Assembly (NCBI RefSeq): GCF_000737315.1
Contig: NZ_JMCB01000017.1
Location: 124,001-188,000 of the forward strand
Source of the DNA: Hyalangium minutum
Lineage (GTDB): Bacteria; Myxococcota; Myxococcia; Myxococcales; Myxococcaceae
Length of the DNA stretch: 64,000 nucleotides
Reading direction: 5' to 3'
Shown: positions 1-64,000 of the stretch, one piece after another
Numbering within the stretch: the stretch's first letter is position 1
How the letters are laid out: each line of letters opens with the position of its first letter
The notes under the pieces: model-generated
The model's input: the letters and a program-made list of their open reading frames with translations, nothing else
What the model was told of the DNA's origin: nothing
The model's database searches: none
Position numbers and translations under genes: made by a program

Positions 1-23
1 GGACCTGCTCGTAGAGTCCCATT

Positions 24-48
24 CCGGCGGCATCATATATGCCGCCGG
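24..48. repeat. Perfect 10-bp inverted repeat (CCGGCGGCAT-catat-ATGCCGCCGG) downstream of the minus-strand porin gene; possible terminator or stabilising hairpin
   Basis: Read directly; no U-tract on either strand. Confidence 0.45.
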
Positions 49-127
49 GCTCAGGGCGAGGCACTGGAACGCTCGACCGCCAGTTCTGGACGTCCGGGCG
101 GTTTCTTTGCACCCGAGGCGGACCCGC

Positions 128-1015
<888 letters not shown>

Positions 1016-1109
1016 GAGTCACCCCTCCCAGGTGGCGCGAGGGATCTCGCACGAGACCCGCCACGTCATCAAGCACTCATGACACGTATCAGGATTTCCT
1101 CTAACCGCT

Positions 1110-2426
1110 CTACTCCAGCCGCTCCACGATGAGCGGCCGAGGCGCCGGAGCCTGCGGGCCGAAGCGGTACGCCGCCAACAGCCGCGCCTTCACGTCCTGG
1201 AGGGGGCCCGCGTCATTATAGTGCACGCGCACCACCGGCTCGCCTGCCTTCACCGGCTCGCCCACCTTGCGCAGCAGCGTGAAGCCCACCGCTGGATCAA
1301 TCCGGCTGTCCACCCGCTGCCGTCCCGCCCCCAGCGCCACCGCCGCCAGCCCCACCGCCTCCGTGTCGATGCCCGTGACGAAACCGTCACCTGGCGCCAG
1401 CACGTCCGCCGTGGCCTTCGCCTGCGGCAACCGGCTGTAGTCATCAATGGCGAGCGGATCGCCGCCCTGCACCTGGACAATCTCCTTGAGCTTGCGCAGC
1501 GCGCTCCCGTCGTCCATGGCGCGCTGCAACAACTGCCGCGCCTGAGCCTCGTTCGCCGCCTTGCCGCCGAGCACGAGCATCTCCGCCGTGAGCGCCAGCG
1601 TCACCTCGGTGTAGTCCGCCGGTGCCTTGCCCCGGAGCATGTCCACCGCCTCAATCACTTCGAGGGCGTTGCCCACCGCGCGTCCCAGCGGCTGATCCAT
1701 GTCCGTGATGAGCGCCGTCACCTTGCGCTTCATCTGCGTGCCGATGCCGATCATCGTCCGGGCCAGGGCGCGCGAGTCCTCCAAGCGCTTCATGAAGGCG
1801 CCACTGCCCGTCTTCACGTCCAGCACGAGCGCGTCGATGCCCTCCGCCAGCTTCTTGCTCATGATGGAGCTGGCGATCAGCGGCAAGCAGTCCACCGTGG
1901 CCGTCACATCCCGGAGCGCGTAGAGCTTCTTGTCCGCGGGAGCCAGCGTGGCCGTCTGCCCGATGAGGCAGGCCCCCACATCCCGCACGAGCCGCCGGTA
2001 GTCCGCCACCGAGAGGTCCACCTTGAAGCCAGGGATGGACTCCAGCTTGTCCAGGGTCCCGCCCGTGTGCCCCAGGCCCCGGCCGGAGATCATCGGCACG
2101 GGCACGCCACAGGCCGCCGCCAGCGGCGCCAGGCTCAGGGAGACCTTGTCCCCCACTCCACCCGTGGAGTGCTTGTCCACCTTGATGCCGGGCGTCTCGG
2201 AAAGGTCGAGCACCTCGCCAGACTCGAGCATGGCCTGTGTCCAGGCGCCCAGCTCCACGGGGTTGAGCCCCTTGAAGAAGACGGCCATGCACATGGCGGA
2301 CATCTGGTAGTCCGGCACGTCACCGCGGGTATAGGCGGCAATGAACTCGCGGATGGAGTCCGGATCCAACTCCCGGCCATCCCGCTTGGCTTTGATGAGT
2401 TCGTAGGGTCTCACGCTTGGGGCCAT
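1110..2426 (-). CDS. deoA: Thymidine/pyrimidine-nucleoside phosphorylase (start may be GTG 2414)
   Basis: DKHSTGGVGDK, SGRGLGHTGGTLDKLESIPG, SIMSKK motifs. Confidence 0.95.
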   Translation of the reverse strand: MAPSVRPYELIKAKRDGRELDPDSIREFIAAYTRGDVPDYQMSAMCMAVFFKGLNPVELGAWTQAMLESGEVLDLSETPGIKVDKHSTGGVGDKVSLSLAPLAAACGVPVPMISGRGLGHTGGTLDKLESIPGFKVDLSVADYRRLVRDVGACLIGQTATLAPADKKLYALRDVTATVDCLPLIASSIMSKKLAEGIDALVLDVKTGSGAFMKRLEDSRALARTMIGIGTQMKRKVTALITDMDQPLGRAVGNALEVIEAVDMLRGKAPADYTEVTLALTAEMLVLGGKAANEAQARQLLQRAMDDGSALRKLKEIVQVQGGDPLAIDDYSRLPQAKATADVLAPGDGFVTGIDTEAVGLAAVALGAGRQRVDSRIDPAVGFTLLRKVGEPVKAGEPVVRVHYNDAGPLQDVKARLLAAYRFGPQAPAPRPLIVERLE

Positions 2427-2473
2427 AGCCTACCCCTTCCATCGGGTCCATCATCTGGTAGATACGCCTTCCC

Positions 2474-3697
2474 ATGACCCGAACCCTCCGCCTCTCTGCC
2501 CTGGCCCTTGCAGCGCTCCTCGGCGCCTGTAAGAAGGAAGAACCCCCTCCGGCTGCCCCGGCGACGCCCCCCGCCCAGCAGCAGCAGCCCCAGGCGGAGG
2601 CCAAGCCCGCAGAGCCCCCGAAGGCCAAGACCCACAAGATTGGCCTCGTGGTGGACCTGGGCGGCCGTGGCGACCACTCCTTCAATGACGCAGCGCTCCG
2701 TGGCCTGGAGACCTGGGCGGCCGGCAAGAAGTACGAGGGCGGCCAGTACGTCGCCGCCTCCCCCGAGGAGATCAAGGCGTCCATCACCTCGGACCTGACC
2801 AACCTGCAGCCCCCCATCACCCCGCAGCCCATCGAGCCGCAGGTGATCCAGAGCAAGTCCCCCGAGGACTATGAGCCCAACCTGCAGCTGCTCGTGGACC
2901 AGGGCGTGGACCTGACCATCGGCAACGGCTTCCTGCTGGAGCCCGCAGTGGAGACGGTGGCCAAGGCCAACCCGAACGCCAAGTTCCTCCTGGTGGACAG
3001 CGTGCTGCTGGACGCGGAGAACAAGCCGTACAGCCTGCCCAACGTCCGCACCGTCACCTTCAAGGAGAACGAGGGCAGCTTCCTCGTGGGCGCGCTGGCG
3101 GGTCTGGTCTCGAAGACGGGCAAGGTGGGCTTCGTGGGCGGCATGGAGGTGCCCATCATCAAGAAGTTCGAGGCGGGCTACCGCGCGGGCGTGAAGACCA
3201 CCAACCCCAAGGCCGAGACGGGGCTGATGGCCGTCTACACCGGCAGCTTCAACAACGTGGCCGCCGGCAAGCAGGTGGCGCAGGACCTCATCAAGAAGGG
3301 CGCGGACGTCATCTTCCAGGCGGCCGGCGCGGACGGCCTGGGCGTCATCCAGGCGGTGAAGGAGGCCAAGGCGGCCGGTAAGAATGTCTACGTCATCGGC
3401 GTGGACTCGGATCAGTCGCACGTGGCGCCCGAGGTGGTGCTCACCTCCATGCTCAAGCACCTGGATCTGGCCATCTACACCGCGTCGCGCGACCTGGCCG
3501 AGGGCAAGTTCGCCGCCGGTGACGTGACGCTGGGCCTGAAGGAGGGCGGCGTGGGCTACGCCGACGTCCGCGTGGACTTCCCGGGCAAGGCCGAGGCCCT
3601 CCAGAAGGTGGAGGCCCTGCGCCAGCGCGTCATCTCCGGTGAGATCCAGGTCCCCGCTTCCAAGGAAGAGCTCTCCTCCTTCAAAGCCACGCCCTGA
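2474..3697 (+). CDS. BMP-family ABC substrate-binding lipoprotein (nucleoside-binding type)
   Basis: Lipobox LLGAC; GGRGDHSFND, F..NEGSFLVG, GFVGGM, VIGVDSDQ motifs. Confidence 0.92.
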   Translation: MTRTLRLSALALAALLGACKKEEPPPAAPATPPAQQQQPQAEAKPAEPPKAKTHKIGLVVDLGGRGDHSFNDAALRGLETWAAGKKYEGGQYVAASPEEIKASITSDLTNLQPPITPQPIEPQVIQSKSPEDYEPNLQLLVDQGVDLTIGNGFLLEPAVETVAKANPNAKFLLVDSVLLDAENKPYSLPNVRTVTFKENEGSFLVGALAGLVSKTGKVGFVGGMEVPIIKKFEAGYRAGVKTTNPKAETGLMAVYTGSFNNVAAGKQVAQDLIKKGADVIFQAAGADGLGVIQAVKEAKAAGKNVYVIGVDSDQSHVAPEVVLTSMLKHLDLAIYTASRDLAEGKFAAGDVTLGLKEGGVGYADVRVDFPGKAEALQKVEALRQRVISGEIQVPASKEELSSFKATP

Positions 3698-5208
3698 TCT
3701 CCCTTCGTCACATCTCCAAGCGGTTCGGCGGCGTCCAGGCGCTGGATGACGTGTCCCTCGACATCGGTGCGGGCGAATTGCTCGCGCTGGTGGGCGAGAA
3801 CGGCGCGGGCAAGTCCAGCCTGATGAACGTCCTCTATGGGCTCTACCACCCAGACGAGGGCGACATCGTCCTGGACGGCAAGCCGATCCGATTCAAGAGC
3901 CCCCGGGACGCCATCGCCCGGGGGATCGGCATGGTGCATCAGCACTTCATGCTGGTGCCCACGCTCACCGTGGTCGAGAACGTGGTGCTCGGCCGCGAGC
4001 CCCAGCGGTGGGGGCGGTTGGACTTGGAGCGCGCCTACTCCGAGGTCTCCGCCACCTGCCAGCGCTTCGGCTTCCAGTTGGATCTGCGGGCCCGGGTGGA
4101 CACGCTCACGGTGGGCTCGCAGCAGAAGGTGGAGATCGTCAAGGCGCTCCACCGGGGCGCGAAGGTGCTCATCCTCGACGAGCCCACTGCCGTGCTCACG
4201 CCCCAGGAGTCCGAGGACTTGTTCCGCGTGGCCCGCGGGCTGAAGGACCAGGGGCACACCGTGGTCTTCATCAGCCACAAGCTGCGCGAGGTGCTCAGCG
4301 TGGCCGAGCGCATCGCCGTGATGCGGCGCGGCAAGCTCGTGGCCGAGGTGAAGGCGAAGGAGACCACCGCCAGCGAGCTGGCCAACCTGATGGTCGGCGA
4401 CGCGCGCACGGGGCCCGCCGTGGTGGAGCCCTACCACCCGCCCACGGGCGCGGTGGTGCTGTCGGCCAGGGACCTGAAGGTGGGCGTGGAGGATGGGAGC
4501 ACGGCGCTCAACGGCGTGACGCTCGATGTGCACGCGGGCGAAATTGTCGGCATCGCCGGAGTGGACGGCAACGGGCAGCGGGAGCTGGCCGAGGTGCTCA
4601 CCGGCCTGCGCAAGCTGGGGTCCGGAGAGGGCTCGCTGCTGGGCAAGCCTCTGGCGAACCTGAACCCGCACGAGGCCCGGCGGCGCGGGGTGAGCCACGT
4701 GCCCGAGGACCGGCTGCGTCGCGCGGTGGTGAAGGGCATGAGCGTGGAGGAGAACGTGGCGCTCGGCCGGCAGGGGCTGCCGCCCTTCGCCAAGGGCCCG
4801 TGGCTGGACTTCAAGGGCCGCCGCGAGCGAACGAAGAAGCTGCTAGGCGCGTACGACGTACGGCCTCCGGATCCGCTGCTGGCCGTGCAGGCGCTCTCGG
4901 GCGGCAACCAGCAGAAGGTGGTGGTGGCGCGCGAGCTGGACGCCGAGCCCAAGTTCCTGGTGGTGGTGCAGCCCACGCGCGGCCTGGACATCAGCGCGGT
5001 GGCCCAGGTGCACTCCCGGCTGCGCGAGGAGCGAGCCCGAGGCGTGGGCGTGCTGCTCATCTCCCTGGATCTGGAGGAAGTGCTGACCCTGTCGGATCGC
5101 ATCTATGTGCTCTTCGAGGGCCGCGTGACAGGAACCTTCACCCGGCCCGAGTTCGACGAGCGGGAGATTGGCCGGCGCATGCTGGGAGCGGGAGCGGGCC
5201 ATGAGTGA
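3694..5208 (+). CDS. CUT2-type ABC ATP-binding protein with two NBDs; probable CTG start overlapping the upstream stop (ORF track gives GTG 3751)
   Basis: GENGAGKS, LDEPT, LSGGNQQK; conserved ISKRFGGVQAL segment lies upstream of 3751; in-frame stop at 3640-3642. Confidence 0.9.
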   Translation: MISLRHISKRFGGVQALDDVSLDIGAGELLALVGENGAGKSSLMNVLYGLYHPDEGDIVLDGKPIRFKSPRDAIARGIGMVHQHFMLVPTLTVVENVVLGREPQRWGRLDLERAYSEVSATCQRFGFQLDLRARVDTLTVGSQQKVEIVKALHRGAKVLILDEPTAVLTPQESEDLFRVARGLKDQGHTVVFISHKLREVLSVAERIAVMRRGKLVAEVKAKETTASELANLMVGDARTGPAVVEPYHPPTGAVVLSARDLKVGVEDGSTALNGVTLDVHAGEIVGIAGVDGNGQRELAEVLTGLRKLGSGEGSLLGKPLANLNPHEARRRGVSHVPEDRLRRAVVKGMSVEENVALGRQGLPPFAKGPWLDFKGRRERTKKLLGAYDVRPPDPLLAVQALSGGNQQKVVVARELDAEPKFLVVVQPTRGLDISAVAQVHSRLREERARGVGVLLISLDLEEVLTLSDRIYVLFEGRVTGTFTRPEFDEREIGRRMLGAGAGHE

Positions 5209-6313
5209 GCGCCTGCGCTCGGCAGTACCGTCGATTCTCTCCGTGCTCCTCGCGCTGGTGGTGTGCTGGGTGGCCATCGCCCTCACGCGCGACCTGAGCA
5301 CCGCGGCGGAGGCCTACCTCCAGATGCTCTATGGAGGCATCGGCCAGATCCCCAAGTACCTGGAGACCGGGAGCGGCGCGCTCCTGGCCCGCCCACTGGG
5401 CGAGTCCGCAGGCAAGGCGGCCCTGCTGATCCTCACGGGCCTGTCGGTGGCGGTGGCGTTCAAGGCCGGTCTCTTCAACATCGGCGCGCAGGGGCAGATG
5501 GTGGTGGGCGCCCTGGCGTCGGCGGTGGTGGGCGCGCAGATCGCCCTGCCCTCCGTCGTGCACATTCCCCTGGCCATCCTGGCCGCCGCGGTGACGGGAG
5601 CGGCGTGGGCCCTCATCGCTGCGGCACTCAAGCTGTGGCGCGGCGTCCATGAAGTCATCTCCACCATCATGCTCAACTGGGTCGCGGTGAGCTTGGTGGA
5701 CAACTGGCTCGCGGTGGGCCCGCTGCGCGCGGTGGCCAGCGGCGGCCACTCGGTGGCGGGCACAGCGGAGATCCACCCCACGGCTCAGTTTCCCCGGCTG
5801 CTGGCGGACATCTCCCGGCTCAACCTGGGCTTCCCGGTGGCGCTGGCCGTGGCTCTGTTCGTCTGGCTGTGGCTCACCCGGACGCGGCGTGGCTTCGAGA
5901 CGCAGGCGGCTGGACTGGGCCCCGACGCGGCTCGGGCTGCGGGCATCTCCGTGAAGCAGCGCGCGGCCGAGGCCATGGCGCTCTCCGGCGCGCTGGCGGG
6001 CATGGCGGGCGCCGTGCTCGTGCTCGGCACCGAGTACCGCTACCCCGGCTCGCTCGCGGCGCCGTACGGCTTCGACGGCATCGCCATCTCGCTCATCGGC
6101 AACAACAACCCGCTGGGAGTGACGATCACCGCGATCTTCTTCGGAATCCTCCGCGCTGGCGGCACGCGCATGCAACTGCTGGGCGTCCACAAGAGCTTCC
6201 CCGAGCTCATCCAGGGCCTGGCGCTGCTCTTCGTGGCGGGCCGGCTGGTGTGGCTGACGCTGCTGCGGAAGCGCAAATCCCAGCCCGCCTCCACCGAGGT
6301 GCCCCGTGCTTGA
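5201..6313 (+). CDS. Nucleoside-type ABC transporter permease
   Basis: GLFNIGAQGQ, EVISTIMLN, GFDGIAISL motifs; ATG 5201 overlaps the ATPase end. Confidence 0.92.
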   Translation: MSERLRSAVPSILSVLLALVVCWVAIALTRDLSTAAEAYLQMLYGGIGQIPKYLETGSGALLARPLGESAGKAALLILTGLSVAVAFKAGLFNIGAQGQMVVGALASAVVGAQIALPSVVHIPLAILAAAVTGAAWALIAAALKLWRGVHEVISTIMLNWVAVSLVDNWLAVGPLRAVASGGHSVAGTAEIHPTAQFPRLLADISRLNLGFPVALAVALFVWLWLTRTRRGFETQAAGLGPDAARAAGISVKQRAAEAMALSGALAGMAGAVLVLGTEYRYPGSLAAPYGFDGIAISLIGNNNPLGVTITAIFFGILRAGGTRMQLLGVHKSFPELIQGLALLFVAGRLVWLTLLRKRKSQPASTEVPRA

Positions 6314-7235
6314 GATTCTCGAGGCGCTCCTCTTCTCCACCCTGGACGCGGCCCCCGCGCTCATCTTCGCCACCCTCGGAGGCGTGCTCTCCGAGCGCGC
6401 GGGAGTGGTGAACGTCGGCGTGGAAGGCCAGATGCGCGCCGGGGCTTTCGTCGCCGCCGTGGCTGCCCTCTCCATGCCCACGCCCCTGGCTGTCATCGTG
6501 GGGATGGTGGCGGGCGCGGCGCTGGCCTCCGTGCACGGCTACCTGAGCATCCGCTGGCGCTCGGATCAGGTCGTCTCTGGCATGGCCATCAACCTGGTGG
6601 CGCTCGCCGGGGGCACCTTCCTCCTCGAGGCCCTGTTCAGCCCCAACGGAACCCCGCCCATCGAGCAGCTCCCGCGCTGGCAGCTGCCGCTGATCCAGGA
6701 CATCCCCCTGCTGCGGGCCCTCTCCGACCACCCCGGGCTGGCGTACCTCGCGCTGGTGCTGCCCTTCGTCTTCCACGCCGTGCTCCACCACACCCCGATC
6801 GGCCTGCGCCTGCGCGCCGTGGGCGAGAAGCCTCACGCCGTGGCCACCCTGGGCCTGAGCGTGCCGCTGCTGCGCTGGGGCGCGGTGCTCGGAGGCGGCC
6901 TGCTGGCGGGCCTGGGCGGCGCGGTGCTCTCGACTGCCGTGCTGGATCGCTTCGAGCAGCACACCCCTGCGGGCCTCGGCTTCATGGCCCTGGCCGCCAT
7001 GGTGTTCGGCCGGTGGACGCCCCTGGGCGCCTTCGGAGCCGCCTCCTTCTTCGCCTTCGGCAACGCCCTGCGCATCGGCCTGGCCTCCAGCGCCCCCGAG
7101 ATTCTGGATGTCATCCCCCAAGGCTTCCTGCTCGCCCTGCCCTACTTCCTGACGCTGCTCCTGCTGGCCATCCAGGGCCAACGCAGCAGTGCTCCTGCGG
7201 CGCTCGGCACCCCCTATGAGCAGGAGTCCCGCTAG
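6306..7235 (+). CDS. Nucleoside-type ABC transporter permease
   Basis: SERAGVVNVGVEG, GLRLRAVGE, GLGFMALAA..FGRW motifs. Confidence 0.92.
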   Translation: MLEILEALLFSTLDAAPALIFATLGGVLSERAGVVNVGVEGQMRAGAFVAAVAALSMPTPLAVIVGMVAGAALASVHGYLSIRWRSDQVVSGMAINLVALAGGTFLLEALFSPNGTPPIEQLPRWQLPLIQDIPLLRALSDHPGLAYLALVLPFVFHAVLHHTPIGLRLRAVGEKPHAVATLGLSVPLLRWGAVLGGGLLAGLGGAVLSTAVLDRFEQHTPAGLGFMALAAMVFGRWTPLGAFGAASFFAFGNALRIGLASSAPEILDVIPQGFLLALPYFLTLLLLAIQGQRSSAPAALGTPYEQESR

Positions 7236-7252
7236 CCCCACCTGCCAGTGAG

Positions 7253-7300
7253 GGGTCAAAATCACCCGGGTCAGGTTTGACCAGGATTCAAGATTGACCC
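7253..7300. promoter_or_regulatory. Nested inverted repeats of GGTCA(A)/(T)TGACC; candidate enhancer-protein binding sites
   Basis: GGGTCAA 7253-7259 pairs with TTGACCC 7294-7300; GGTCA 7269-7273 pairs with TGACC 7278-7282; about 130-180 bp upstream of a -24/-12 site. Confidence 0.45.
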
Positions 7301-7429
7301 ACCTCTTCCTGGCTCTCCGGCCTCGTGCTCTCTGGGTGGGGGCTCCAGCCCCCAATGTAAGTCCTCGACATTGTTGATGAAAAAAACCAGCCTCTCGCGA
7401 AACGTGAAAACCCGTTGGACCGCGAATGT

Positions 7430-7445
7430 AGGCACGCATCTAGCA
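7430..7445 (+). promoter_or_regulatory. Sigma-54 (-24/-12) promoter candidate
   Basis: AGGCACGCATCTAGCA: GG-N10-GC spacing, close to the TGGCACG-N4-TTGCW consensus; 72 bp upstream of ATG 7517. Confidence 0.6.
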
Positions 7446-7516
7446 GGTCAAATTATGCAGTAGGGAACTTCTCCTGCCCGGCTACCCATGAGGTGGCTCT
7501 CGGTGGAGGTCGCGAG

Positions 7517-8074
7517 ATGATGTTGACGCCGGCGAAGACGGAGACCGCGCTCAAGACCGTGGCGGTGGAGCCTGTATCCCCCCAGGCTTCCCCGGCGCTG
7601 CAGAGCGAGGTGGGACTCACCAGCATCCTCTCCGCCTACCTCCGCGAGACGCTGCCGCTGGACCTGAGCGAGCTGGCACAGGACGTCGTCGCGCAGATGC
7701 TCACCGAGGGCCGGCTGGACGGCGTGGACATCCACTACCACCTGCCGGAGGAGCGGGTGTCGGTGGAGCTGCCCCGGCTGCAGTTCGCGGAGATCCTCGA
7801 GCAGATGGTGACGGCGGCGGCGGGCGCGATGAAGGCGCTGACGAACCGCACCCACGTGCTGCGCGTCATTGTCGAGGACGCGGATCCGTTCGGGGACTTT
7901 GGCCCGCGGCTGCGAGTGCAGGACACGGGCGCCAGCGTCATCGTCGAGGACGCGCTGCAGGAGGCCATCGAGCGGGCGGAGACGCTGGGCGCCAAGCTGA
8001 CGGTGAAGAACCGGCCCATGGGCGGCAACATCTTCACCGTGGAACTGCCGGCCGAGCAGATCCGGTCCTGGTAA
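7517..8074 (+). CDS. Stand-alone degenerate HATPase_c (histidine-kinase catalytic-domain-like) protein
   Basis: GGAGG before ATG 7517; kinase-like scaffold (LDLSELAQDVV, VQDTG, GGNIFTVELP) but no N-box Asn, no G2/ATP lid, no HisKA. Confidence 0.65.
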   Translation: MMLTPAKTETALKTVAVEPVSPQASPALQSEVGLTSILSAYLRETLPLDLSELAQDVVAQMLTEGRLDGVDIHYHLPEERVSVELPRLQFAEILEQMVTAAAGAMKALTNRTHVLRVIVEDADPFGDFGPRLRVQDTGASVIVEDALQEAIERAETLGAKLTVKNRPMGGNIFTVELPAEQIRSW

Positions 8075-8091
8075 CGAACCGGGCGTAGCGG

Positions 8092-8766
8092 CTAGAAGCG
8101 CCAGCCCACGCCCATCAAAGCTTCGAGCGTGAAGTACGCGTCGCTGCGTCCGCGGCGGCCCGCGTCCGGGAAGAGGGAGGGCCCCATCCGGACGTTGAAG
8201 TTCACCTCCAGGTTGCGGTCGATGAAGTACTCCAGCCCTCCGCCCACGAGCAGGGGGAAGACGGGGCCTCCGCCCGAACCGAAGTAGACGTGGAACGGAA
8301 CATCCACCCCGAGGTTGAGCATGATGGCGCTGCCCACGGGAATCCCAGCCACGAGCGACACCGGCAGCGCCAACCCCACCTGGGTGCCCCCCTCATGAAA
8401 GTAGAAGATCGGCCCCGGCTGGAAGACGAGCGCCAGCGAGGCCTCCTGCATGCGCGCGAGCATCAGCCGCACCCAGGCCTGGAGCTTGATGCCGGGCTCC
8501 ACCACCTCGACGAGGCCTTCTTGGCCCCAGTTGAAGGTGAACTTGCCGCCGAGATCGAGCTTGGACGTACTGCCGTGGAGCACGCCCACGGAGAGGCCCG
8601 GCCAGCCGATCTGGGCGGAGAGGACGTTCTGGTTGGCGCCCACGGTGTCACCCGCGAGCAGGGACCAGCCCTGTCCGCGGCCGTAGGAGCCCTCTTCGTC
8701 CTGCGCGAGCGCGGCCGTGGAGGCGAGGACCCAGCAGAGGAAGAACCCAGGGACGAGACGCTTCAC
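8092..8766 (-). CDS. Hypothetical outer-membrane beta-barrel protein
   Basis: GTG start with signal peptide (…STAALA), Gly/aromatic alternating strands, C-terminal GWRF. Confidence 0.65.
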   Translation of the reverse strand: MKRLVPGFFLCWVLASTAALAQDEEGSYGRGQGWSLLAGDTVGANQNVLSAQIGWPGLSVGVLHGSTSKLDLGGKFTFNWGQEGLVEVVEPGIKLQAWVRLMLARMQEASLALVFQPGPIFYFHEGGTQVGLALPVSLVAGIPVGSAIMLNLGVDVPFHVYFGSGGGPVFPLLVGGGLEYFIDRNLEVNFNVRMGPSLFPDAGRRGRSDAYFTLEALMGVGWRF

Positions 8767-8833
8767 AACGCAACCTCGGGAAAGGGCCGCGCGGCACGCG
8801 ACCGGTGGGAAAGCATGCACCGCAGGAGAAGAC

Positions 8834-10588
8834 TCAGGCAGGCTGCCCGCGATCACGCGCGAGTGCCACGAAGGCCTCCATGAGCGTCTGGAGCCGCGCC
8901 TCGGCCCGCGTGCGCGCCTGGGCCACGGACTCTCCAGCGGTCAGCGTCTCCTTCAGCTCGAAGTAGTACTTGATCTTGGGCTCGGTGCCCGAGGGCCGCA
9001 GGGTGACACGGTGGCCGCCCTCCAGCTCGTAGGCGATAACATTCGAGGCTGGCAGGGTGATGGGCTCGACCTTGCCGCCCGAGCGGGTCTCGCGCTTCTG
9101 GTAGTCCTTGGTGCTGCGGACGGCGTAGGCACCGATGCGCTCGGGGTGGGACTGGCGGAAGCCCTCCATGATGCGCGCGATGGTCTGCGCGCCCTCGGCG
9201 CCCTTGAAGGTGAAGTTGCGCTGGCCTCCGACGAAGAGGCCGTGCTTGCGCTGGATCTCCTCCAGGTAGCCAAGCACCGTCGTCCTGCGCGACTGGCACC
9301 ACGCTGCCAGGTCCGCGAACACCAGCGCCGCGCTGATGCCGTCCTTGTCGCGCACCACGGTGCCCACCGTATAGCCGAGCGCCTCTTCGTAGCCGAAGAC
9401 GAACTGGATGTTCTCGCTGCGCTCGCGTTCCAGCGCGCGGTTGGCGATCCACTTGAAGCCGGTGAGCACCTCGTCATACGCGGCGCCGAGGTCATGGGCG
9501 ATCTGCCCGAGCTGCACCGAGGAGACAATCGTGGTGGCCACGTGAGGCCGGGCCCGCTTCGTGCCCTGGGTGAGGAGGTAGTGGCCCAGCAGCACGCCCA
9601 CCTCGTTGCCGGTGAGCATGCGCAGTGAGCCCTGCGCGTCCCGCGTCATCACCGCGAGCCGGTCCGCATCCGGATCATTGGCGAGCACCAGCTCCGCCTT
9701 CTGGCGCTCGGCGGCGGCGGTGGACAGGTCCATCGCGCCAGGCTCCTCCGGGTTGGGGAAGCGCACCGTGGGGAAGGTGCCATCCGGCTGCTGCTGCTCG
9801 GCCACGACATGGAAGCGCGGAAAGCCCGCCGCCTTCATCGCCTTCTCCATCCACACGCCACCCACGCCATGCATCGCCGTGTAGACGATGGACAGCGTGT
9901 CCGAGCCCTTCCCGTACATCCGCAGTCCGAGGATGGCCTTCAGGTAGGCCTCACCAATGTCCTCGGAGAGATCCTTCCAGAGGCCCTTGGCACGGGCCTC
10001 GGCGGGGCTGAGCAGCTTCACCTGGTTGGCGGGCTCGACCGCGTCGATGGCGGCGGCAATGCCCTTGTCGTGCGGCGGGATGATCTGCGCGCCGTTGCCC
10101 CAGTAGACCTTGTAGCCGTTGTACTCGGGCGGGTTGTGGCTCGCGGTGACCATCACCGCTGCGGCGGCCTTCAGGTGCAGCGCGGCGAACGCCGTCAGCG
10201 GCGTGGGCGCCAACGTGGTGAACACCAGCGCCGGAATGCCCTCGGCGGCGAGCACGCCGGCAGTGTCCTCGGCGAACTCGGCGCTCATCCGCCGGCCATC
10301 GCGGCCCACCACCACGCCCCGGGTGGCGACGTCCGGCACCTGGGCCTTGAGGTAGCGCGCCAGCCCCGCCGTGGTGCGGCGCACCACCGCCCGGTTCATC
10401 CGGTTGGGCCCCGCGCCAATCACTCCGCGCAGGCCCGCCGTGCCGAACTCCAGATTGCCCGCGAAGCGGTCGGCCAGATCCGCCGTGTCCTCGCTGGCGA
10501 GCACGTTCGCCAGTTCCTGCGCAGTAACGGAGTCCGGATCCGCCTTGCGCCACGCTTCTGCCTGCTCCCTCAGCCCGGTGTTGCTCAT
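8834..10588 (-). CDS. PGM2-type alpha-D-phosphohexomutase-family enzyme; probable phosphopentomutase in this context
   Basis: FGTAGLRG, TASHNP phosphoserine loop, DPDADR metal loop, YEEALG, RPSGTEPK. Confidence 0.9.
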   Translation of the reverse strand: MSNTGLREQAEAWRKADPDSVTAQELANVLASEDTADLADRFAGNLEFGTAGLRGVIGAGPNRMNRAVVRRTTAGLARYLKAQVPDVATRGVVVGRDGRRMSAEFAEDTAGVLAAEGIPALVFTTLAPTPLTAFAALHLKAAAAVMVTASHNPPEYNGYKVYWGNGAQIIPPHDKGIAAAIDAVEPANQVKLLSPAEARAKGLWKDLSEDIGEAYLKAILGLRMYGKGSDTLSIVYTAMHGVGGVWMEKAMKAAGFPRFHVVAEQQQPDGTFPTVRFPNPEEPGAMDLSTAAAERQKAELVLANDPDADRLAVMTRDAQGSLRMLTGNEVGVLLGHYLLTQGTKRARPHVATTIVSSVQLGQIAHDLGAAYDEVLTGFKWIANRALERERSENIQFVFGYEEALGYTVGTVVRDKDGISAALVFADLAAWCQSRRTTVLGYLEEIQRKHGLFVGGQRNFTFKGAEGAQTIARIMEGFRQSHPERIGAYAVRSTKDYQKRETRSGGKVEPITLPASNVIAYELEGGHRVTLRPSGTEPKIKYYFELKETLTAGESVAQARTRAEARLQTLMEAFVALARDRGQPA

Positions 10589-10636
10589 GTCCCGCCTCCT
10601 CGTCCCCTTGGCTCCGGGGTGCCCCGCGTGACGCGT

Positions 10637-11029
10637 TCAGGTGTAGTCGGTGAGCTTCTTGCGCGTGGGGCCGCCCTTGGGCTTGTCCTTCTTGCCCTGG
10701 CACTCCACGCAGTACTCCACATAGGGCATGGCCTTGAGCCGGCGGTACGGCAGCTCGTCGCCACACTCCTCGCACTCGCCGAAGCTGTCCGGATCGTTGC
10801 GCAGCTTGCCCAGCGCCTTCACCACCCGCGCCAGCACGCCGTCCATGTTCCGGTTCCGGCTGGACGCAATCGCCTGCATCATCTCGTTGAGCGGCTGCTC
10901 GTCCTCGTCGCCGCCCACCTTGCTGTCATCCGTCCGGTTCGGCTCGATCTTCGCTGGCGTCTTGCCGGTCAGCTCGGCATGCAGCGCCAGCAACAGCTGG
11001 CGCATCTCGTCTCGCTGGGCGTCCGTCAC
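10637..11029 (-). CDS. DksA/TraR-family C4 zinc-finger protein
   Basis: CEECG…RRLKAMP…CVECQ; N-terminal coiled coil. Confidence 0.88.
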   Translation of the reverse strand: MTDAQRDEMRQLLLALHAELTGKTPAKIEPNRTDDSKVGGDEDEQPLNEMMQAIASSRNRNMDGVLARVVKALGKLRNDPDSFGECEECGDELPYRRLKAMPYVEYCVECQGKKDKPKGGPTRKKLTDYT

Positions 11030-11053
11030 CGCGCTCCCCCGAGGTGGCTAGGG

Positions 11054-11992
11054 TCAGTACTTCCCGGTCGACTTCTGGCCGGTGATGATGGCCACGGAGG
11101 CCGAGGCACCGATGCGGTTGGCGCCCGCCTGGATCATCTTCATCGCGTCCTCGGCCGAGCGCACGCCACCCGAGGCCTTCACGCCCACGTCGTCACCCAC
11201 CACCTTGCGCATCAGCGCGATGTCCTCGGCGGTGGCGCCTCCGGAGCTGAAGCCCGTGGACGTCTTCACGAAGGCAGCCCCGGCAGCCTTGGAGAGCGCG
11301 CAGGCGCAGATCTTCTCCTCAAGGTTGAGCTGGCTCGTCTCCAGGATGACCTTGACCGGGTGCGGGCGGCTGGCCTCCACCACCATGGAGATGTCCTTGA
11401 GCACCAGCGCGTAGTCCTTCGCCTTCAGCGCGCCGATGTTGATCACCATGTCGATTTCCTTCGCGCCGCAGCGGATGGCCTCACGGGCCTCGAAGGCCTT
11501 GGCGCTGGGCAGCGCCGCCCCGAGCGGGAAGCCCACCACGGCGATGGGCACCGTCTTGGAGCCCGCCAGAATCCGGGCCGCCAGCGCCACGTTCACCGAG
11601 TTCACGCACACCGTGGCGAACCCGTGCTTCCGGGCCTCCTCGGACAGCTTGATGACCTCTTCGCGGCTGGCCTCGGGCTTGAGCAGCGTGTGGTCGATGT
11701 ATGGGGCGATGTCCGCGCTGGTCCGGATGGACTCCGGAGAGATACGGGCCGCGCCGGCCTTCACCGCGCCCACGGTGCCGCAGCTGTCCACGTTCGGGCA
11801 CACGTCGCACGAAGGCGCACATTCCTTGGAGGCCATAGCGTCCCCCGGCTTGCTGGCGCCAGTGGCCTCGCGGGCGGAGGGCCCGGGCGAGGTGGTGCAG
11901 GGCTGCTCCTTGCCTGCTCGGAGGGCTTGCATCCTACGGCGGACACGGTCAGCGATCTCGTCGACGACTTGGGTCATCTCGTCAGCGGCCAT
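11054..11992 (-). CDS. deoC: 2-deoxyribose-5-phosphate aldolase with about 90-aa N-terminal extension
   Basis: [45 protein letters not shown]; ATG 11992 (the 737-aa ORF upstream is antisense shadow). Confidence 0.95.
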
Positions 11993-12100
11993 GGAGCCGG
12001 ATGTAGCCCAGAAGGGGGTCCCTCGGGAAGCATTCGGACAAGGGCAGCTTGGGTGCTTGCCGAGTGCCGCACAGGGGGTGGCAGGCGCTAGAGTCTCCCT

Positions 12101-13378
12101 GTGATGTCCTTCCCCCGGCTGCTCAGCGTCCTCCTCGTCCTCCTCACGGCCTTCTCCAGCGGGGCGCAGCCTGCCCCCGCTCGCCCGGCCCCGGGTAAAC
12201 CGCTCACGGTGTATTTCTTCGATGTGGGCCAGGGCGACGCGGCGCTCATCGTCTCGCCCACGGGCAAGACGGTGCTCATCGACGGAGGGCCGCCGGAGGC
12301 TGGGGAGCACCTGGCGTCCCGGATCAAGCAGCTCGTCCACGCGCCACTGGACCTGGTCATCCTCACGCATCCGCACCTGGACCACCTCGGGAGCCTGAGG
12401 GATGCGCTGCAGGCGGTGGGGGCCAAGCGCTTCATGGATCCGGGCTTTGACCACCCAAGCGAGGCCTATCGGAACCTGCTCGAGTTCGTGGGCAAAGAGG
12501 TGGACCAGGTGATGACGCCCGAGCCGAATCCGCAGGCCCCGGACACGTTCCTCACGGTGGGGCTCGGAGAGGGCGTGGTGCTCACGGTGTACTGGCCTCG
12601 CTTCCCGCGCGAGCCGTTCCTGAAGAACACGCGCTCGGATGCGAACTCCAACTCGATCGTGACGCGGCTCACCTATGGCAAGACGGCGTTCTTCTTCACG
12701 GGAGACAGTGAGAAGGACACCGAGGAGGCTCTGCTGCGCCAGCGCACGGACTTCACCTCCACTGTGCTGAAGGTGGCGCACCACGGCGGGAAGCACTCCT
12801 CCACGAAAGAGTTCCTGGAGGCGGTGAAGCCCAAGGCCGCCGTCATCTCCTGCAGCCATGACAACGAGTACGGCCACCCCACTGCGGAGGCGCTCGAGCG
12901 GCTGTCCGCCGTGGGCGCCAAGGTGTTCCGCACGGACCTGAACGGCGAAGTCCAGGCCGTGAGCGATGGCGTCAACGTCACCCTCCAGGCCGAGAAGGGC
13001 AGCCGCTCGAAGCTCACCGTTCCGGGCGAGGTGAAGCCGCTGGGGTCGAGTTCCAGCCCTGCTCCCGCGGCCGCCCCCACCCCGAAGCCCACTGGGGGCG
13101 CTGCCGCCACGCAGCCTCCGAACAAGCCCGGCGGTGAGACGGTGCAGACCGGGTACAAGCCTCCCGTCTCGGCTCCGGCGCCCGCTCCTGCTCCCAACAA
13201 GGCTCAGGCACCTGCTCCCTCGGCCGGTCAGAAGTTCGTGAGCCTCAAGGGCAGCGCGGTCTTCCACCGGGAGGACTGCGGCACCCTCAAGCGGGCGAAG
13301 ACAAAGGAGCGCACGGTGTACACATCCCGCGCCACCGCCGCGCGCGAGCGCCGGCCCGCGGAGGACTGCAAGCCATGA
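12101..13378 (+). CDS. Secreted ComEC/Rec2-type MBL-fold metallohydrolase (putative nuclease) with C-terminal Ada-like domain
   Basis: Signal peptide; DVGQGDA, THPHLDH, FTGD, KVAHHG, NEYGHP all intact; FHREDC…RPAEDCKP tail. Confidence 0.85.
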
Positions 13379-14724
13379 GCTCGCGCCTGTGGCCCTTGCT
13401 GGCCCTGCTGTTGGCCGCCGCGTGCAAGGAGCCTCCTCCGGCCCCGCCCGCGCCGCCGCCGGCCACGCGCCCCGCCGCTCCGAAGCACTTTTTGGGCAAC
13501 GCGCCGGACGGGAAGCTCCACATCTACTTCCTCGACGTGGGCCAAGGAGACTCCGCGCTCATCGTCTCGCCCGAGGGGCGCACCGTCCTCGTCGACACGG
13601 GCCCGGCCACGGCGGTGAACCACCTGGTGAACCGGCTGCCGGAGCTGCTCGCCGCGCGGCTGGATCTGGTGGTCCTCACCCACCCGTCGCCCGAACACTA
13701 CGGCACGCTGAGCGCGGTGCAGAAGATCGCGGATCCGCGCCGGCTGCTCGAGCCGCAGCTGCCCGAGACGCCCTCGGATTACGACGCCCTGCTCACGACG
13801 CTGGGCTCGTCGGGAGTGGAGATCTTCTCGCCCGCGCCCAACCCGGCCCAGCCTCAGGAGCTGACGCGCCTACCGCTGGGCAAGGGGGCGGAGCTGACGG
13901 TCCTGTGGCCGCGTGCGCCCACCGAGCCCTTGGTGCAGCTGCAGGGGGAGAAGCGCGCGCAGCATGAGGCCAACTCTATCGTCCTGCGCCTGACCTATGG
14001 GAAGACCTCGGTGCTCTTCGTGGGCGACGCTCGCGCTGAGACGGAGGCCGCGCTGCTGAAGCGTGGGGCGGAGCTGAACTCCACGCTCCTGAAGGTGGGT
14101 GGGCATGGGGCGGACTCGAGTACCACCCAGGAGTTCCTCCGGAAGGTGAAGCCGCAGGCGGCCATCATCAGCGTGGGCGGAGGCAACAAGCTCGGGGTTC
14201 CGGCGCAGGCCGTGCTGACCCGGCTGAAGGAGGAGAAGACGGCCCTCTTCCGCACCGATCAATACGGCGAGGTGCACGCGATGAGTGATGGCACGCAGTT
14301 CGTGCTCACCACGCAGAAGCTCGCGCCGGGCGAGGCCACCAACACCCAGCATGTCTTCGATGCCCCGGAGGAGCAGGCGCTGCAGGTTCCGACGCCTTCC
14401 GTACCCGTGGCCGAGAAGCCAGAGCCGAAGGTGGTGCCCGCGAAGGCCGTCGTCCCCAAGGCGAAGGAGGGCGAGGACCTCTCGCGGTTCGGCAAGGTGG
14501 TGGACATCGACACGCTGGGCGCCAAGGAGCACGGAGGCCGCCCGGAGAAGAAAGGGGCCCCAGCGGGAGGCGAGAAGTACTTCGCCAGCAAGAATCGGCC
14601 GATTTTCCACAAAGCGAGCTGCCGCAGCGTCAAACAGATCTCCGATGCGAACCTGCGTGAGTACAGCTCGCGCGAAGCTGCGCTAAAGGACAACAAGACG
14701 CCCGCCAACGACTGCAGGCCATGA
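13375..14724 (+). CDS. Lipoprotein ComEC/Rec2-type MBL-fold paralogue with degenerate metal site
   Basis: Lipobox LAAAC; DVGQGDS kept, but THPSPEH, KVGGHG and NKLGVP replace the metal-binding motifs; ATGA overlap with the previous gene. Confidence 0.82.
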
Positions 14725-14733
14725 GGATCGCCC

Positions 14734-14973
14734 ATGCGTAAGGCCACCGTGGACCGCTTCGAGGAAGAGCTGGCCGTGCTCATCGTCGACGGGCAGCAGG
14801 TGACCTGGCCCCGCGCCAACCTGCCTGCGGAGGTGCACGAGGGTGACGTGATCGATCTCGACACGGGGACGATCGACACGGAGGCCACCTCGGAGCTGCG
14901 CGAGCAGGTGCGGCAGGCCCGGAAGCAGGCGAAGAAGAAGAAGCCCGCGCCCACAGGCAACTTCGACCTCTGA
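14734..14973 (+). CDS. DUF3006-like small protein
   Basis: ATVDRFEEELAVL…LPAEVHEGDVI pattern; this family is commonly next to ComEC-like MBL genes. Confidence 0.8.
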   Translation: MRKATVDRFEEELAVLIVDGQQVTWPRANLPAEVHEGDVIDLDTGTIDTEATSELREQVRQARKQAKKKKPAPTGNFDL

Positions 14974-15111
14974 CGGGCGACTCCCTGGCAGGTTCGCTGC
15001 GTGCTCCTAAACCCCGAGGGCGGCATGGACACAGCGAGCCGAGGCCGCTGAAGCGGGGCCAGATCCGCGGGGTTCTTCTGACCGTGTCAGCAGGGTGTGA
15101 GGCTGGACCTC

Positions 15112-16533
15112 ATGCCCCGTCTTCTGTCCCTGGCGTTGCTTCTGACGCTGTCCACCTTCTTACTGGGCAGCGACTGCGGCGAGCATGAAGCCGTCTCGTT
15201 GGAGGAGCTGCGCCGGGACGTAGCGCCTCCCTTCGACTACAGCCTGTACTGCGACCCGTCGGGGACGCTGGTGGGAGACCGCTCCGCCGTGCTGTTGGTG
15301 CACCGCTCGGAGCACCTGGAGCGGGTGTACGCGGATGCACAAGCGGGTGATGCCAGGGCCCGGACGGTGTTCGCCCAGTTGGAGAGTGCGGTCCGGCTGA
15401 GAGGAGCAGGTCTGGCGAATGAGGCACTGGGGTTCACATGTGCCACGGCTCCCGCGTGCGCGCTGCAGTGGCACTTCCAGGAGGAGCTGATCCCCTCGCG
15501 CCAGGCCGGAGGCACGCGCCTGCGGGAGCTTCTGGCCGCCAGCTTCGAGCGCCAAGCAAAGCTCAAGGGCGTCAGCAACGCCGTCCTCAACGCAGCGCTG
15601 AACGTGCTGGTGGCTGGCACCGTACTGAAGCCAGGTGCAGGGGGAGCCGCAGAGGCCAAAGCCGCGACAGCCGAGGCCCGAGCCAGCTCACAGGAGGCGG
15701 GACAGCTGTCCCGCGAAGCCACCCTCGGACGGCAGCTCATGCCAAGCCATGAGGCACGCACGGCCGTCGACGAAACCGCGGCAGCGTTTGAAGCCCGGTT
15801 CGCCGAGGCAGAGGCGATAGAGCGAGGCCCCCGGTACTCGGTCCGCGTGGAGGAACTCGAACGCTACCGCCCTGCCTACAGCCAGCCTCCCTCAGGTGTA
15901 CCGGCAGATCATCCGCGCTGGAGCCGATACGTGACGTACTGGGAGCGCCGGTACGACGAACTCACGGGCAAACGGCCACTCCCTCCGGGCGAGTCAGAAG
16001 CCAAGCTGCCGTTGACGTGGAGGGGCTACGACGCCCTGCTCGGACGATTCCAACGCGCTCGGGAGTTCCAGCACGGAGTGACACAGGCCATGCAGCAGGA
16101 GGCTCGCGCAGCGGGTAGAGGACAGTTCCTGCCCCAGGAAATGAAACGCCCCCTGGTGGTGGACAACCTGGGTCTGGCGCGTGGAGAAGGAGCCCCCATC
16201 ACCTACGCGGACCAGTTCGTGGTGGATGAAGCCACCCTGGGCCCTGGTAAGCGCCCCCAGGTTCACACCTACAGTACCAAGCAGCACGACTTCTCTGGGA
16301 AGCGACCAGCAGACGCCTCGAAGCAGTTCCTGTCCGATGCCCAAGAAGCCATGACGAAGTATGGCGGAACAGTCGAAGTGCGCAGACGCGGTCACCCACT
16401 CTTCGGGCAGAAGGTCGTCGTCTCGCGGGTACACATCGTCTATGACGGAGAGAAGCTCGCTGGTGAAATCCGAGAAGCACTTTTTGAGCAAGCACAGGCC
16501 TCAGGAGTCGAACTCCACTTCCATGTCCCTTGA
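15112..16533 (+). CDS. Putative exported polymorphic toxin with restriction-endonuclease-like C-terminus
   Basis: Signal peptide ending in Cys (LLGSDC), central hydrophobic helix, YADQFVVD…YSTK motif, overlapping partner gene, less GC-biased codons than neighbours. Confidence 0.55.
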   Translation: MPRLLSLALLLTLSTFLLGSDCGEHEAVSLEELRRDVAPPFDYSLYCDPSGTLVGDRSAVLLVHRSEHLERVYADAQAGDARARTVFAQLESAVRLRGAGLANEALGFTCATAPACALQWHFQEELIPSRQAGGTRLRELLAASFERQAKLKGVSNAVLNAALNVLVAGTVLKPGAGGAAEAKAATAEARASSQEAGQLSREATLGRQLMPSHEARTAVDETAAAFEARFAEAEAIERGPRYSVRVEELERYRPAYSQPPSGVPADHPRWSRYVTYWERRYDELTGKRPLPPGESEAKLPLTWRGYDALLGRFQRAREFQHGVTQAMQQEARAAGRGQFLPQEMKRPLVVDNLGLARGEGAPITYADQFVVDEATLGPGKRPQVHTYSTKQHDFSGKRPADASKQFLSDAQEAMTKYGGTVEVRRRGHPLFGQKVVVSRVHIVYDGEKLAGEIREALFEQAQASGVELHFHVP

Positions 16534-17863
16534 TGACTGGAACAAGTCTGACGACCTCATGCTGGGTCTCCACTCTCCGCTCAACCCGTTTGAGCGCGGC
16601 TTCGAGGGGCTGGAGCCTGTGCTGGAGGCCATCGAGTCCCTTGCTCCGGAGATGCGCCCAGACACACTGGTCTTTCGGCGCAAGCGGAAGTACTCGCGGC
16701 AGGCGCTGCGTCAGCATTTCCACGAAACAGCCTTCGGCGACGATGTCCAAAGCCTGATGATGGTGCGGTCCAAGCCACCCGAAAGCAGGCTGACACTGAC
16801 AGGCGCGCTGCGCGAGCACGGCCCCGAATTCTCCGTGTCATTTCATTTGAGCCCCTTTTCCTTCTTCCGGGCTCCTGGCCATGCGGAGAAACGCGCAGAG
16901 GCTCTTCTGTCGTTCGTGCGCGCCCTGGCCACGCACCTTCCCCTCTCTCTAGGCAGAGGGCACAGCTTCGTTGATCTCTGCATGGGGCCAGACCCCCACA
17001 TGAAGGACAGGAGCCCCAGCCGCCCCATCCACGAGATCTTCTGGCTCAACGTCTTCGGGCCGCACCTCGTAGACAGGTTTGGCCGCCAGCGACTGCTCTC
17101 CACGCCCTGCGCCCATATGGAGGAGCTGCCCGGCGGTGCGTTCCTCTGGCTCACCCGCCCGACTCCCGCGGACTTCGACTCCGAGGAGGCCCGGCTCGCG
17201 CAGGCCCGTGCCTTGGTCCACTTGCGCCCCGAGCTCAGTCTGGAATCCACGCTTGCCACCCTGCGCCAGCGCTCCCTCGTCTTCACTCCCATCCCCATCC
17301 AATTCCACCCGGACGTGGCGGAGATCCTCTCGCAGGAAGTGGACTTCCGAGGCCTCTGGACCAAGCGCCAGAACGTCGAGCAGTTCAACCAGTACCGCCC
17401 TCCGCCTGTGTCCGAGTGGATCCCCGCCTCGCAGTGCCCTCCTCCAGATGTGGACGACGTCGCCAAGCGCATCGCCACCTACAGGAACATCTGCGCCGAG
17501 GAACTCATCGCCCTCTTCCACACGCCGGTCCCCGCGCTCTTGGACGGTACCCTCGACGCGCTGCCCCACCTGGACTGGTACCTGTGGCACCACCGCTGGG
17601 GGAAGAACCACACCCAGGATCAGCTCAACACCCTCCTCCCCGCGCTGGGAGGATGGCTCGGATACCAACTGGTAAACCTGCTCGGCGGCCGCTGGGTTCC
17701 TCGAAAGAATGTTTTCGAGTCCGCCGTCATCATCGGCGACCGGGCCTGGCTGCCGTTCCAGCGCGCGGCTCATGCCCTCAGCGGGCTCGATGCGCCGCTC
17801 GACTACTCGTGCACCCAGTTCTTCCGCGAGGCCCAGCGCTTCTCCCGCCAGCACACCCACTGA
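16523..17863 (+). CDS. Putative cognate immunity protein
   Basis: ATG 16523 overlaps the toxin end by 11 nt; FWLNVFG…GRQRLLSTP…EELPGG segment resembles myxobacterial immunity-type proteins. Confidence 0.55.
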   Translation: MSLDDWNKSDDLMLGLHSPLNPFERGFEGLEPVLEAIESLAPEMRPDTLVFRRKRKYSRQALRQHFHETAFGDDVQSLMMVRSKPPESRLTLTGALREHGPEFSVSFHLSPFSFFRAPGHAEKRAEALLSFVRALATHLPLSLGRGHSFVDLCMGPDPHMKDRSPSRPIHEIFWLNVFGPHLVDRFGRQRLLSTPCAHMEELPGGAFLWLTRPTPADFDSEEARLAQARALVHLRPELSLESTLATLRQRSLVFTPIPIQFHPDVAEILSQEVDFRGLWTKRQNVEQFNQYRPPPVSEWIPASQCPPPDVDDVAKRIATYRNICAEELIALFHTPVPALLDGTLDALPHLDWYLWHHRWGKNHTQDQLNTLLPALGGWLGYQLVNLLGGRWVPRKNVFESAVIIGDRAWLPFQRAAHALSGLDAPLDYSCTQFFREAQRFSRQHTH

Positions 17864-17881
17864 AGCTGCTCACACCAGCGC

Positions 17882-19093
17882 TCAGGCCGTGGACCGGGCG
17901 CGGGGCAGCAGCAGCACGAGCAGGACCGCGCTCAGCGCCGCCAGTATCCCCGCCGTGAGGAAGGCCACCGAGCTGCCCCAGCGCGTCCACATCGCCCCGA
18001 AGAGCAGCCCTGCCGCCAGCGAGGCGCCTCCCGCCAGTCCGTTGTAGAGGCCAAAGGCCCGTCCTCGTGCCGCCGCTGGCACCAGCGAGGCGAGCAGTGA
18101 CTTCTCCGCGCCCTCGGAGAGCGCGTGGTACAGCCCATAGAGACCCATGACCACGAGCGTGCCCCTCAGCCCGTGCACTTGCGAGAGCGCCAAATAGCTC
18201 AGCGCGTACAGCAGCCACCCTGCCAGCACCAGCCGCGAGGCCCCCAGCCGATCCGCCAGCCAGCCTGCCGGATAGGACACTCCCGCCTTCACCGCGTGCA
18301 GCATCAGCCACGCCATCGGCAGCCACTCCGGGCGCGCCCCTTCCTCGCTCAGCTTCAGAAGAATGAACGCATCCGTCGAGTTGGCGATCCCGAAGAGCAC
18401 CACCGGTACCAAGTAGTACGCCAGCCGCCTCGGCACAGGCGCCTGCTTCTGGGCCGAGCCCCCTGCCTGAACCAGCACCCGAGGTGGCTCGGAGGCCAGC
18501 AGGATCGCCAGCACGCCCAGCACGCCCGGCACGACTGCCGCGAGAAATACCTGCTCCACCCGCAGCCCTGCTGCCACCAGCACGATGGCCACCAGCGAGC
18601 CGAGCGCCGCTCCCGCATGGTCCATGCCCCGGTGAAAGCCGAAGGCCCGGCCTCGGGCACCCTCGGGCACGGTGTGCGCGATGATCGCGTCCCTCGGGGT
18701 GCTCCGCACGCCCTTGCCCACCCGGTCCAGCGAGCGGATGACGAGCGGCTGCCACACGGCCGTCACGAAAGCCATCATCGGCCGCGCGAAGCAGGACACG
18801 CCGTAGCCCAGGAGCACCAACGGCTTCAGCCGCCGCGCCCGATCCGACCACACCCCAGACTGGTACTTGAGCAGCGCGGAGATGAGATCCGCCAGTCCCT
18901 CCATCGCCCCCAGCAGCAGCGGCGCCGCGGGGAGGCGCGCGGCCAGGAACGCCGGCAGCAGCGGGAAGATCATCTCGCTGCTCACATCCGTCAGCAGCGA
19001 CACCACGCCAAGCACCACCACGGTGCGCGGCAGCCTTCCGGACACTCCGGCTCCCTGGGTCTGACCTTCCTTCACGTGCCTGCTCTTCTCCAT
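17882..19093 (-). CDS. MFS transporter
   Basis: About 12 hydrophobic helices; WSDRARR, DRVGKGVRSTPRD, WLADRLG motifs. Confidence 0.9.
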   Translation of the reverse strand: MEKSRHVKEGQTQGAGVSGRLPRTVVVLGVVSLLTDVSSEMIFPLLPAFLAARLPAAPLLLGAMEGLADLISALLKYQSGVWSDRARRLKPLVLLGYGVSCFARPMMAFVTAVWQPLVIRSLDRVGKGVRSTPRDAIIAHTVPEGARGRAFGFHRGMDHAGAALGSLVAIVLVAAGLRVEQVFLAAVVPGVLGVLAILLASEPPRVLVQAGGSAQKQAPVPRRLAYYLVPVVLFGIANSTDAFILLKLSEEGARPEWLPMAWLMLHAVKAGVSYPAGWLADRLGASRLVLAGWLLYALSYLALSQVHGLRGTLVVMGLYGLYHALSEGAEKSLLASLVPAAARGRAFGLYNGLAGGASLAAGLLFGAMWTRWGSSVAFLTAGILAALSAVLLVLLLPRARSTA

Positions 19094-19105
19094 GCCCCAG
19101 GACCG

Positions 19106-19552
19106 CTAGGCGGTCGCCTTCATCGTGATGTGCACCGGCGTCGGGTTCGCCAGGTTGTCACTCACCGGGCAGCGCGCCTCGATCTCGCTCTTGAGCTTCG
19201 CGATCTGCTCCAGGCTGGCGGTGCTCTTGATGCGAATCTCCACCTCCAGCGACTGGTATCCGGCGCGGACGTTGCGGTCGGTGCCGGCGAACTTCGCGGG
19301 ATCGAGCGAGCCCCGCACCGTGATCTCCGTCCCCGACACCGGGATGCCCAGCTCCTTGGCGATGAAGAACGTCATGTAGTTCAGGCAGCCCGCGTGCGCG
19401 GCCAGGATGAAGTCCAGCGGGCTCGGCGCTCCATTGCGGCCGCCCAGCTCCGGAGGCTCGTCCATGAAGATCTTGAAAGCATGCACCTCGGTGGTGCTGC
19501 GGGCCATGCTCTCGCCGGTGGTGCGCACCTCTCCGGTGTACAGATTCGACAT
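19106..19552 (-). CDS. OsmC/Ohr-family protein
   Basis: DEPPELGG..GAPSPLD, AGC and RCPVS cysteines; GAAGGAG RBS. Confidence 0.88.
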   Translation of the reverse strand: MSNLYTGEVRTTGESMARSTTEVHAFKIFMDEPPELGGRNGAPSPLDFILAAHAGCLNYMTFFIAKELGIPVSGTEITVRGSLDPAKFAGTDRNVRAGYQSLEVEIRIKSTASLEQIAKLKSEIEARCPVSDNLANPTPVHITMKATA

Positions 19553-19639
19553 GGGGCTGTCTCCTTCGGGAGTGATGGGATGGCTCGCCACCCCACGGTG
19601 AGACCACAGCATGCCGCCTGAGCTCCCGCCGAGCAGCAG

Positions 19640-20308
19640 CTAGCGGCGCGGTCCGAGGCCCGCCTTCTTGCGCGCCTCGAGCAGCTTCTGCACGTCCGCG
19701 GGCGCCAGCGGCTGCACCGTCCCCAGCGAGCGTGCAGCCATGAGGATCTTCGCGTAGTGCTCCACCAGCTCCATCCGGAGCAGGGCCTGCGTCAGATCCT
19801 CACCCAGCGTGATGACGCCGTTGCCCGACAGCAGAAACGCGTCGTACTCGGAGGCGGCGCTCTCCACGCGCTTCGCGCCCTCGGGATCCTTGGGCATCGC
19901 GCGCTGCAGCGTGGGCACGCGATCTCCCAGCGACACCACCATCTCCGGCAGCGCGATGGGCGACAGCTCCTGCCCCACCAGCCCGAACGCCGTGGCCACC
20001 GGCGGGTGCGCGTGCAGCACCACCTGAGCCTCCGGCCGCCCCCGGTACACCGCCAGGTGCAGGTCCAGCTCGCCGAACGGCTTGCGCCGCCCCTCCAGCA
20101 CCTTGCCCTGCGGATCCACCACCAGCAGCGACGCGTCGTCGATGTCCCGCTTGGATACCGCCGTGCACGTAATCAAGAACCGCTCGCCCTTGAGGCGCAC
20201 GGACACGTTGCCGTCGTGGTTGGCCACCCAGCCGTTCGCGTGCAGACGGTGGGAGGTGCTCACCACGTCCGCCCGCAGCTTCGGCAGCGGCACGAAGCCC
20301 TCGCTCAC
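19640..20308 (-). CDS. Class II aldolase/adducin-family protein with altered active site
   Basis: GNVSVR, ELDLHLAVY, HAHPP; LLSGNG where FucA-type enzymes have LxxHG. Confidence 0.85.
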   Translation of the reverse strand: MSEGFVPLPKLRADVVSTSHRLHANGWVANHDGNVSVRLKGERFLITCTAVSKRDIDDASLLVVDPQGKVLEGRRKPFGELDLHLAVYRGRPEAQVVLHAHPPVATAFGLVGQELSPIALPEMVVSLGDRVPTLQRAMPKDPEGAKRVESAASEYDAFLLSGNGVITLGEDLTQALLRMELVEHYAKILMAARSLGTVQPLAPADVQKLLEARKKAGLGPRR

Positions 20309-20574
20309 GCATCCACCTCGTCCACCACGCCGACGATCAGCGAGCGGATGGGCAGCGTCTTGTCGCCGAGGATCTGCCGCACCCCGCCGCCCTCGCGCAT
20401 GACCAGCACCACGTCCCCCGGCCCCGCCGAGGAGGTGTGGTCCACCGCGATGAAGCTCTTGCCCAGGGGCTGCTGCTTCTCATCCAGCGGCTGCACCACC
20501 ATCAGCTTCCGGCCCGCGAAAGCCGGGTGCTTCAAGGTGGAGGTGACGCTGCCCAGCACCTTGCACAGGTTCAT
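20305..20574 (-). CDS. EutN/CcmL-family BMC vertex (BMC-P) protein
   Basis: KVLGSVTST.K…KLMVVQP…AVD…AGPGDVVLV…IVGVVD; ATGA overlap. Confidence 0.92.
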   Translation of the reverse strand: MNLCKVLGSVTSTLKHPAFAGRKLMVVQPLDEKQQPLGKSFIAVDHTSSAGPGDVVLVMREGGGVRQILGDKTLPIRSLIVGVVDEVDA

Positions 20575-20834
20575 ACGTCCACCGAGTCCACGATGCCGAC
20601 AATCGCCGCATCCACCGGCACGAACCACGGATCCAAAGCGAGCGCCGCCTCGCGGCTGCCCACCAGGTACACCAGCTCGCCCCGGCCCGCGGACACCGTG
20701 TCCACGGCCACCTCGGGGCTGCCCATGGGCTCCCGCTGGTGATCCAACGGCTGGACCACGAGGAGCCGCTTGCCCTCGAGGCCCTCATACTTCTGCTCGC
20801 AGACCACCGTGCCGAGGACGCGTCCCAGGTACAT
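20571..20834 (-). CDS. EutN/CcmL-family BMC vertex (BMC-P) protein
   Basis: MYLGRVLGTVV…KRLLVVQP…AVDTVSAGRGELV…GSREA…DAAIVGIVD. Confidence 0.93.
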   Translation of the reverse strand: MYLGRVLGTVVCEQKYEGLEGKRLLVVQPLDHQREPMGSPEVAVDTVSAGRGELVYLVGSREAALALDPWFVPVDAAIVGIVDSVDV

Positions 20835-20843
20835 AGGCGCCTG

Positions 20844-22691
20844 TTACATCGCTCCCGAGGTGAGGACCAGGGGGATCTGCAGCTCGACCTCCTCGGTGCC
20901 GTCATCCAGGGTGAACTTGGGGAACACCATCCGCTTGGCGCTCTTCTTGATGCAGTCGCCCACCGGCGAGGTATCCAGCTCCTTGCGGTCCAGCTTCGTG
21001 TCCTTCACCACGCCCGAGGTGCCCACCGTCGTCACGAGCGTCACCTTCCCGCCCTTGAACTTGGGGTTCTTGCGCAGCTCCGTCTCCACGCAGCCCTGGA
21101 AGGCGCCCTGGGACTTCTCCACCACCTTCATCACGTCCTCGGCCGGAGGCCCACCGCTGCCCGCCGCGTCTTGGGCGGCGACTTCGGCGTCCTTGCGCAC
21201 CGCAGGGGCCACGTCCGTCTTCGACGCGTCCCCGAGGAGCTGCTGCAGTTCCTCGGCGGACTTGCCCGTCTCCGGCGTCGCGGGCTTCTCTTCCGCGGAT
21301 CCCCCGGGTTTCGGCGCGGTGCCACCCTGCGCCGGCTTCTTCTCTGGAGCCGTGGGCGTGGGAGCCGGGGTGGGCGCCGGCTTCTTGTTCCCGAGCAGCA
21401 GGTCCTTCAGCTCGCTGCGGCCCTCGCCCGAGAACAGCCAGGACTTCTCCACCGGCTTGCCCTGGGCGTCCACCGTCTTCATCTTCGGCACGAAGTTCAG
21501 CGTGTCCAGCGCGAACACCCCGCCGCCGATGAGCAGGATGGGCAGCATGATGAACAGCGCCACCTTCCACGCCGGGTTGCGGCGGGTGACGCCCGACTTC
21601 TTCATGAAGTAGCGCGTGTCCTCCACCGGCTTCTTGGTGTCCGGCTTGCTGCCTCGCACCGACGCCAGCGGATCCGGGCTCTCGCCCACGGCCGCCAGAG
21701 GCGACTCGCTGTCGGGCGGCGGCTCGTTCTTGTCGGGCAGATCCAGATCCGAGAACAGATCATCGCCCATCCCCGCCTTGCTGGCCGCGCCATTCGAGCG
21801 GGACTGCTTCTGCGCCCGGGGCTGATCCGGGGCCGGCTCATCCCACGCAGGCTGATCCTCCTGCCCCTGGGCCTGCTGCTCGTCCCACTGCTGCTGCTCG
21901 TCCTGCCCCTGGGCCTGCTGCTCATCCCACTGCTGCTGCTCGTCCTGCCCCTGGGCCTGCTGGCCGTCCCACGCGGGCTGATCCTCCTGCGGGGGCTCCT
22001 CCCACTGGGCCTGCTGGCGCTGCGACTGGCGCTGCGGCTGCGCGGCGGCGGGCGGATCCAGATCCCACGGCTCGCGGGCCGCAGGCGCCTGCCCCACCGT
22101 GGTGGGCACATCCTCCCAGGCGTTGTCCTCCTGCTGCGGCGCAGGGGTGTTGGTGCGCTGGCCCCGCACGGCCACGGTGGCGGGCTCGGGCGGCAGCGCG
22201 GGCGGAGGCTCGGGCGGTGCGGCAGGAGGCGCGAACAGGCCCGCCAGCTCGGGGATGTCCGAGCCGCGCTTCCAGTCCGCCATGCCCTGCTGCCAGAAGA
22301 AGCTGCGCGCGTTGATGGCGCCGCTCTCCATGAGCCCTTGCAGGCCGGCCTCGTCCAGTGGGCCTTCCTGCTTGCTCTTCACCATCACGAACCAGGGAGC
22401 CGCGGCCGGGCGCGCCGGGGCGGCCTTGGTGGGCTCGTCCTCCCACGGGTTGGCGCTGGCCGGAGCCGCCGCGGGCTCCGGAGCGGCCGCAGCCATGGCG
22501 CGCTCCTGCTCGCGGATCCGCTCCACGTCGGCGAGAGACACCACGCGGGTGCTCTCTTCCATCTCCATGGGCGGGCCCTGGACGGAGATGACGTTCTGGC
22601 AGTTCTTACAACGGACCTTGACGGTCTTCCCGCGGACCTTCTCGTCCGCGATGGAGTACCGCCTCTGGCAATTGTCACAAGAGAAGTTCAA
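20844..22691 (-). CDS. GltJ/AgmX-like protein: zinc ribbon, GYF domain, low-complexity linker, TM helix, TonB_C-like C-terminal domain
   Basis: CDNC…VRCKNC; EGP…FWQQGMADWK; TM segment VALFIMLPILLIGGGVFAL; C-terminal FQGCVE…GDCI…FPKF. Confidence 0.8.
   Translation of the reverse strand: MNFSCDNCQRRYSIADEKVRGKTVKVRCKNCQNVISVQGPPMEMEESTRVVSLADVERIREQERAMAAAAPEPAAAPASANPWEDEPTKAAPARPAAAPWFVMVKSKQEGPLDEAGLQGLMESGAINARSFFWQQGMADWKRGSDIPELAGLFAPPAAPPEPPPALPPEPATVAVRGQRTNTPAPQQEDNAWEDVPTTVGQAPAAREPWDLDPPAAAQPQRQSQRQQAQWEEPPQEDQPAWDGQQAQGQDEQQQWDEQQAQGQDEQQQWDEQQAQGQEDQPAWDEPAPDQPRAQKQSRSNGAASKAGMGDDLFSDLDLPDKNEPPPDSESPLAAVGESPDPLASVRGSKPDTKKPVEDTRYFMKKSGVTRRNPAWKVALFIMLPILLIGGGVFALDTLNFVPKMKTVDAQGKPVEKSWLFSGEGRSELKDLLLGNKKPAPTPAPTPTAPEKKPAQGGTAPKPGGSAEEKPATPETGKSAEELQQLLGDASKTDVAPAVRKDAEVAAQDAAGSGGPPAEDVMKVVEKSQGAFQGCVETELRKNPKFKGGKVTLVTTVGTSGVVKDTKLDRKELDTSPVGDCIKKSAKRMVFPKFTLDDGTEEVELQIPLVLTSGAM
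21860..21961. repeat. 42-bp tandem repeat (about 2.4 copies) encoding QAQGQDEQQQWDEQ
   Basis: Units start at 21860, 21902 and 21944. Confidence 0.9.
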
Positions 22692-22764
22692 GAGAGCGAC
22701 CGATGCGCGCTGGGGAAACGAGTGGGGGATGCTACTCCAGCTTCTTCGAGTGCAAAACGTCCGG

Positions 22765-22793
22765 TTGACTCCGCCGCACGGGCCAACTATGCA
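22765..22793 (+). promoter_or_regulatory. Sigma-70-type promoter candidate for the FYDLN gene
   Basis: TTGACT-N17-TATGCA. Confidence 0.55.
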
Positions 22794-22838
22794 CCCGCCC
22801 CTTGGGTTTCAGCTTCCCTCGTTTCAGAAGGTGGCGAG

Positions 22839-23126
22839 ATGCCGGCGAAGGACCTCGGGAACAAATACGTCTGTTTCAAGTGCTCGACGAAGTTCTATGA
22901 CATGAAAAAGCCCGATCCGCTCTGTCCTAAATGCGGAGCGGACCAGCGCGAGAGCCCGGCCCTCAAGGCGCCGACGGAGGGACGCCGTGGCCGGCTGGCC
23001 GCTGCTCCCAAGGTCATCGAGCCGATCGAGCCCGAAGAGCCCGCCGCTTCCGAGGAGGACGAGGAGGATCTCGACTCCTTCGACGACGAGCCCGTGGAGG
23101 GGGCGGAAGAGGAGGAGGACATCTAG
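22839..23126 (+). CDS. TIGR02300/FYDLN acid-domain protein
   Basis: DLGNKYVCFKCSTKFYDMKK…CPKCG with acidic tail. Confidence 0.9.
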   Translation: MPAKDLGNKYVCFKCSTKFYDMKKPDPLCPKCGADQRESPALKAPTEGRRGRLAAAPKVIEPIEPEEPAASEEDEEDLDSFDDEPVEGAEEEEDI

Positions 23127-23212
23127 CGGGGTGGGTCTTGCCGGCCCCAGCGCGTCCTCGACTGCCTCTCCGGGCTCCTCCTCACGAGGAGCCCGCTCCA
23201 TCCGGTGGCTGT

Positions 23213-23371
23213 TCAGTTATCGGACACCAGCTTCAACTCGCCGACGATCCGACGGATCTGCTCGTAGAGCGTCGGCCCCATGGTCTGCATGCCCTCCGGG
23301 CGCGTCGCCACCGGCTTCGGGGCCTCCGTGCGGACCGCTGGGTCATGTTGAGTCTTCTTCTTGTCTTGCAT
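23213..23371 (-). CDS. Small hypothetical protein (52 aa)
   Basis: GGAGG RBS before ATG 23371; no recognised motif. Confidence 0.45.
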   Translation of the reverse strand: MQDKKKTQHDPAVRTEAPKPVATRPEGMQTMGPTLYEQIRRIVGELKLVSDN

Positions 23372-23482
23372 GGGCTCCACCCTCCCCACCTGTTGCTGGG
23401 TCCACTGCATAGCAATTTTTCCGCCAAGGTAAAATGGCCCATCCGCTTTCCGACATTCCGGGGGGTTGTGGATCAGCCCCCC

Positions 23483-23543
23483 AAAACCCCCTGTCCGGGT
23501 TTAGAACTGTTCCGGGAATCCTGTGCCGGAATCGGACAGGGGG
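23483..23543 (-). terminator. Intrinsic terminator candidate after the cupredoxin-like lipoprotein gene
   Basis: 11-bp inverted repeat (23487-23497 with 23533-23543), inner 6-bp stem, then TTTT on the minus strand. Confidence 0.5.
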
Positions 23544-23565
23544 GAGTCGTAGCTCACCCACCCGG

Positions 23566-24345
23566 TCATTTCACGGCGTCTGAGGCCCAGCTCTGCTCCA
23601 GGCGGACGGTCTCTCCGGCCTTCACGGTGAGGGGCTTGGAGGCCTCGGGCAGCCGGTCGTGCCAGAGCACCACGGTGTGGGTGCCCTCGGGGACTTCCAG
23701 GCGGAAGTGGCCCTGGGAATCCGTGGTGGTGAAGTAGGGATGATCAAAGGTGCGCACCACCGCGCGCATCCACGGGTGCACGTCGCACTTCACCTGGACT
23801 GTACCGGGAGTGGCGGGCAGGGGCTTCTTCAGGGTCATCCCCTCCAGCGGCATGGCCACGTTGAAGACGGGCTGGGCTCCGGCCGCGGCGCGCACGTTGT
23901 GCATGACGGGGTCCGAGTTGCGCACCTCCAGCGCCGTGCCCGCGCGGGCCGCCAGGGCGGGCGGATCATAGGAGCACTTCTTCTGGTCCAGGAGGGCGGG
24001 CGGCGCGGTGACTCCCTCGGCTGGCAGCGAGGCCCCGTCCGCGAGCGACACCACCACGTGCGCGAGCGCGCCACCCTCTCCCACGGTGAGGGAGCGATCG
24101 GGCACCTTGTCGCCACAGGTGGCCAAGACACTGGCGGTGGTGTCGAACTGCGCCGGGGTGGGCGGGGTGCCAGTCAGCCGCACCGTCCCCTCGATGAACC
24201 CCTTCCCGGCGGGCGCGGCCGTGGCTCGCTGCGGCATGGGGGTGGGAGTGGAAGCAGGCGGAGCGGCGTTGGACTCCGAGGAACCACGGCAGGCCGTTGC
24301 CAACGCCAGGAGCGCGAGCGCGCACAGGTGCAAGGTGGGTTTCAC
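23566..24345 (-). CDS. Lipoprotein with cupredoxin-like core and carboxypeptidase-regulatory-like beta domains
   Basis: Lipobox LATAC; HNV and CDVHPWM motifs. Confidence 0.7.
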   Translation of the reverse strand: MKPTLHLCALALLALATACRGSSESNAAPPASTPTPMPQRATAAPAGKGFIEGTVRLTGTPPTPAQFDTTASVLATCGDKVPDRSLTVGEGGALAHVVVSLADGASLPAEGVTAPPALLDQKKCSYDPPALAARAGTALEVRNSDPVMHNVRAAAGAQPVFNVAMPLEGMTLKKPLPATPGTVQVKCDVHPWMRAVVRTFDHPYFTTTDSQGHFRLEVPEGTHTVVLWHDRLPEASKPLTVKAGETVRLEQSWASDAVK

Positions 24346-24499
24346 GGGGTTCGTCTAATGGTTCCCAGCGCTCGTTTCAAACCCTCCCCATTTCACCGGG
24401 GATGACGGAGAGTCATCTGGGCGTTGGACCCCAATCGGTTTTGTTGGTAGAGGGGGCGCTGGCCACACGCCAGTGTGGACCTCGTGGGAGGCAGCAAAC

Positions 24500-25228
24500 T
24501 TGCGGGAGAAATTGAAGGCCCTGGCAGAGCTGCAGAAGGTGGACATGGAAGCGGCCGCCCTGCGCAAGGCCGCGGACGTCCACCCCCGGCAGATCGCCGA
24601 GCTGGAGCGGGAACTCGGTGCGGCGCGCAGCGCCATTGAAGCTGAGCGCGCACGGGTCGCGGACATTGAGCGGCAGAAGCTCCAGCTCGAGCAGAACATC
24701 ACCGACGAGAAGGACAAGGTGAAGAAGTGGGAGGCGCGGCTCGCCGAGCAGCGTTCGACCCGCGAGTACTCCGCCTTGGCCCGGGAGATCGACATCGCCA
24801 AGAAGGCGAACCTCACCATGGCCGACGAGCTGGTGGAGATCACCAAGACGCTGGGCACCGCCCGCGAGGCCGTGAAGGGCAAGGAGACCGAGTTCTCCGC
24901 CCGCCAGCAGAGCCTGGCCGGACGGATGACCGAGCTCCGCGCCAAGCTGGCCGAGGCCGAGAGCCAGGTGAAGCAGCTCGAGGGCCAGCGCGCGGGCGCG
25001 TCCGCCAAGGTGGACGCCACGCTGCTGCGCCGCTACGAGACGATCCGCAAGAAGAAGCTGCCCGCGCTCGTCGGCGTGGGAGCGGGCGGACAGTGCCATG
25101 GGTGCAACATGAACGTGCCCCCGCAGCTCTACAACCAGCTGCGCACCTCGCTGGGCACCGACGTGTGCCCCTCGTGCAACCGCATCATCTATGCGGTCGA
25201 GGCACTGGCCGAGCCCACCTCGAAGTAG
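24500..25228 (+). CDS. Coiled-coil C4 zinc-ribbon protein (DUF164/CT398-like)
   Basis: TTG start after GGAGG; long coiled coil; CHGC…CPSCNRII. Confidence 0.9.
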   Translation: MREKLKALAELQKVDMEAAALRKAADVHPRQIAELERELGAARSAIEAERARVADIERQKLQLEQNITDEKDKVKKWEARLAEQRSTREYSALAREIDIAKKANLTMADELVEITKTLGTAREAVKGKETEFSARQQSLAGRMTELRAKLAEAESQVKQLEGQRAGASAKVDATLLRRYETIRKKKLPALVGVGAGGQCHGCNMNVPPQLYNQLRTSLGTDVCPSCNRIIYAVEALAEPTSK

Positions 25229-25249
25229 GCCCTCGGGTCCTCGCCTCTT

Positions 25250-25876
25250 ATGCCGAAGCCGAAGCCGACCGAGGCCGACCTCCTCCGCCACATCGCGCGA
25301 GAGGAGCCACTGACGGCCACGGTCCGCGCCTTCCGCGGACTCACCCGCGAGCGGCTGGGCCAGCTGCTGGAAGAGGCCGCCTCTCGCCTGGAGGGCGGTG
25401 AGGCCGAGCCCTCCGCCGAGGCCCCCACTCCGGCCGCTCCCACCCCCGACGAGTCCCCTGCTCGCAGCGCCACGCCCCGCCTCCGCGTGTACTCGGATGG
25501 AGCGGCGCGCGGAAACCCAGGGCCCAGCGGCGCGGGCGCGGTGCTGATTGAGCCCGGCGGCACCGTGGTGGCCAAGGTCGGCAAGTACCTGGGGACCCAG
25601 ACGAACAACTATGCCGAGTACATGGGGCTGCTGCTCGGTCTGAAGCACGCCAAGAGCCTGGGCGCCAAGGAGATCGAAGTCTTCGCCGACAGCGAGCTCC
25701 TCATCCGCCAGCTCGGCGGCCGTTACCAGGTGAAGAGCCCTACCCTGCGCCCGCTCTATGAGGAGGCCGTGAAGCTCCTCAACGACTTCTCCCGGGTGAA
25801 GCTCGTCCACGTGCCGCGCGAGATGAACGCCGCCGCCGACGAGATGAGCAACCGCGCCATCGACGAGCGTCTCTGA
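25250..25876 (+). CDS. rnhA: Ribonuclease HI-family protein
   Basis: YSDGAARGNPG, TNNYAEY, DSEL, PREMNAAAD. Confidence 0.92.
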   Translation: MPKPKPTEADLLRHIAREEPLTATVRAFRGLTRERLGQLLEEAASRLEGGEAEPSAEAPTPAAPTPDESPARSATPRLRVYSDGAARGNPGPSGAGAVLIEPGGTVVAKVGKYLGTQTNNYAEYMGLLLGLKHAKSLGAKEIEVFADSELLIRQLGGRYQVKSPTLRPLYEEAVKLLNDFSRVKLVHVPREMNAAADEMSNRAIDERL

Positions 25877-25897
25877 GCCCGCTTCCGAGCCGGCCGT

Positions 25898-27838
25898 TCA
25901 GGAGCTCCGCAGCGGCAGGGTGACGATGAACGTCGCCCCCTGCCCCAGCGCGCTCTCCACCCGCACCGTGCCCTGGTGCATCTCGACGATCTCCCGGACG
26001 ATGAACAGCCCGAGCCCCAGCCCACTCACCTCGTGGCTGTGCACGGCACGCTCGAACTTCTGGAAGATGCGCGCGTGGTCCTCCGGCGCGATGCCTCGGC
26101 CCTGGTCCCTCACCCGAAGCTCGACGTGGGCCTCGAGCTTCTGGACCGTGACCTCCACGGGCTTGCCCGCGCTATAGCGGGCCGCATTCGTCAGGAAGTT
26201 GGTGAGCACCTGCTCCAGCCGGTACCGATCCCACGCGCCCACCACGGGCTCCGTCACCCGCACCGAGACTTCACACCGGGCCTCGGTCATCTGCGGGCCC
26301 AGCTTCGCCGCCACCTCCGCCGCCAGCTCCACCAGATCGAACGTATCCGGCTCCAGCGAGAGCTTGCCCGCGGCGAGGCGCGAGATGTCCAGCATGTCAT
26401 CCACCAGCCGCGCCAGGCGCTGGGCCTGCCGGGACGTCTGCTCCAGCAGCCGCCCCACCCGCTCGGGCGGCAGGGCCTCCCCCCGCTCCATCCGGCGCTG
26501 GAGCAGCTGCGTCTGCAGCATCAGCGAGGTGAGCGGCGTCTTCAGCTCATGCGAGGCGAGCGAGAGGAACTCATCCCGCGAGCGCACGGCCGCCTCGAGC
26601 CCCTCCCGCGAGCGCCGCTCCTCTTCCTGGTGCTGGCGTAGGCGCTCGGCAGAGTTGGTCAGCGAGAGCCCCAGCCGCTCCATCTCCTCGATGGAGGAAC
26701 GCTCCACCCGGGGCTGCTCTCCGCTCGCCAGGGCCTCCGCGGCTCCGGCCATGGAGCGCAGCCCTCCAGCGAAGCGCCTCGCGAAGACGATGGCGCTCGT
26801 GAGGCTGATCAGCAGCACCAGCAGGCCCGAGGCCGCGATGACCCGGACCGAGCGCCGGAAGGGCTCATCGATGATTTCGTCCGGCACCACCACCGCCGAG
26901 AGCCACCCCGACAGCCCCGAGCGGCTGAAGGCCACATACGAGTGCTCGCCCTCCAGCGTGACGCTGCGGAAGACGCCCTCGATTCCCTCCCGGGTGTTCT
27001 GGATGAAGTTGCCGGTGGCGGGCTGGCCGATGAAGCGCTCGGGGTTGCGCGTGCGGTAGGCCACGAGGCCCTCGCGGTCCACGACGACGCGGGTGAACTC
27101 CAGCTCGCCTTCCGCCGGAGACTGCCTCCCCACGACGTCCACCAGGGCCTCGGGCGTGATGATGGCGGAGAGGACATACAGCACCTGATCGTCCCGGATG
27201 ACGGGCACCCGGATCGGAAAGCCCCAGTACTGGCCCGAGTTCCCCATCACGAGCCCGCCTACGACGGCCTGCCGGTCCTCCACCGTGCGGCGCAGGCTCT
27301 CGGGCTCGGTGGCGCGGGGCAGCGGAGCCCCCGACGGCCGCCTCAGGTTCATCAACTGCTGGCCCTCCGTCGTCAGCAGGATCACCGTGAGCCAGGACGG
27401 CTGGCTGCGCTGCACGCGCAGCGCCTCGGTGCGAAAGCCCTCGACATCCCCCTCATCCAGGTGCCCCGACTGCGCCAGCGCCTGGAGCGTCCGGATCGTC
27501 GCGGACACCTCGCGATCGAAGGCCCAGGTGATCTCATGGGCCGAGTTCTGCAGGCGGCGCTCGACGCCCTCCTGCATCTGGCGCGTGAGCCGCAGCACCA
27601 TGAGCCCGGAGAACGCCACCACCGGCAGCAAAGCCCCCGTGATCAGCACCACGAGGTGCCACCGCAGCGGCCAAGGGCGAAAGCCGCCCGGCCGAGCACC
27701 GGCTTCGCGCTGCCGCAGGTGAGGGTTCGAGGTGTCCAGGGAGAAACCAAGTATCTGGGAGCCCGGCAGGCTTTCGGGGCCCTTCGTAACACCGGCTGCT
27801 TGCGAAAGCTTGCCTCTCGCCCCGCCTCCGCAGCTCAC
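25898..27838 (-). CDS. Membrane sensor histidine kinase (Cache-type sensor); start uncertain, probably downstream of 27838
   Basis: Two TM helices; ASHELKTPL, NFLTNA, DQGRGI, GLGLGL. Confidence 0.88.
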   Translation of the reverse strand: MSCGGGARGKLSQAAGVTKGPESLPGSQILGFSLDTSNPHLRQREAGARPGGFRPWPLRWHLVVLITGALLPVVAFSGLMVLRLTRQMQEGVERRLQNSAHEITWAFDREVSATIRTLQALAQSGHLDEGDVEGFRTEALRVQRSQPSWLTVILLTTEGQQLMNLRRPSGAPLPRATEPESLRRTVEDRQAVVGGLVMGNSGQYWGFPIRVPVIRDDQVLYVLSAIITPEALVDVVGRQSPAEGELEFTRVVVDREGLVAYRTRNPERFIGQPATGNFIQNTREGIEGVFRSVTLEGEHSYVAFSRSGLSGWLSAVVVPDEIIDEPFRRSVRVIAASGLLVLLISLTSAIVFARRFAGGLRSMAGAAEALASGEQPRVERSSIEEMERLGLSLTNSAERLRQHQEEERRSREGLEAAVRSRDEFLSLASHELKTPLTSLMLQTQLLQRRMERGEALPPERVGRLLEQTSRQAQRLARLVDDMLDISRLAAGKLSLEPDTFDLVELAAEVAAKLGPQMTEARCEVSVRVTEPVVGAWDRYRLEQVLTNFLTNAARYSAGKPVEVTVQKLEAHVELRVRDQGRGIAPEDHARIFQKFERAVHSHEVSGLGLGLFIVREIVEMHQGTVRVESALGQGATFIVTLPLRSS

Positions 27839-27876
27839 ACCCCCACCAAAATATCACCGCAGACCAGGAACCCAGG

Positions 27877-29979
27877 TCAGCGCGAGGAGAGGGGCAACGT
27901 GAAATGGAACGTGGCGCCTTGGCCCGGGACGCCCTCGGCCCACACCCGGCCCCCATGGCGATGGACGACGCGGCGCACGTTCGCCAGCCCAATGCCTGTG
28001 CCCTCGAACTCCTCGACGGAGTGAAGCCGCTGGAACACACCGAAGAGCTTACCGACGAACTCCATCTCGAAGCCCACCCCGTTGTCGCGCACGACGACCT
28101 CGGTCTCCTCCGGAAGCGCGTGGGCGAAGATTTCAATGACGGCCTCGGGCTTCGTCCGGGTGTACTTGATGGCGTTGGACAACAGGTTCCGGAAGACGAG
28201 CCGCAGCAGCGCCGCGTCCCCGTGGACCGCCGGCAGGGCCTCCACCTTCCACGTCACCCGGCGGCCTTCGACATCGGGCAAGAGCTCGCGCCGCACCTCT
28301 TCCACCAGCGAGCCCAAGGAGACAGACGCCAGGCGCATCTCGGCGCGAGACATGCGGCTGAAGTCGAGCAGGTCGTCCACGAGCTGCCCTCCTCGCTGAG
28401 CCGCCTCCGCGATCGTCTTCAAGAACTCTTGGGACTTGGCGTCGAGAACGGACCGGGCGCGCTTGTCCAGGAGCTGGACGAAGCCGGTGATGTGACGCAG
28501 CGGGGCACGCAGGTCGTGCGACACCGAGTAGCTGAAGGCCTCCAACTCCCGGTTGGCCTCTTCCAGTTCCCGGGTCCGCTCCGCCACCCGCCGCTCGAGG
28601 GTGGCGTTGAGCTCACGGATGCGGGCCTCCGCCGCCTTCCGCTCGGTGATGTCGAAGAAGGAACTCACCACGCCTCCCGGTGAGCCATCCTCTCGCCCTG
28701 GCAGAGGCAGGGCGTTGATGGCCAACCACACGAGGCTGCCGTCGGACCGGCGGACCCCGAGCACCTTGCCCAGCTGCGGCTGGCCGGTCCTCAGGGCCAC
28801 CATGGGCGGATGCTCTTCTCCTGGGAAGGGGCTGCCGTCCTCACGAATGGCGTGCCAGCGTGAATCCTCCGAGGTGCGGCCACTCAGCTGATCCGCGGTG
28901 AGGCCCAAGAGCCGCTCCGCAGCGGTGTTCGAGAAGCGGATCGTCCCATCCGCGTCCTGCAAGCTGATTCCCTCGGCGAGCGACGCGAAGGTGGTGCGCA
29001 GCAGGGCTTCGCTCTCCCGCAGGGCCTGCTGAGCGCGCTGCTGCTCGATGACGGCCGCCAGTTCCCGGGCCACGGCCTCGAAGAACGCCTGGTACTTCTC
29101 ATCGAAGTGCAGGCGCGGGCTGATGCCGAGCACGAGCACGCCCCCGGCCGCGTGGGCGGGAGAGCGCCGCAACGGCAGAATCATGGCCGAGCGCGTGGGC
29201 TCCGGCCACGGGCCCGTGTGGCTGCGGCCCAGCAGCGCTTCGAAGTCCTCCACCTTCGAGGCCTCGCCCGACGCGAACACTTGCTCCCCCGCCGTCCGCA
29301 GCGGCTCGGGAATCATTTCCAAGCCGTGGTGCACCGCGAGGTCCAGCGTGTGCACGGCGTCGTTCCACAGGTACAGCACGGCGAAGGGCAAATCCTGCGC
29401 GTTCCCGCGGAAAGCGGCGGCGGTCTCCTGCATCACCTCGGCGTGGGTCGTGGCCCGGGGCGCGATGGCGCGCAGCGTGGCGAGCCTCCGCTCCGCGATC
29501 ACCTCCTCCGTCACTTCATTCACCGGCTGCAGGAAGCCGTTGATCCGGCCGTCGTCATCCCGGAGCGGAACGAAGGAGAAGGTGAAGTAGGCCTCCTCCG
29601 TGAAACCGTGGCGCGTCACGGGGATGAGCGTCTTGTCCACCTGGATGACCTCGCCCTCGTCCAGCACCCGCCGCATCCACGGGTAGATGGTGGGGTAAGT
29701 GTCCGGCCAGCACTCGCGGTAGGAGGCCCCCAGGTAGCGAGGATGCCGGGGCCCCATGATGATGGCGTAGCCCGCGTTGTAGATCTGCGTCTGCTCGGGC
29801 CCCCAGAAGATGATGGCGGGCGTGGGCATCCGCAGGATCATGTCGGTGTAGCCTTGGAGCCGCAGGGGCCAGGTCTCGGGCGGGCCGAGTCCTGAGGAAG
29901 ACCAGTCGTGCTGGCGGATGCGCTCGCCCATCTCCCCGCAGCCTTCGAGAAACCTCGGAGCCTTTGTGCCCACCGTCAT
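27877..29979 (-). CDS. Cytoplasmic PAS/GAF sensor histidine kinase
   Basis: SHDLRAPL, NLLSNAIKY, DNGVG, FQRLH, GTGIGL; PAS domains. Confidence 0.92.
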   Translation of the reverse strand: MTVGTKAPRFLEGCGEMGERIRQHDWSSSGLGPPETWPLRLQGYTDMILRMPTPAIIFWGPEQTQIYNAGYAIIMGPRHPRYLGASYRECWPDTYPTIYPWMRRVLDEGEVIQVDKTLIPVTRHGFTEEAYFTFSFVPLRDDDGRINGFLQPVNEVTEEVIAERRLATLRAIAPRATTHAEVMQETAAAFRGNAQDLPFAVLYLWNDAVHTLDLAVHHGLEMIPEPLRTAGEQVFASGEASKVEDFEALLGRSHTGPWPEPTRSAMILPLRRSPAHAAGGVLVLGISPRLHFDEKYQAFFEAVARELAAVIEQQRAQQALRESEALLRTTFASLAEGISLQDADGTIRFSNTAAERLLGLTADQLSGRTSEDSRWHAIREDGSPFPGEEHPPMVALRTGQPQLGKVLGVRRSDGSLVWLAINALPLPGREDGSPGGVVSSFFDITERKAAEARIRELNATLERRVAERTRELEEANRELEAFSYSVSHDLRAPLRHITGFVQLLDKRARSVLDAKSQEFLKTIAEAAQRGGQLVDDLLDFSRMSRAEMRLASVSLGSLVEEVRRELLPDVEGRRVTWKVEALPAVHGDAALLRLVFRNLLSNAIKYTRTKPEAVIEIFAHALPEETEVVVRDNGVGFEMEFVGKLFGVFQRLHSVEEFEGTGIGLANVRRVVHRHGGRVWAEGVPGQGATFHFTLPLSSR

Positions 29980-30131
29980 GTTTGATGTGTAACTGGAGCA
30001 GCCCCCTTCTTGAAATCCCGGGAAACGGGCCCTCCGCCTATCGAAGACTTCTCAACGCTCTGCTGCCTGCTCCCCAGGCACCGATACGAGCGCGGAGAAG
30101 TGAAAGATTCCAACCTGACCCAACTGCGACC

Positions 30132-31100
30132 ATGAGCGCCACGAAGAAGAAGCCGACCCCGACCCCGTTCGAGCCCGAGCTCGCCCAAATCCTTCCGGCA
30201 TTCGCCGGATTCACCCCGCTCCAGATGACCGCCGATCAGATCGAAAGATATCGGGCGATGCCCATCCCTTCGATCGCCGAGCAGATCGGCGACCGGCCGG
30301 TCCAGTGCGTCGACTTCACCATCCCCGGCTACCAAGGGGCCGACATCGCCGTCTCGGTGATCTCGCGGAAAGACCATGCCAAGCCGGGCCCCGGCATCTA
30401 TCACGTCCACGGCGGCGGGATGGTCATGGCCAACCGGTTCGCAGGTGCCTCTGATCTGGTGGCGTGGGCGATGAAGTTCGACGCGGTGTGCGTCACGGTC
30501 GAATACCGGCGAGCCCCTGAGCACCCCGATCCCATCCCCGTCGAGGACTGCTACGCGGGACTCGCGTGGATGGCCGCACACGCCGAGGAGCTGCGGATCC
30601 AACCGGAGCGGATCATCATCTTCGGTGGAAGCGCCGGGGGCGGCCTGTCCGCGGGCACGACCCTGTTGGCGCGCGACCGCCAGGGGCCGAAGCTGTTCGG
30701 CCAGCTCCTCCAATGCCCGATGATCGATGATCGGAACGAGACCGTCTCGTCGCACCAGTTCCAGGGGATTGGTATCTGGGACCGCCTCAGCAACCTGACC
30801 GGCTGGACGGCCTTGCTCGGGGACCGGCGCGGAACGGGCGACGTGTCCATCTATGCAGCTCCCGCGCGTGCGACCGATCTAAGCGGCCTGCCGCCCACGT
30901 TCATCGACGTGGGGGCGGCGGAAGTCTTCCGCGACGAGGCCGTGGCCTACGCGAGCGCGATCTGGGCTGCAGGCGGAGACGCGGAACTGCACGTGTGGGG
31001 CGGCGCGTTCCACGGCTTCAGCCAGATAGCGCCAGGTGCTGCCATCTCCCAAGCAGCGAACGCGGCTCGGGAGGCCTGGCTCGAACGGCTCCTCAGATGA
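30132..31100 (+). CDS. HSL-family alpha/beta hydrolase (esterase)
   Basis: HGGG, GGSAGG nucleophile elbow, EVFRDE, GAFHGF. Confidence 0.9.
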   Translation: MSATKKKPTPTPFEPELAQILPAFAGFTPLQMTADQIERYRAMPIPSIAEQIGDRPVQCVDFTIPGYQGADIAVSVISRKDHAKPGPGIYHVHGGGMVMANRFAGASDLVAWAMKFDAVCVTVEYRRAPEHPDPIPVEDCYAGLAWMAAHAEELRIQPERIIIFGGSAGGGLSAGTTLLARDRQGPKLFGQLLQCPMIDDRNETVSSHQFQGIGIWDRLSNLTGWTALLGDRRGTGDVSIYAAPARATDLSGLPPTFIDVGAAEVFRDEAVAYASAIWAAGGDAELHVWGGAFHGFSQIAPGAAISQAANAAREAWLERLLR

Positions 31101-31638
31101 GCGTCTTGCCCTCCAGCAGGTCTTTGCCCACCCGGTTGCCGCGATAGTGGATGGGGTCCAGCAACACTTTGCGGATCTTCCATCCATCCGGAGTTCTCTC
31201 CACGGAGAAGGTGTAGCGGGCGACGATGGTCCACTCGTGCTGGTCGCCTCCGGCGTGGAAGTAGTGAGCGACTTCCGCATAGGCCATGACTTCGGCGTGG
31301 GAGTCGCTCTGGAAGCGGAGGCCCACGCAGTTGGCGGTGGCATGTTGGACCCGATGGAAGGCCTTCAAGGCCCCCTTGGCCACGTCGGGCATCTGCTCCC
31401 GCTTGAGGGTGAGCGGGTCGAAGCCCAGGCGGGTGTAGTCCGCGGTGACTTCGTCGGTGAAGACGTTCGCCCAGCGGCTCCAGTCGCCGGTGTCTCGGCC
31501 GTGGTCGATGGCCTGGCCGTACTCCACGGCCAGATCCTGGATGGACGTCCAATCCAGCAGGTACTGAAGGTTCTTCTCTCTCATGGGCATGGGCCTCGGG
31601 GGGTAACGGTGCCGGGTTGTAGCCGCGTCCTGCGTCAC
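31093..31638 (-). CDS. NTF2/SnoaL-like protein
   Basis: YGQAIDH.RD…W…FTDEV.ADY…GWKI pattern. Confidence 0.8.
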   Translation of the reverse strand: MTQDAATTRHRYPPRPMPMREKNLQYLLDWTSIQDLAVEYGQAIDHGRDTGDWSRWANVFTDEVTADYTRLGFDPLTLKREQMPDVAKGALKAFHRVQHATANCVGLRFQSDSHAEVMAYAEVAHYFHAGGDQHEWTIVARYTFSVERTPDGWKIRKVLLDPIHYRGNRVGKDLLEGKTLI

Positions 31639-31724
31639 ATCGCCACATTTCCACTGGGATGGGGTATGGCTCGGGGAGCCGGCAGCGAGGCCACGTCGAC
31701 TGCCCTCTCCCGGGAGAACGGTCC

Positions 31725-32900
31725 GTGACGCCCGCAGCGCTCGCCTCCATCCAGAAGCAGCTCTTGCACTTGCGGCACGTGGGGGACGGCGGACTGTCCT
31801 TGATGGCGGACCTGGTCGAGTTGGTGCGCGCCCACGATCTGCCCCTGTGGCGGTGCCGCTTCAACCTGATGACCAAGCACCCAGAGCTCGTGTGGCACAC
31901 CGTGCAGTGGAGCGAGGAGGAAGGCGTCAAGTTCATCGATCGCAGCCGCCTGACCCTGGACGCGCCGACCTTCACGCGCAGCCCCGTGCCGCTGTTGCGC
32001 AACGGCTCGCCGCCGATTCGCGTGCGCCTGACAGGCGATGACCTGCCATTTCCCGTGTGCCAGGAGCTCCAAGCCCAGGGAGGAACGGACTACTTCATCC
32101 AGGGCCTCCGGTACTCGACGGGCGACATCGGCTACATCTCCTGGGCCACGCGCGCGCCGGAGGGGTTCTCGGACGAAGCCCTGGCGGCCTTGACGGATCT
32201 GGGGCCCCATCTCACGCAGCGCATCGAGCTCGTCTCGGCCTACCATGCCACGCAGGCGCTCCTGGAGGTGTACTTGGGCCGCAATGCCGGCCAGCGGGTG
32301 GCTCAGGGCAGCTTCCAGCGCGGCAGCGGCGAGCTGATCGACGCGGCGATCTGGTTCTGCGATCTGCGCGACTTCACCTCGCTCTCCGAGCAGAGCACGC
32401 CGCAGGCCATGGTGAAGACCCTGGACGAGTACTTCGACCATGTGGCCGGTGCGGTGATGGCGCGCGGAGGCGAAGTCCTCAAGTTCATCGGTGACGCCAT
32501 CCTGGCCATCTTCCCTCTGGCCGGGGACGCGCCGCGCGCATGCCAGAGTGCCTTGCTGGCCGCGAAGGAGGCCCTGACTGCGTTGCAGGGCTTGAACGCG
32601 GAGCGCCGCTCCCGGGGAGAAGTGCCCCTCTCCATCGGCGTGGCTCTGCACGTGGGGCAGGTGATGTACGGCAACATTGGCGCACGGGGCCGCTTGGACT
32701 TCACCGTCATCTCTTCCGCCGTGAACGAAGCGTGCCGCCTGGAGTCGCTGTGCAAGCCGCTCCAGGTCCCGCTGACGATGAGCGAAGCCTTCGTGCAGCT
32801 GACCCGGCCGGAAGCGGCGGTGGAGTTGGGTCAACACGCACTCAAAGGGGTCCGGGTTCCCATCCGGGTGTTCACCTTGATGGGTTACCTCTTACGGTAG
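31725..32900 (+). CDS. Class III adenylate/guanylate cyclase with N-terminal GAF-like domain
   Basis: DLRDFT, KFIGDA, GNIG, DFTVI…VNEACRLE; start uncertain (GTG 31725). Confidence 0.88.
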   Translation: MTPAALASIQKQLLHLRHVGDGGLSLMADLVELVRAHDLPLWRCRFNLMTKHPELVWHTVQWSEEEGVKFIDRSRLTLDAPTFTRSPVPLLRNGSPPIRVRLTGDDLPFPVCQELQAQGGTDYFIQGLRYSTGDIGYISWATRAPEGFSDEALAALTDLGPHLTQRIELVSAYHATQALLEVYLGRNAGQRVAQGSFQRGSGELIDAAIWFCDLRDFTSLSEQSTPQAMVKTLDEYFDHVAGAVMARGGEVLKFIGDAILAIFPLAGDAPRACQSALLAAKEALTALQGLNAERRSRGEVPLSIGVALHVGQVMYGNIGARGRLDFTVISSAVNEACRLESLCKPLQVPLTMSEAFVQLTRPEAAVELGQHALKGVRVPIRVFTLMGYLLR

Positions 32901-32976
32901 GCGGCCGTCGGGGCATTCTCCGAGGTGGAAAGAGTGTCGTCCGTGACTTCGCCCCACAGTACTCTCGGGCACCCTC

Positions 32977-35310
32977 ATGATAATAATCTCGACGCCGGAC
33001 GCGCCGAAGCTGAAGGAACTCTACGAGCGAAAGTTCATCCCTGCTCGGGAGCAACGCTGGCCTCAGTGGCTCAAGGACTATGTCGCCTATGTAGAGCGCG
33101 TTCAGTCCGCAACCGAAGTCGAGTGGGTGGCTCCCCAGTTCCAGAAATTCCTCTGGACTGACAATGGTGTCTCCACTGCGGGCATGGGCGCCATGGTGCA
33201 GGTCGACTCGGCCTACACGGACACAGCGCTGGCCAAGGTCCTATTCCGTATGCGGCAGGAGAAACTGCCCGAAGACACCCTCGAGCGCGCCAAGGTGTTG
33301 CAGTCCATGTTCGAAGAGATCATGGGAATGGTGACGCCCAAGCACAATGAGCGGAGACCAGGAGCTCGGTTGATCCGGATCTTTGCCGGTCTGTTCCCTC
33401 GAAACGTACTCTGCCTCCTCGACCAGCACCGCACGCACGTTGTCCGGCGCTATCTTGGGATGAAGAAGGGCGGGATGGGCACCATTGCCCAGCAGGTGGT
33501 GATCCGGCAGAGGCTGCAAGACTCTCTCGGAGAACCTTCGAGCCTCCGTGGGCACGTTGAACAGAGCATGTTCTCCTGGCTTCTCTACGAGCTGGCCGAG
33601 GAAGAGAACATCTCTGAACTCGAGGAGGCCCCTGTCCCGGGTGACCCATCCAAATCCGGAACGGACGCGCCACGCCTGAAGCTGCTCCCCTTCGAGGAGC
33701 AACGGAAGGGGCTCTTCTACATCCCTCGGGCCATCAACACGGTGATGCGGCTGGTGCGCTCCACCGAGACGGGCACTACCCGGGAAGAAATGCTGGAAGC
33801 CATTCGCGACCTCTTTCCGGGGCTGAAGAACTCTTCCCTGGAAATGTACCTCTCCGTGCTGCGGACAAACCTGGGGGTGATCGAATTCCGGGACAATGCA
33901 TTCCGGCCTAGTGCACGAGGGCAGCAACTCCTTGATGGTGAGGAGCCCAGCGAAGTGCTGGCCCCCATCCTCGTCGGTCAGATCTTCGGCTTTGCTCAGG
34001 TCCTCTGGATCCTGAAGGACAAGCCAGGCGGACTGGTGCGTTCGGAAATCGTTGAGCGGCTCCTCACCTGGTATCCGCGATGGACGACCCCGCGGGTGCC
34101 GAACGACGTGCTCACCTGGTCCAAAGAGATCGGGTTGGTGGAGGAGATCGGGGGTGCTGACAAGCGCGTCATCCTGACAGAGCCAGGCTCCTACTGGGCA
34201 AGTGGTCTCCCTGCGGACCTTGAAACGAAGTGGGGTCCCACCTCCATCATCGATGATCCCTCTCCTGCTGAAGGCACGGTGATCATACCGGGTCCCACCC
34301 TCGGGGCGGGGCTTCGCCCCGCGCCCTTTGAAAAGATCCGCGAGCGCTTCCAGAACGATAAGGAGCTGAAGGGACTGGTCTATCCCACCAGCTTCGTCCA
34401 TCTCTTCGATGCGGCGCTCCGCGCGTTGGACGGCAAACGGTTCGTGCTGCTGGCAGGGCTCTCCGGAACCGGGAAGACTTCTCTGGCGCGAGCGTACGCT
34501 CGTGCGTACTGCGAAGCCCTCGAACTCAACCCGGCCGACCACTACTGCGAGGTTTCCGTCCGGCCGGACTGGACTGACCCCACGGGCTTACTCGGCTATT
34601 ACAACCCGATCTCGGCCAAGCCGCGCTTCGAGGAGACGGAGGCACTTGAGTTGGTGCTGAGGGCCTCCCAGAACCCGACGCTGCCCTACTTTCTCTGCCT
34701 GGACGAGATGAACTTGGCGCGGGTCGAGCATTACTTCGCCCCCTTCCTTACCGCGATGGAAGGCAAGGGCGAGCTCCAGATCCACAACGAGCGCGACCGG
34801 ATTGATGGCGTCGAACCCCGCGTGCCATGGCCCCGCAACCTCTTCATCATCGGGACGGTCAACATGGATGAGACCACCCACGCCTTCTCCGACAAGGTGC
34901 TGGATCGTGCGTTCTCATTCGAACTGTGGGACGTGGACCTCGCGGCGTGGCAGGCTCGGGCCCTAGAGGCAGGCACTTCGGCGGACATGTTGCAACGAGT
35001 AATGCCCGTGCTGGAGAAGCTGCAGAAGGCGCTCGTCCCTGCGCGGCGACACTTCGGCTATCGCACCTGCCAGGAGGTGGTTGCTTTCTGTAGCGCGGTC
35101 AGCTCCCTTCCTCTGCAAGAGGCACTGGATGCCGCAGTGTTGGCCAAGGTGCTCCCCAAGCTGCGGGGTGATGACAGCGGCCCGCTGCCTCAGGCGCTCG
35201 CTGAAGTGCTTCGGATCTGCCAGGGCGAGAAGCTCCAGAACTCGGCCCAGAAGGTCGAGCAGATGAGGCGGTCCCTTGAGAGCCTGGGCGTAGCCCGCTT
35301 CTGGATGTGA
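32977..35310 (+). CDS. McrB-like AAA+ subunit of a modification-dependent restriction system
   Basis: GLSGTGKT, VRPDWTD, LDEMNLAR, GTVNMDETT, DRAF. Confidence 0.9.
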   Translation: MIIISTPDAPKLKELYERKFIPAREQRWPQWLKDYVAYVERVQSATEVEWVAPQFQKFLWTDNGVSTAGMGAMVQVDSAYTDTALAKVLFRMRQEKLPEDTLERAKVLQSMFEEIMGMVTPKHNERRPGARLIRIFAGLFPRNVLCLLDQHRTHVVRRYLGMKKGGMGTIAQQVVIRQRLQDSLGEPSSLRGHVEQSMFSWLLYELAEEENISELEEAPVPGDPSKSGTDAPRLKLLPFEEQRKGLFYIPRAINTVMRLVRSTETGTTREEMLEAIRDLFPGLKNSSLEMYLSVLRTNLGVIEFRDNAFRPSARGQQLLDGEEPSEVLAPILVGQIFGFAQVLWILKDKPGGLVRSEIVERLLTWYPRWTTPRVPNDVLTWSKEIGLVEEIGGADKRVILTEPGSYWASGLPADLETKWGPTSIIDDPSPAEGTVIIPGPTLGAGLRPAPFEKIRERFQNDKELKGLVYPTSFVHLFDAALRALDGKRFVLLAGLSGTGKTSLARAYARAYCEALELNPADHYCEVSVRPDWTDPTGLLGYYNPISAKPRFEETEALELVLRASQNPTLPYFLCLDEMNLARVEHYFAPFLTAMEGKGELQIHNERDRIDGVEPRVPWPRNLFIIGTVNMDETTHAFSDKVLDRAFSFELWDVDLAAWQARALEAGTSADMLQRVMPVLEKLQKALVPARRHFGYRTCQEVVAFCSAVSSLPLQEALDAAVLAKVLPKLRGDDSGPLPQALAEVLRICQGEKLQNSAQKVEQMRRSLESLGVARFWM

Positions 35311-35314
35311 GCAC

Positions 35315-36928
35315 ATGGACATCCTGATCACGCGTCGGGAGAAGTCCGTCCATGTGCCCTTGGAGCGACTTCCGGACGGGAGTTGGTCCGCTCGGGAGGG
35401 TGATGACCTTCGCATCCGTGTGCGTGCGTCCACACCCGCAGCGGTCACCCTCGCGGGGGCGATGCTCACGCTTGAGCACGTTACCCAGGAAGGGAATGTG
35501 CTTGAGACCTGCTTCCGGCTGAGCATCGAGACGTGGGCAGGCCGGGCGCGGCTCCTGGTACAAGCAGGACAGACAGAACAGACGGAGGCGCTCGATGTGA
35601 GTCCCCATCCCGGCAAGCTGGGCGTGGATGCCTACCGGGAGATGCTGGCGGAGCTGGTTGCTATCTCCAAGGATCTGCCCTGGGGACTGGGGCCGGGCTC
35701 CCATGCTGCGACTCGAGCCGACGAGTCGCCAATGCTGGTGCATGCGAGCGTCATCGACGCGGAGTTGCCAGCACTGCTCCAGGCGCTCCGCAGGCTGGCG
35801 CTCGATCCGCTGAGCTGGACGCGGCGAGAACGCGTCCTGGAGCGACTGCCCGCCAACCGGCGCGTGGATCCCGCCAGCTTCCGGTGGCTGGTGGCTCACC
35901 CACGAGCCCTGGGTGCAGTTCGGCCTTCCTCGCCCACGCAGTCGGCCGATTCTGGCGTCTTCATCGAACAGCGCCGCATCCAGAGCACGCTGGATCACCC
36001 AGCCACCCGCTACCTGAGCTACCTGCTTGAGCGACTGCTGCGAACGCTTCGGCGCAGTTCCAAGGCCTTTCACCAGATTTCGGGCCGAGAGCCCCGGGCG
36101 ATTGAGTACGCCCATGTGCTGGATGCCGCGACAGAGGAGATTGAAGCAACTTTGGGGCGCGTCCCATTCAAGGGCGTGCTTCCCGAGCCTCTTGGCCCAG
36201 GCTCATTGCAGGCCGTGATCGATCATCCCAGCTACGCGAGGGTTCAGCGCCTGGCCCAGCGCCTGTTGGATCCAGGCATGCAACTGGATGAGCAGGGCGC
36301 CTTCTCCTCCAGCCTTGGGTATACCTACGAGCTGTTCGAGTTGCTGGCCCTCTACCGACTGGCGGGTGGACTTTCGCGGGAGCTCGGGGAGGCGTGGACC
36401 TGCACGAGCACGCCTCCCCGTAGCTCTGGGCTGTTGGAGCGTCCACCTTTCGGATGTGTTTGGCGAGCCGCCTCGGTGAATGGACTGGTGCTAGAACTGC
36501 ACTACCAGCGAACGTTCACGGCTTGGTCCGAGCAAGGCCTGCACTTCCAGAGCCTGAGTGGTGAGCGACGCCCTGACTATGTCCTCCTGATCCTGCGTGA
36601 GGACAAGCCGCTGGGGTGGATCGTACTGGATGCCAAGTACCGTTCCAGTCGTGACGCCATTCACCAAGGGCTGGCGGATCTTCATGTGTACCGGGACTCA
36701 CTCCGTTGGCATGGGCAACCCGCTCGGGCTGGCTTCATCCTAGTGCCTCAAACGACGGAGGGCGCCAGTGCCTACGCGACCGCGAGCTATCATCAGACCC
36801 ATCACTTCGGAGCACTCATCCTCCAGGCCTCCGAGTGGTGGACACCGATCTTGAATGAGATTCAGGAGGCGTCTGGCCTTGCGCACTACCGATTCCCTAC
36901 GTCCCGCACGCCATCGACCACCGCCTGA
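35315..36928 (+). CDS. McrC-like (DUF2357-type) PD-(D/E)xK nuclease
   Basis: 4 bp after mcrB-like gene; YELF, RPDYVL, LDAKYR. Confidence 0.85.
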   Translation: MDILITRREKSVHVPLERLPDGSWSAREGDDLRIRVRASTPAAVTLAGAMLTLEHVTQEGNVLETCFRLSIETWAGRARLLVQAGQTEQTEALDVSPHPGKLGVDAYREMLAELVAISKDLPWGLGPGSHAATRADESPMLVHASVIDAELPALLQALRRLALDPLSWTRRERVLERLPANRRVDPASFRWLVAHPRALGAVRPSSPTQSADSGVFIEQRRIQSTLDHPATRYLSYLLERLLRTLRRSSKAFHQISGREPRAIEYAHVLDAATEEIEATLGRVPFKGVLPEPLGPGSLQAVIDHPSYARVQRLAQRLLDPGMQLDEQGAFSSSLGYTYELFELLALYRLAGGLSRELGEAWTCTSTPPRSSGLLERPPFGCVWRAASVNGLVLELHYQRTFTAWSEQGLHFQSLSGERRPDYVLLILREDKPLGWIVLDAKYRSSRDAIHQGLADLHVYRDSLRWHGQPARAGFILVPQTTEGASAYATASYHQTHHFGALILQASEWWTPILNEIQEASGLAHYRFPTSRTPSTTA

Positions 36929-37014
36929 CTCGAACTCAGGTATTCATGTGAAGTTCGCGCCCGCGGTAGGTATTTCCATACCCCTTCCCGTCCGGTAGCG
37001 CTGCGAAGGGCGGC

Positions 37015-37311
37015 TCACGTGCCGGAGCACCCCCAGTAGCGCTGAGCGAAGGACTCCTCGCCCCGGCGCCGGCGCACTCCCTCACGGAATCGGATGAACG
37101 CCCACAGCAAACGGGCCCAGGGGTTCCATGGCGCCGGGAGGTAGAGGGCTCGCATGAAGAGCCGCCCTTGCGCTGGGCCCCCACTTCAGAACTCCCGGGT
37201 CTCCAGTCGGGAGCGCTCCGCCGGATCATCGGTCAGCGGTTCGATCCGGTAGATGTCCCAGAACATGTCCTCCCAGCGGGCCTTGCTGAGCGAGCAGACC
37301 CTCCGTCCAGT
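37015..37311 (-). pseudogene. Gene remnant lacking a start, with in-frame TGA at 37186-37188
   Basis: Frame TGRRVCSLSKARWEDMFWDIYRIEPLTDD…EF*SGG…MRALYLP…; the first 40 codons are strongly GC3-biased; abuts the VOC stop. Confidence 0.35.
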
Positions 37312-37706
37312 CAGGACCGAGCCTGACGTTCTCTGTAGATGGCCTCCATATTGTTGCCATCGGGATCGAGCACGAAGGCCGCGTAGTACCCAGCCGGATA
37401 GCCCTTCTCCGTTGGACGCAGCCCCGGAGCGCCGTTATCTGTCCCACCGGCACGCAGGGCTACCGCGTAGAACGCATCCACCTCGGCGCGGCTCTTCGCG
37501 GCAAACGCCGTGTGCTGCTTCACGCTGTGCGGATGAAAGCGGTCAATCCAGAAGACAGGATAGTCAACTCCATAGCCAACGCCGTCCAGACGATCGCTCT
37601 CCCGGAGTTCGATGACACGGCGCATCCCCAGCGCACCCAACGCCGCATCATAAAACGCAGCGGATCTGGGAACGTCCTCAACGCCAATGCCCGTGTGATC
37701 GATCAT
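37311..37706 (-). CDS. VOC/glyoxalase-family protein
   Basis: MIDHTGIGV…SAAFY…HTAF…GGTDNGAPG…YYAAFVLDPDGNNMEA. Confidence 0.92.
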   Translation of the reverse strand: MIDHTGIGVEDVPRSAAFYDAALGALGMRRVIELRESDRLDGVGYGVDYPVFWIDRFHPHSVKQHTAFAAKSRAEVDAFYAVALRAGGTDNGAPGLRPTEKGYPAGYYAAFVLDPDGNNMEAIYRERQARS

Positions 37707-37733
37707 GAACGAGTCGCTCCGTTTGGATGAACC

Positions 37734-39087
<1,354 letters not shown>

Positions 39088-39268
39088 TTGAACCCTCCGT
39101 GAGCCGCTCGCTTCGCAGCCCCCATCCTCGTGGATGAGCCCGAACGAGCGCAGAAGAAGCCTGCCCTCACGGCGGCCAGCTTAACTCTCCGCCCGGTGGC
39201 TTCACCCACACTGTAAGCTCCCCACCAGAAGTGACCCCTGCCCCTCACCTGTTGTAAGAGGTGGACCG

Positions 39269-39664
<396 letters not shown>

Positions 39665-39677
39665 TTTTTTCCCCTTC

Positions 39678-39686
39678 TGCTACACT
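39678..39686 (+). promoter_or_regulatory. Extended -10 promoter candidate giving a leaderless transcript
   Basis: TGcTACACT lies 6 nt before GTG 39693; no RBS. Confidence 0.45.
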
Positions 39687-39692
39687 CCCCGC

Positions 39693-40001
39693 GTGCTTCG
39701 GATCTGGCTCTGCGTCATCGCGCTGCTCTTCGCCTCGGTGAGCGGCTCGGGCTTCGTGCCCGCGCTCTCCTCCGGCGAGGCCTGCTCGCAGAACTGTCCG
39801 GATGATGACTCGCGGGGGCAGTGCAGCCCCGAGTGCGCCGACTGCACCTGCTGTGCGCATCCGCGCCCCGTGGCCCTCAACCGCACCGCGTGGATCCTCG
39901 TGAGCCCGCCCAGCACGCTCCTTCTCGAAGAGAAGGAGCAAGAGCCGCTGTCAGCGCACACGGGTGACATCCTCCACGTCCCCCGATTCTCCCTCGCGTA
40001 G
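39693..40001 (+). CDS. Small exported Cys-rich protein heading the metal-efflux operon (CzcI/DUF2946-like)
   Basis: Signal peptide; CSQNC…CSPECADCTCCAHP; position before czcCBA-type genes. Confidence 0.65.
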   Translation: MLRIWLCVIALLFASVSGSGFVPALSSGEACSQNCPDDDSRGQCSPECADCTCCAHPRPVALNRTAWILVSPPSTLLLEEKEQEPLSAHTGDILHVPRFSLA

Positions 40002-40110
40002 ACCCCCGTTCGCTGTCCCCTCCTCCTCTGAGACCAGGACAGGTGCACCCGTGGAGCGCTCCGGGTCCGCCTGCCCCTGACGCTCGTCTGTCTTCCGCGA
40101 GGTTTCACCC

Positions 40111-41340
40111 ATGTCTCCCCGTCTCGCGACGGCCGCCTTCGGGCTGGCCGCCGCATGCCTCTGGCCGCGCGCAGGTGCGGCCCAGCCGTCCGAGTTCACC
40201 CTCGAAGAGGCCCTGGCCCTGGCTCGCCAGCAGGCCCCCACTGTGCTGGAGGCCCGCGGCCGTGTGGCCGAGGCCCAAGGGCCTGTGGCCGGTGCCTCCC
40301 CCTGGCTGCGCGACAACCCCACCCTGCAGACCGAAGCGGGCCCTCGGACCCGCTCCGGCGGCGAGCAGAGCTTGGACTGGGCCGTGGGCCTCTCCCAGCC
40401 CGTCGAGCTGGGCGGCAAGCGAGGTGCCCGCTTGGAGTCCGCACGCTCCGGCCTCACTCGTGAGAGCGCCCATCAGCAGGACACCGAACGCCTCGTCCTC
40501 GGCGAGGTGATGGCCACCTTCCTGCGCGCGGTGCACGCCCGGGAGCGGCGAGTACTGGCCCGCGCAGCGGAGGACGCGGCCCAGCAGACGGCCCAGGCCG
40601 CCCAGCATCGCTTCGAGGCCGGGGACGTTCCCGTGGTGGATGTCCACGTGGCCCGCGTGGCGCTCGCACGCGCCCGGGCAGAGGTGGCGAGCACCGAAGG
40701 AGAGGAGGCCTCGCTCCTGGGCGAGCTCCGCGTGCTGCTCGGGTTCACCGCTCAACAGCCCCTGGGCGTGCGCGGTGAGCTGCACTCCCTCGCCTCCCAA
40801 CCCCTGCCCCCCATGCTGGGCGGCCCGCCCCGCCCGGACCTCGCCGCTCTGGAGGCCGAGCTGGCCCAGGCCGAGGCAGACCTCCGGCTCGGCCGGAGCG
40901 AGGCCTGGCCGGAGGTCTCTTTAGGGGTTCGCTACCAGCGAGAGGCCCATGAGTCCGCTGTTCTCGGCACCCTGAGCGTGCCCGTGCCGCTGTTCTCCCG
41001 AGGCCAGGAGGCCCGCGTCTCCGGCGAGGCCCGAGTGCACCGCCTCCAAGGCGTGCTCCAGGCCGCGCGCCGCGCCCGGGAAGTCCAGGTGGAGGCGGCC
41101 CTCGCCCGCTACCGCAAGCAGCAGCAGGCCGTGGAGCTCCTCGAGCGCGAGGCCCTCCCGCTGCTGGAAGACAACGAGTCCCTCGCCCGCCGCTCCTATG
41201 AGGCCGGAGAGATGGGCCTCGCCGAGTTCCTCCTCGTGCGCCGGGATGTGCTGGAGACCCGGGCCGCCTACCTCGACAGCCTCCTCCAAGCGGCGCTGGC
41301 CCGCACCCGGCTCGCGGTGGAGACAGGAGCCCTTCCATGA
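40111..41340 (+). CDS. CzcC-like TolC-family outer-membrane factor
   Basis: LSQPVELGGKRGAR, LSVPVPLFSR, YEAGE repeats. Confidence 0.88.
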   Translation: MSPRLATAAFGLAAACLWPRAGAAQPSEFTLEEALALARQQAPTVLEARGRVAEAQGPVAGASPWLRDNPTLQTEAGPRTRSGGEQSLDWAVGLSQPVELGGKRGARLESARSGLTRESAHQQDTERLVLGEVMATFLRAVHARERRVLARAAEDAAQQTAQAAQHRFEAGDVPVVDVHVARVALARARAEVASTEGEEASLLGELRVLLGFTAQQPLGVRGELHSLASQPLPPMLGGPPRPDLAALEAELAQAEADLRLGRSEAWPEVSLGVRYQREAHESAVLGTLSVPVPLFSRGQEARVSGEARVHRLQGVLQAARRAREVQVEAALARYRKQQQAVELLEREALPLLEDNESLARRSYEAGEMGLAEFLLVRRDVLETRAAYLDSLLQAALARTRLAVETGALP

Positions 41341-42527
41341 AGCCCCTTCCGCTCGCGCTGCTCTCCCTGCTCCTCCTGTCCGCGTGCAACCGCGAGGCGC
41401 CTCCGGCCAAGGCTCCGCACGCTCCCGAAGCAGAGGGCGAAGACCATGACCACGCCGACACTCCGGGCGAGGCTCACGTCCGCATTGCTCCGGACATGCT
41501 CCGAGACCTGCGCGTCACCACCGCGCCCGTCAAGGCACGCCCCAGCAGCGAGACCATCACCGTGCTGGGAGAGCTGACCTTCAGCGAGGACGCCTATGCC
41601 GAGGTGGCCTCTCCCATCCCCGCGCGCGTGAGCGCCATCGCCGTGAACACCGGCCAGCAGGTCCAGCAGGGCCAGCGGCTCGCGGAGCTGCGAAGCCCCG
41701 AGCTGGGCAAGGCCCGCGCCGCGCTCCAGGCCGCCCAGGCCCGCGCCACCGCCGCCCGGCAGGCCGCCGAGCGCAAGCGCACCCTCGCCGCCGAGCGCAT
41801 CGTCGCCCAGAAGGAAGTCCAAGCCGCCGAGGCCGAGGCCACCGCCGCCGAGGCCGAGGTCTCCGCAGTCCGTGCGCAGTTGGTGGCCCTGGGCTCGGAC
41901 GGAGCGGAGCGCACCAGCGGGCCCGAGGCTCCCGGGTTCGTGCTGCGCGCCCCCATCGCGGGCACCGTCATCGAGCGCAACGCCCGGCTCGGGCAGATGG
42001 CGGATCCGTCCCAGCCCCTCTTCCGCGTGGGCGACCTGTCTTCCTTGTGGCTCATCGCCCATGCGTTCGAGCGGGATGCCGTGCGCCTCCAGCCGGGCGG
42101 CGAGGCGCGAGTCACCTTCGCGGCCTTCCCCGGCCAGGAGTTCTCCGCGAAGGTCGGCCATGTGGGCCAGCAGGTGGATGCCGCCTCGCGCACCATCCCC
42201 GTGCGGCTGGAGTTGGACAACCGCGAGGGGCTGCTCCGGCCGGGCATGTCCGCCTCGGCCTCGCTCCCGCTGAAGGGCACCGCCTCCATCACCACGGTGC
42301 CCGCCTCTGCGCTCCAGCGACTGGAGAACGGCTGGGTGGCCTTCATCCCCACCCGCGAGGCCGGTGTCTTCGAGCGGCGCGAGGTGGGCCGTGGCCGTCC
42401 CCTGGGAGACGAGGTGGAGGTGCTCGCGGGGTTGAAGGCCGGCGAGCAAGTCGTGGTGGAAGGCGCCTTCCTCCTGAAGGCCGAGGTGGAGAAGTCCAGC
42501 GGCGGAGGAGACGAACATGGGCACTGA
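41337..42527 (+). CDS. CzcB-like RND membrane-fusion lipoprotein
   Basis: Lipobox LLSAC; LRAPIAGTV, LRPGM, GRG…VEVLAGL; His-rich ends. Confidence 0.9.
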   Translation: MKPLPLALLSLLLLSACNREAPPAKAPHAPEAEGEDHDHADTPGEAHVRIAPDMLRDLRVTTAPVKARPSSETITVLGELTFSEDAYAEVASPIPARVSAIAVNTGQQVQQGQRLAELRSPELGKARAALQAAQARATAARQAAERKRTLAAERIVAQKEVQAAEAEATAAEAEVSAVRAQLVALGSDGAERTSGPEAPGFVLRAPIAGTVIERNARLGQMADPSQPLFRVGDLSSLWLIAHAFERDAVRLQPGGEARVTFAAFPGQEFSAKVGHVGQQVDAASRTIPVRLELDNREGLLRPGMSASASLPLKGTASITTVPASALQRLENGWVAFIPTREAGVFERREVGRGRPLGDEVEVLAGLKAGEQVVVEGAFLLKAEVEKSSGGGDEHGH

Positions 42528-45500
42528 CGGCAGCCCCTCGGTGGTCAACCGCATCCTCCGCGCGTCCTTCTCCCGGCCCGGCCTTACCGTGGTGCTGGCC
42601 CTGGCCCTCTCCGCCTTCGGCGCGGTGGCGCTCAGCAACCTCCGCCGCGACGTCTTCCCAGACCTGTCCGCGCCCATCTTCAACGTCATCGTGCAGAACC
42701 CCGCCATGGGCGCCGAGGAGTTGGAGACGGCTGTCGCGATTCCCATGGAGGTGGCGCTCGCGGGCCTGCCGGAGGTCCGCCGCATCCGCTCCACCTCGCA
42801 GCTCGGCGTCACCCAGCTCACCGTGGAGTTCGAGCCGGATGCGGACTACTACCGCAGCCGCCAGTTCATCGCCGAGCGGGTGGCTCAGGCCCAGAACGAG
42901 CTGCCCCCCGGCACGGACGCACCGCTCGTCTCCAGCCTCACCGGACGGCTCAACGAGGTGTTCGAGTTCACCCTGGAGGCGGACCCAGGCGCCGCGGATC
43001 TCATGACGCTGCGCGACCTGGCCGAGTTCGAGGTGAGGAACCGGCTGCTCGCCGTCCCAGGCGTGGCCGGGGTGGAGCGCCTGGGCGGGTACCTGCGGCA
43101 GTTCCAGGTGCTGCTTGATCCGGATCAGCTGATGGCCCGCGGGGTCAGCCTCGGGGACGTGCAGCATGCGTTGGAGGGCGCCAACCTCAACGCCTCGGGC
43201 GGCTTCCTCGTGCAGGGCCCGACGGAGTGGACGGTGCGCGCCATCGGGCGGGCCGAGACGGTGGAGCAGCTGCGCAGCACCGTGGTCGCCATGCGAGCCG
43301 GAACGCCCGTGCTGCTCGGAGACGTGGCCGAGGTCCGCGAGGCCCCCGCCCTGCGCCGGGGCATGGCCCACCGGCTGAAGGGCGAGGTGGTCAGCTGCCG
43401 CATCAGCAAGCAGTTCGGGGCAGACACGATCCGGGTCGCCGCCCGGGTGCGCGAGGCCATCGCCGAGCTGCGCCAAGGCCTCCCTCCCGGCGTGCACCTG
43501 CGCGTCGTGTACGATCAGTCAGAGCTGGTGGACTCCGCGCTCGGCGGCGTGAGCCGGGCCATTCTCCTCGGAGCCTTCCTGGTGGTGCTCGTCCTCTTTG
43601 GCATGCTGGGGGACTGGCGCGCGGCGCTCATCGTCACCCTCACCCTCCCCCTGTCCCTGGCGCTGGCGGGCATCCTGCTGAAGACCGCGGGCATCGGCCT
43701 GAACACCATGACCCTGGGAGGCCTCGCCATCGCCGTGGGCCTGCTCGTGGACGCGGCCATCATCGTCACGGAGAACATCATCCACGATCTCCGAGAAGGT
43801 GGCGGCCGCAGGTCCGTCCGCGAGGAGGCGCTCGCCGCAGCCATGGAGGTGGGCCGCCCCATCGCCTTCGCCACCCTCATCGTCGTGGCCGTCTTCGTTC
43901 CCCTGTTCGCCATGACGGGCATCGAGGGCCGCATGTACCAGCCGCTGGCGGCGGCCGTGGTCGCCTGCCTCGCCGCCTCGCTGGTGCTAGCGCTCACGCT
44001 GGTGCCCGTGGCCTCCGGGTTGCTGCTACGCGCCCCCAAGCCCGAGCAGCCCGAGGACGTCTGGCTCATCCGCAGGGTGAAGGCGTTCTACGCGCCGCTG
44101 CTGGATGCGTGCATGCGCAGGGCCGGACTCGTCCGGCTGGTGGCGCTCGCCATCACCGTGCCCGCCCTGGGGCTGGCCTTCGCGGTGGGCAGCGACTTCA
44201 TGCCCCGGCTGGACGAGGGGGCGCTCCTCCTGCAGACCGTCCTACCGCCGGAGGCCTCGCTGGAGGAGGTGGATCGGCTCAACCACCGGGTGGAGGACGT
44301 GCTGCGCGAGTTCCCCGAGGTGGAGGAGGTGGTCCGCCGCACAGGGCGCGCCGAGCGCACCGAGGACCCGATGCCGCACACCCTCTCGGATGTGCTGGTC
44401 GTCCTGAAGAAGGATCGAACGCGGGGCATGGACACCTTGGAGGCGGAGCTGCGCGAGGCCGTGGAGAAGGTGCCCGGCGTGTCCGTCCTCTTCACCACGC
44501 CCCTGGGCATGCGCATCGACGAGGGCCTGGGCGGCAGCCCCGCGGACCTGTCCGTGCGCATCTTCGGCCCGGATCTGGAGACACTCTCGACCCTGGCCGA
44601 TCGCGCCCGCGACACCCTCGCGAAGGTCCGAGGCGTGGAGGATCTGCGCGTGGAGAAGCTCAGCGGCCTTCCGCAGCTGCGCATCACCGTGGATCGCACC
44701 GCCGTGGCCCGCGTGGGCCTCACCCCCGGAGACGTGATCCGCGCGGTGCGCGTCGGGCTGGTGGGCGAAGAGTCCTCCCAGGTGTGGCGAGGCCAGCGGC
44801 GCTACGACCTGGTGCTGCGGCTGGCCGATCACCGCCGGGGCGACCTCAACGCGCTGCGGAACCTCTGGGTGGATGGACATGACGGCACCCGCATCCCCCT
44901 GAGCCAGCTGGCCACCTTCGAGGAGACCTTCGGCGCGGGCAGCATCCGCCGCGAGGCGGGCAGCCGGCGCATCGCCGTGGAGGCCAGCGTCTCTGGCAGA
45001 GACCTGGGCAGCACGGCGGCCGAGGCCCGGCAGAAGCTCGCGGCGGAGCTGAAGCTGCCCACCGGCTACTTCCTGGACGTGGGCGGTCGGGTGGAGAGCC
45101 AGGAGCGGGCCGCGCAGTCGCTGGCGATCGCCATCGCGGTGGCCATCCTGGGCGTCTTCATCCTGCTGTACCTGGCGCTGGACTCCCTGGCCGAGGCGCT
45201 CGTCATCCTCGCCACGCTGCCGGACGCCTTCGTGGGCGGAATCCTCGCGTTGCTCATCGCCGGAGAGACCTGGAACGTCTCCAGCCTCGTGGGCCTCATC
45301 GGGCTGTTCGGCATCGCCGTCCAGAATGGCCTGGTGCTGGTGGCCCAGACCAAGGACCTGCTGGCCCGGGGCCGTCCCTTCCCCGAGGCCATACGAGAGG
45401 CGAGCCTCGGACGCGTCCGGCCCAAGCTGATGACCGCGGGGACCGCCATCCTCGGCCTGCTGCCGCTGCTGGTGCTGCCGCTGCACGGCACGGAGATCGA

Positions 45501-45636
45501 ACGGCCCCTGGCCGTGGTGATGATCGGCGGACTCCTCACGTCCACCGTCTTCACCCTGCTGGCGCTGCCCACCTTCTATTCCTTCGTCCATGGAATGAGA
45601 GAACGGCTGCGCCCGAGCCAGCGTGACTCCGCGTGA
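42517..45636 (+). CDS. CzcA/CusA-family heavy-metal RND efflux permease
   Basis: DVFPDL, MTLGGLAIAVG..VDAAI, FMPRLDEG, GIAVQNG, RVRPKLMTA. Confidence 0.93.
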   Translation: MGTDGSPSVVNRILRASFSRPGLTVVLALALSAFGAVALSNLRRDVFPDLSAPIFNVIVQNPAMGAEELETAVAIPMEVALAGLPEVRRIRSTSQLGVTQLTVEFEPDADYYRSRQFIAERVAQAQNELPPGTDAPLVSSLTGRLNEVFEFTLEADPGAADLMTLRDLAEFEVRNRLLAVPGVAGVERLGGYLRQFQVLLDPDQLMARGVSLGDVQHALEGANLNASGGFLVQGPTEWTVRAIGRAETVEQLRSTVVAMRAGTPVLLGDVAEVREAPALRRGMAHRLKGEVVSCRISKQFGADTIRVAARVREAIAELRQGLPPGVHLRVVYDQSELVDSALGGVSRAILLGAFLVVLVLFGMLGDWRAALIVTLTLPLSLALAGILLKTAGIGLNTMTLGGLAIAVGLLVDAAIIVTENIIHDLREGGGRRSVREEALAAAMEVGRPIAFATLIVVAVFVPLFAMTGIEGRMYQPLAAAVVACLAASLVLALTLVPVASGLLLRAPKPEQPEDVWLIRRVKAFYAPLLDACMRRAGLVRLVALAITVPALGLAFAVGSDFMPRLDEGALLLQTVLPPEASLEEVDRLNHRVEDVLREFPEVEEVVRRTGRAERTEDPMPHTLSDVLVVLKKDRTRGMDTLEAELREAVEKVPGVSVLFTTPLGMRIDEGLGGSPADLSVRIFGPDLETLSTLADRARDTLAKVRGVEDLRVEKLSGLPQLRITVDRTAVARVGLTPGDVIRAVRVGLVGEESSQVWRGQRRYDLVLRLADHRRGDLNALRNLWVDGHDGTRIPLSQLATFEETFGAGSIRREAGSRRIAVEASVSGRDLGSTAAEARQKLAAELKLPTGYFLDVGGRVESQERAAQSLAIAIAVAILGVFILLYLALDSLAEALVILATLPDAFVGGILALLIAGETWNVSSLVGLIGLFGIAVQNGLVLVAQTKDLLARGRPFPEAIREASLGRVRPKLMTAGTAILGLLPLLVLPLHGTEIERPLAVVMIGGLLTSTVFTLLALPTFYSFVHGMRERLRPSQRDSA

Positions 45637-45762
45637 AATGCCCCCACTCTCCAGGAAATCTGCCGAGTTGCGTGATCCGCTCATTTTCCGGCCCCCGCGC
45701 AACTCTCAGCCGGTGAGAACGATAATGGGTGAAAGCTTTTCCCCCCCTTTCCCGAGATTCCC

Positions 45763-46593
45763 ATGACCACCATCAACCGCACTGCCGCCACCACCACGGC
45801 CGCAGCAGCCTCGCGCAGCACCCCCACCGCTCCCCCCGCCGGCCTGAGCAAGGGCGACTCCGGTCCCCAGGTGAAGCAGCTCCAGGACGCGCTGGTGAAG
45901 CTGAAGTACATGACGGCGGCCCAGGTGGCGACCGGCCCGGGCACCTTCGGCCCGAAGACCGAGGCCGCCGTGAAGAAGTTCCAGGCGGACCACAAGCTGC
46001 CCACCACCGGCTACTACGGCGACCTCACCCACGCCGCGCTGAAGAAGGAGCTGGGCAAGCTGGGCGGCCCCACCGCCCCCACCCCGACGACGCCTTCGAA
46101 CGGCACTTTCAAGAAGCCCCCCGTCATCAACGCGCCCTCGCCCAACTTCAACGAGCGTGGCGGCAAGGACATCGACACGATCGTCCTGCACCACACCGCC
46201 TCCAACAACGGCGCGGGCGACCTGGCCCACATGCGCAACCCCAAGAGTGAGGTGTCCGCGCACTACATGGTGGACCGCGACGGCAAGATCTACCAGCTGG
46301 TGAACGACCAGAAGCGCGCCTGGCACGCGGGCAAGGGCGAGCTGCATGGCGTGCCCACCGACGTGAACGGCCGCTCCATCGGCATCGAGATCGTCAACGA
46401 CGGCGGCGGCAAGACGCCGTACACCGAGGCACAGATGAAGTCGCTCACCCAGCTCACCGGCTACTTGAAGCAGCAGTACAACGTGCCGATGAGCAACATC
46501 GTCGGCCACAAGGACGTGGCGGTGCCCAAGGGCCGCAAGAGCGATCCGTCGGCCAACTTCGACTGGGAGCGGCTGCGCAAGGGCATCTCCTGA
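45763..46593 (+). CDS. N-acetylmuramoyl-L-alanine amidase (Amidase_2) with peptidoglycan-binding domain
   Basis: LSKGDSGPQVKQLQ…FGPKTEAAVKKFQ; LHHTA, SAHY, SIGIEI, GHKDVA, KSDP. Confidence 0.92.
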   Translation: MTTINRTAATTTAAAASRSTPTAPPAGLSKGDSGPQVKQLQDALVKLKYMTAAQVATGPGTFGPKTEAAVKKFQADHKLPTTGYYGDLTHAALKKELGKLGGPTAPTPTTPSNGTFKKPPVINAPSPNFNERGGKDIDTIVLHHTASNNGAGDLAHMRNPKSEVSAHYMVDRDGKIYQLVNDQKRAWHAGKGELHGVPTDVNGRSIGIEIVNDGGGKTPYTEAQMKSLTQLTGYLKQQYNVPMSNIVGHKDVAVPKGRKSDPSANFDWERLRKGIS

Positions 46594-46881
46594 GTCCCTG
46601 CGGAGCCGCCATCGGGCGGAGCCGGGCCGCAGGGCAGAAAGAGCAAGGTTCGCCCTGAGAGTCAGTCTCCAACCTCTCAGAAGCGCGACGGCCCCGTGTC
46701 CCTGCACTTGAGGAACACGGGGCCACCACTTACCGAGTTGAGGGGGCGCTGGGGAGCGTGGCCGCCCCGTTCGACACAAAGTCGACACGTCGGAGACCGC
46801 CGCCGACACGGCGGAGCTGTCGCCGACCCGTCCGAGCACGCTGTGCGCTCACTCACCCACAATGACGCCACGGCTGTGTCC

Positions 46882-46950
46882 CGGTTCCGACCAGTCGGAA
46901 GCAGACGCACGGTTCCGACCAGTCGGAAGCAGGCACACGGTTCCGGCCAG
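46882..46950. repeat. 28-bp tandem repeat (2 full copies and 1 partial) carrying the near-palindrome TTCCGAC-CA-GTCGGAA
   Basis: Units start at 46882, 46910 and 46938. Confidence 0.85.
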
Positions 46951-47176
46951 GAGGGTGGGTCGGAATCATAGCGCCAGATGATGTGGCAGGTGGCATGACG
47001 AGGCCCTGCGCTCCGCTGCGCCTGAGCACATCCCCGCTCGGTTGCCCCCCCCCTCATGTCTGACCACCCCAGCCTGTGGGGCGTGTGTCCAGAGCGGCTC
47101 ACCTGGTGAGTGCGCGGGGCGGAGAGGCGGCACCACCTGGTGCGCCCTCCTCTGCCGTGGAGCGTCCCCGTAGCCT

Positions 47177-47201
47177 GCCCTCCTGCTCACAACAGGAGGG
47201 C
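47177..47201 (+). promoter_or_regulatory. 9-bp hairpin occluding the Shine-Dalgarno of the downstream toxin gene
   Basis: GCCCTCCTG-ctcacaa-CAGGAGGGC, then TC and ATG 47204. Confidence 0.65.
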
Positions 47202-47203
47202 TC

Positions 47204-49048
47204 ATGAACCTGTGGCAGAAGGTGCGAGAGCTCGAAGGAAGTCCGGGAGCGCACCCGCCCTCGCGGTTCCCTGCGGCTGTCAGCCTGTTGCTGCTGGCTT
47301 TGTTCGTCGCGCCTGGGGCGCACGCCTCTGATGAGACGAGCCCGATGCGGGCAGTGGTGGGGGCGGGTGTCTCGCAGGGCACCGCGCTGGGCAGTTCCTG
47401 GGCGCCGCGCACCTCGTACAGCGTGAGCCTGTGGGGCTTGTGGGAGGCAGGTCAGGGCATAGGGGTGCGGTTGACGGTGCTGCCCCCGGCCACCTCCGCC
47501 GGAGCGTGGGAGCTGTCCACGGACGCGTTGGCGCGCTTCACGGGCGAGGGGCCGCTGTACTTCAAAGCCATGGGTGGAGCGGCCCTCACTCCCCGCTCCT
47601 GGGGGGCTCCACGGCTGCGCGCTGGGGGCGAAGCCGGGGTGCACGCCATCCGCGGGAGCATTGGGTTGGAGCTGGGCGTGGCTGGCGTGTACGCGTTCCC
47701 GCCCTCCCGATTCGCGCAAGGCGAGGGGGTGGTCTCCCTCGGGGTGGGCCTCCTCTTCGGCTTCGGCGCCCCGTCCCACGCTCCTGCTCTGGCCCCGCCT
47801 CAGCGCTCATGGGCGCAGCAGTCCGCCCACAGTCCAGCAGGTGCCTTCCCGCAGCAGAGCCCGGGCCCTTCGTCCGCAGCAGAGCTGAGCGTGGCGGGGC
47901 TCTCGCCTGCTCCTTCGGAGGTGGCGCACGCCCCCTCCGCCGAGCGGGATGTGATTCAGCAGATTCTGCTCCTGCGAAAACCCGGGTACGTCCTGTCCTG
48001 GTGGGCCTCGGGCCCCGGCGGACAGGCCATGCTGCAGTGGACCCACCCGCTGTCCCAGTGGGAACGCAAGTACATCGAGACGATGAGCGCGGAGACAGTA
48101 CCCGCGCCCATCCGCATGTGGCCGCGGGTGACGCTGGAGGGCCTTACCCCCGAGCAGACCGAGGACATGGAACGCCGGCTGGGAGCAGGAATGGCCGCCG
48201 CCGAGGGGTATGCCCACTGGGAGAACCGGCGGCGCATCGTCAAGCACTACGTCATGACGCACCCCACTACCCTTCGGCTCCTCCTGACGGGGTATGAGGT
48301 GGCGAGGGATAGCAACCCGCTGCACTTCGCGCTGGAGCGCGGGTGGCAGATGGCCAGTGGCCAGGAGATGTTCACGGGCCAGGAGGTGTCCCAGCTCGGC
48401 GCGGCCCAAGAGTTCTTCACGGCGCTGGCGGTGGGCGTGGCCACTGGCAAGTTGATGACCGCCACGCGGCCGGTGCCCGGGTGGGGTGTTCCAGAGCCGG
48501 TGGAGCCGGTGGCTCCTGGCAAGGGAGAGGCTCCGCCCGCTCCGCCGCGAGCCGTGGCGCCTACGCCAGAGCCCGCTCCGGCGCCAGCTCCGCCCCCTCC
48601 GGCACCGGGCCCGTTCGCGCCCTCACCCGAACTGGTCCAAGCCCTCACGGGCATGAACCCAACGCCGCAGGTGTCCGCCGGCCCACGCCTGCGTCAGGAT
48701 GTCACCGTCAACCCGAAAGTACCCAAACTCCTCAAGACGGACCGTCCCATCAGCCCCAGCCCCAGGCAAAATGCGCAACTCCAGAGGGACATCGAGTACC
48801 TGAAGAACGAGCTAGGCGCCGAGAACATTCGGGTGAACCAGCAGCAACTGACGTTCACGAACGGCCAGCGTGTGGGAATCAATCGGCCGGACCTCCAATT
48901 CGACTACAACAACCGCCGCTACTCTGTGGAGTACGACTCACCGACTTCGGACCGTGGCCCTCGCCACCAGTCGCGCCTCACCGCCAACAACCCGGAGGGC
49001 GAAGTCATCCGGATCATCATTCCTGAGCCAGAAGGTGTGCCTCCATGA
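47204..49048 (+). CDS. Putative polymorphic toxin: signal peptide, predicted 8-strand OM beta-barrel, linker, helical domain, endonuclease-like C-terminus
   Basis: …PGAHA signal; eight amphipathic strands ending GLLFGF; RVNQQQ…GINRPDLQF…VEYD tail; ATGA overlap with partner gene. Confidence 0.6.
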   Translation: MNLWQKVRELEGSPGAHPPSRFPAAVSLLLLALFVAPGAHASDETSPMRAVVGAGVSQGTALGSSWAPRTSYSVSLWGLWEAGQGIGVRLTVLPPATSAGAWELSTDALARFTGEGPLYFKAMGGAALTPRSWGAPRLRAGGEAGVHAIRGSIGLELGVAGVYAFPPSRFAQGEGVVSLGVGLLFGFGAPSHAPALAPPQRSWAQQSAHSPAGAFPQQSPGPSSAAELSVAGLSPAPSEVAHAPSAERDVIQQILLLRKPGYVLSWWASGPGGQAMLQWTHPLSQWERKYIETMSAETVPAPIRMWPRVTLEGLTPEQTEDMERRLGAGMAAAEGYAHWENRRRIVKHYVMTHPTTLRLLLTGYEVARDSNPLHFALERGWQMASGQEMFTGQEVSQLGAAQEFFTALAVGVATGKLMTATRPVPGWGVPEPVEPVAPGKGEAPPAPPRAVAPTPEPAPAPAPPPPAPGPFAPSPELVQALTGMNPTPQVSAGPRLRQDVTVNPKVPKLLKTDRPISPSPRQNAQLQRDIEYLKNELGAENIRVNQQQLTFTNGQRVGINRPDLQFDYNNRRYSVEYDSPTSDRGPRHQSRLTANNPEGEVIRIIIPEPEGVPP

Positions 49049-49782
49049 CGCAGGAGATGCAGAGGCTGCTGCTCGAGGACCGCTGGGCGCCTGTCACTTC
49101 AGAGATGGGCTTTCTGGAGTTGGGAGCGGAGCAGGCGGCGCAAGCCTTCGCTACGTGGCAGCGAGGGCTGGCGACGTCCCGTGGCTTCACCATTGAGGTA
49201 CTGCCCGTCGCGGGCCCTTTGGAACCAGCCCTCTCCCATCTGCTGCCCCTCAGTGGTGGGGAAACCCAACGGCGCCTGTTCATCCCCACGCGCAGCGCCT
49301 GGACCGCCTACGTCACCAACCAATGGACCGGGACGGATGCCGCCAGCGCCATGAGCGTCATGGCCCGCAGGCTGAGCATCCGGGGCCTGCGGGTCGTCGC
49401 CGTGCCCCACACCCTGCGCGGGGACCGAGGCCGCTATGGCGCGGTCATGCTGGATGTGTTCGGTCCACAGCAGCCGGGCAAACTCAACAACTATGTCCGC
49501 GCCGTGGAGGTGGCCAATGACGGCGGACACTGGGTCTTCGAGCAGTCGGGTGAGCCCTTCCCCTTCGAGCAGGTGAAGCAGTACCAGGCACGCCGGGTGA
49601 GGGACCGCTTCACCTTTGAGATGCTCAAGGACTACCTACGCCACCTGGGACTTTCCCCCTTCGAGGAGGACTTCTACCTGCCTTCGGGCTCCTGCGCGTG
49701 GCTCGTCCAAAAGACAGGCCCCTTCACCCCTACCGGGCCGGAGTACACGCTGGAGGAGGCCCGCGCCGCCCACGTGTTGTGA
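49045..49782 (+). CDS. Putative cognate immunity protein
   Basis: Translationally coupled to the toxin; no signal peptide. Confidence 0.55.
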   Translation: MTQEMQRLLLEDRWAPVTSEMGFLELGAEQAAQAFATWQRGLATSRGFTIEVLPVAGPLEPALSHLLPLSGGETQRRLFIPTRSAWTAYVTNQWTGTDAASAMSVMARRLSIRGLRVVAVPHTLRGDRGRYGAVMLDVFGPQQPGKLNNYVRAVEVANDGGHWVFEQSGEPFPFEQVKQYQARRVRDRFTFEMLKDYLRHLGLSPFEEDFYLPSGSCAWLVQKTGPFTPTGPEYTLEEARAAHVL

Positions 49783-49865
49783 CGCAACCCCTTTTTGTGA
49801 CGCACCCAATGCGAATGCCTGTCTTGGTGGTGCTCACACCCAACGCAGCGCCCGCGGGTGGAGCA

Positions 49866-50417
49866 CTACGGCGCCACGGGAATCTGCGCCAACAGGATGC
49901 GGTCCTTGCCGTCATTGCGGACCGCCTCCGGGTTGGTGAGCTTCATGCGCGTGTCCGAGCGCGGCTCCCACAGCCCCATCCACAAGGTGACGGAGCGCAC
50001 GGAGGAGCCGGGCGGGATGTAGATGTTGAAGTCATCCCTCACCGTCTCGCCCGGCTTCCACTGCGTGGTGGGGTAGATGCCGCCCGAGGGCTTGTGGTCG
50101 ATGTTCATCCGCTCCATCTTCCCCTCCGAGTCCTCCAGGTGGACGAAGATGGTGTAGTCCTCGAGGATGGGCTGCAGCACCTTGAAGAAGACGGTGACGC
50201 GTGCGGGCTCGCCCTTGACGATGCGCCCCGGCGTCACCGAGCCGCCCACCAGCTCCACCTTCTCCCCCAGGTTGGCGCCGCTCTTCAGCGCCAGCGGAGG
50301 CACCTGCTGCACCGTGGCTTGACGGCGCTCGGCCTCGGAAGCCCCTCCCGGCGCTTCGACGATGCAGGCCGAGAGCAGCACCGTGGGCAGCACAACGGAC
50401 AGGCAGGACAGTCGCAT
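49866..50417 (-). CDS. Hypothetical lipoprotein with Ig/beta-sandwich domain
   Basis: Lipobox LLSAC; IFVHL…DHKP..G.YPTTQWKPGE.VRD pattern. Confidence 0.7.
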   Translation of the reverse strand: MRLSCLSVVLPTVLLSACIVEAPGGASEAERRQATVQQVPPLALKSGANLGEKVELVGGSVTPGRIVKGEPARVTVFFKVLQPILEDYTIFVHLEDSEGKMERMNIDHKPSGGIYPTTQWKPGETVRDDFNIYIPPGSSVRSVTLWMGLWEPRSDTRMKLTNPEAVRNDGKDRILLAQIPVAP

Positions 50418-50483
50418 GGTGGAGGTTTCTACCGTTCCGCGGGCGCTGCATCCAACTGCGGATTGGTATAAGCGGGTCGCCCC

Positions 50484-52061
50484 ATGAAGACTCCGACTTT
50501 CCTGGACGTCCTCGCCGCGCAGGTGCCGGCGCCCGCTCCCGTGCCCCCTCCCCCGGGCACGTCCCCCGGGCAGCCGGGCACCCAGCCGGCCCCGCCGGCC
50601 CCCGAGGCCAGCCCCGTGGGCGATCTGGTGGGCTATGGCGTCCTCGCGCTCTTCGCACTGCTGATGGTGCTGGCGCTGCGCAAGGTGCTCCGCAAGGCGC
50701 CTCGCGCGCCCGAGAAGCCCGGCAAGCCCACCGTCCCCGGCGAGGAGAAGAAACCCGAGCTGCCCGCCGAGGCCCCGCAGCTCCGCGTGGAGCTGCCGAA
50801 GACGGAGGCAGAGCTGGCCCGTCAGCGTGAGGCCGACCAGGCCCACGCCCGCGCCGAGGAGCTGGCCCGCCAGCGTGAGCAGGCCGCCCGCGCCGCCCGC
50901 GAGGCCAAGGACGACACCGAGCGCGCCCGCCTGGAGGCCGAGGCCGCCGCCCTCAAGGCGAAGGAGGAGGAGGAGAAGAGGGCCGAGTACCGCGCGAAGA
51001 AGGCCGCGGACGAGGAGGCCAAGGAGCGCAAGCGCCGCGAGCGCGAGGAGGCCGAGCGGCTCCTGGCGGAGCAGAAGGCCCGAGAGGCCGAGGAGGCGGA
51101 GGAAGCCCGGAAGGCGGCGGCGGAGGCCGAGCGCGCCAAGCTGCGGGCCGAGGCCGGCAAGACGCTGGCCCAGGGGCTGGACAAGACGAAGAGCCAGGGC
51201 TTCATGGCCCGCCTCAACGGCCTGTTCGGCCAGAGCCGGCAGGTGGACGAGTCCGTGCTGGCGGAGCTGGAGGAGATCCTCTTCACGGCGGATATCGGCG
51301 TGCGCACGGCCTCCAACCTGGTGGAGCTGGCGCGCGAGAAGCTCAAGCGCAACGAGCTGAGCAACCCCGAGCGCATCAAGCAGCTCATCCGCGACGAGGT
51401 GGCGAGAATTGTGGACCTGCCGGTGCCGCGCACGCTGGAGGGCGGTGGGCCGCCGCACGTGGTGATGGTGGTGGGCGTCAACGGCGCGGGGAAGACGACG
51501 ACGATTGGCAAGCTGGCCGCGCAGCTCACGGGCGAAGGGAAGAAGGTGGTGTTGGCCGCCGGAGACACCTTCCGCGCCGCCGCCACCGAGCAGCTGGATG
51601 TGTGGGCCGAGCGCGCCAAGGCGGAGCTGGTGAGGGGCGAGGACGGCTCGGATCCGGGCGCCGTCGTCTTCGAGGCAGTGAAGAAGGCCCAGGAGATCGG
51701 CGCGAACGTCGTCATCGCGGACACGGCGGGCCGGCTCCACACCAAGGCCCCGCTCATGGAGGAGCTCAAGAAGGTGCACCGGGTGCTGGGCAAGGCGCTG
51801 CCGGGCGCGCCTCACGAGGTGCTGCTGGTGCTGGACTCGACCAACGGTCAGAACGCCATCCAGCAGGCCCGCCAGTTCCAGGAGGCCGTGGGCGTCACGG
51901 GGATTGCGCTGACGAAGCTGGACGGCACCGCGAAGGGCGGCGTCATCATCGGCATCAGCGACGAGCTGAAGATTCCGGTGCTCTGGGTAGGCGTCGGCGA
52001 GAAGATCGCCGACCTGCGCCGCTTCGAGCCGCGCGACTTCGTGAAGGCGCTGTTCGACTGA
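50484..52061 (+). CDS. ftsY: SRP receptor FtsY with N-terminal TM helix and coiled coil
   Basis: GVNGAGKTTTIGK, DTFRAAA, DTAGRLH, TKLDGTAKGG. Confidence 0.97.
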   Translation: MKTPTFLDVLAAQVPAPAPVPPPPGTSPGQPGTQPAPPAPEASPVGDLVGYGVLALFALLMVLALRKVLRKAPRAPEKPGKPTVPGEEKKPELPAEAPQLRVELPKTEAELARQREADQAHARAEELARQREQAARAAREAKDDTERARLEAEAAALKAKEEEEKRAEYRAKKAADEEAKERKRREREEAERLLAEQKAREAEEAEEARKAAAEAERAKLRAEAGKTLAQGLDKTKSQGFMARLNGLFGQSRQVDESVLAELEEILFTADIGVRTASNLVELAREKLKRNELSNPERIKQLIRDEVARIVDLPVPRTLEGGGPPHVVMVVGVNGAGKTTTIGKLAAQLTGEGKKVVLAAGDTFRAAATEQLDVWAERAKAELVRGEDGSDPGAVVFEAVKKAQEIGANVVIADTAGRLHTKAPLMEELKKVHRVLGKALPGAPHEVLLVLDSTNGQNAIQQARQFQEAVGVTGIALTKLDGTAKGGVIIGISDELKIPVLWVGVGEKIADLRRFEPRDFVKALFD

Positions 52062-52070
52062 GACGGGGGG

Positions 52071-53846
52071 TTACTCGCCGCCCGTCATGCCCTTGAGCAT
52101 CTCCTCCATCATCTTCTGGGTCTCGGCGTCGAGCTTCATGTCTCCCATGCTCCCACCCATCAGGGAGTTGAAGTCAAAGGCGCCCAGGTCCTCGTCGCCG
52201 TGGGTGCCCTTCCACCAGCGGCTCTGGAGCCGCTCCAGCGAGGAGCCGCTGCCCGGGCTCGCCTTGGCCAGCTCCTTGCGGAAACAGTCCAGGCAGGCCC
52301 ACTTGTACCGGTAGGTGTCCACGTACGAGCGCAGGCCCTTGAAGAAGGCCGTGTCCCCCACCTGCTTGCGCGCGAAGTGGTAGAAGTTCGGAGCCTTGCC
52401 GTAGACGATGGCGCCGTACTCCATGGAGCTGCCGAACTCCTCCGTGGGCCGCTGCGCCGGGCCGTCCACTCCGCCCATCATCCGGTACATCTGATAGGCC
52501 GCCACCAGCGCCTCCTGCCGGAGGGCCTCGGCGTCGGCCTGGCTGTGCGCCCACTCGTAGTAGAGCAGCGCCGAGTACTGCGTGAGGGCCTCGTCCGCCA
52601 CCGGCTCCTTGATGGGGTCGGTGCCCACCAGGCCCGCGAAGTACTGGTGCCCCACCTCGTGCGCCACGGTGAACTCCAGCGTGCGCTCGATGGTCTTGGC
52701 GATGTTCTGGAGCGGATCCTCACCGCCCGGCATCGTCACGCCGATGGACTGCATCTGCTGAAGCATGTCCTTGAACATCCCCAGGCCCGAGCCCTCGAAG
52801 ATGCTGTTCGGATCCGCCGCGCCCCGGTACAGCGAAGTGCCGACGGTGATGAGGCCCTGGAACTCCATGCCGCCCGCGCCGTCCGACAGCGGCGCCTCCA
52901 CCACGCGGAAGTGCTTGTAGGGCAGCGCGCCCAGCTTCGGCTCGAAGGTCTCCAGCGCCGAGGCCGTGTACTGCAGCACGCGCTGGCCCACCTTCGCGTC
53001 CCGAGCCGAGAAGAAGCTCTCCACGGTGACGCCGCCCACGGTCCTCGTGGCGCTCTGGTAGCCCTGCGAGACGAACACGGGGAAGTCGCGCACGAGCGAG
53101 GCAGCGAAGCTGAAGCGCACGCCCTCCGTCTTCTCGGGCACCTCGCCCAGGGCCACGCCGGTGGCGTGCACCTTCCAACCCGAGGGCACCGTCACCGTGG
53201 CCACCACGTTCGAGGGCTCATAGAGCGCCAGGTCGCCAATGCCCGAGGGCCCGGCCCACGGCGTCCCATCCGCATGCAGCGGGGGCAGCATGGGGACGAT
53301 GCCCACGAGGCTCAGGAAGTCGGGTGCGGCCGAGAACGCGCCATAGTCACCCGGAGGCCCCGAGGCCCCCAGCGCTCCCAGGAGCGAACCCACGTTCTCC
53401 TTGGCGCGGGGCACGGAGGCCTGGAGCGACACTTCGAGCTTCACCCTGCCGCCGGACTCCACGGGTGGATTGACCGGCACGCGAATCAGCGTGGGCTCGG
53501 GGCGCTCGATGGCGACCGCCTGCCCGGCCACCTTCGCCTCCGAGAGCGTCACCTTGCGTCCCTGGGCGTTAGGCGTCACGCGCAGGAAGAGCTCAGAGAT
53601 GGTGCGCTTGCGAGCGGTTACCTCCACCTCCACCCTCCCCTTCACCTCGCGCCCGGTGGGATCCACCTGCAGCTGCACCCGGTACAGTGGCAGCTCTTCC
53701 AGGGAGCCGAGCGCCTTCTCGGCCTTCTCCCGCTCGCCAGGCTTGAGGTGCTGCAGACATAGCTGCACCTCGGCGTTGTCCGCGGCCAGCGCCTGAGCCG
53801 CGGAGAGGAACAACGCGAGCACCATCCAGCGAGCGGCAGGGATCAT
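52071..53846 (-). CDS. Secreted M1-family (gluzincin) aminopeptidase
   Basis: Signal peptide; GGMEF; VAHEVGHQYF…DEALTQY; VYGK. Confidence 0.88.
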   Translation of the reverse strand: MIPAARWMVLALFLSAAQALAADNAEVQLCLQHLKPGEREKAEKALGSLEELPLYRVQLQVDPTGREVKGRVEVEVTARKRTISELFLRVTPNAQGRKVTLSEAKVAGQAVAIERPEPTLIRVPVNPPVESGGRVKLEVSLQASVPRAKENVGSLLGALGASGPPGDYGAFSAAPDFLSLVGIVPMLPPLHADGTPWAGPSGIGDLALYEPSNVVATVTVPSGWKVHATGVALGEVPEKTEGVRFSFAASLVRDFPVFVSQGYQSATRTVGGVTVESFFSARDAKVGQRVLQYTASALETFEPKLGALPYKHFRVVEAPLSDGAGGMEFQGLITVGTSLYRGAADPNSIFEGSGLGMFKDMLQQMQSIGVTMPGGEDPLQNIAKTIERTLEFTVAHEVGHQYFAGLVGTDPIKEPVADEALTQYSALLYYEWAHSQADAEALRQEALVAAYQMYRMMGGVDGPAQRPTEEFGSSMEYGAIVYGKAPNFYHFARKQVGDTAFFKGLRSYVDTYRYKWACLDCFRKELAKASPGSGSSLERLQSRWWKGTHGDEDLGAFDFNSLMGGSMGDMKLDAETQKMMEEMLKGMTGGE

Positions 53847-53899
53847 GGGGCAATGCTAGTTGACCCTCTGGCGAAGCGCTCGCTACAAGCCTGTGGGTC

Positions 53900-54490
53900 A
53901 TGAACGCCCGAACACTCTCCCTGGCCGTTGTGGCTGTCTCCTTTCTCGCCTGCGTGAAACAGGTGCCCGCAACACCTACGCGGTCCGGTCCTCCGCGCCC
54001 CGTCCAGCTCCTGGCCGAGACGCCCGAGCGAGAGACCTCACAGATTCAGGAGAAGCGCGAGGACGTGGAGATCGACACGCGCGACTTCGAGCGCACCCCG
54101 CGCGTGGTGGCCACGGGCGAATCCCCGCTGCTGCGCCTGCAGGGTGACAAGGCGCGCCTCTACGGCGATGCGGAGGGCAAGGAGGGCTTCTCGGTGGACA
54201 ACCTCATCCTGCTCGAGGTGCTGGATGAGAAGGGCCAGGTGCTCAACCGGGGCGCGGTGGGCTTCACGGACTTCGTGAAGGTGGGCCGCGAGCCCGTGGA
54301 CAACGTGGGCCCCATGTCCTTCAACTTCGAGCCCGGCACGGTGGACATCACCGCCCTGCTCCCCGAGAGCGCGCCCTTCAAGGTGCGCGCGACGGCGCTG
54401 GACTACTCGGGCGTGGGCCGCGTCAGCAACGTGTTCCTGCTGCTCGAGTCCCGCTCGCGCGGCAGCGAGGACGACCTGCGCAACCAGTAG
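53900..54490 (+). CDS. Hypothetical lipoprotein
   Basis: Lipobox FLAC; upstream TTGACC-N18-TACAAG promoter-like site. Confidence 0.7.
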   Translation: MNARTLSLAVVAVSFLACVKQVPATPTRSGPPRPVQLLAETPERETSQIQEKREDVEIDTRDFERTPRVVATGESPLLRLQGDKARLYGDAEGKEGFSVDNLILLEVLDEKGQVLNRGAVGFTDFVKVGREPVDNVGPMSFNFEPGTVDITALLPESAPFKVRATALDYSGVGRVSNVFLLLESRSRGSEDDLRNQ

Positions 54491-54499
54491 CGACCGGCG

Positions 54500-55558
54500 T
54501 CAGCGAGCTCCGGCCCGGATTCCGTTGATGGTGCCGTCGCAAGCCCCGCCACAAACGTCCCGGTCCGTCAGCGTCTTGACCGAGCCACCCTGCGTGGCCA
54601 CCACCGCTCCCGCCGCTGCGGCGGCCACCACGCCCACGCCGGCCCACACGTACCAGCGCTTGAACCACGGCTGGCTGGTACTGGCCTCGGGCTCGTTCTT
54701 GAGGGGAATCATCGGCGCGGCCGCGACAGGCGTCGAGGGCGTCAGCACCGGATTCTTCGGCGCATCCAAGCTGGCCACCGGCTGCGTCTCCGAGGGCCGC
54801 AGGTTGGTCGCCACCGTGTAGTCCTTGCCCGCGCGCACGTTGAGGTTCTTCTTCTCGGGCTGGTAGCCCGGCTTGCTCACGACGATCTCGTAGGAGCCGG
54901 GCTTGAGCACCAGTCCGGCGAGCGGCGCCGAGCCCTTCTCCTGGCCGTTGATGGAGACAATGGCCCCCTGCACATCCGACGTCACCGTCACCACGCCTGC
55001 CACGGCCTCGAGCGTGATGGAGACCTCGGTGGGCTTGTTCTTCTGGGCCGTAATGCGGCGGGTGAACTCGGCATAGCCGGGGCGGCGCACCACCAGCGTG
55101 TGCTCTCCTGCCTCCACCTGGATAGGCCCCGTCAGCGGCAGCGAGCCCACGTCCTTGTTGTCCACCATCAGGCGCGCGCCCTTGATGCCGCCAGACAGCT
55201 TCACCACCAACTCCGTCCTGCCACCAATGGAAGGGATCAGCGCGTCATCCGACGCTGCAGCAGCAGGCTTCTTGGCCGTCGCGGGCTTCGAGGTCGGCAC
55301 CGGCACATCCAGGTCCCCCTCCGAAGCAGCAGGCTTCTTGGCCGTCGCGGGCTTCGAGGTCGGTACCGGCACATCCAGCTCATCCGCGACGGGCGCGGCC
55401 TTCTTCGCCGAGGCCTTCTTCGCCGAGCCGCGCTTCTTGCCGCCCTTCGACTTCGTCTTCCCCGCACTAGGCATGGGAATGTCGAGATCCTGGGCGAAGG
55501 ACGGGGGCGCCACCAGGGCGGCCACCAAGGCGAAGACTGCGGCACGGTGAAGAGACAT
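54500..55558 (-). CDS. PEGA-domain protein with C-terminal hydrophobic anchor
   Basis: Two PEGA repeats (GEHTLVVRRPGY; GSYEIVVSKPGY); PWFKRWYVW tail. Confidence 0.85.
   Translation of the reverse strand: MSLHRAAVFALVAALVAPPSFAQDLDIPMPSAGKTKSKGGKKRGSAKKASAKKAAPVADELDVPVPTSKPATAKKPAASEGDLDVPVPTSKPATAKKPAAAASDDALIPSIGGRTELVVKLSGGIKGARLMVDNKDVGSLPLTGPIQVEAGEHTLVVRRPGYAEFTRRITAQKNKPTEVSITLEAVAGVVTVTSDVQGAIVSINGQEKGSAPLAGLVLKPGSYEIVVSKPGYQPEKKNLNVRAGKDYTVATNLRPSETQPVASLDAPKNPVLTPSTPVAAAPMIPLKNEPEASTSQPWFKRWYVWAGVGVVAAAAAGAVVATQGGSVKTLTDRDVCGGACDGTINGIRAGAR
55259..55378. repeat. 66-bp-period duplication encoding LDVPVPTSKPATAKKPAA
   Basis: 55259-55312 versus 55325-55378, one mismatch. Confidence 0.9.
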
Positions 55559-55641
55559 GTCGCTCCGAAGGTTAGAGAGTCGTAACTGGAGGGTCAAACA
55601 CCGTGCCTCCTTCCTCCAGAGGTGATGAAAGATGCGCGCTC

Positions 55642-56217
55642 ATGTCTCGAACCCGTCCGCTGGTCCTTGTCCTGGGGGGCTGCGCCTTCGCCACCCTCGC
55701 CGCCTGTCCCTCCCGAACCGGGAACCCACCGCCTGTGCACGTGCCGCCCGGCTGCGAGCGGAGCCAGGCCGGCGAATACCACCATGTAGGTAACCCCGCC
55801 TTTCGCTACCTGGCCGAGGATGATGGCCGCACCCTCACGCTCACGCTGGCGCGCGCGCGCAAGGACGGAGGCGTGGGCGAGGCACCGGATGCGGGCGCGA
55901 TCACGCTGGTGCTGACGCGCACGCCCGAGGGCTTCGTGGGAGAGACGCACGCCACGGGGTTCAGCGTGGCGGGCACGCCGTGCCCGGTGAAGTTCCCCAC
56001 GGAGATCACCGCGTGTGGCGCCACCACCCTCACGCTGCGTGCGGTGACGAGCACCTCGCTGGACGAGGCCTGCCGCCCGCCTCCGAGCGGTCCTGAGCCC
56101 AAGTGGACGGAACAGGTCCTGCGACGGGGAGCCCCGCCCCCGCCTCAGGCAGAGGCCCCCTCCTCCGCGCCGGATGCGGGAGTGGGCCCCACCGATGGGG
56201 GGCGAAGCGGAGGCTAG
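55642..56217 (+). CDS. Hypothetical lipoprotein
   Basis: Lipobox TLAAC; Pro-rich ends. Confidence 0.65.
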   Translation: MSRTRPLVLVLGGCAFATLAACPSRTGNPPPVHVPPGCERSQAGEYHHVGNPAFRYLAEDDGRTLTLTLARARKDGGVGEAPDAGAITLVLTRTPEGFVGETHATGFSVAGTPCPVKFPTEITACGATTLTLRAVTSTSLDEACRPPPSGPEPKWTEQVLRRGAPPPPQAEAPSSAPDAGVGPTDGGRSGG

Positions 56218-56221
56218 TGCC

Positions 56222-57739
56222 TCAGGCGGCCCGCTGGGCCTGCTCCTTGGGCGCCTCGAGGGCGCTGGCCGGAGCCTCGGCCGGCTTGAAGCGCCCCTGG
56301 AGCAGGCTGGAGAGGCCCACGTACAGGAAGCCCGCCTGGAACAGGATGATGAAGGGCACCGAGGTGTAGATGCGCTTCTCGATGGCGAACCAGAGCGCAC
56401 CAGAGAAGTACGCGGCGAAGGCCAGCTCCACCAGGGGCATCAGTGTCTTGGCGCCCAGGTAGCTGCGCTTGACCTGCACCATCTTCTTGCCCTCGGCGCC
56501 CGTCTTGGGCGTGCGCGCGAAGCCGGACTGCTGGTTGAGCAGCGCCTCCAGCACGGCCTTGGCGTTGTTGATGGCCAGGCCGATGCCCAGGCTCATCAGG
56601 AACGGCAGGTACTTCAGCCGCTCCCAGCCGCGGATGCCCTGCTCGCGCTGGGTGGCCACGTAGAAGACGCACACGCTGGCCGTGGCGGTGATGAAGAAGG
56701 GCAAGTCGAGGAACAGCGTGCCGTACAGGCCGTGGTGGAAGCGCACCACCATGGACAGCGGCATCAGCACCGACAGCAGCACCATCAACAGGTACGCCAT
56801 GTTGTTGGTGAGGTGGAAGAAGGCCTCGCGCTTCACCTCGAAGGGCAGGTCGCTTTTGAGGATGGTGGGCAGCAGCTTCTTCGCCGTCTGGATGGAGCCC
56901 TTGGCCCAGCGGTGCTGCTGGCTCTTGAAGGCGTTCATGTCCACCGGCACCTCGGCCGGGGAGATGACCTCGGGCAGGAAGATGAACTGCCAGCCCTTGA
57001 GCTGGGCGCGGTAGCTCAGGTCCAGGTCCTCGGTGAGCGTGTCGTGCTGCCAGCCGCCCGCGTCCTCAATGGTGTTGCGGCGCCAGATGCCCGCGGTGCC
57101 GTTGAAGTTGAAGAAGCACCCGGAGCGGTTGCGGGCGGTGTGCTCGATGATGAAGTGCCCATCCAGAAAGATGCTCTGGGCCTGGGTGAGGATGGAGAAC
57201 TCGCGGTTGAGGTGGCCCCAGCGCACCTGCACCATGCCCACCTTGCTGTCCGCGAAGAACGGCACCGTGCGCTGCAGGAAGTCGGGGGCGGGCACGAAGT
57301 CCGCGTCGAACACCGCGACGAACTCGCCGCTGGCCAGCTTCAGCCCGTTCTCCAGCGCACCCGCCTTGAAGCCCTGGCGGTTGGTCCGGTGGATGTAGAC
57401 GATGTTGATGCCCTTCTGCCGGTGGCGCTCCACGCAGGCGCGCGCAATGCCGCACGTCTCGTCCGTGGAGTCATCCAACACCTGGATCTCCAGCAGCTCG
57501 CGCGGGTACTCGATGCGGGCCACGGACTCCACCAACCGCTCGACCACGTACATCTCATTGAAGATGGGCAGCTGGATGGTGACGCGCGGCAGTGCGGGCA
57601 GCACACCCTTGGGCGTGGGCAGCTTGAACTTGTGACGGTAGTACAGGTACGCCATCCGGTAGCGGTGCGAGCCGTACACGGCCAGCACACACAGGACGGC
57701 GAAATACACGCCCAGGAAGATGATCTCGACAGTGGTCAT
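56222..57739 (-). CDS. Processive GT2 glycosyltransferase (cellulose-synthase-like, CslA/CslC-type)
   Basis: QLPIFNE, DDSTD, FKAGAL, FDADF, TEDLDL, QQHRW; flanking TM helices. Confidence 0.92.
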   Translation of the reverse strand: MTTVEIIFLGVYFAVLCVLAVYGSHRYRMAYLYYRHKFKLPTPKGVLPALPRVTIQLPIFNEMYVVERLVESVARIEYPRELLEIQVLDDSTDETCGIARACVERHRQKGINIVYIHRTNRQGFKAGALENGLKLASGEFVAVFDADFVPAPDFLQRTVPFFADSKVGMVQVRWGHLNREFSILTQAQSIFLDGHFIIEHTARNRSGCFFNFNGTAGIWRRNTIEDAGGWQHDTLTEDLDLSYRAQLKGWQFIFLPEVISPAEVPVDMNAFKSQQHRWAKGSIQTAKKLLPTILKSDLPFEVKREAFFHLTNNMAYLLMVLLSVLMPLSMVVRFHHGLYGTLFLDLPFFITATASVCVFYVATQREQGIRGWERLKYLPFLMSLGIGLAINNAKAVLEALLNQQSGFARTPKTGAEGKKMVQVKRSYLGAKTLMPLVELAFAAYFSGALWFAIEKRIYTSVPFIILFQAGFLYVGLSSLLQGRFKPAEAPASALEAPKEQAQRAA

Positions 57740-57904
57740 CGGTGACGCTCAGCCTCTACCGCGGGGGCTTCCTCGCGGTCCTTCTTCGCGCGGCGGCCTC
57801 AGAACTGCGCCCAGCCAGACCGCCGCTCCTTGGGTCCGACGAGCCCCCGCTCGTATCTACCCGAAAACACAGGGTTTTACCCCCGGGGCAGACAATGGCG
57901 CCGG

Positions 57905-57933
57905 ACAATAGGGAGGCGTCAAGTTCGTGTCAA
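57905..57933 (-). promoter_or_regulatory. Near-consensus sigma-70 promoter for the GT2 gene
   Basis: TTGACA-N17-TATTGT on the minus strand. Confidence 0.7.
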
Positions 57934-57976
57934 ACAAAACCCCTGACACACGCCGTCAAGGAGGGGTGGCTGTGTG

Positions 57977-58633
57977 TCAATGTGGACCGAGCGCCTGTCG
58001 CACGTCTTCATAAAGGGAGTCGGCGATGCGCTGGGCCTTGTCGCGCTCGGCCTCGTCGGAGACGGACCCTTCGAGGAGGATGCGCTGGCCGACCACGACG
58101 GCGCGAGCGGAGACGATCCCGTTGCGCTTCAAAGCAGTGTTGATCTGCTCGGCAGTGGTGGTGAGGGCGGCCTGGATGACCTGGGCATCCAAGCGCACCA
58201 GGATCGAGACATAAGAGAGGCCCGCGACGATGGAGCGCAGCCGGCGCATGTCCTGGAGCGACTCCACGTGGCCATCGATGACGACCTTGTCCCCGATGGT
58301 GCGCACCTCCAGCTCGGAGAAGCCGAGCGCCTTGAGCTCTCGGGCCAGTTCCTCGGCGCGAGGCGGCTCCACGATGAGGGTGCGCTGAAGCTGCTGCTGG
58401 TCGGTCCACACCGTAAGGGTGGTGCGGCCGGTGCTCTGGGCACTGATGAGGAGCTGCGACTTGCCCACGACCTTGACGTCCGCGACGTTGGGAGCGGCGA
58501 CGGCGACGCGGCGGAGGCCAGGGAAGTCGAGCACGCGCTGCTCGCCGGGAGAGAGCCGCACCGTGGGCTCCTCGGCCCAGGTGGGCAGAGCGGCGAGGAG
58601 CACGGGAAGGAGGAGCCAGCGGACGAGGCGCAT
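57977..58633 (-). CDS. Stand-alone CpaC/RcpA N-terminal (T2SS-T3SS_pil_N-like) plus BON domain protein, no secretin barrel
   Basis: Signal peptide; RRVAVAAPNVADV…LLISAQSTGRTTLTVW; ILLEGSV…DKAQRIA. Confidence 0.75.
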   Translation of the reverse strand: MRLVRWLLLPVLLAALPTWAEEPTVRLSPGEQRVLDFPGLRRVAVAAPNVADVKVVGKSQLLISAQSTGRTTLTVWTDQQQLQRTLIVEPPRAEELARELKALGFSELEVRTIGDKVVIDGHVESLQDMRRLRSIVAGLSYVSILVRLDAQVIQAALTTTAEQINTALKRNGIVSARAVVVGQRILLEGSVSDEAERDKAQRIADSLYEDVRQALGPH

Positions 58634-58724
58634 GCCGGGGAGTGTAGCGCTCTTGCCGAGACCTCCGGGAGGCATGCCCCGTCGTAGGATGGGCCTCCAT
58701 TCACTCCACACCTGAGCCGACACC

Positions 58725-59264
58725 ATGACCATCGAGACAGTCTCTTCGCGGGAGGTGTATCGCAACCGGTGGATGACCGTGCGCGAGGACGCGATCCGCA
58801 GGCAGGACGGCTCGAGCGGCATCTACGGAGTCGTCGAGAAGCCCGACTTCGCGCTCGTCATCCCGTACGAGAGCGGCACTTTCTACCTGGTGGAGCAGTA
58901 CCGGTACCCGGTGAAGGGGCGCTACCTGGAGTTCCCGCAGGGCACCTGGGAGGAAAAGGCGGACGCGGCGCCCGAGACCGTGGCGGCGGGAGAGCTCCAG
59001 GAAGAGACGGGGCTGGTGGCGGGGCGGATGACGTACCTCGGGCACCTCTTCAACGCCCCGGGCTACTCCACGCAGGGGATGCACGTGTTCCTGGCGGAGG
59101 AGCTGTCCCAGGGGGCGCAGAGCCTGTCGCCCGAGGAGAGTGACCTGGTGGTGAGCCGGGTCACGGTGGAGGACTTCGAGGCGCTGGTCCTCCAGGGACG
59201 CATCAAGGATGCGTCCACCCTCTCGGCCTACAGCCTGCTGCGCATGAAGAAGCGCCTGCCCTGA
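58725..59264 (+). CDS. NUDIX hydrolase (ADP-ribose pyrophosphatase-like)
   Basis: VEQYRYP, EFPQG…GELQEETG Nudix box. Confidence 0.9.
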   Translation: MTIETVSSREVYRNRWMTVREDAIRRQDGSSGIYGVVEKPDFALVIPYESGTFYLVEQYRYPVKGRYLEFPQGTWEEKADAAPETVAAGELQEETGLVAGRMTYLGHLFNAPGYSTQGMHVFLAEELSQGAQSLSPEESDLVVSRVTVEDFEALVLQGRIKDASTLSAYSLLRMKKRLP

Positions 59265-59269
59265 GCTGC

Positions 59270-61990
59270 TCAGCTGGTGGCGCGCTGAACGCTGCCCGTG
59301 CTCGCCGCCGTGGCCACCGAGGCCTGGGGCCGGTAGCCAAGCAGCCGCAGTCCGTTGAAGACCACGACGAGCGTGCTGCCCTCGTGGAAGATCACGGCCT
59401 GGCTGATCTGAGTGAGTCCGAACACCGTGGCGATGATCAGCAACGCGCTGACCCCGAGCGAGATCACCAGGTTCTGCTTCATGACCGCGGTCGCCTTGTC
59501 TGCGAGCGTCAAGGCGAAGGGCAGCCGGGACAAATCGTCACTCATCAGCACCACGTCCGCCGTCTCGAGCGCTGCGTCCGAGCCCGCGCCACCCATCGCC
59601 ACGCCCACGGCAGCGGCGGCAAGCGCGGGGGCATCGTTCACACCGTCACCGACCATCGCCACCGCGTGCTTCTTGCCCATCTCCCGGACGGCCGTGACCT
59701 TGTCGGCCGGCATCAGCGGAGCGCGCGCCTCGTCGATGCCCACCTGAGCGGCGATCGCCTTGGCCACCCGGGCGTTGTCACCGGAGAGCATCACCGTCTG
59801 CGCGATGCCGATCTGCTTGAGGGTCTGGATGACGTGGTGCGCGCCGCTGCGAACGGTGTCCGCGACGCCAATCACCCCGAGGAACTGCCCGGCCCTGCGC
59901 ACCACCATCGTGGTCTGCCCGGCCTCCTCGAGCTTCTGCACCTCCGCGTTGAGCTCCGCCGGGAACGTCTGGCCCTCGAACAGCGCCAGGTTGCCGACCT
60001 CGACGGCCTCCTCGCCGATCTTCGCGCGGATGCCCTTGCCGTGGATGGCCTCGCAGTCCTTACCCGCGGGGGCCTGGACTTTGTGCTCGGTGGCGGCATC
60101 CACCACCGCGCGAGCCAGCGGGTGCGCGGAGAGAGACTCGACCGCCGCGGCGGTGCCGAGCAGCTCATCGCGAGAGACACCGGCCACCGGAGCAATGGTC
60201 AGCACCTTGGGACGGCCCACCGTGAGCGTGCCCGTCTTGTCGAAAGCAATGGCCCGGATGCCGCCGAGCAGCTCCAGGTAGATGCCGCCCTTGACGAGCA
60301 CCCCGCCCCGGGCCGCCGCCGCGACCGCGGACAGCACCGCGGAGGGCGTGGAGATGGCCAGGGCGCATGGAGACGCGGCGACGAGCAGCGACACTGCCCG
60401 CAGGATCGCCTCCTTGAACGGATAGCCGAGCACCACGAGCACCACCGGGAACACGATGGCCGCGATCATCACCAGCGGAGCGAAGGTCCGCTCCATGCGC
60501 TGAGCAAAGCGCTGGTTGGGACCCTTCTGGGCCTCGGCCTGAGCGACCATGTCCACCACGCGGGCGAGCACGGACTCCGAGGACAGGTGCGTCACCTCGA
60601 TCTCCAGCGCGGCCTCACTGTTGATGGTGCCAGAGAACACGTTGTCCCCCGGCTTCTTGGGCACCGGAATGGACTCACCGGTGATGGCGGCCTCTTCGAG
60701 CGAGCTCTTGCCCTCGCGGATGATGCCGTCGAGCGGGACGCGATCGCCGGGGCGCACGACGATCATCTCGCCGCGCTGCACCTTGTCCACGGGGACCTCG
60801 ACCACCTCGTTTCCACGACGGACCCGGGCCACCTCGGGACGCAGAGCGCCCAGCGCCTCGATGGACCGGCGGGCGCGATCCATCGCGCGGTGCTCGAGCG
60901 CATGGCCAGCGCTGAAGAGGAAGAGCAGGAAGGCGCCCTCGAACCAGGCGCCGAGCACGGCCGCGCCAATGGCGGCCACGACCATCATGGTCTCGATGTC
61001 GATGCGCAGCTGAGCAATCGACTGGATGGAGCCGCGAATGGCGAAGAAACCACCGCTCGCCATGCTGAGGGCCCAGACGAGCGTCGGGACCAGGGCGGGC
61101 ACGGAGGCATAGCGCTCCAGGAGCCAGCCCGCGACGAGCAGGGCGCCCGAAGCCACCACCAGCGGCAGCTCGAGCAAGGGGGCCAGACCACCACCGTGCG
61201 CGTGGTGCGAGCAGGCATGGCCTGCCATGGGCACTTCGAGCCCGTACCGGAGCGCCTTGACCTTCGCCTCGATATCCCCGAGCGAGATCTCCTCGCTGTC
61301 GTACTCGATGACAAGGCGCTCGCTGGCGTAAGCGACGCTCGCGGAGAGGACACCCTTCATGTGGCTGACGGCGTGCTCGATCACCGCCGCCGCGTCGGCC
61401 GAGTCCATGCCGCGCACGAACCACGTGAAGTGCTTGTAGCGCTTGGCGACGACTCCGCCGGTCTTCTTGGCCAGCTCGAGCAGCTGAGACGCGCTCACCA
61501 GCTCGGGCTGGTAGTGAATGCAAACCTCGGCGTAGCCGTTGTCGCGCCGAAGGTGGACATCCTGGATGCCCTTCTGGGCCTCGAGGGCCTCCTCCAGCTT
61601 CTCGAAGCGGCCGACGTCATCCGTCTCGCCCGGCAGCGTGCCCTCCAGGTCGAGCTGGAGCGCGACGCCTCCGCCCTCCGCAGGCCGATGCCCGGGAGGA
61701 CGAATTCGCTTCGGCGGGTGGTGGTGATGACCATGGCCGTGACCATGATCGTGGTCATGGTTGCAGCTAGGACCATGAACATGCTCCTCGCCGTGGTCAT
61801 GGCCGTGGTGGTCATGGCCATGGTGGTCATGGCCATGGTGGTCATGGCCGTGCGCATGACCATGGTCGTGATCATGGTCATGCTTACAGTCGGGGCCGTG
61901 CACGTGCTTCACGACAATCCCCTGGCCCGGCTTGGTGGCCGAGCCAGTGGAAAATCCCACCAGCTTCCCAAACTTCTTCGGCTCCGGCAT
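59270..61990 (-). CDS. P1B-4-type heavy-metal P-type ATPase with His-rich N-terminus
   Basis: TGES, SPC in the TM, DKTGTLT, HP, GDGVND, HEGST. Confidence 0.93.
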   Translation of the reverse strand: MPEPKKFGKLVGFSTGSATKPGQGIVVKHVHGPDCKHDHDHDHGHAHGHDHHGHDHHGHDHHGHDHGEEHVHGPSCNHDHDHGHGHGHHHHPPKRIRPPGHRPAEGGGVALQLDLEGTLPGETDDVGRFEKLEEALEAQKGIQDVHLRRDNGYAEVCIHYQPELVSASQLLELAKKTGGVVAKRYKHFTWFVRGMDSADAAAVIEHAVSHMKGVLSASVAYASERLVIEYDSEEISLGDIEAKVKALRYGLEVPMAGHACSHHAHGGGLAPLLELPLVVASGALLVAGWLLERYASVPALVPTLVWALSMASGGFFAIRGSIQSIAQLRIDIETMMVVAAIGAAVLGAWFEGAFLLFLFSAGHALEHRAMDRARRSIEALGALRPEVARVRRGNEVVEVPVDKVQRGEMIVVRPGDRVPLDGIIREGKSSLEEAAITGESIPVPKKPGDNVFSGTINSEAALEIEVTHLSSESVLARVVDMVAQAEAQKGPNQRFAQRMERTFAPLVMIAAIVFPVVLVVLGYPFKEAILRAVSLLVAASPCALAISTPSAVLSAVAAAARGGVLVKGGIYLELLGGIRAIAFDKTGTLTVGRPKVLTIAPVAGVSRDELLGTAAAVESLSAHPLARAVVDAATEHKVQAPAGKDCEAIHGKGIRAKIGEEAVEVGNLALFEGQTFPAELNAEVQKLEEAGQTTMVVRRAGQFLGVIGVADTVRSGAHHVIQTLKQIGIAQTVMLSGDNARVAKAIAAQVGIDEARAPLMPADKVTAVREMGKKHAVAMVGDGVNDAPALAAAAVGVAMGGAGSDAALETADVVLMSDDLSRLPFALTLADKATAVMKQNLVISLGVSALLIIATVFGLTQISQAVIFHEGSTLVVVFNGLRLLGYRPQASVATAASTGSVQRATS

Positions 61991-62009
61991 GGCACTTCCT
62001 ACTGGCTAG

Positions 62010-62990
62010 TTAGTGGCGATGACCGCCGTGCTTCCGAGCGGGAGGAGTCGCGGCAGCCACGGGCTCGGGCTCGTGGTGCTCCTCTTCCTCCTCGTCGTGG
62101 TGATCGTCGTCATGCTCCTCGGGGATAGGCTGGGTGAACTTCTGCCCCGCCACCTCGAGCGTGAAGGCCTTGCACTCGGCAGGCACGTCGAACTCGAGCA
62201 CCGCCGGCAGGCGTCCCTCGTAGCTCTTGAGCACCTTGCCCTGCTCGTCCGTGACGGTGCCGCCAGCAGCGACGGTCATCGTCTCGTCCACGAGCACCGC
62301 CACCAGCTCGGCCATCTCCTCCATCCGATCCGCGATGCGGTGGCACCACAGGTGCCCCACTCCCGGGTACGTGACGTGGGAGACCTTCTCCATCTGCTCC
62401 TCGTCCACCTGGTCGCCCACGCCCACGAACACGAAGTTCATGCGCGGCAGGCGGCCCGCGGAGATCTCCTTGGCCACCTGCGTGGCATAAGCCATCACGT
62501 CGTTGGGGTCGGAGATCTGCGAGTCGGTGATGATCACCGCCAGCCCGCGCTTGGCGCCCGCCCCCACCTGCTGCTTGATGTGAGCGACGAAGTCGCGCAG
62601 CACCGGCAGCATGATGGTGGCCTTGCCGTAGAACTTCGGTCCCGGGAACCGGTAGCCCTTCGCCTGAGGTCCGGTGAGGTCACCCACCACCTCGAGCTGG
62701 GCACCGTCGCCCGTGGCCCAGTACGCCACGCGCACCGCGCCATCGCGGTCCTTGTTGGCCAGGTACTCGAGCATCCACTGCATCTGGGGCTCGACCAGGT
62801 TCTTCACCGGCGCCAGCTTGGCGAGGATGCCGCGAGGGCCGTACTCGTCCTCCATGCTGGCCGAGCCGTCCATGTAGAGGGCCACATCGAGCCCTTCCAC
62901 GGTCGGATCATGCAGCAGCGTGGCGACGACCGTGTTGCCCTTGCGGTGGACGTCGGAGAACGGTCGAACGATGACTTCGTGGCCAGCCAT
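62010..62990 (-). CDS. vWA-domain protein (TerF-associated type) with His/acidic C-terminal tail
   Basis: DGSAS MIDAS, ITD, FVFVGVG; tail EEHDDDHHDEEEEEHHE. Confidence 0.7.
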   Translation of the reverse strand: MAGHEVIVRPFSDVHRKGNTVVATLLHDPTVEGLDVALYMDGSASMEDEYGPRGILAKLAPVKNLVEPQMQWMLEYLANKDRDGAVRVAYWATGDGAQLEVVGDLTGPQAKGYRFPGPKFYGKATIMLPVLRDFVAHIKQQVGAGAKRGLAVIITDSQISDPNDVMAYATQVAKEISAGRLPRMNFVFVGVGDQVDEEQMEKVSHVTYPGVGHLWCHRIADRMEEMAELVAVLVDETMTVAAGGTVTDEQGKVLKSYEGRLPAVLEFDVPAECKAFTLEVAGQKFTQPIPEEHDDDHHDEEEEEHHEPEPVAAATPPARKHGGHRH

Positions 62991-63931
62991 CAGTGGTGAT
63001 CCTCGTCTTCGTCCTCGTCGTGGTGCTCTTCATCCGGCAGCGGCTGGGTGTAGCGCTGGCCGTTGACCTCGAGCGTGAAGCTCTTGGCGCCCTCGGGCAC
63101 GTCGAACTCGAGCACCGCGGGCAGGCGGCCCTCGTAGCTCTTCAGCACCTTGCCCTTGTCGTCGTAGATGGTGCCGCCCGCGGCCACCGTCATGTTCTCG
63201 TCCACGAGCACCGCGACCAGCTCGGCGACCTGGTTGATCTCCTTGGCGATGCGGTGGCACCACAGGTGGCCCACGCCCTTGTACTCGGTGTGGGCGATCT
63301 CCTCGAGCTGGTGCTCGTCCACGTCGTCACCGACGCCCACGAGCACGAAGTTGAGCCGAGGCAGGCGGCCGGCGGCGATCTCCTTGGCCACCTCGGCCGA
63401 GAAGATCTGCACTTCGTCCGCGTCGCTCAGGCGGCCATCCGTGACGACGACGGCGCAGCCGCGCTTGGCGCCTTCGGGGACCTGGGCCTTGAGGTAGCTC
63501 ACGTAGTCCTTGAGCGCCGGCGTGAGGCACGTGTTGTTGCCGAGCTTCTTGGCGCCGGGGAACTTGTACTGCTTGACGTCCAAGCCCTTCAGCTCGCCGA
63601 TCACCTCGATGTCCTTGCCGGTGGCGCCGCAGGCCCAGTAGGCCACGCGCAGCAAGCCGTTGCGATCCTTGGTGGCCAGGTACTCGAGCATCCACTGCAC
63701 CTGGGGCTCCACCTGGTTCGACGCCTCCTTCAGAGGCGCGCTGCGGAGCCACTCCAGAAAGCTGCGGGTGGGGCGCTTGTACTCGTACTCCTCGCGCATG
63801 CTGCCCGAAGCGTCCATGTAGATGGCCATGTCGAGGCCTTCCACGGTCGGATCGTGCAGGAGCACCGCGCGGACCCGATCCCCCTCACGATGGAGATCCG
63901 AAAACGGCTCTACCGGCTTCTCGTGTCCCAT
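62990..63931 (-). CDS. Paralogous vWA-domain protein with His/acidic tail
   Basis: DASGS MIDAS, VTDG, FVLVGVG; tail EEHHDEDEDEDHH; 1-nt overlap with the next gene. Confidence 0.7.
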   Translation of the reverse strand: MGHEKPVEPFSDLHREGDRVRAVLLHDPTVEGLDMAIYMDASGSMREEYEYKRPTRSFLEWLRSAPLKEASNQVEPQVQWMLEYLATKDRNGLLRVAYWACGATGKDIEVIGELKGLDVKQYKFPGAKKLGNNTCLTPALKDYVSYLKAQVPEGAKRGCAVVVTDGRLSDADEVQIFSAEVAKEIAAGRLPRLNFVLVGVGDDVDEHQLEEIAHTEYKGVGHLWCHRIAKEINQVAELVAVLVDENMTVAAGGTIYDDKGKVLKSYEGRLPAVLEFDVPEGAKSFTLEVNGQRYTQPLPDEEHHDEDEDEDHH

Positions 63932-64000
63932 TGTTCCCCTTTCAGAAGTGGGCGAGACGGTAGCGCCCTCCAGCGGGGATCCGCAATGGGAGGCTCAGCT

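Follow-up and report, generated by a model that had tools for sequence, protein, structure and literature searches.

Does a deoxyribose-5-phosphate aldolase (DERA) with a long N-terminal extension, encoded some 8 kb from microcompartment shell genes, reveal what the Haliangium ochraceum-type (HO) shell is for? Structural and engineering work on bacterial microcompartments (BMCs) uses the HO shell as its main model, yet what this shell does naturally continues to be called enigmatic. Here, we analyse a 64-kb window (the whole stretch of DNA examined) from Hyalangium minutum DSM 14724 (GCA_000737315.1), and argue that its DeoC is probably a working deoxyribose-5-phosphate aldolase that serves as aldehyde-producing cargo of the H. 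minutum HO microcompartment. The idea that an enzyme of the pfam01791 family bearing an encapsulation peptide (EP) is HO cargo is not new, as it was already proposed by Sutter et al. 2021 (PMC8217296): in some HO genomes, a distally encoded pfam01791 enzyme was reported to have an N-terminal extension that resembles an EP and might be encapsulated in the HO BMC, and nucleic-acid catabolism was suggested for this organelle. The text and supplements of that paper are without sequence anatomy, cysteine motif, gene-order evidence or nucleoside-cluster context. The evidence added here consists of gene-order data, a corrected start codon and a nucleoside-scavenging cluster; better evidence for an EP-bearing DERA as the HO aldehyde generator makes the physiology of the organelle directly testable.

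The catalytic domain of the enzyme is readily recognised. The Pfam DeoC match spans residues 98-296 (PF01791, 49.6 bits against a cut-off of 23.8), and NCBIfam TIGR00126 deoC scores 263 bits against a cut-off of 117. Residues 2-224 of Bacillus halodurans DERA (PDB 6D33, 224 aa) align full length to residues 92-312, and because this range covers 6D33 end to end, the extension comprises 91 residues, in line with the approximately 90 extra residues counted in an earlier sequence-only reading of this DNA. Identity to solved DERAs is ~60% over the full-length domain alignment, and the AF2 model superposes on 6D33, 3NGJ and 5DBU with a TM(target) of 0.93-0.96 and an rmsd of about 1.4 A. Among 118 sequences, no substitution occurs at D181 (EIDMV), at the Schiff-base lysine K243 (FVKTSTGF) or at K272 (GVKASGG), and conservation of Y312 is 90% or higher; by motif, the first three correspond to E. 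coli D102, K167 and K201, as described for the SPU6 enzyme (PMC11585597). Judged by domain match, fold and conserved residues, the DERA is catalytically intact.

Table 1. Features of the deoC region and of the surrounding window (window coordinates).
Feature	Coordinates	Strand	Remarks
Thymidine/pyrimidine-nucleoside phosphorylase	1110..2426	(-)	NF004490, 579 bits vs cut-off 269; Pfam
Bmp/PnrA-type ABC transporter (binding protein, ATPase, two permeases)	2474..7235	(+)	Conserved in L094, L095, L097
Phosphohexomutase-superfamily gene, 584 aa	8834..10588	(-)	Four PGM_PMM domains; conserved after deoC and dksA-like gene
DksA/TraR-type C4 zinc-finger gene	10637..11029	(-)	PF01258; directly downstream of deoC, also in L094, L095, L097, L001
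deoC	11054..11992	(-)	312 aa, DERA with 91-aa N-terminal extension; ATG at 11990-11992
DERA TIM barrel, residues 92-312	11057..11719	(-)	D181, K243, K272, C-terminal Y312; complete
"h-x-x-AGAxR[IVL][GS]" segment, residues 72-91	11720..11779	(-)	Conserved; resembles the enzyme's alpha7-beta8 unit
Cys-rich knuckle, residues 58-71, putative metal site	11780..11821	(-)	C58-x3-C62-x2-C65-x5-C71
Variable disordered linker, residues 33-57	11822..11896	(-)	pLDDT <50 (33-59); varies among homologues
C32, fifth invariant cysteine (EEPC[TS]), helix end	11897..11899	(-)	Invariant in 118 sequences
Amphipathic helix, residues 3-28, putative encapsulation peptide	11909..11986	(-)	AF2 pLDDT 77-88
M21 codon	11930..11932	(-)	Public-model start; L or I there in homologues
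Two ComEC-type MBL-fold genes and DUF3006	12101..14973	(+)	Pfam; divergent from deoC; conserved in L094, L096, L097
Class II aldolase (pfam00596), HO type I satellite	19640..20308	(-)	PF00596, E=1e-40
BMC-P (EutN/CcmL) gene 2	20305..20574	(-)	PF03319, E=7.2e-25; 4-nt overlaps with neighbours
BMC-P (EutN/CcmL) gene 1	20571..20834	(-)	PF03319, E=2.8e-27
Zn-ribbon/GYF protein, upstream of BMC-P pair	20844..22691	(-)	Pfam; same position in L003, L094, L097

Where does the protein begin? The public gene model (P0003, 100% identity; GCA_000737315.1) starts at M21, which cuts the helix and leaves a product of 292 aa. Taken at face value, this record would mean that the upstream region is untranslated, that the protein begins at M21 or M53 and that the "helix" is 5' UTR, a reading with which the ATG at 11992, lacking a strong Shine-Dalgarno sequence in front of it, would also agree. 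Yet residues 5-20, upstream of M21, keep their amino acids despite synonymous codon changes in five genomes, and M21 itself is replaced by leucine or isoleucine in other homologues, more than 100 of which have been annotated with the full N-terminus. In addition, GC3 stays high all the way back to 11992, which is the GC3-maximising start, and automated start calls routinely miss the extension of SPU DERAs (PMC11585597). An untranslated upstream region is thus very improbable, and because of the synonymous variation upstream of M21 and the L or I that takes its place elsewhere, we assign the true deoC start to 11992, which makes the gene longer than annotated. The case provides a concrete example of targeting peptides hidden by database start-codon errors.

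The extension shows the anatomy of an encapsulation peptide: an amphipathic helix at the terminus, then a disordered linker that is not conserved. Hydrophobic residues occupy helix positions 6, 9/10, 13/14, 17, 21 and 24, and the hydrophobic moment is 0.59 (0.34+/-0.13 for shuffles), rising to 0.73 for the family-consensus helix, a value that 0.9% of shuffles attain. The arginines R16 and R20 never vary, and V17, R18 and R19 hardly do. The linker differs in both length and sequence between homologues; the extension as a whole is kept in 118 homologues and is under purifying selection at the codon level. Both the helically spaced hydrophobic residues at the N-terminus and the flexible linker that the sequence-only reading had described are therefore borne out, by the AF2 helix and its moment above shuffles and by the low pLDDT and variability of the linker, respectively. 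Canonical EPs (PduP, PduD, EutC, EutE, AldDh) share the terminal amphipathic helix on a poorly conserved linker and the [LIV]xx[LIV][LIV]xx[LIV] pattern. The N-terminal EPs of HO main-locus AldDh, "LDEKKIEEIVAKVLERL" and "LDEARIRELVERVVERL", are of a similar kind, and the DERA and AldDh helices are alike in character, without strict register. In contrast to the canonical EPs, the Hyalangium DERA helix is longer (about 25 residues), unusually arginine-rich (RVRRR) and trailed by a conserved Cys-rich element, whereas the others are followed by a linker alone. When the extension alone (profile, residues 1-88) was used as query, the matches were DeoC fragments only, 23 in a word-indexed search and 17 in an exhaustive HMMER search over 1.84 billion representatives. 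Four sequences in which the extension is "fused" to other domains (P0134, P0138, P0141 and P0143) were rejected as evidence for a mobile module; we treat them as assembly chimeras because their contigs are no more than 500-850 bp long and the junctions abrupt.

Two further conserved elements lie between linker and barrel. The cluster of four cysteines pointed out earlier is present at residues 58-71, with C58, C62, C65 and C71 invariant in 118 homologues, and C32 is an additional cysteine that had been missed. Equivalents with four cysteines or with C-x2-HH-x2-C are found in DeoC extensions of other phyla, and of some 45 extensions that bear AGAxR, drawn from several phyla, only two have fewer than four Cys/His in the 32 residues ahead of it. 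Neither a Pfam nor a PDB relative of the knuckle was found. Because AF2, run with 118 sequences, gave no confident model of this segment (pLDDT below 50-70), it is the residue pattern that argues for metal binding: C58, C62, C65 and C71, together with C32, most likely bind a metal, and the sequence does not tell zinc from Fe-S at this putative site. In the segment that follows, G80, R83 and P86 are invariant. An unanchored hhalign profile-profile comparison of the post-linker segment with the whole DERA domain gave the alpha7-beta8 unit as the best match (23 columns, P=4.5e-6, probability 87%), and with segments picked by regex, a circular choice, the similarity is register-specific; the N-terminal echo of the enzyme's own C-terminal motif, noticed before, is real and conserved. 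Earlier descriptions of SPU DERA extensions make no mention of the knuckle or of the pseudo-beta8 motif. The Cys element may account for the greater length and degree of structure of these extensions compared with ordinary encapsulation peptides.

How is this gene connected to a shell? The BMC-P/BMC-P/aldolase module lies 7.6-8.8 kb upstream of deoC, with the PF03319 pair 8.3 kb from the DeoC start, as the sequence-only reading had it, and is exactly the type I HO satellite locus defined in PMC8217296. The called genes of the 64-kb window include no PF00936 (BMC-H or BMC-T) and no PF02502 (RpiB), and the main-locus layout (BMC-H, third BMC-P, BMC-T, EP-bearing AldDh) is not present in the window. 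A search for BMC-H or BMC-T genes, suggested in that reading, comes out negative within the window; for the strain, the literature lists an HO main shell locus, running from DB31_6364 to DB31_6369, with DB31_6364 and DB31_6369 as BMC-T (PMC8217296). The main-locus layout is seen in example loci from Kofleriaceae-type metagenomes. A BMC-H search with an H. ochraceum query gave 120 near-identical metagenomic hexamers, the H. minutum main locus not being among the matches listed, and two HO type I main loci, from which the AldDh EPs compared above were taken. For the aldolase II of the satellite, we considered the C-terminal "ADVQKLLEARKKAGLGP" as an EP and rejected it, as it is present in all homologues. 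The aldolase II of L007, in contrast, has a genuine extra C-terminal helix beyond the ADVQKLLEARKKAGLGP position; the aldolase II of the window is therefore probably without an EP.

The linkage recurs in other genomes. The satellite module lies 4.7 kb upstream of deoC in H. rubrum and 3.6 kb upstream in GCA_044229415.1, and in a Myxococcales MAG (L003) and an unclassified bacterial MAG (L007) BMC-P, BMC-P, aldolase II and EP-DeoC are contiguous, an arrangement that adds to what was described in PMC8217296. Two relatives have no BMC-P pair within 10 kb of deoC, so the linkage between satellite and deoC is frequent, not universal. The combination of helix, Cys knuckle and AGAxR also occurs on DeoC in shell loci of Chloroflexota and Actinomycetota MAGs, beside AldDh, BMC-H and BMC-P. 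Across 80 loci, shell genes are found in the fetched flanks of 22 of the 61 extended DeoCs, as against none of the 19 plain ones (Fisher p=8e-4); the extension is missing from these 19 loci and from all solved DERAs. The related-locus search (112-aa alignment) gave at least 600 rows, and the taxa named are those among the matches listed; Myxococcus, Corallococcus and Stigmatella are not among the matches listed, which is uninformative, as the list is not exhaustive.

The closest characterised relative in this respect is the SPU6 DERA from Chloroflexi, whose approximately 70-aa N-terminal extension, modelled as a helix and two low-confidence strands, is absent from non-BMC DERAs; the enzyme was insoluble until the extension was deleted, and cleaves deoxyribose-5-P (PMC11585597, Commun Biol 2024). 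Both enzymes are class I aldolases with an approximately 70-90-aa extension that starts with a 25-30-residue amphipathic helix and whose start is often mis-called, and SPU6-type loci (L021, L058 and others) also have a 4-Cys knuckle and an AGAxR segment. They differ in cysteine spacing (C-x3-C-x4-C-x3-C in SPU, C...C-x3-C-x2-C-x5-C in Hyalangium) and in the linker, which is longer in the myxobacterial DERA. Moreover, the SPU enzyme sits in the shell locus beside an RpiB-like partner, whereas Hyalangium deoC lies 8 kb from a satellite, in a nucleoside cluster and with no RpiB neighbour. Because PF02502 and PF00936 are not present among the called genes of the window, the Hyalangium system is not SPU-type by locus definition, though it would work like one. 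A second parallel comes from the Hodarchaeales, where archaeal shells of Myxococcota descent recruit an EP-bearing Flav-DERA (PMC12747264, bioRxiv 2025). As proposed for Hyalangium, the DERA is cargo of a sugar-phosphate/DNA-scavenging, Myxococcota-related BMC and has an extra N-terminal module in addition to the EP, but that module is a flavoprotein domain in Hodarchaeales and a 14-residue Cys knuckle with pseudo-beta8 in Hyalangium.

What would supply such an organelle with substrate? In the window, deoC lies in a nucleoside-catabolism cluster. The nucleoside phosphorylase adjoins EP-DeoC in L015, L027 and L032 and is found near it in L007. The 584-aa mutase has no NCBIfam equivalog at cut-off; this PGM-family protein is a candidate phosphopentomutase that would supply deoxyribose-5-P. 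Similarly, the Bmp/PnrA-type transporter is a candidate nucleoside importer, and the divergent MBL-fold genes, which match the ComEC/Rec2 C-terminal MBL domain, are candidate DNases. The product of the first of these two genes begins with a hydrophobic stretch, possibly a signal peptide. In the pathway that we propose, DNA or nucleosides would be taken up via the ComEC-type MBL hydrolases and the Bmp-type ABC transporter, thymidine phosphorylase would release deoxyribose-1-P, and the PGM-family mutase would convert this to deoxyribose-5-P. Within the shell, DERA would then cleave deoxyribose-5-P to glyceraldehyde-3-P and acetaldehyde, and the main-locus aldehyde dehydrogenase, which bears an EP, would turn the acetaldehyde into acetyl-CoA. 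Targeting would be achieved by the N-terminal amphipathic helix on its disordered linker, which would co-aggregate DERA with other EP-bearing cargo, bind the inner face of the shell, or both, and the knuckle, with the helix-strand segment that mimics alpha7-beta8, would form a conserved adaptor specific to microcompartment-associated DERAs. If so, shell engineering gains a native HO-compatible targeting sequence.

The sequence-only reading had likewise taken DeoC for shell cargo, and the EP anatomy, the satellite linkage, the HO locus listed for the strain and the skew of shell genes toward extended DeoCs all support this; encapsulation itself is what we infer from them. Could the extension instead regulate or oligomerise a cytosolic DERA, as a redox or metal switch or a coiled coil, with the BMC-P genes nearby by chance or through shared regulation? 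A profile of the extension run against the PDB found designed coiled coils only, at insignificant scores, the two relatives without BMC-P genes within 10 kb would fit, and aggregation of the SPU6 enzyme by its extension is by itself no proof of shell loading. A cytosolic role is nonetheless hard to square with homologous extensions on DeoC inside shell loci of several phyla, with EP-DeoC directly after BMC-P/BMC-P/aldolase in L003 and L007, with plain DERAs that do without the extension and with a similar helix on the HO main-locus AldDh, and we consider it rather unlikely. Myxobacteria make encapsulin nanocompartments as well, but targeting of DERA to these instead of to a BMC seems to us scarcely credible. 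Peptides that target cargo to encapsulins are typically short motifs at the C-terminus, whereas the amphipathic helix here is N-terminal. Moreover, the called genes of the window include no capsid-like gene, and the genes to which DeoC is linked are those for BMC-P, BMC-H and AldDh, against which stands a mention of deoxyribose-phosphate aldolase in a survey of encapsulin systems (PMC8346489).

For the knuckle, the alternative to structural zinc is an Fe-S cluster with a redox role, for instance in a relay via PduS/PduT-like proteins that re-oxidises luminal NADH. The main locus of H. minutum has a PduT-like BMC-T (PMC8217296), HO loci are without the two enzymes, alcohol dehydrogenase and PTAC, that cofactor recycling requires, and in archaea, SPU-type DERAs carry a fused flavoprotein domain. 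The motifs themselves point in both directions: L031 and L072 have a ferredoxin-like C-x2-C-x2-C-x2-C followed by proline and L067 has C-x2-C-x2-C-x3-C, but Cys spacing varies between lineages, and several have C-x2-HH-x2-C in place of the cluster, a ligand set more typical of zinc. Furthermore, some in-locus DERAs (Spirochaetota) have the helix and zero cysteines, the DERA reaction needs no redox cofactor, and no Fe-S family was matched, so that a redox cluster appears unlikely, if worth keeping in mind. Returning to DeoC as HO cargo, we suggest, tentatively and with more doubt than conviction, that the Cys4 (or Cys2His2) knuckle and the pseudo-alpha7/beta8 "AGAxRI" constitute an undescribed cross-phylum metal-binding adaptor domain, specific to encapsulated DERAs and with a function of its own. 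The two elements occur together in Myxococcota, Acidobacteriota, Chloroflexota, Actinomycetota, Armatimonadota and Heliomicrobium. Such an adaptor might switch cargo condensation or docking to the shell in a metal- or redox-dependent way, or provide an Fe-S centre for the luminal electron relay, and, as a corollary, unlinked EP-DERA genes would mark deoxyribose as a substrate of HO and Acidobacterial (ACI-type) organelles.

Family score, alignment, structural model and motifs together identify the deoC product as a bona fide deoxyribose-phosphate aldolase (DERA). It scores 263 bits against NCBIfam TIGR00126 (cut-off 117), Pfam DeoC covers residues 98–296, and solved DERAs match its AlphaFold2 model, built with 118 homologues as input, at TM 0.93–0.96. 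The catalytic motifs EID(181)MV, FVK(243)TSTGF and GVK(272)ASGG are invariant in the 118 sequences, at least 90% of which also keep the C-terminal Tyr312. Residues 2–224 of the 224-aa Bacillus halodurans DERA 6D33 align end to end with residues 92–312 at ~60% identity, and therefore exactly 91 residues lie beyond a normal DERA, in agreement with the ~90 claimed by an earlier sequence-only reading.

That reading had described the extension as a helix with helically spaced hydrophobic residues, a flexible linker, four clustered cysteines and an echo of the enzyme's own C-terminal part, all of which are borne out. Residues 3–28 are modeled as a confident helix (pLDDT 77–88), hydrophobic at positions 6, 9/10, 13/14, 17, 21 and 24, and its hydrophobic moment (0.59) lies above that of shuffled controls (0.34 ± 0.13); the moment of the family consensus is 0.73, likewise above shuffled sequences. 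A fifth invariant cysteine, C32, missing from the earlier list, closes the helix within EEPC[TS]. Residues 33–57 form a disordered stretch whose length and sequence differ among homologues; they lead into a Cys-rich knuckle (residues 58–71) in which 4/4 cysteines are invariant across the 118 sequences, and then into residues 72–91 with the conserved pattern h-x-x-AGAxR[IL][SG]. In an unanchored comparison with a whole-DERA-domain profile, the post-linker profile of 47 diverse extended DeoCs found its top local match in the α7–β8 region (EDAxxMIxAGAxRIGAS; 23 columns, P = 4.5e-6, probability 87%), and the echo is therefore real and conserved.

The window comes from Hyalangium minutum DSM 14724 (GCA_000737315.1, contig JMCB01000017.1), where the public gene model for deoC has 292 aa, begins at M21 and so loses most of the putative targeting helix; a spurious 54-aa ORF overlies the true 5′ end in that annotation. 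Upstream of M21, amino acids are kept across five genomes while codons vary synonymously (CGT, CGC, AGG, CGG and AGA for R19), other genomes have Leu or Ile in place of M21, GC3 stays high as far back as 11992, and the full N-terminus is called in more than 100 homologues. On these grounds deoC is judged to start at ATG 11992, a practical correction to the public record. The same systematic start error has been noted for DERAs associated with bacterial microcompartments (BMCs) in the 2024 Commun Biol paper on the sugar-phosphate-utilisation (SPU) type (PMC11585597).

Features of the deoC neighborhood and of related loci (window coordinates unless a locus is named)
Feature	Position	Strand	Remark
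deoC ORF	11054–11992	−	312 residues
deoC 5′ part, true start to M21 codon	11930–11992	−	public model starts at M21
DksA/TraR-family C4 zinc-finger gene	10637–11029	−	downstream of deoC, between deoC and 584-aa PGM-family gene
584-aa phosphohexomutase (PGM)-family gene	downstream of deoC		same orientation as deoC
Bmp/PnrA-type ABC transporter genes	farther downstream of deoC		
Thymidine phosphorylase	farther downstream of deoC		NF004490, 579 bits
Two ComEC-type MBL-fold genes, then DUF3006 gene	12101–14973	+	divergent from deoC
Satellite operon: Zn-ribbon/GYF protein, BMC-P, BMC-P, class II aldolase	7.6–8.8 kb upstream of deoC		4-nt overlaps
Zn-ribbon/GYF protein	20844–22691	−	directly upstream of BMC-P pair
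Class II aldolase	19640–20308	−	ends at family-wide '...LLEARKKAGLGPRR'
Acidobacteriota extended DeoC loci	about 10001 in most		L010, L013, L018, L023, L044, L046, L059, L060, L063, L065, L066, L071, L075, L080

Taken as a set, the genes on either side of deoC, from thymidine phosphorylase to DUF3006, suggest that DNA/deoxynucleosides are scavenged along a pathway that ends in dR5P. The DksA/TraR-type protein, whose gene keeps its place beside deoC in loci L001, L094, L095 and L097, may be a dedicated regulator. The two MBL paralogues match ComEC/Rec2 in its C-terminal MBL (nuclease) domain but lack the membrane channel, and the first has a hydrophobic N-terminus, a putative signal peptide; with DUF3006 they form a trio, divergent from deoC also in three other genomes, of candidate extracellular DNases supplying the pathway. 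The two BMC-P genes claimed near deoC are both present, in the satellite operon; neither PF00936 (BMC-H/T) nor RpiB occurs among the called genes of the 64-kb window. A Zn-ribbon/GYF protein of 550–675 aa precedes the BMC-P pair in four genomes (window, L003 6564–8591, L094 2274–4073, L097 3546–5198). It begins with an MJ0042-type zinc ribbon and a GYF domain, continues through a long low-complexity region and closes with a domain that is conserved. The window aldolase carries no extra tail after its family-wide end, whereas that of L007 (about 3700–4400) runs on through a linker into an amphipathic helix (AVDAVRAVVEQEVRRAL), likely a C-terminal encapsulation peptide (EP); the aldolase may thus be encapsulated in some lineages but not in H. 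minutum.

Linkage of deoC to shell genes is frequent among relatives but not universal, since two of them lack BMC-P genes within 10 kb. H. rubrum and GCA_044229415.1, with DeoCs ~88% and 79% identical to that of the window, share its layout: Zn-ribbon/GYF, BMC-P, BMC-P, class II aldolase, a few genes, DUF3006 and MBL, and divergent from these DeoC, DksA-like, PGM and, farther on, the Bmp transporter. Satellite and deoC are 4.7 and 3.6 kb apart, respectively, and the H. rubrum locus also holds thymidine phosphorylase. In the Myxococcales MAG YF1.bin66 (L003), the order is Zn-ribbon/GYF, BMC-P, BMC-P, aldolase and extended deoC, the last separated from the aldolase gene by 11 nt, with a ribosome-binding site GGAGGAG and the N-terminus MGIRPEELDEIAERVAEALRRRL...EEPC...C-x3-C-x2-C-x6-C. 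One 7-kb contig (L007) has BMC-P, BMC-P, aldolase and extended deoC in this contiguous order and thymidine phosphorylase downstream (the last two at 4410–7000), and the phosphorylase directly follows extended deoC in Kofleriaceae MAGs L015, L027 and L032 (about 10001–12800). Two metagenomic main loci of the Haliangium-type (HO) type I BMC, one clustering with Kofleriaceae members, have the order BMC-Tdp, BMC-H, BMC-P, AldDh, BMC-T. Their AldDh N-termini, 'TLDEKKIEEIVAKVLERLGG' and 'SLDEARIRELVERVVERLSQ', each precede a low-complexity linker and are, judged by sequence, the same kind of helix as that of the window DeoC.

The HO type I satellite locus has been defined as two BMC-P genes plus a pfam00596 aldolase, and Hyalangium DSM 14724 is listed with an HO main locus from DB31_6364 (PduT-like BMC-T) to DB31_6369 (Sutter et al, 2021, PMC8217296). 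The same paper notes, for some HO genomes, a distantly encoded pfam01791 enzyme whose N-terminal extension resembles an EP and which may be HO cargo. The central proposal of the sequence-only reading, that DeoC is cargo of a myxobacterial shell, is thus an already published hypothesis (PMC8217296). Our data support it through the EP-like helix, the shell linkage and the distribution of shell genes: among the 80 loci listed from a species-representative genome scan that gave at least 80 DeoC loci, BMC-H or BMC-P lies in the fetched flanks of 22/61 extended versus 0/19 plain DeoC genes (Fisher p = 8e-4). All SPU DERAs carry an N-terminal extension of ~70 aa, a 25–30-residue amphipathic helix plus two low-confidence strands, which non-BMC DERAs lack; the SPU enzyme becomes soluble once this extension is removed, and cleaves dR5P (PMC11585597). 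The earlier observation is confirmed and extended, and we consider it likely that the HO microcompartment of H. minutum has the window DERA as its signature cargo, the enzyme that produces the aldehyde. The N-terminal helix would load it, the adjacent nucleoside-scavenging genes would feed it and the main-locus AldDh would use up its acetaldehyde, with encapsulation, like metal binding, putative.

What might the knuckle do? In many of the 80 listed loci, helix, Cys/His knuckle and AGAxR precede the barrel start IDHTLLKP, and, with two exceptions, each of the ~45 extensions that contain AGAxR has four or more Cys/His within the 32 residues before it. Spacing is C-x3-C-x4-C-x3-C in Chloroflexota SPU-type loci, C-x2-C-x3-C-x3-C in Actinomycetota and in Bryobacterales and other Acidobacteriota, C-x-C-x3-C-x3-C in Pyrinomonadaceae, C-x2-C-x2-C-x2-C in some unclassified MAGs and C-x2-HH-x2-C in Heliomicrobium and some Acidobacteriota. 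Also among the listed loci, the helix occurs alone on DeoCs from Spirochaetota and Christensenellales, and DeoCs from Arthrobacter, Kocuria, Bdellovibrio and Ornithinibacillus are unextended. We regard the knuckle as a probable metal site and favor a small structural zinc site because Cys4 and Cys/His ligand sets interchange and spacing varies. An Fe–S role is the less favored possibility: some lineages have ferredoxin-like Cys spacings, H. minutum DSM 14724 has a PduT-like shell protein, NADH recycling in HO organelles is an unsolved problem, and flavoprotein–DERA fusions in archaeal counterparts point that way. A term search of PMC11585597 and of the text and supplements of Sutter et al (2021) turned up nothing on cysteines or metals for this part of DERA, and relative to PMC11585597 and PMC8217296 the adaptor of knuckle and pseudo-β8 segment (residues 72–91) appears undescribed.

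Acidobacteriota DeoCs with helix, Cys/His knuckle and AGAxR occur in Pyrinomonadaceae, Blastocatellia, Bryobacterales and Acidiferrales. No shell genes lie within 10 kb at the 14 listed loci, and these DeoCs could be unlinked cargo, as in HO genomes, possibly of the Acidobacteria-specific ACI-type BMC. A protein of ~80 aa that has an EP and three conserved Cys is reported from the ACI locus, and it might be related to the extension module as a free-standing form.

Elsewhere in the window, a lower-GC island (about 32000–40000; 62–65% versus 68–71% elsewhere) encodes a 777-aa AAA/STAND-like ATPase, which matches PDC-M26A, a candidate defence family of PADLOC (E = 8e-46), and next to it a DUF2357 + PD-(D/E)XK nuclease protein. 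The island resembles a McrBC-like defence module gained by horizontal transfer. At 25250–25876 (+), a gene for a 208-aa RNase H/RVT_3 domain protein adjoins a CT398-like coiled-coil zinc-ribbon gene, a pair found again near the satellite locus in L097.

Follow-up and report, generated by a model that had tools for sequence, protein, structure and literature searches.

Sutter et al. 2021 (PMC8217296) based their definition of the HO type of bacterial microcompartment (BMC) on 41 loci, most of which are in Deltaproteobacteria. Structural and engineering work on BMCs has the HO shell as its main model, yet the catalogue of these authors describes the native function of this shell as enigmatic (PMC8217296). 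HO has the typical triplet of BMC-P vertex proteins, drawn from the grey clade, the orange clade and one other, and divided between a main and a satellite locus. The main locus supplies a single BMC-H, the third BMC-P, the BMC-T trimers and an aldehyde dehydrogenase tagged at its N-terminus with an encapsulation peptide (EP) (PMC8217296). In type I HO BMCs, which include that of Haliangium ochraceum, the satellite consists of two BMC-P genes and an aldolase gene, and the type is defined by this satellite standing apart from the main locus; of 30 type I loci, 24 have the PF00596 aldolase on a satellite (PMC8217296). With regard to function, the same authors have already noted that DeoC orthologues in HO genomes bear EP-like extensions and suggested a role in the catabolism of nucleic acids, and they found the nearest relatives of the HO aldehyde dehydrogenase in the DeoC-based SPU5 and SPU7 types (PMC8217296).

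The locus discussed here is in a 64-kb stretch of the Hyalangium minutum genome, the whole of which we refer to as the window. The window spans positions 124001-188000 of contig JMCB01000017.1 (assembly GCA_000737315.1), which encodes the exact aldolase protein and agrees with the window base for base over the 20,669 bases compared. JMCB00000000 is H. minutum DSM 14724T (PMC5441343), and in the supplementary trees of the catalogue Hyalangium DSM 14724 is represented under 'HO (main)' by DB31_6364, a PduT-like BMC-Ts of 188 aa, and DB31_6369, a CsoS1D-like BMC-Tdp of 212 aa (PMC8217296). An HO main locus is thus listed for H. minutum on the basis of these trees. The genes in the window that concern us first are as follows.

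20844..22691, minus strand: zinc-ribbon and GYF protein with an AgmX/PglI C-terminal domain (GltJ-like, 615 aa; PF13717, PF14237), here called Zn-GYF
20571..20834, minus strand: BMC-P paralogue 1 (P1), a EutN/CcmL vertex pentamer protein of 87 aa (PF03319 EutN_CcmL, E 2.8e-27)
20305..20574, minus strand: BMC-P paralogue 2 (P2), 89 aa from an ATG (PF03319, E 7.2e-25)
19640..20308, minus strand: class II aldolase/adducin-family gene, 222 aa, GTG start (PF00596, E 1e-40)

The locus encodes what are probably two of the three BMC-P of the HO triplet, translationally coupled to an aldolase-family protein. The P1/P2 junction reads GTATGA and the P2/aldolase junction GCGTGA, giving start/stop overlaps of 4 nt in each case (ATGA and GTGA respectively), and P1 and P2 are distinct paralogues with 41% identity. 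The initial annotation had described two distinct EutN/CcmL genes and a class II aldolase gene chained by 4-nt overlaps, and both the Pfam matches and the junctions as read in the sequence agree with it. In the Pfam search each of the two proteins covers the PF03319 profile from 1 to 83 of its 83 positions. In the PDB the top match of P1 is the EutN/CcmL pentamer 4i7a (E 1.5e-16) and P2 matches CcmL (E 6e-12), the structures matched by the two being of EutN, CcmL and CsoS4, among them the pentamer of the H. ochraceum shell (5v74). By sequence, then, P1 and P2 are full-length EutN/CcmL vertex proteins and are predicted to assemble as pentamers.

The Zn-GYF gene stops 9 nt ahead of the P1 start. 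Its product scores 61 bits with NF033768, above the cut-off, and falls below the cut-off of the GltJ model (NCBIfam). There is an orthologue upstream of P1 in most of the related loci described below, and in L063, which has no P1 or P2 gene, it is directly upstream of the aldolase gene. It is a conserved neighbour of the P1-P2-aldolase trio and may be functionally linked to it, as a candidate. Neither promoter-like sites nor minus-strand terminators turned up in a scan of positions 17500-23600, and an Rfam scan gave no RNA family near the trio.

There is no sign of the facet proteins of the shell in the window. Six-frame tblastn with the H. ochraceum BMC-H (HO-5815, the query sequence being confirmed against the PDB) and with PduA gave a best E of 0.98 and no real match in the 64 kb. 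An HO BMC-Tdp, BMC-Ts and aldehyde dehydrogenase, together with E. coli RpiB, gave a best E of 0.47 in the same kind of search, and the remaining large genes in the window had no Pfam match related to microcompartments. The initial annotation had also said that the window holds no BMC-H or BMC-T gene, and the tblastn results bear this out (best E 0.47-0.98). It had gone on to suppose that the facet proteins are encoded elsewhere in the genome and that the locus resembles the P-P-aldolase satellite of H. ochraceum. The catalogue supports both points, as it gives the strain an HO main locus with DB31_6364 and DB31_6369 and assigns the H. ochraceum satellite to type I HO (PMC8217296). The contrary case that it had allowed for, of a genome with no other shell genes, is contradicted by the same catalogued main locus (PMC8217296). 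Its second contrary case, of pentamers grouping with a BMC type that has no tie to DeoC, likewise finds no support. We consider it highly probable that the locus is a satellite of a type I HO microcompartment in H. minutum DSM 14724.

The best 120 of about 8000 matches to the H. ochraceum BMC-H, and four contigs inspected, led to canonical HO type I main loci. The loci reached in this way all have the order Tdp-H-P-AldDh-T, and they come only from metagenomes or unrelated MAGs; their accession prefixes include none shared with the 80 satellite-bearing genomes described below. Two of these main loci, L082 and L086, provided BMC-P sequences for comparison with P1 and P2. Pairwise identities between P1, P2 and the main-locus BMC-P are 33-44% (33-36% for P2 with the main-locus proteins of L082 and L086), whereas the two main-locus proteins share 66%. 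Because identity is so much lower between P1, P2 and the main-locus protein than within the latter, the sequences fit three paralogue classes.

In order to see how far the arrangement is conserved we scanned with the aldolase, taking one genome per species, and obtained 80 loci, all Myxococcota-like, the window's own genome not being among them. These related loci were mapped by tblastn with up to 10 kb on each side, and 77 have enough upstream sequence. The closest relatives in this species-representative set are Hyalangium versicolor and Hyalangium-like MAGs, with aldolases 90-93% identical to that in the window. Orthologues of P1 and P2 are immediately upstream of the aldolase gene in 75 of the 77 loci, the P1 orthologues in that position being 64-98% identical, and there was no BMC-H match in up to 10 kb on either side in any of the 80. 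For close relatives dN/dS against the genes of the window is 0.03-0.4, with medians of 0.27 for P1, 0.35 for P2 and 0.34 for the aldolase. These values indicate that the three genes are under purifying selection and not decaying relics.

A gene for a candidate cargo protein of the organelle is downstream of the trio.

11054..11992, minus strand: deoxyribose-phosphate aldolase DeoC, candidate cargo, 312 aa with corrected start

It is 7.6 kb downstream of the aldolase stop and not adjacent, there being seven genes between the two: an OsmC-like gene, an MFS transporter gene, two genes on the opposite strand with no Pfam match, a DUF3006 gene and two genes for proteins of metallo-beta-lactamase fold. 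The deposited call for DeoC is 292 aa, and the same frame reaches an ATG 20 codons further upstream. The longer N-terminus (MAxxD..) is conserved in the orthologues from 17 related loci and also among 47 aligned database homologues, most of which are called at 297-327 aa and cover 99-100% of the longer form. Because the N-terminus is conserved ahead of the called start, we have moved the start 20 codons upstream. Residues 95-303, the core of the protein, match TIGR00126 deoC (E 1.4e-78), and since the match begins at residue 95 the extension amounts to 94 residues.

An AlphaFold2 prediction, run with the alignment of 47 homologues, has a helix at residues 2-29, a disordered segment at 30-74 (pLDDT below 50) and then the TIM barrel. 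Nowhere in the protein is the hydrophobic moment higher than in the N-terminal segment, at 0.67 as against 0.62 for the EP of an HO aldehyde dehydrogenase, and the pattern of the N-terminal helix resembles that of the aldehyde dehydrogenase peptides IRELVERVVERL (L082) and IEEIVAKVLERL (L086). Encapsulation peptides are recognised by a terminal amphipathic helix of about 18 residues and a poorly structured linker to the enzyme. The modelled DeoC extension has both of these elements, and may bind shell proteins. The linker also has five invariant cysteines in the 47 sequences, C32 and C58-x3-C62-x2-C65-x5-C71, in a stretch that matches no Pfam family. They could possibly form a metal or Fe-S site, and they are not explained by any encapsulation-peptide model.

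The position of deoC in relatives is also informative. The gene is on the same strand and 0.1-6.6 kb downstream of the aldolase gene in 18 related loci, comprising 11 of the 42 whose downstream sequence extends to 9 kb or more and 7 on shorter contigs. Roughly three quarters of the relatives with enough flanking sequence have no deoC within 9-10 kb. In L021 the contiguous order is Zn-GYF, P1, P2, aldolase, EP-DeoC, DksA-like and mutase, in L078 EP-DeoC comes directly after the aldolase, and in several other loci the order is aldolase, MFS, DeoC and mutase. L063 lacks the P1 and P2 genes that elsewhere separate Zn-GYF from the aldolase gene, and its DeoC is without the N-terminal extension. The initial annotation had put the nearby DeoC forward as cargo. 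The EP-like helix and the synteny in relatives speak for this, but in H. minutum the gene stands well apart from the trio, and on balance we lean towards DeoC being cargo of the HO microcompartment.

Other genes of note in the window are as follows.

17882..19093, minus strand: MFS transporter (PF07690, E 4.7e-30), a recurrent neighbour downstream of the aldolase
10637..11029, minus strand: DksA/TraR-type zinc-finger protein (PF01258, E 7e-13), between DeoC and the mutase
8834..10588, minus strand: PGM/PMM-family phosphohexomutase-like protein, 584 aa (PF02878, PF02879, PF02880, PF00408)
2474..7235, plus strand: Bmp/PnrA-type ABC transporter comprising a binding lipoprotein, an ATPase and two permeases (PF02608, E 5e-67; PF00005; PF02653 twice)
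1110..2426, minus strand: thymidine/pyrimidine-nucleoside phosphorylase (NF004490, E 4e-174, above cut-off; PF00591, PF02885, PF07831)

Of the 18 related loci that have a DeoC match, 15 have the mutase gene after deoC, and from this context we infer that the mutase is a phosphopentomutase; L021 also has an ORF of similar size to the DksA/TraR-type gene between DeoC and the mutase. An orthologue of the MFS transporter comes right after the aldolase, ahead of any DeoC, in L013, L022, L028, L043, L059 and others. The Bmp/PnrA-type transporter is presumed from its family to take up nucleosides. Taken together, the transporter, phosphorylase, mutase and DeoC make a plausible route from nucleosides to deoxyribose-5-phosphate. 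The Bmp-type transporter would import nucleosides, cleavage by the phosphorylase would give deoxyribose-1-phosphate, and the mutase would convert this to deoxyribose-5-phosphate. An encapsulated aldehyde dehydrogenase would then convert acetaldehyde to acetyl-CoA, the aldehyde thereby being confined by the shell. Against a nucleoside reading is the absence from the window, by tblastn, of RpiB, the signature partner in the SPU types. We regard the whole explanation, satellite identity and nucleoside pathway together, as likely, with most of the weight on the identity.

The aldolase-family protein is less easily placed. Its residues E80, H99 and H101 are invariant and correspond to three members of the FucA metal site (E73, H92, H94 and H155), but the third histidine ligand of the zinc, FucA H155, is replaced by Asn163 in 77 of 78 orthologues, so that the Glu and three His of a FucA-like site are not all present. 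At position 163 a His occurs in a single orthologue, L081 (Bradymonadales), the most distant of them. Of 150 representatives taken at 50% identity, 28 have Asn and 113 have His at this position. We considered whether the canonical His goes with loss of P1 and P2, and rejected the idea, as the His is in L081 while L063, which lacks them, has Asn. The protein reached no NCBIfam equivalog cut-off. It also has no terminal extension, and hence no C-terminal tail or encapsulation peptide; many of its homologues bear 30-100 extra C-terminal residues that are possible encapsulation peptides. By its Pfam match it is a member of the PF00596 superfamily, but it is probably not a conventional class II aldolase. 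Lacking an encapsulation peptide as well as the third zinc-ligand His, it may not be cargo either; it may act as a second sugar-phosphate lyase that yields an aldehyde, or in an accessory capacity.

The compact arrangement seen in L021 may be the ancestral form of the HO satellite, and we suggest tentatively that this form could be the signature-enzyme operon of the organelle, for catabolism of nucleosides and deoxyribose-5-phosphate, with a five-Cys metal or redox linker on DeoC and a remodelled aldolase-family partner. Should this be right, the enigmatic HO microcompartment would be assigned to nucleoside and deoxyribose-5-phosphate catabolism, and would have two undescribed features in the linker between EP and DeoC and the His-to-Asn change in the aldolase-family partner.

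The alternative that deserves most attention is that the HO organelle acts on some substrate other than deoxyribose-5-phosphate, either with the aldolase-family protein as signature enzyme or with an aldehyde supply linked to ethanolamine or PduS/T, in which case the DeoC extension would serve elsewhere, for instance as a metal- or redox-binding regulatory domain. We think this unlikely. It is true that in every locus the vertex genes are translationally coupled to the aldolase gene and not to deoC, but the aldolase is the protein that lacks an encapsulation peptide and departs from the canonical metal site, while the helix of DeoC is like the HO aldehyde dehydrogenase peptides. DeoC is absent within 10 kb in most relatives, but its extension is missing in L063, the one locus without P1 and P2. 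The five invariant cysteines do suggest a role for the extension beyond targeting. The catalogue's HO type has variants, with PduS/T homologues and EutBC in some genomes, and since there are such variants and the Hyalangium main locus has a PduT-like BMC-Ts, other substrates are possible; however, the HO aldehyde dehydrogenase groups with those of the DeoC-based SPU types (PMC8217296).

It is much less probable that P1 and P2 work outside a closed shell, as an oligomeric partner or scaffold of the aldolase-like protein with its Asn, the two components then making up a module separate from the HO organelle. The tight translational coupling of the two genes to the aldolase gene across the clade would suit such a module, and the authors of the catalogue take the presence of several BMC-P paralogues as a hint of some further role. 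However type II HO loci hold P-P-aldolase inside the main shell operon (PMC8217296), and P1 and P2 both match pentamer-forming EutN/CcmL proteins over their full length. That the vertex genes and aldolase are what is left of a microcompartment since lost, with no shell to cap, as the lack of a hexamer or trimer gene in the window and within 10 kb in the 80 related loci might suggest, is hardly credible: the strain has a catalogued HO main locus and separation from the main locus defines type I HO (PMC8217296), and the genes are maintained, not relics, because their frames are intact, P-P-aldolase is kept and coupled in 75 of 77 loci and dN/dS is well below 1.

The preferred reading, of a type I HO satellite with a probable link to nucleoside breakdown, is thus in part a return to known ground. 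The P-P-aldolase satellite is already described in the literature (PMC8217296), and we count it as known because it is catalogued as HO type I, this very strain included. The link with DeoC was itself already proposed by Sutter et al. (PMC8217296). What we add is the corrected DeoC start with its EP-like helix, the synteny that ties DeoC to the vertex-gene satellite, with direct adjacency in some relatives, the nucleoside uptake and cleavage cluster beside DeoC, and two sequence oddities, the five-Cys linker of DeoC and the Asn at the third zinc-binding His of the aldolase. These additions tighten the published hypothesis of nucleic-acid catabolism and make its testing straightforward.

With regard to known systems, the SPU (sugar-phosphate utilisation) BMCs resemble our case in that a DeoC-type aldolase is proposed to feed acetaldehyde to an encapsulated aldehyde dehydrogenase, and in a predicted catabolism of nucleic-acid breakdown products. 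However SPU BMCs have DeoC (PF01791) and RpiB (PF02502) inside the main shell locus, whereas here the window has no RpiB match, DeoC is outside the shell operon at 7.6 kb from the aldolase gene, and it is a class II aldolase-family gene that is coupled to the vertex genes. In these respects the locus does not fit the SPU type.

In the ACI, PVM and GRM5 BMCs a PF00596 protein is likewise encoded alongside the proteins of the shell. A further likeness of ACI is its BMC-P triplet, together with an aldehyde dehydrogenase on a satellite, but its aldolase bears an encapsulation peptide whereas the aldolase here has no extension. The PVM/GRM5-type aldolases are assigned fuculose- or rhamnulose-phosphate as substrates, in contrast to the protein here, which has neither an equivalog match nor the third His.

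The type II HO main locus has the same P-P-aldolase module, but in an operon with BMC-H, BMC-T and aldehyde dehydrogenase, and unlike type II there is no BMC-H within 10 kb here or in the 80 related loci. In the case of the type I HO satellite (PMC8217296) we see the same two adjacent PF03319 genes and a PF00596 gene, apart from the main locus and in a myxobacterial host. Nothing essential differs, and the strain itself is catalogued as HO. To the description of type I our analysis adds details, namely that the aldolase has Asn for the third His and is without a C-terminal extension, and that in some relatives the satellite runs directly into the genes for EP-tagged DeoC and the mutase.

The true start of the deoxyribose-phosphate aldolase gene (DeoC, candidate cargo) lies 20 codons (11933-11992, minus strand) upstream of the deposited 292-aa call, and the protein gains from this upstream ATG a conserved amphipathic helix that the deposited annotation splits midway. 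The helix is joined to the core by a linker, which is variable apart from five invariant Cys residues within residues 32-71 (gene at 11054-11992, minus strand), arranged as C32 and C58-x3-C62-x2-C65-x5-C71. A Pfam search with this five-Cys linker gave no match and AlphaFold2 predicts it to be disordered; the stretch possibly binds a metal or an Fe-S cluster.

A natural comparison case is provided by L063 (L063:1-4433, from a Myxococcaceae MAG), one of the related Myxococcota loci, in which the genes for the aldolase, DeoC and the mutase come straight after the Zn-GYF gene. There the vertex (BMC-P) genes are absent, and DeoC has neither the N-terminal extension nor the peptide.

In the class II aldolase-family protein of the satellite locus (19640-20308, minus strand) residue 163, at the position of the third zinc-binding His of FucA-like enzymes, is Asn, as it is in 77 of 78 orthologues and in 28 of 150 distant representatives.

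The vertex gene P1 is preceded, after a gap of 9 nt, by a GltJ-like gene, with the same upstream placement in most related loci:
20844-22691, minus strand: GltJ-like protein with a zinc ribbon, a GYF domain, a long Pro/Gln-rich region and an AgmX/PglI C-terminal domain
This position beside P1 may reflect shared transcription, or inherited gene order only.

The interval separating DeoC from the vertex genes contains opposite-strand genes:
12101-14973, plus strand: two metallo-beta-lactamase-fold proteins and a DUF3006 protein
15097-17863, plus strand: two large genes, between an MFS transporter gene and the beta-lactamase-fold genes
Both metallo-beta-lactamase-fold proteins have signal-like or lipoprotein-like N-termini. 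The two large genes had no match in Pfam, and appear to be part of a Hyalangium-lineage insertion that separates the aldolase gene from DeoC. A DNA-scavenging context would fit the metallo-beta-lactamase-fold proteins if they are secreted nucleases, a putative role.

Elsewhere in the window there are two further features:
39271-39666, plus strand: bacterial RNase P RNA class A (RF00010, 298 bits)
32977-36928, plus strand: AAA/STAND-like ATPase and DUF2357/PD-(D/E)XK nuclease protein, in a lower-GC stretch
The latter stretch, with a GC content of 62-65% against about 68%, is possibly an acquired defence island, and its ATPase and nuclease pair resembles McrBC.

Follow-up and report, generated by a model that had tools for sequence, protein, structure and literature searches.

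Can a toxin that has no lipid anchor be held in, and passed on through, the outer membrane of a myxobacterium? The question is raised by a two-gene locus of Hyalangium minutum within the 64,000-nucleotide stretch of DNA analysed here (the window). Outer-membrane exchange is the best-studied form of membrane-content sharing by which bacteria tell kin from non-kin. The SitA toxins fall into six families (SitA1/2 to SitA7), all of them lipoproteins (PMC5562445, PMC8546572), and published searches found a lipobox in all SitA orthologues (PMC5562445). The toxin described here differs in that it is Cys-free, has no type II signal and is predicted to be anchored by an integral 8-stranded barrel. We consider it highly probable that this toxin and its partner gene form a barrel-anchored toxin-immunity pair, and we put the whole account, a barrel-tethered toxin-immunity cassette that includes delivery by TraAB, at a probability of roughly 0.55.

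The cassette and its setting

The coordinates of the cassette are collected in Table 1. The toxin reading frame is not a product of chance, because the toxin has 104 homologues and the partner 543; nearly all come from Hyalangium or Myxococcaceae/Archangiaceae genomes and metagenomes. A sequence-only reading of the same DNA had placed its elements correctly, including the ATGA at which the partner frame overlaps the toxin stop. Each 28-nt unit of the tandem repeat upstream of the toxin contains the palindrome TTCCGACCAGTCGGAA, and the repeat is a possible operator, which may or may not act on the cassette.

Table 1. Features of the toxin-partner cassette (window coordinates; residues are those of the toxin)
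Feature	Position	Strand	Remarks
Tandem repeat	46882..46950	+	2.5 copies of 28-nt unit; repeat search; ~250 nt upstream of toxin start
Shine-Dalgarno AGGAGG	47194-47199	+	4 nt ahead of ATG at 47204
Toxin ORF	47204..49048	+	614 aa, seven parts
Type I (Sec) signal peptide	47204..47326	+	residues 1-41; predicted cleavage between AHA and SDE
8-stranded outer-membrane beta-barrel anchor (predicted)	47345..47764	+	residues 48-187; AF2, Foldseek, conserved columns
Linker 1, P/S/A/Q-rich, disordered	47765..47935	+	residues 188-244; pLDDT < 50
All-helical pre-toxin (escort-like) domain, conserved	47936..48463	+	residues 245-420
Linker 2, Pro/Ala-rich	48464..48625	+	residues 421-474; pLDDT < 50
Junction motif ELVQALTGMNPT	48629..48664	+	residues 476-487; ahead of tip
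Toxin tip	48686..49021	+	residues 495-606, core 520-606; predicted PD-(D/E)xK-fold nuclease
Partner gene	49045..49782	+	245 aa; predicted cognate immunity protein; start overlaps toxin stop (ATGA)

The toxin family is confined to Hyalangium/Archangiaceae/Myxococcaceae, where 3 to 7 or more dispersed copies occur per genome: at least seven loci in Hyalangium sp. H3_16, at least three in H. versicolor and at least six proteins of the family in H. minutum. The GC3 of the cassette is atypical, and no flanks are common to the window and 42 related loci. Neither a second copy of the toxin or partner nor an orphan cassette was found in the window, and no relatives of the toxin or barrel were found among IMG/VR viral contigs, so there is no sign of prophage carriage. 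A SitA6/SitI6-like pair lies in the same window, 8 kb from the cassette. Many dispersed copies per genome are typical of sitAI loci (PMC8546572), and traAB alleles have been reported for Hyalangium (PMC6372800).

A predicted barrel anchor and its lipoprotein counterparts

The signal peptide ends in RFPAAVSLLLLALFVAPGAHA, followed by SDE, and is the only segment of the toxin with a Kyte-Doolittle hydropathy above 1.6. With no Cys anywhere in its 614 residues, the toxin has no lipobox, and the barrel-bearing homologues keep AxA cleavage sites followed by S or A and likewise have no Cys there. The earlier reading of a Sec signal that lacks a lipobox Cys is thus upheld, as is its proposal of eight amphipathic strands ending in GLLFGF. 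When the structure of the N-terminus was predicted, as that reading had suggested, AlphaFold2 modelled residues 48-187 confidently as an 8-stranded barrel, with strands at 49-62, 68-79, 85-93, 103-113, 118-128, 137-150, 153-165 and 174-185 (pLDDT about 77-92) and short loops of 5-9 aa. The last strand is closed by GVGLLFGF (180-187), an aromatic, beta-signal-like stretch in which G, L, F and G are invariant in the barrel alignment (A2). In Foldseek, the best PDB matches were the minimal 8-stranded barrels NspA, Ail, OmpX and PagL together with OmpA-TM (E 1.5e-5 to 1e-3), with NspA (E 1.5e-5) giving the highest target-normalised TM-score, 0.61. Computation therefore supports a model in which the N-terminus of the toxin is an 8-stranded outer-membrane barrel with a type I signal. 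The predicted layout resembles that of OmpA: an N-terminal 8-stranded barrel with periplasmic termini, a linker and a periplasmic C-terminal part. It departs from OmpA-type barrels in its very short external loops and in its lack of sequence-family membership, as Pfam and NCBIfam scans of the toxin gave nothing at E ≤ 1, curated outer-membrane-protein families such as OmpA_membrane, OMP_b-brl and Ail_Lom included; in addition, the C-terminal part is a toxin module and not a peptidoglycan-binding domain.

This arrangement of N-terminal barrel, long linker and passenger also bears a superficial resemblance to type Ve secretion, and the linkers are indeed long and Pro-rich. The barrel might accordingly export its own C-terminal passenger, like an autotransporter or inverse autotransporter, leaving the toxin to act outside the cell in the manner of a contact-dependent inhibition toxin. 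We regard this as very improbable. Type V translocator barrels have 12 or 16 strands, whereas the barrel here has eight and matches OmpX, NspA and OmpA-TM, none of which has a pore for translocation, and type V barrels appeared only as weak, partial Foldseek matches. Homologues moreover use a lipobox in its place, which anchors but does not secrete.

The reading that we prefer, in which the barrel serves as an anchor, is strengthened by its distribution. A search for the same barrel on other toxin tips had been proposed, and an exhaustive profile search covering 1.84 billion representatives returned 21 proteins only, all of the same small family, in which the barrel is fused with no fewer than six different C-termini. 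One barrel protein, P0082, combines the barrel and helical domain with an AHH-like tip, and is followed, with a 4-bp overlap, by a different, SUKH-looking gene. Another barrel protein, P0084 (residues 208-811), aligns with the lipobox lipoprotein P0098 (101-666) at 47% identity (E 4e-167), the N-terminal anchor being the sole part that differs. Lipobox relatives with the same helical domain carry YwqJ-deaminase or HHV-type tips, and tip A itself is found on a lipoprotein in Archangium gephyra. Alignment thus supports, computationally, the interchangeability of barrel and lipobox anchors between homologues.

The barrel is followed by two linkers of similar length (57 and 54 aa), which correspond to the P/S/A-rich linker and Pro-rich spacer of the sequence-only reading; linker 1 is the least conserved segment of the toxin, with 65% mean pairwise identity. 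Between them, the helical domain is modelled with a pLDDT of about 95 up to residue 360 and about 71-79 for residues 361-410, and carries the motifs HPLSxWE, WENRRRIVKHYxxTHP and FALERGWQ. The hydrophobic segment previously noted in this region is its closing helix, 398-420, which is moderately hydrophobic (Kyte-Doolittle 1.16); a classical transmembrane helix was rejected, as this value falls below the usual threshold. The domain is common to lipoprotein, eCIS-core and stand-alone toxins, and the tips that accompany it include YwqJ deaminase, HHV/AHH-like and DUF4258-like types, among others. Its occurrence in eCIS-core toxins and in an anchorless Paraburkholderia protein shows that it is not tied to outer-membrane exchange.

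The toxin tip and its partner gene

The tip begins after a junction motif, ELVQALTGMNPT, which is kept in relatives with tip A; in relatives with other tips, the corresponding position holds a similar motif that contains TG (...AATGTDG...). Its own motifs are RVNQQQ (543-548), RVGINRPDLQF (556-566) and VEYD (575-578), and the alignment (A3) shows NQQQ (545-548), RVGxNRPD (556-563), E576, R584, H588 and R591 to be invariant. Residue 596 is Asn in the window's toxin but Asp, as part of an NDP motif, in about 90% of relatives. AlphaFold2 gives the tip a pLDDT of 88.8 and a pTM of 0.83, with an alpha-beta-beta-beta-alpha-beta core (helices 47-64 and 112-122 and strands 67-71, 91-95, 98-105 and 127-132 in the numbering of the 141-residue tip model). 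The Foldseek matches of this model are weak and individually non-significant, the best having E values of 0.03 (PDB) and 1.1e-3 (BFVD). The named fold matches are almost all PD-(D/E)xK nucleases, and across the two databases include the VRR-nuc domain of FAN1, Bax1, Hjc, RecU, BspD6I, restriction enzymes and Holliday junction resolvases. On this basis we predict that the tip is a PD-(D/E)xK-fold nuclease. Although PD563 and E576 are invariant, the position of the (D/E)xK Lys is occupied by Asp (D578) or Glu, and the invariant H588, R584, R591 and NQQQ may substitute for the missing catalytic Lys. The earlier description of the tip as endonuclease-like, from RPDLQF and VEYD, thus holds for the motifs, which are present, and, through weak but consistent matches, for nuclease likeness at the level of the fold only, be it that of a DNase or of an RNase. 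Diverse homologues of the tip had no matches in Pfam or NCBIfam, and when PDB sequences were searched with profiles of the full-length toxin and of the tip, and with the partner, just low-complexity or chance matches came up.

The partner is a cytoplasmic protein, with neither a signal peptide nor a transmembrane segment, for which Pfam and NCBIfam scans gave nothing at E ≤ 1. In every tip-A locus the toxin is followed, as the next match, by a homologue of the partner, which in most of them lies 0-50 bp beyond the tip; loci with other tips have no partner homologue and carry other downstream genes. The partner homologue follows the tip whether it sits on a barrel (Hyalangium), on a lipoprotein (Archangium) or beside Rhs genes: in an unrelated high-GC contig, the tip and a 36%-identical partner (E 6e-27), overlapping by 4 bp, adjoin RHS-repeat genes. 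Orphan tip fragments and extra immunity genes occur in three loci of relatives (L012, L014 and L019), the first of which holds two tip fragments and four immunity genes. Tip and partner are thus computationally supported as a portable toxin-immunity module, with the partner as the inferred cognate immunity protein; because co-occurrence of tip and partner is strict, the partner probably protects the producer. With an anchoring module that bears alternative tips, an immunity gene that tracks the tip and orphan cassettes in relatives, the locus is, by the comparison of sequences, a real polymorphic toxin-immunity cassette.

Within the family, hypervariability of the tip among paralogues was considered and rejected, as divergence is uniform across domains: over 60 full-length paralogues, mean identity is 81% for the tip and 82% for the barrel. 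As judged from these alignments, diversification within this subfamily is allelic, not modular.

The cassette shares with Rhs and CDI polymorphic toxins (Zhang et al. 2012, PMC3482391) a conserved delivery part, a junction motif, a swappable tip, a cognate immunity gene and orphan arrays, and the very same tip and partner are found beside RHS-repeat genes; its delivery module, however, is of another kind, and its locus has no YD-repeat shell, two-partner secretion or T6SS marker. Nuclease colicins of the E type follow a similar three-part logic, with one domain for association with the envelope, one for translocation and a cytotoxic nuclease domain, and their immunity protein is co-transcribed, but they are soluble, released and parasitise outer-membrane receptors, whereas the toxin here is predicted to be membrane-integral in the producer.

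These relationships also bear on whether the protein is a toxin at all. It might be an OmpA-like envelope protein with a structural or enzymatic housekeeping domain, followed by an unrelated gene, a view with which the OmpA layout (an N-terminal 8-strand barrel and a periplasmic C-terminal part) and the failure of both proteins to match any Pfam or NCBIfam family would agree. We find this hardly credible: the tip-partner module is also met with on lipoproteins and in the neighbourhood of Rhs genes, known toxin domains (YwqJ deaminase, eCIS-core context) sit on the same scaffold, orphan immunity arrays occur in relatives, and the cassette is multi-copy and dispersed, with atypical GC3.

Delivery and comparison with the Sit systems

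The proposed path of the toxin can be laid out in steps. From the sequence, the protein would be exported by Sec and cut after AHA41 by signal peptidase I. The predicted structure suggests that BAM would insert residues 48-187 as a minimal OmpX/OmpA-TM-like barrel, both ends of which would be periplasmic because the number of strands is even. Some 430 residues (linker, helical domain, Pro-rich linker and nuclease tip) would then hang in the periplasm, with two extended linkers of roughly 20 nm each, long enough to span it. In the producer, the translationally coupled cytoplasmic partner would neutralise the tip. By analogy with SitA, TraAB-mediated outer-membrane exchange would move the barrel-anchored toxin laterally into the outer membrane of a neighbour, where the helical domain would act as an 'escort' taking the tip, probably released by proteolysis, across the inner membrane, and cells without the matching partner allele would have their nucleic acid cleaved by the tip. 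It tells against this scheme that a barrel, unlike perhaps a lipoprotein, cannot be pulled out of the membrane, and that release would need a hypothetical cleavage step.

Among the possible routes of delivery, outer-membrane exchange is the likeliest, at a little under even odds, and is suggested by the analogy with SitA, the taxon restriction and the links to SitA6-like lipoproteins. Like SitA/SitI, the cassette is restricted to myxobacteria, occurs at many dispersed loci per genome and pairs a toxin, anchored in the outer membrane on the periplasmic side, with a cytoplasmic immunity gene directly downstream; the layout of conserved N-terminal region, linker and nuclease-type C-terminal tip is also the same (anchor and tip here by prediction). 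As in SitA4/6/7, one family holds diverged alleles of the same tip type. SitA6 was the only SitA toxin model to surface in the scans: lipoprotein relatives with the helical domain match TIGR02269 (SitA6) weakly, at the N-terminus only (E 1.8e-5, below cutoff), and the toxin itself had no SitA6 match in the NCBIfam scan. The outer membrane of M. xanthus has been described as fluid and exchanging outer-membrane proteins (PMC12045341); a direct demonstration that outer-membrane exchange moves an integral beta-barrel was not found in the literature searched.

The same pair could be delivered after lysis or by outer-membrane vesicles, the barrel loading a periplasm-facing toxin into vesicles that fuse with the envelopes of prey or competitors. 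The evidence for anchoring and topology would be identical, a nuclease acting in the cytoplasm needs an immunity gene by any route, and both the helical domain and the tip are found outside the myxobacteria, in systems that lack outer-membrane exchange. Yet the barrel module is confined to traAB-bearing myxobacterial lineages, and in homologues a lipobox with a SitA6-like N-terminus takes its place. Conflict between alleles within a species also fits the many diverged paralogous pairs and the arrays of orphan immunity genes better than broad predation does, and we judge vesicles or lysis an unlikely alternative to transfer by TraAB.

The nearest precedent for a barrel in such toxin systems comes from the sitBAI operons, in which a separate accessory protein, SitB, has a type I signal and a predicted outer-membrane beta-barrel; sitB lies immediately upstream of sitA, with an 11-bp overlap, and SitB enhances SitA transfer (PMC5562445). 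Compared by description, SitB shares with the present protein a type I signal and a predicted outer-membrane barrel coupled to a SitA-type toxin, but is encoded upstream as a separate polypeptide, while the present barrel forms the N-terminal part of the toxin's own chain. The sequence-only reading had not recognised the delivery architecture as a described one; that view stands for the fusion, as a barrel fused to a toxin in place of its lipid anchor was not found in the literature searched, and not for the use of a barrel as such, which SitB already provides. The precedent admits a further possibility, that the barrel is a fused SitB equivalent that actively promotes retention and serial transfer of the toxin. 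In favour of such a SitB-SitA-type fusion, the SitA-like escort-plus-toxin here directly follows a barrel that has a type I signal, and a barrel-only relative does exist (P0355, 187 aa). Nevertheless, none of the 21 proteins from the barrel-profile search was identifiable as SitB, and a look upstream of the lipoprotein relatives revealed no sitB-like gene, which leads us to regard an active, SitB-like role as rather improbable. The contig that bears P0355 is 1.1 kb long and its neighbours are uninformative.

Under the reading that we favour, transfer of a barrel-anchored toxin by outer-membrane exchange, we tentatively propose that these toxins may constitute a seventh, non-lipoprotein class of kin-discrimination toxins, with the barrel, possibly a fused SitB equivalent, as the transferable carrier and the helical domain as a general inner-membrane-entry or pre-toxin module of lipoprotein, barrel and eCIS-type toxins; we hold this extended proposal at somewhat less than even chances. 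Three families without a Pfam or NCBIfam model are defined here: the minimal barrel anchor of eight strands, the helical pre-toxin domain, which is widespread, and the nuclease-like tip together with its immunity protein, the last also used by Rhs toxins. All three should be useful for annotating myxobacterial and other genomes. Three questions can now be put directly to the test: whether integral outer-membrane proteins, and not just lipoproteins and lipids, are exchanged and weaponised, what role the barrel-shaped accessory protein SitB plays and how a toxin tethered to the outer membrane is released and passes over the periplasm and inner membrane. A barrel in place of a lipid anchor suggests an undescribed way of carrying kin-discrimination toxins and, if true, would mean that TraAB-mediated exchange moves integral outer-membrane proteins as toxin vehicles.

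The barrel, linkers and locus

The 614-aa toxin is predicted to be an outer-membrane-barrel-anchored, periplasm-facing, nuclease-like protein paired with a cytoplasmic immunity protein, and the barrel-toxin feature itself is real. As the sequence-only reading had claimed, it begins with a type I signal peptide (RFPAAVSLLLLALFVAPGAHA followed by SDE) that has no lipobox Cys; indeed, the entire protein contains 0 cysteines and therefore cannot be a lipoprotein, and its homologues keep the AxA sites, again with no Cys there. An AlphaFold2 model built from a 53-sequence alignment places eight beta-strands within residues 49-185 (block pLDDT about 77-92), joined by uniformly short connections of 2-9 residues. 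The best PDB matches of this model in Foldseek are eight-stranded outer-membrane barrels, namely NspA (E 1.5e-5, TM-score 0.61 normalised to the target), OmpA, Ail, OmpX and PagL, which bears out the N-terminal eight-strand barrel proposed earlier. GVGLLFGF, whose Gly/Leu/Phe/Gly columns are invariant in the family, ends the barrel after its final strand and fits the pattern expected of a BAM beta-signal. With eight strands, both barrel termini should lie on the periplasmic side, and about 430 toxin residues would therefore hang into the periplasm. The linkers and helical region claimed in that reading also held up: AlphaFold2 gives disordered stretches at 188-244 and 421-474 and, between them, an all-helical domain at 245-420 (pLDDT about 95 to residue 360 and about 71-79 over 361-410), in which the claimed hydrophobic segment corresponds to a last helix (398-420) of only moderate hydrophobicity.

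The claimed coupling of the partner gene by ATGA was likewise found. Neither toxin nor partner matches any Pfam or NCBIfam model. Third-position GC (GC3) is 0.81 and 0.84 in the toxin and partner genes versus 0.89-0.96 in their neighbours, which would fit fairly recent acquisition or a relaxation of codon adaptation. The toxin gene is preceded by genes for an RND pump and a PG-binding amidase; ftsY and a probable peptidase with an HExxH motif lie downstream of the partner gene. Between the toxin gene and its upstream neighbour lie 610 bp that hold a palindromic tandem repeat, possibly a regulator binding site, which is not conserved upstream of the related loci. A 183-aa lipoprotein gene beyond the partner is masked in ORF lists by a spurious 649-aa ORF antisense to ftsY.

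Coordinates of the features discussed; L-numbers denote related loci in other genomes or contigs
Feature	Position	Strand	Details
Toxin ORF	47204..49048	+	614 aa
Shine-Dalgarno	4 nt ahead of toxin ATG		AGGAGG (consensus)
Partner ORF	49045..49782	+	245 aa; ATG overlaps toxin TGA (ATGA)
Tandem repeat	46882-46950		2.5 copies of a 28-nt unit, perfect palindrome TTCCGACCAGTCGGAA in each
Lipoprotein gene	49866-50417	-	183 aa (MRLSCLSVVLPTVLLSAC...); GC3 0.93; convergent with partner gene
Second, classical toxin pair	37734-39087	-	8 kb from barrel-toxin cassette
McrBC-like restriction pair	32977-36928	+	777-aa AAA_5/McrB-like NTPase, then 537-aa McrC-like protein (DUF2357 and PDDEXK_7)
Tip residues 595-597	48986-48994		NNP here; NDP, with near-invariant Asp, in ~90% of family
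L012	4001-9184		One full barrel-toxin gene, then four immunity genes
L023	4001-6573		Toxin and partner matches split across several reading frames
L043, Archangium gephyra (CP043495)	2936-5046		453-aa toxin ORF, then partner homologue
L045, metagenomic contig (71% GC)	160-5178		Tip ORF directly after two RHS-repeat ORFs
L047	2902-4071		Gene for a lipoprotein (lipobox LSAC) of at least 390 aa, truncated by contig end, adjoining that for P0082 and a SUKH-like gene

The window also carries other toxin and defence genes. In the second pair, the lipoprotein is 228 aa long, with a VVGC lipobox and a Cys-rich N-terminus, and its tip shares 64% identity with that of lipoprotein P0087, also a carrier of the helical domain. 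The gene downstream overlaps it and encodes a double-CXXCG protein of 254 aa, which scores above the Pfam cutoff for Gmx_para_CXXCG and weakly against the SitI6 immunity family. The pair looks like a SitA6/SitI6-type locus. The McrBC-like pair lies within a stretch at ~30-40 kb whose GC content is 62-66%, against about 68-71% elsewhere, and this points to an acquired island of defence and toxin genes.

The barrel as anchor, and its relatives

Searched as a profile, with no word index, against 1.84 billion representative proteins, the barrel turns up in just 21, of which 13 score E < 1e-10. The proposed check for the same barrel on other toxin tips succeeded, as these proteins differ in their C-termini. 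Some join the barrel to the tip of the window's toxin (tip A). Others carry an AHH-like tip with a SUKH-looking gene downstream instead of the partner (P0082), a third kind of tip (P0084), a GIY-YIG-looking tip behind a different linker (P0104) or further, different C-termini (P0345 and P0349), and one, P0355, is a barrel-only protein. Residues 208-811 of P0084 can be aligned over their full length with P0098 residues 101-666 (47% identity, E 4e-167); P0098 has a lipobox (LSGC) and Cys-rich segment in place of the barrel. Across these relatives, the barrel is a reusable anchor that can be exchanged for a lipid one. Beside the gene for P0082, the truncated lipoprotein of L047 has no family match and may be a further toxin.

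Of all parts of the toxin, the helical domain is shared most widely: depending on the protein, it is preceded by a lipobox region, the barrel or an eCIS-core domain (PF13699), and in one Paraburkholderia protein no N-terminal module can be recognised ahead of it. Lipobox proteins with this domain carry either a YwqJ deaminase tip with a YwqK-like downstream gene or an HHV-type tip; two helical-domain lipoproteins weakly match the N-terminus of TIGR02269, the SitA6 family polymorphic toxin lipoprotein (E 1.8e-5, below cutoff), and one member has a marginal Pre-toxin-TG match. Its position and its likeness to SitA 'escort domains' (PMC8546572) lead us to propose that the domain could act in release or entry.

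Full-length relatives of the toxin, 64-83% identical, come from Hyalangium and related MAGs. One Hyalangium MAG has at least 7 loci and H. versicolor at least 3; H. minutum has at least 6 proteins of the family. The genes that flank the cassette in the window recur at none of the 42 related loci, so cassettes are dispersed, and no relatives of toxin or barrel were found in viral contigs (IMG/VR). Across 60 full-length paralogues, divergence is uniform among domains (barrel 82%, helical domain 78% and tip 81% identity), and variation within this subfamily is allelic, not modular, like that reported for SitA4/6/7 (PMC8546572).

The tip and its partner

For the tip, we predict a nuclease of PD-(D/E)xK fold whose active site is atypical. 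Its C-terminal unit is alpha-beta-beta-beta-alpha-beta in the full-length AlphaFold2 model, and modelled alone it reaches pLDDT 88.8 and pTM 0.83. Fold matches are individually weak and none is significant (best E 0.03 in PDB, 1.1e-3 in BFVD), but those with names are almost uniformly PD-(D/E)xK nucleases, including FAN1 VRR-nuc, Bax1, the Hjc and RecU resolvases, BspD6I, restriction enzymes, Vsr/DUF559 and a bunyaviral endonuclease. In an alignment of 34 diverse sequences, actinobacterial ones among them, that covers the last ~140 residues, NQQQ (545-548), RVGxNRPD (556-563), E576, R584, H588 and R591 are invariant. The 'PD' and Glu of the signature are present; we call the site atypical because the Lys position is Asp/Glu (VEYD). 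Some toxins of this fold are tRNases, so we assign the tip to neither DNases nor RNases. Ahead of the tip, the junction motif reads ELVQALTGMNPT in the window's toxin and ...AATGTDG... in relatives with other tips.

We infer that the partner, which has no signal peptide or TM segment, is the immunity protein of the tip. It has 543 homologues; in every fetched tip-A locus one of these is the first match to come after the toxin, in most starting 0-50 bp past the tip, and the partner is absent from fetched loci where the helical domain carries a different tip. The pairing also survives a change of delivery system. In L045, the tip ORF overlaps by 4 bp the gene for a 203-aa protein, which lies downstream and shares 36% identity with the partner (E 6e-27); a second RHS-linked tip-partner locus exists. 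In Archangium gephyra, tip and partner are each 67% identical to those of the window, and the toxin combines a lipobox (LLLTGC) and an unrelated N-domain with a P/A-rich linker, the junction motif and tip A. This ORF is probably an under-annotated lipoprotein toxin, the deposited annotation covering only its last 98 aa. The Rhs gene and tip ORF of L045 overlap by 4 bp, which may reflect a frameshift or assembly break.

Extra immunity genes occur at L014 and L019, and two of the four at L012 follow remnants of ~35 codons from the 3' end of the tip, forming an orphan array like those of CDI and Rhs loci. Such arrays are typical of polymorphic toxin loci. The cassette copy at L023 is probably a decaying pseudogene.

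Delivery and place among known systems

Among known systems, SitA/SitI of Myxococcus comes closest; sitAI of M. fulvus has been expressed heterologously in M. xanthus. Every SitA protein so far described carries a lipobox (PMC5562445), whereas the toxin here has a barrel and no lipobox, and we therefore do not count it among the SitA families. Although outside those families, it is proposed to work like SitA, and delivery by SitA-like outer-membrane exchange is plausible by analogy. Several features favour this route. First, barrels and lipoboxes have been swapped, and there are SitA6-like relatives. Second, cassettes are present in several copies, with the SitA6/SitI6-like pair close by. Third, traAB is reported for Hyalangium (PMC6372800). 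Finally, the myxobacterial outer membrane is reported to be fluid and to exchange OMPs (PMC12045341). Against it count the lipobox of every SitA protein, the cleavage step that a barrel-anchored toxin requires to leave the outer membrane, and the literature, in which we found no demonstration that outer-membrane exchange transfers an integral barrel. A partial precedent is SitB, which has a type I signal and a predicted barrel and boosts SitA transfer (PMC5562445), but SitB is a separate protein, whereas here the barrel is fused to the toxin.

A barrel-anchored polymorphic toxin is not described in the survey of Zhang et al. 2012 (PMC3482391) or in the searchable literature up to 2026. Myxobacterial polymorphic toxin-immunity cassettes tethered to the outer membrane are known; what is new is the barrel anchor.
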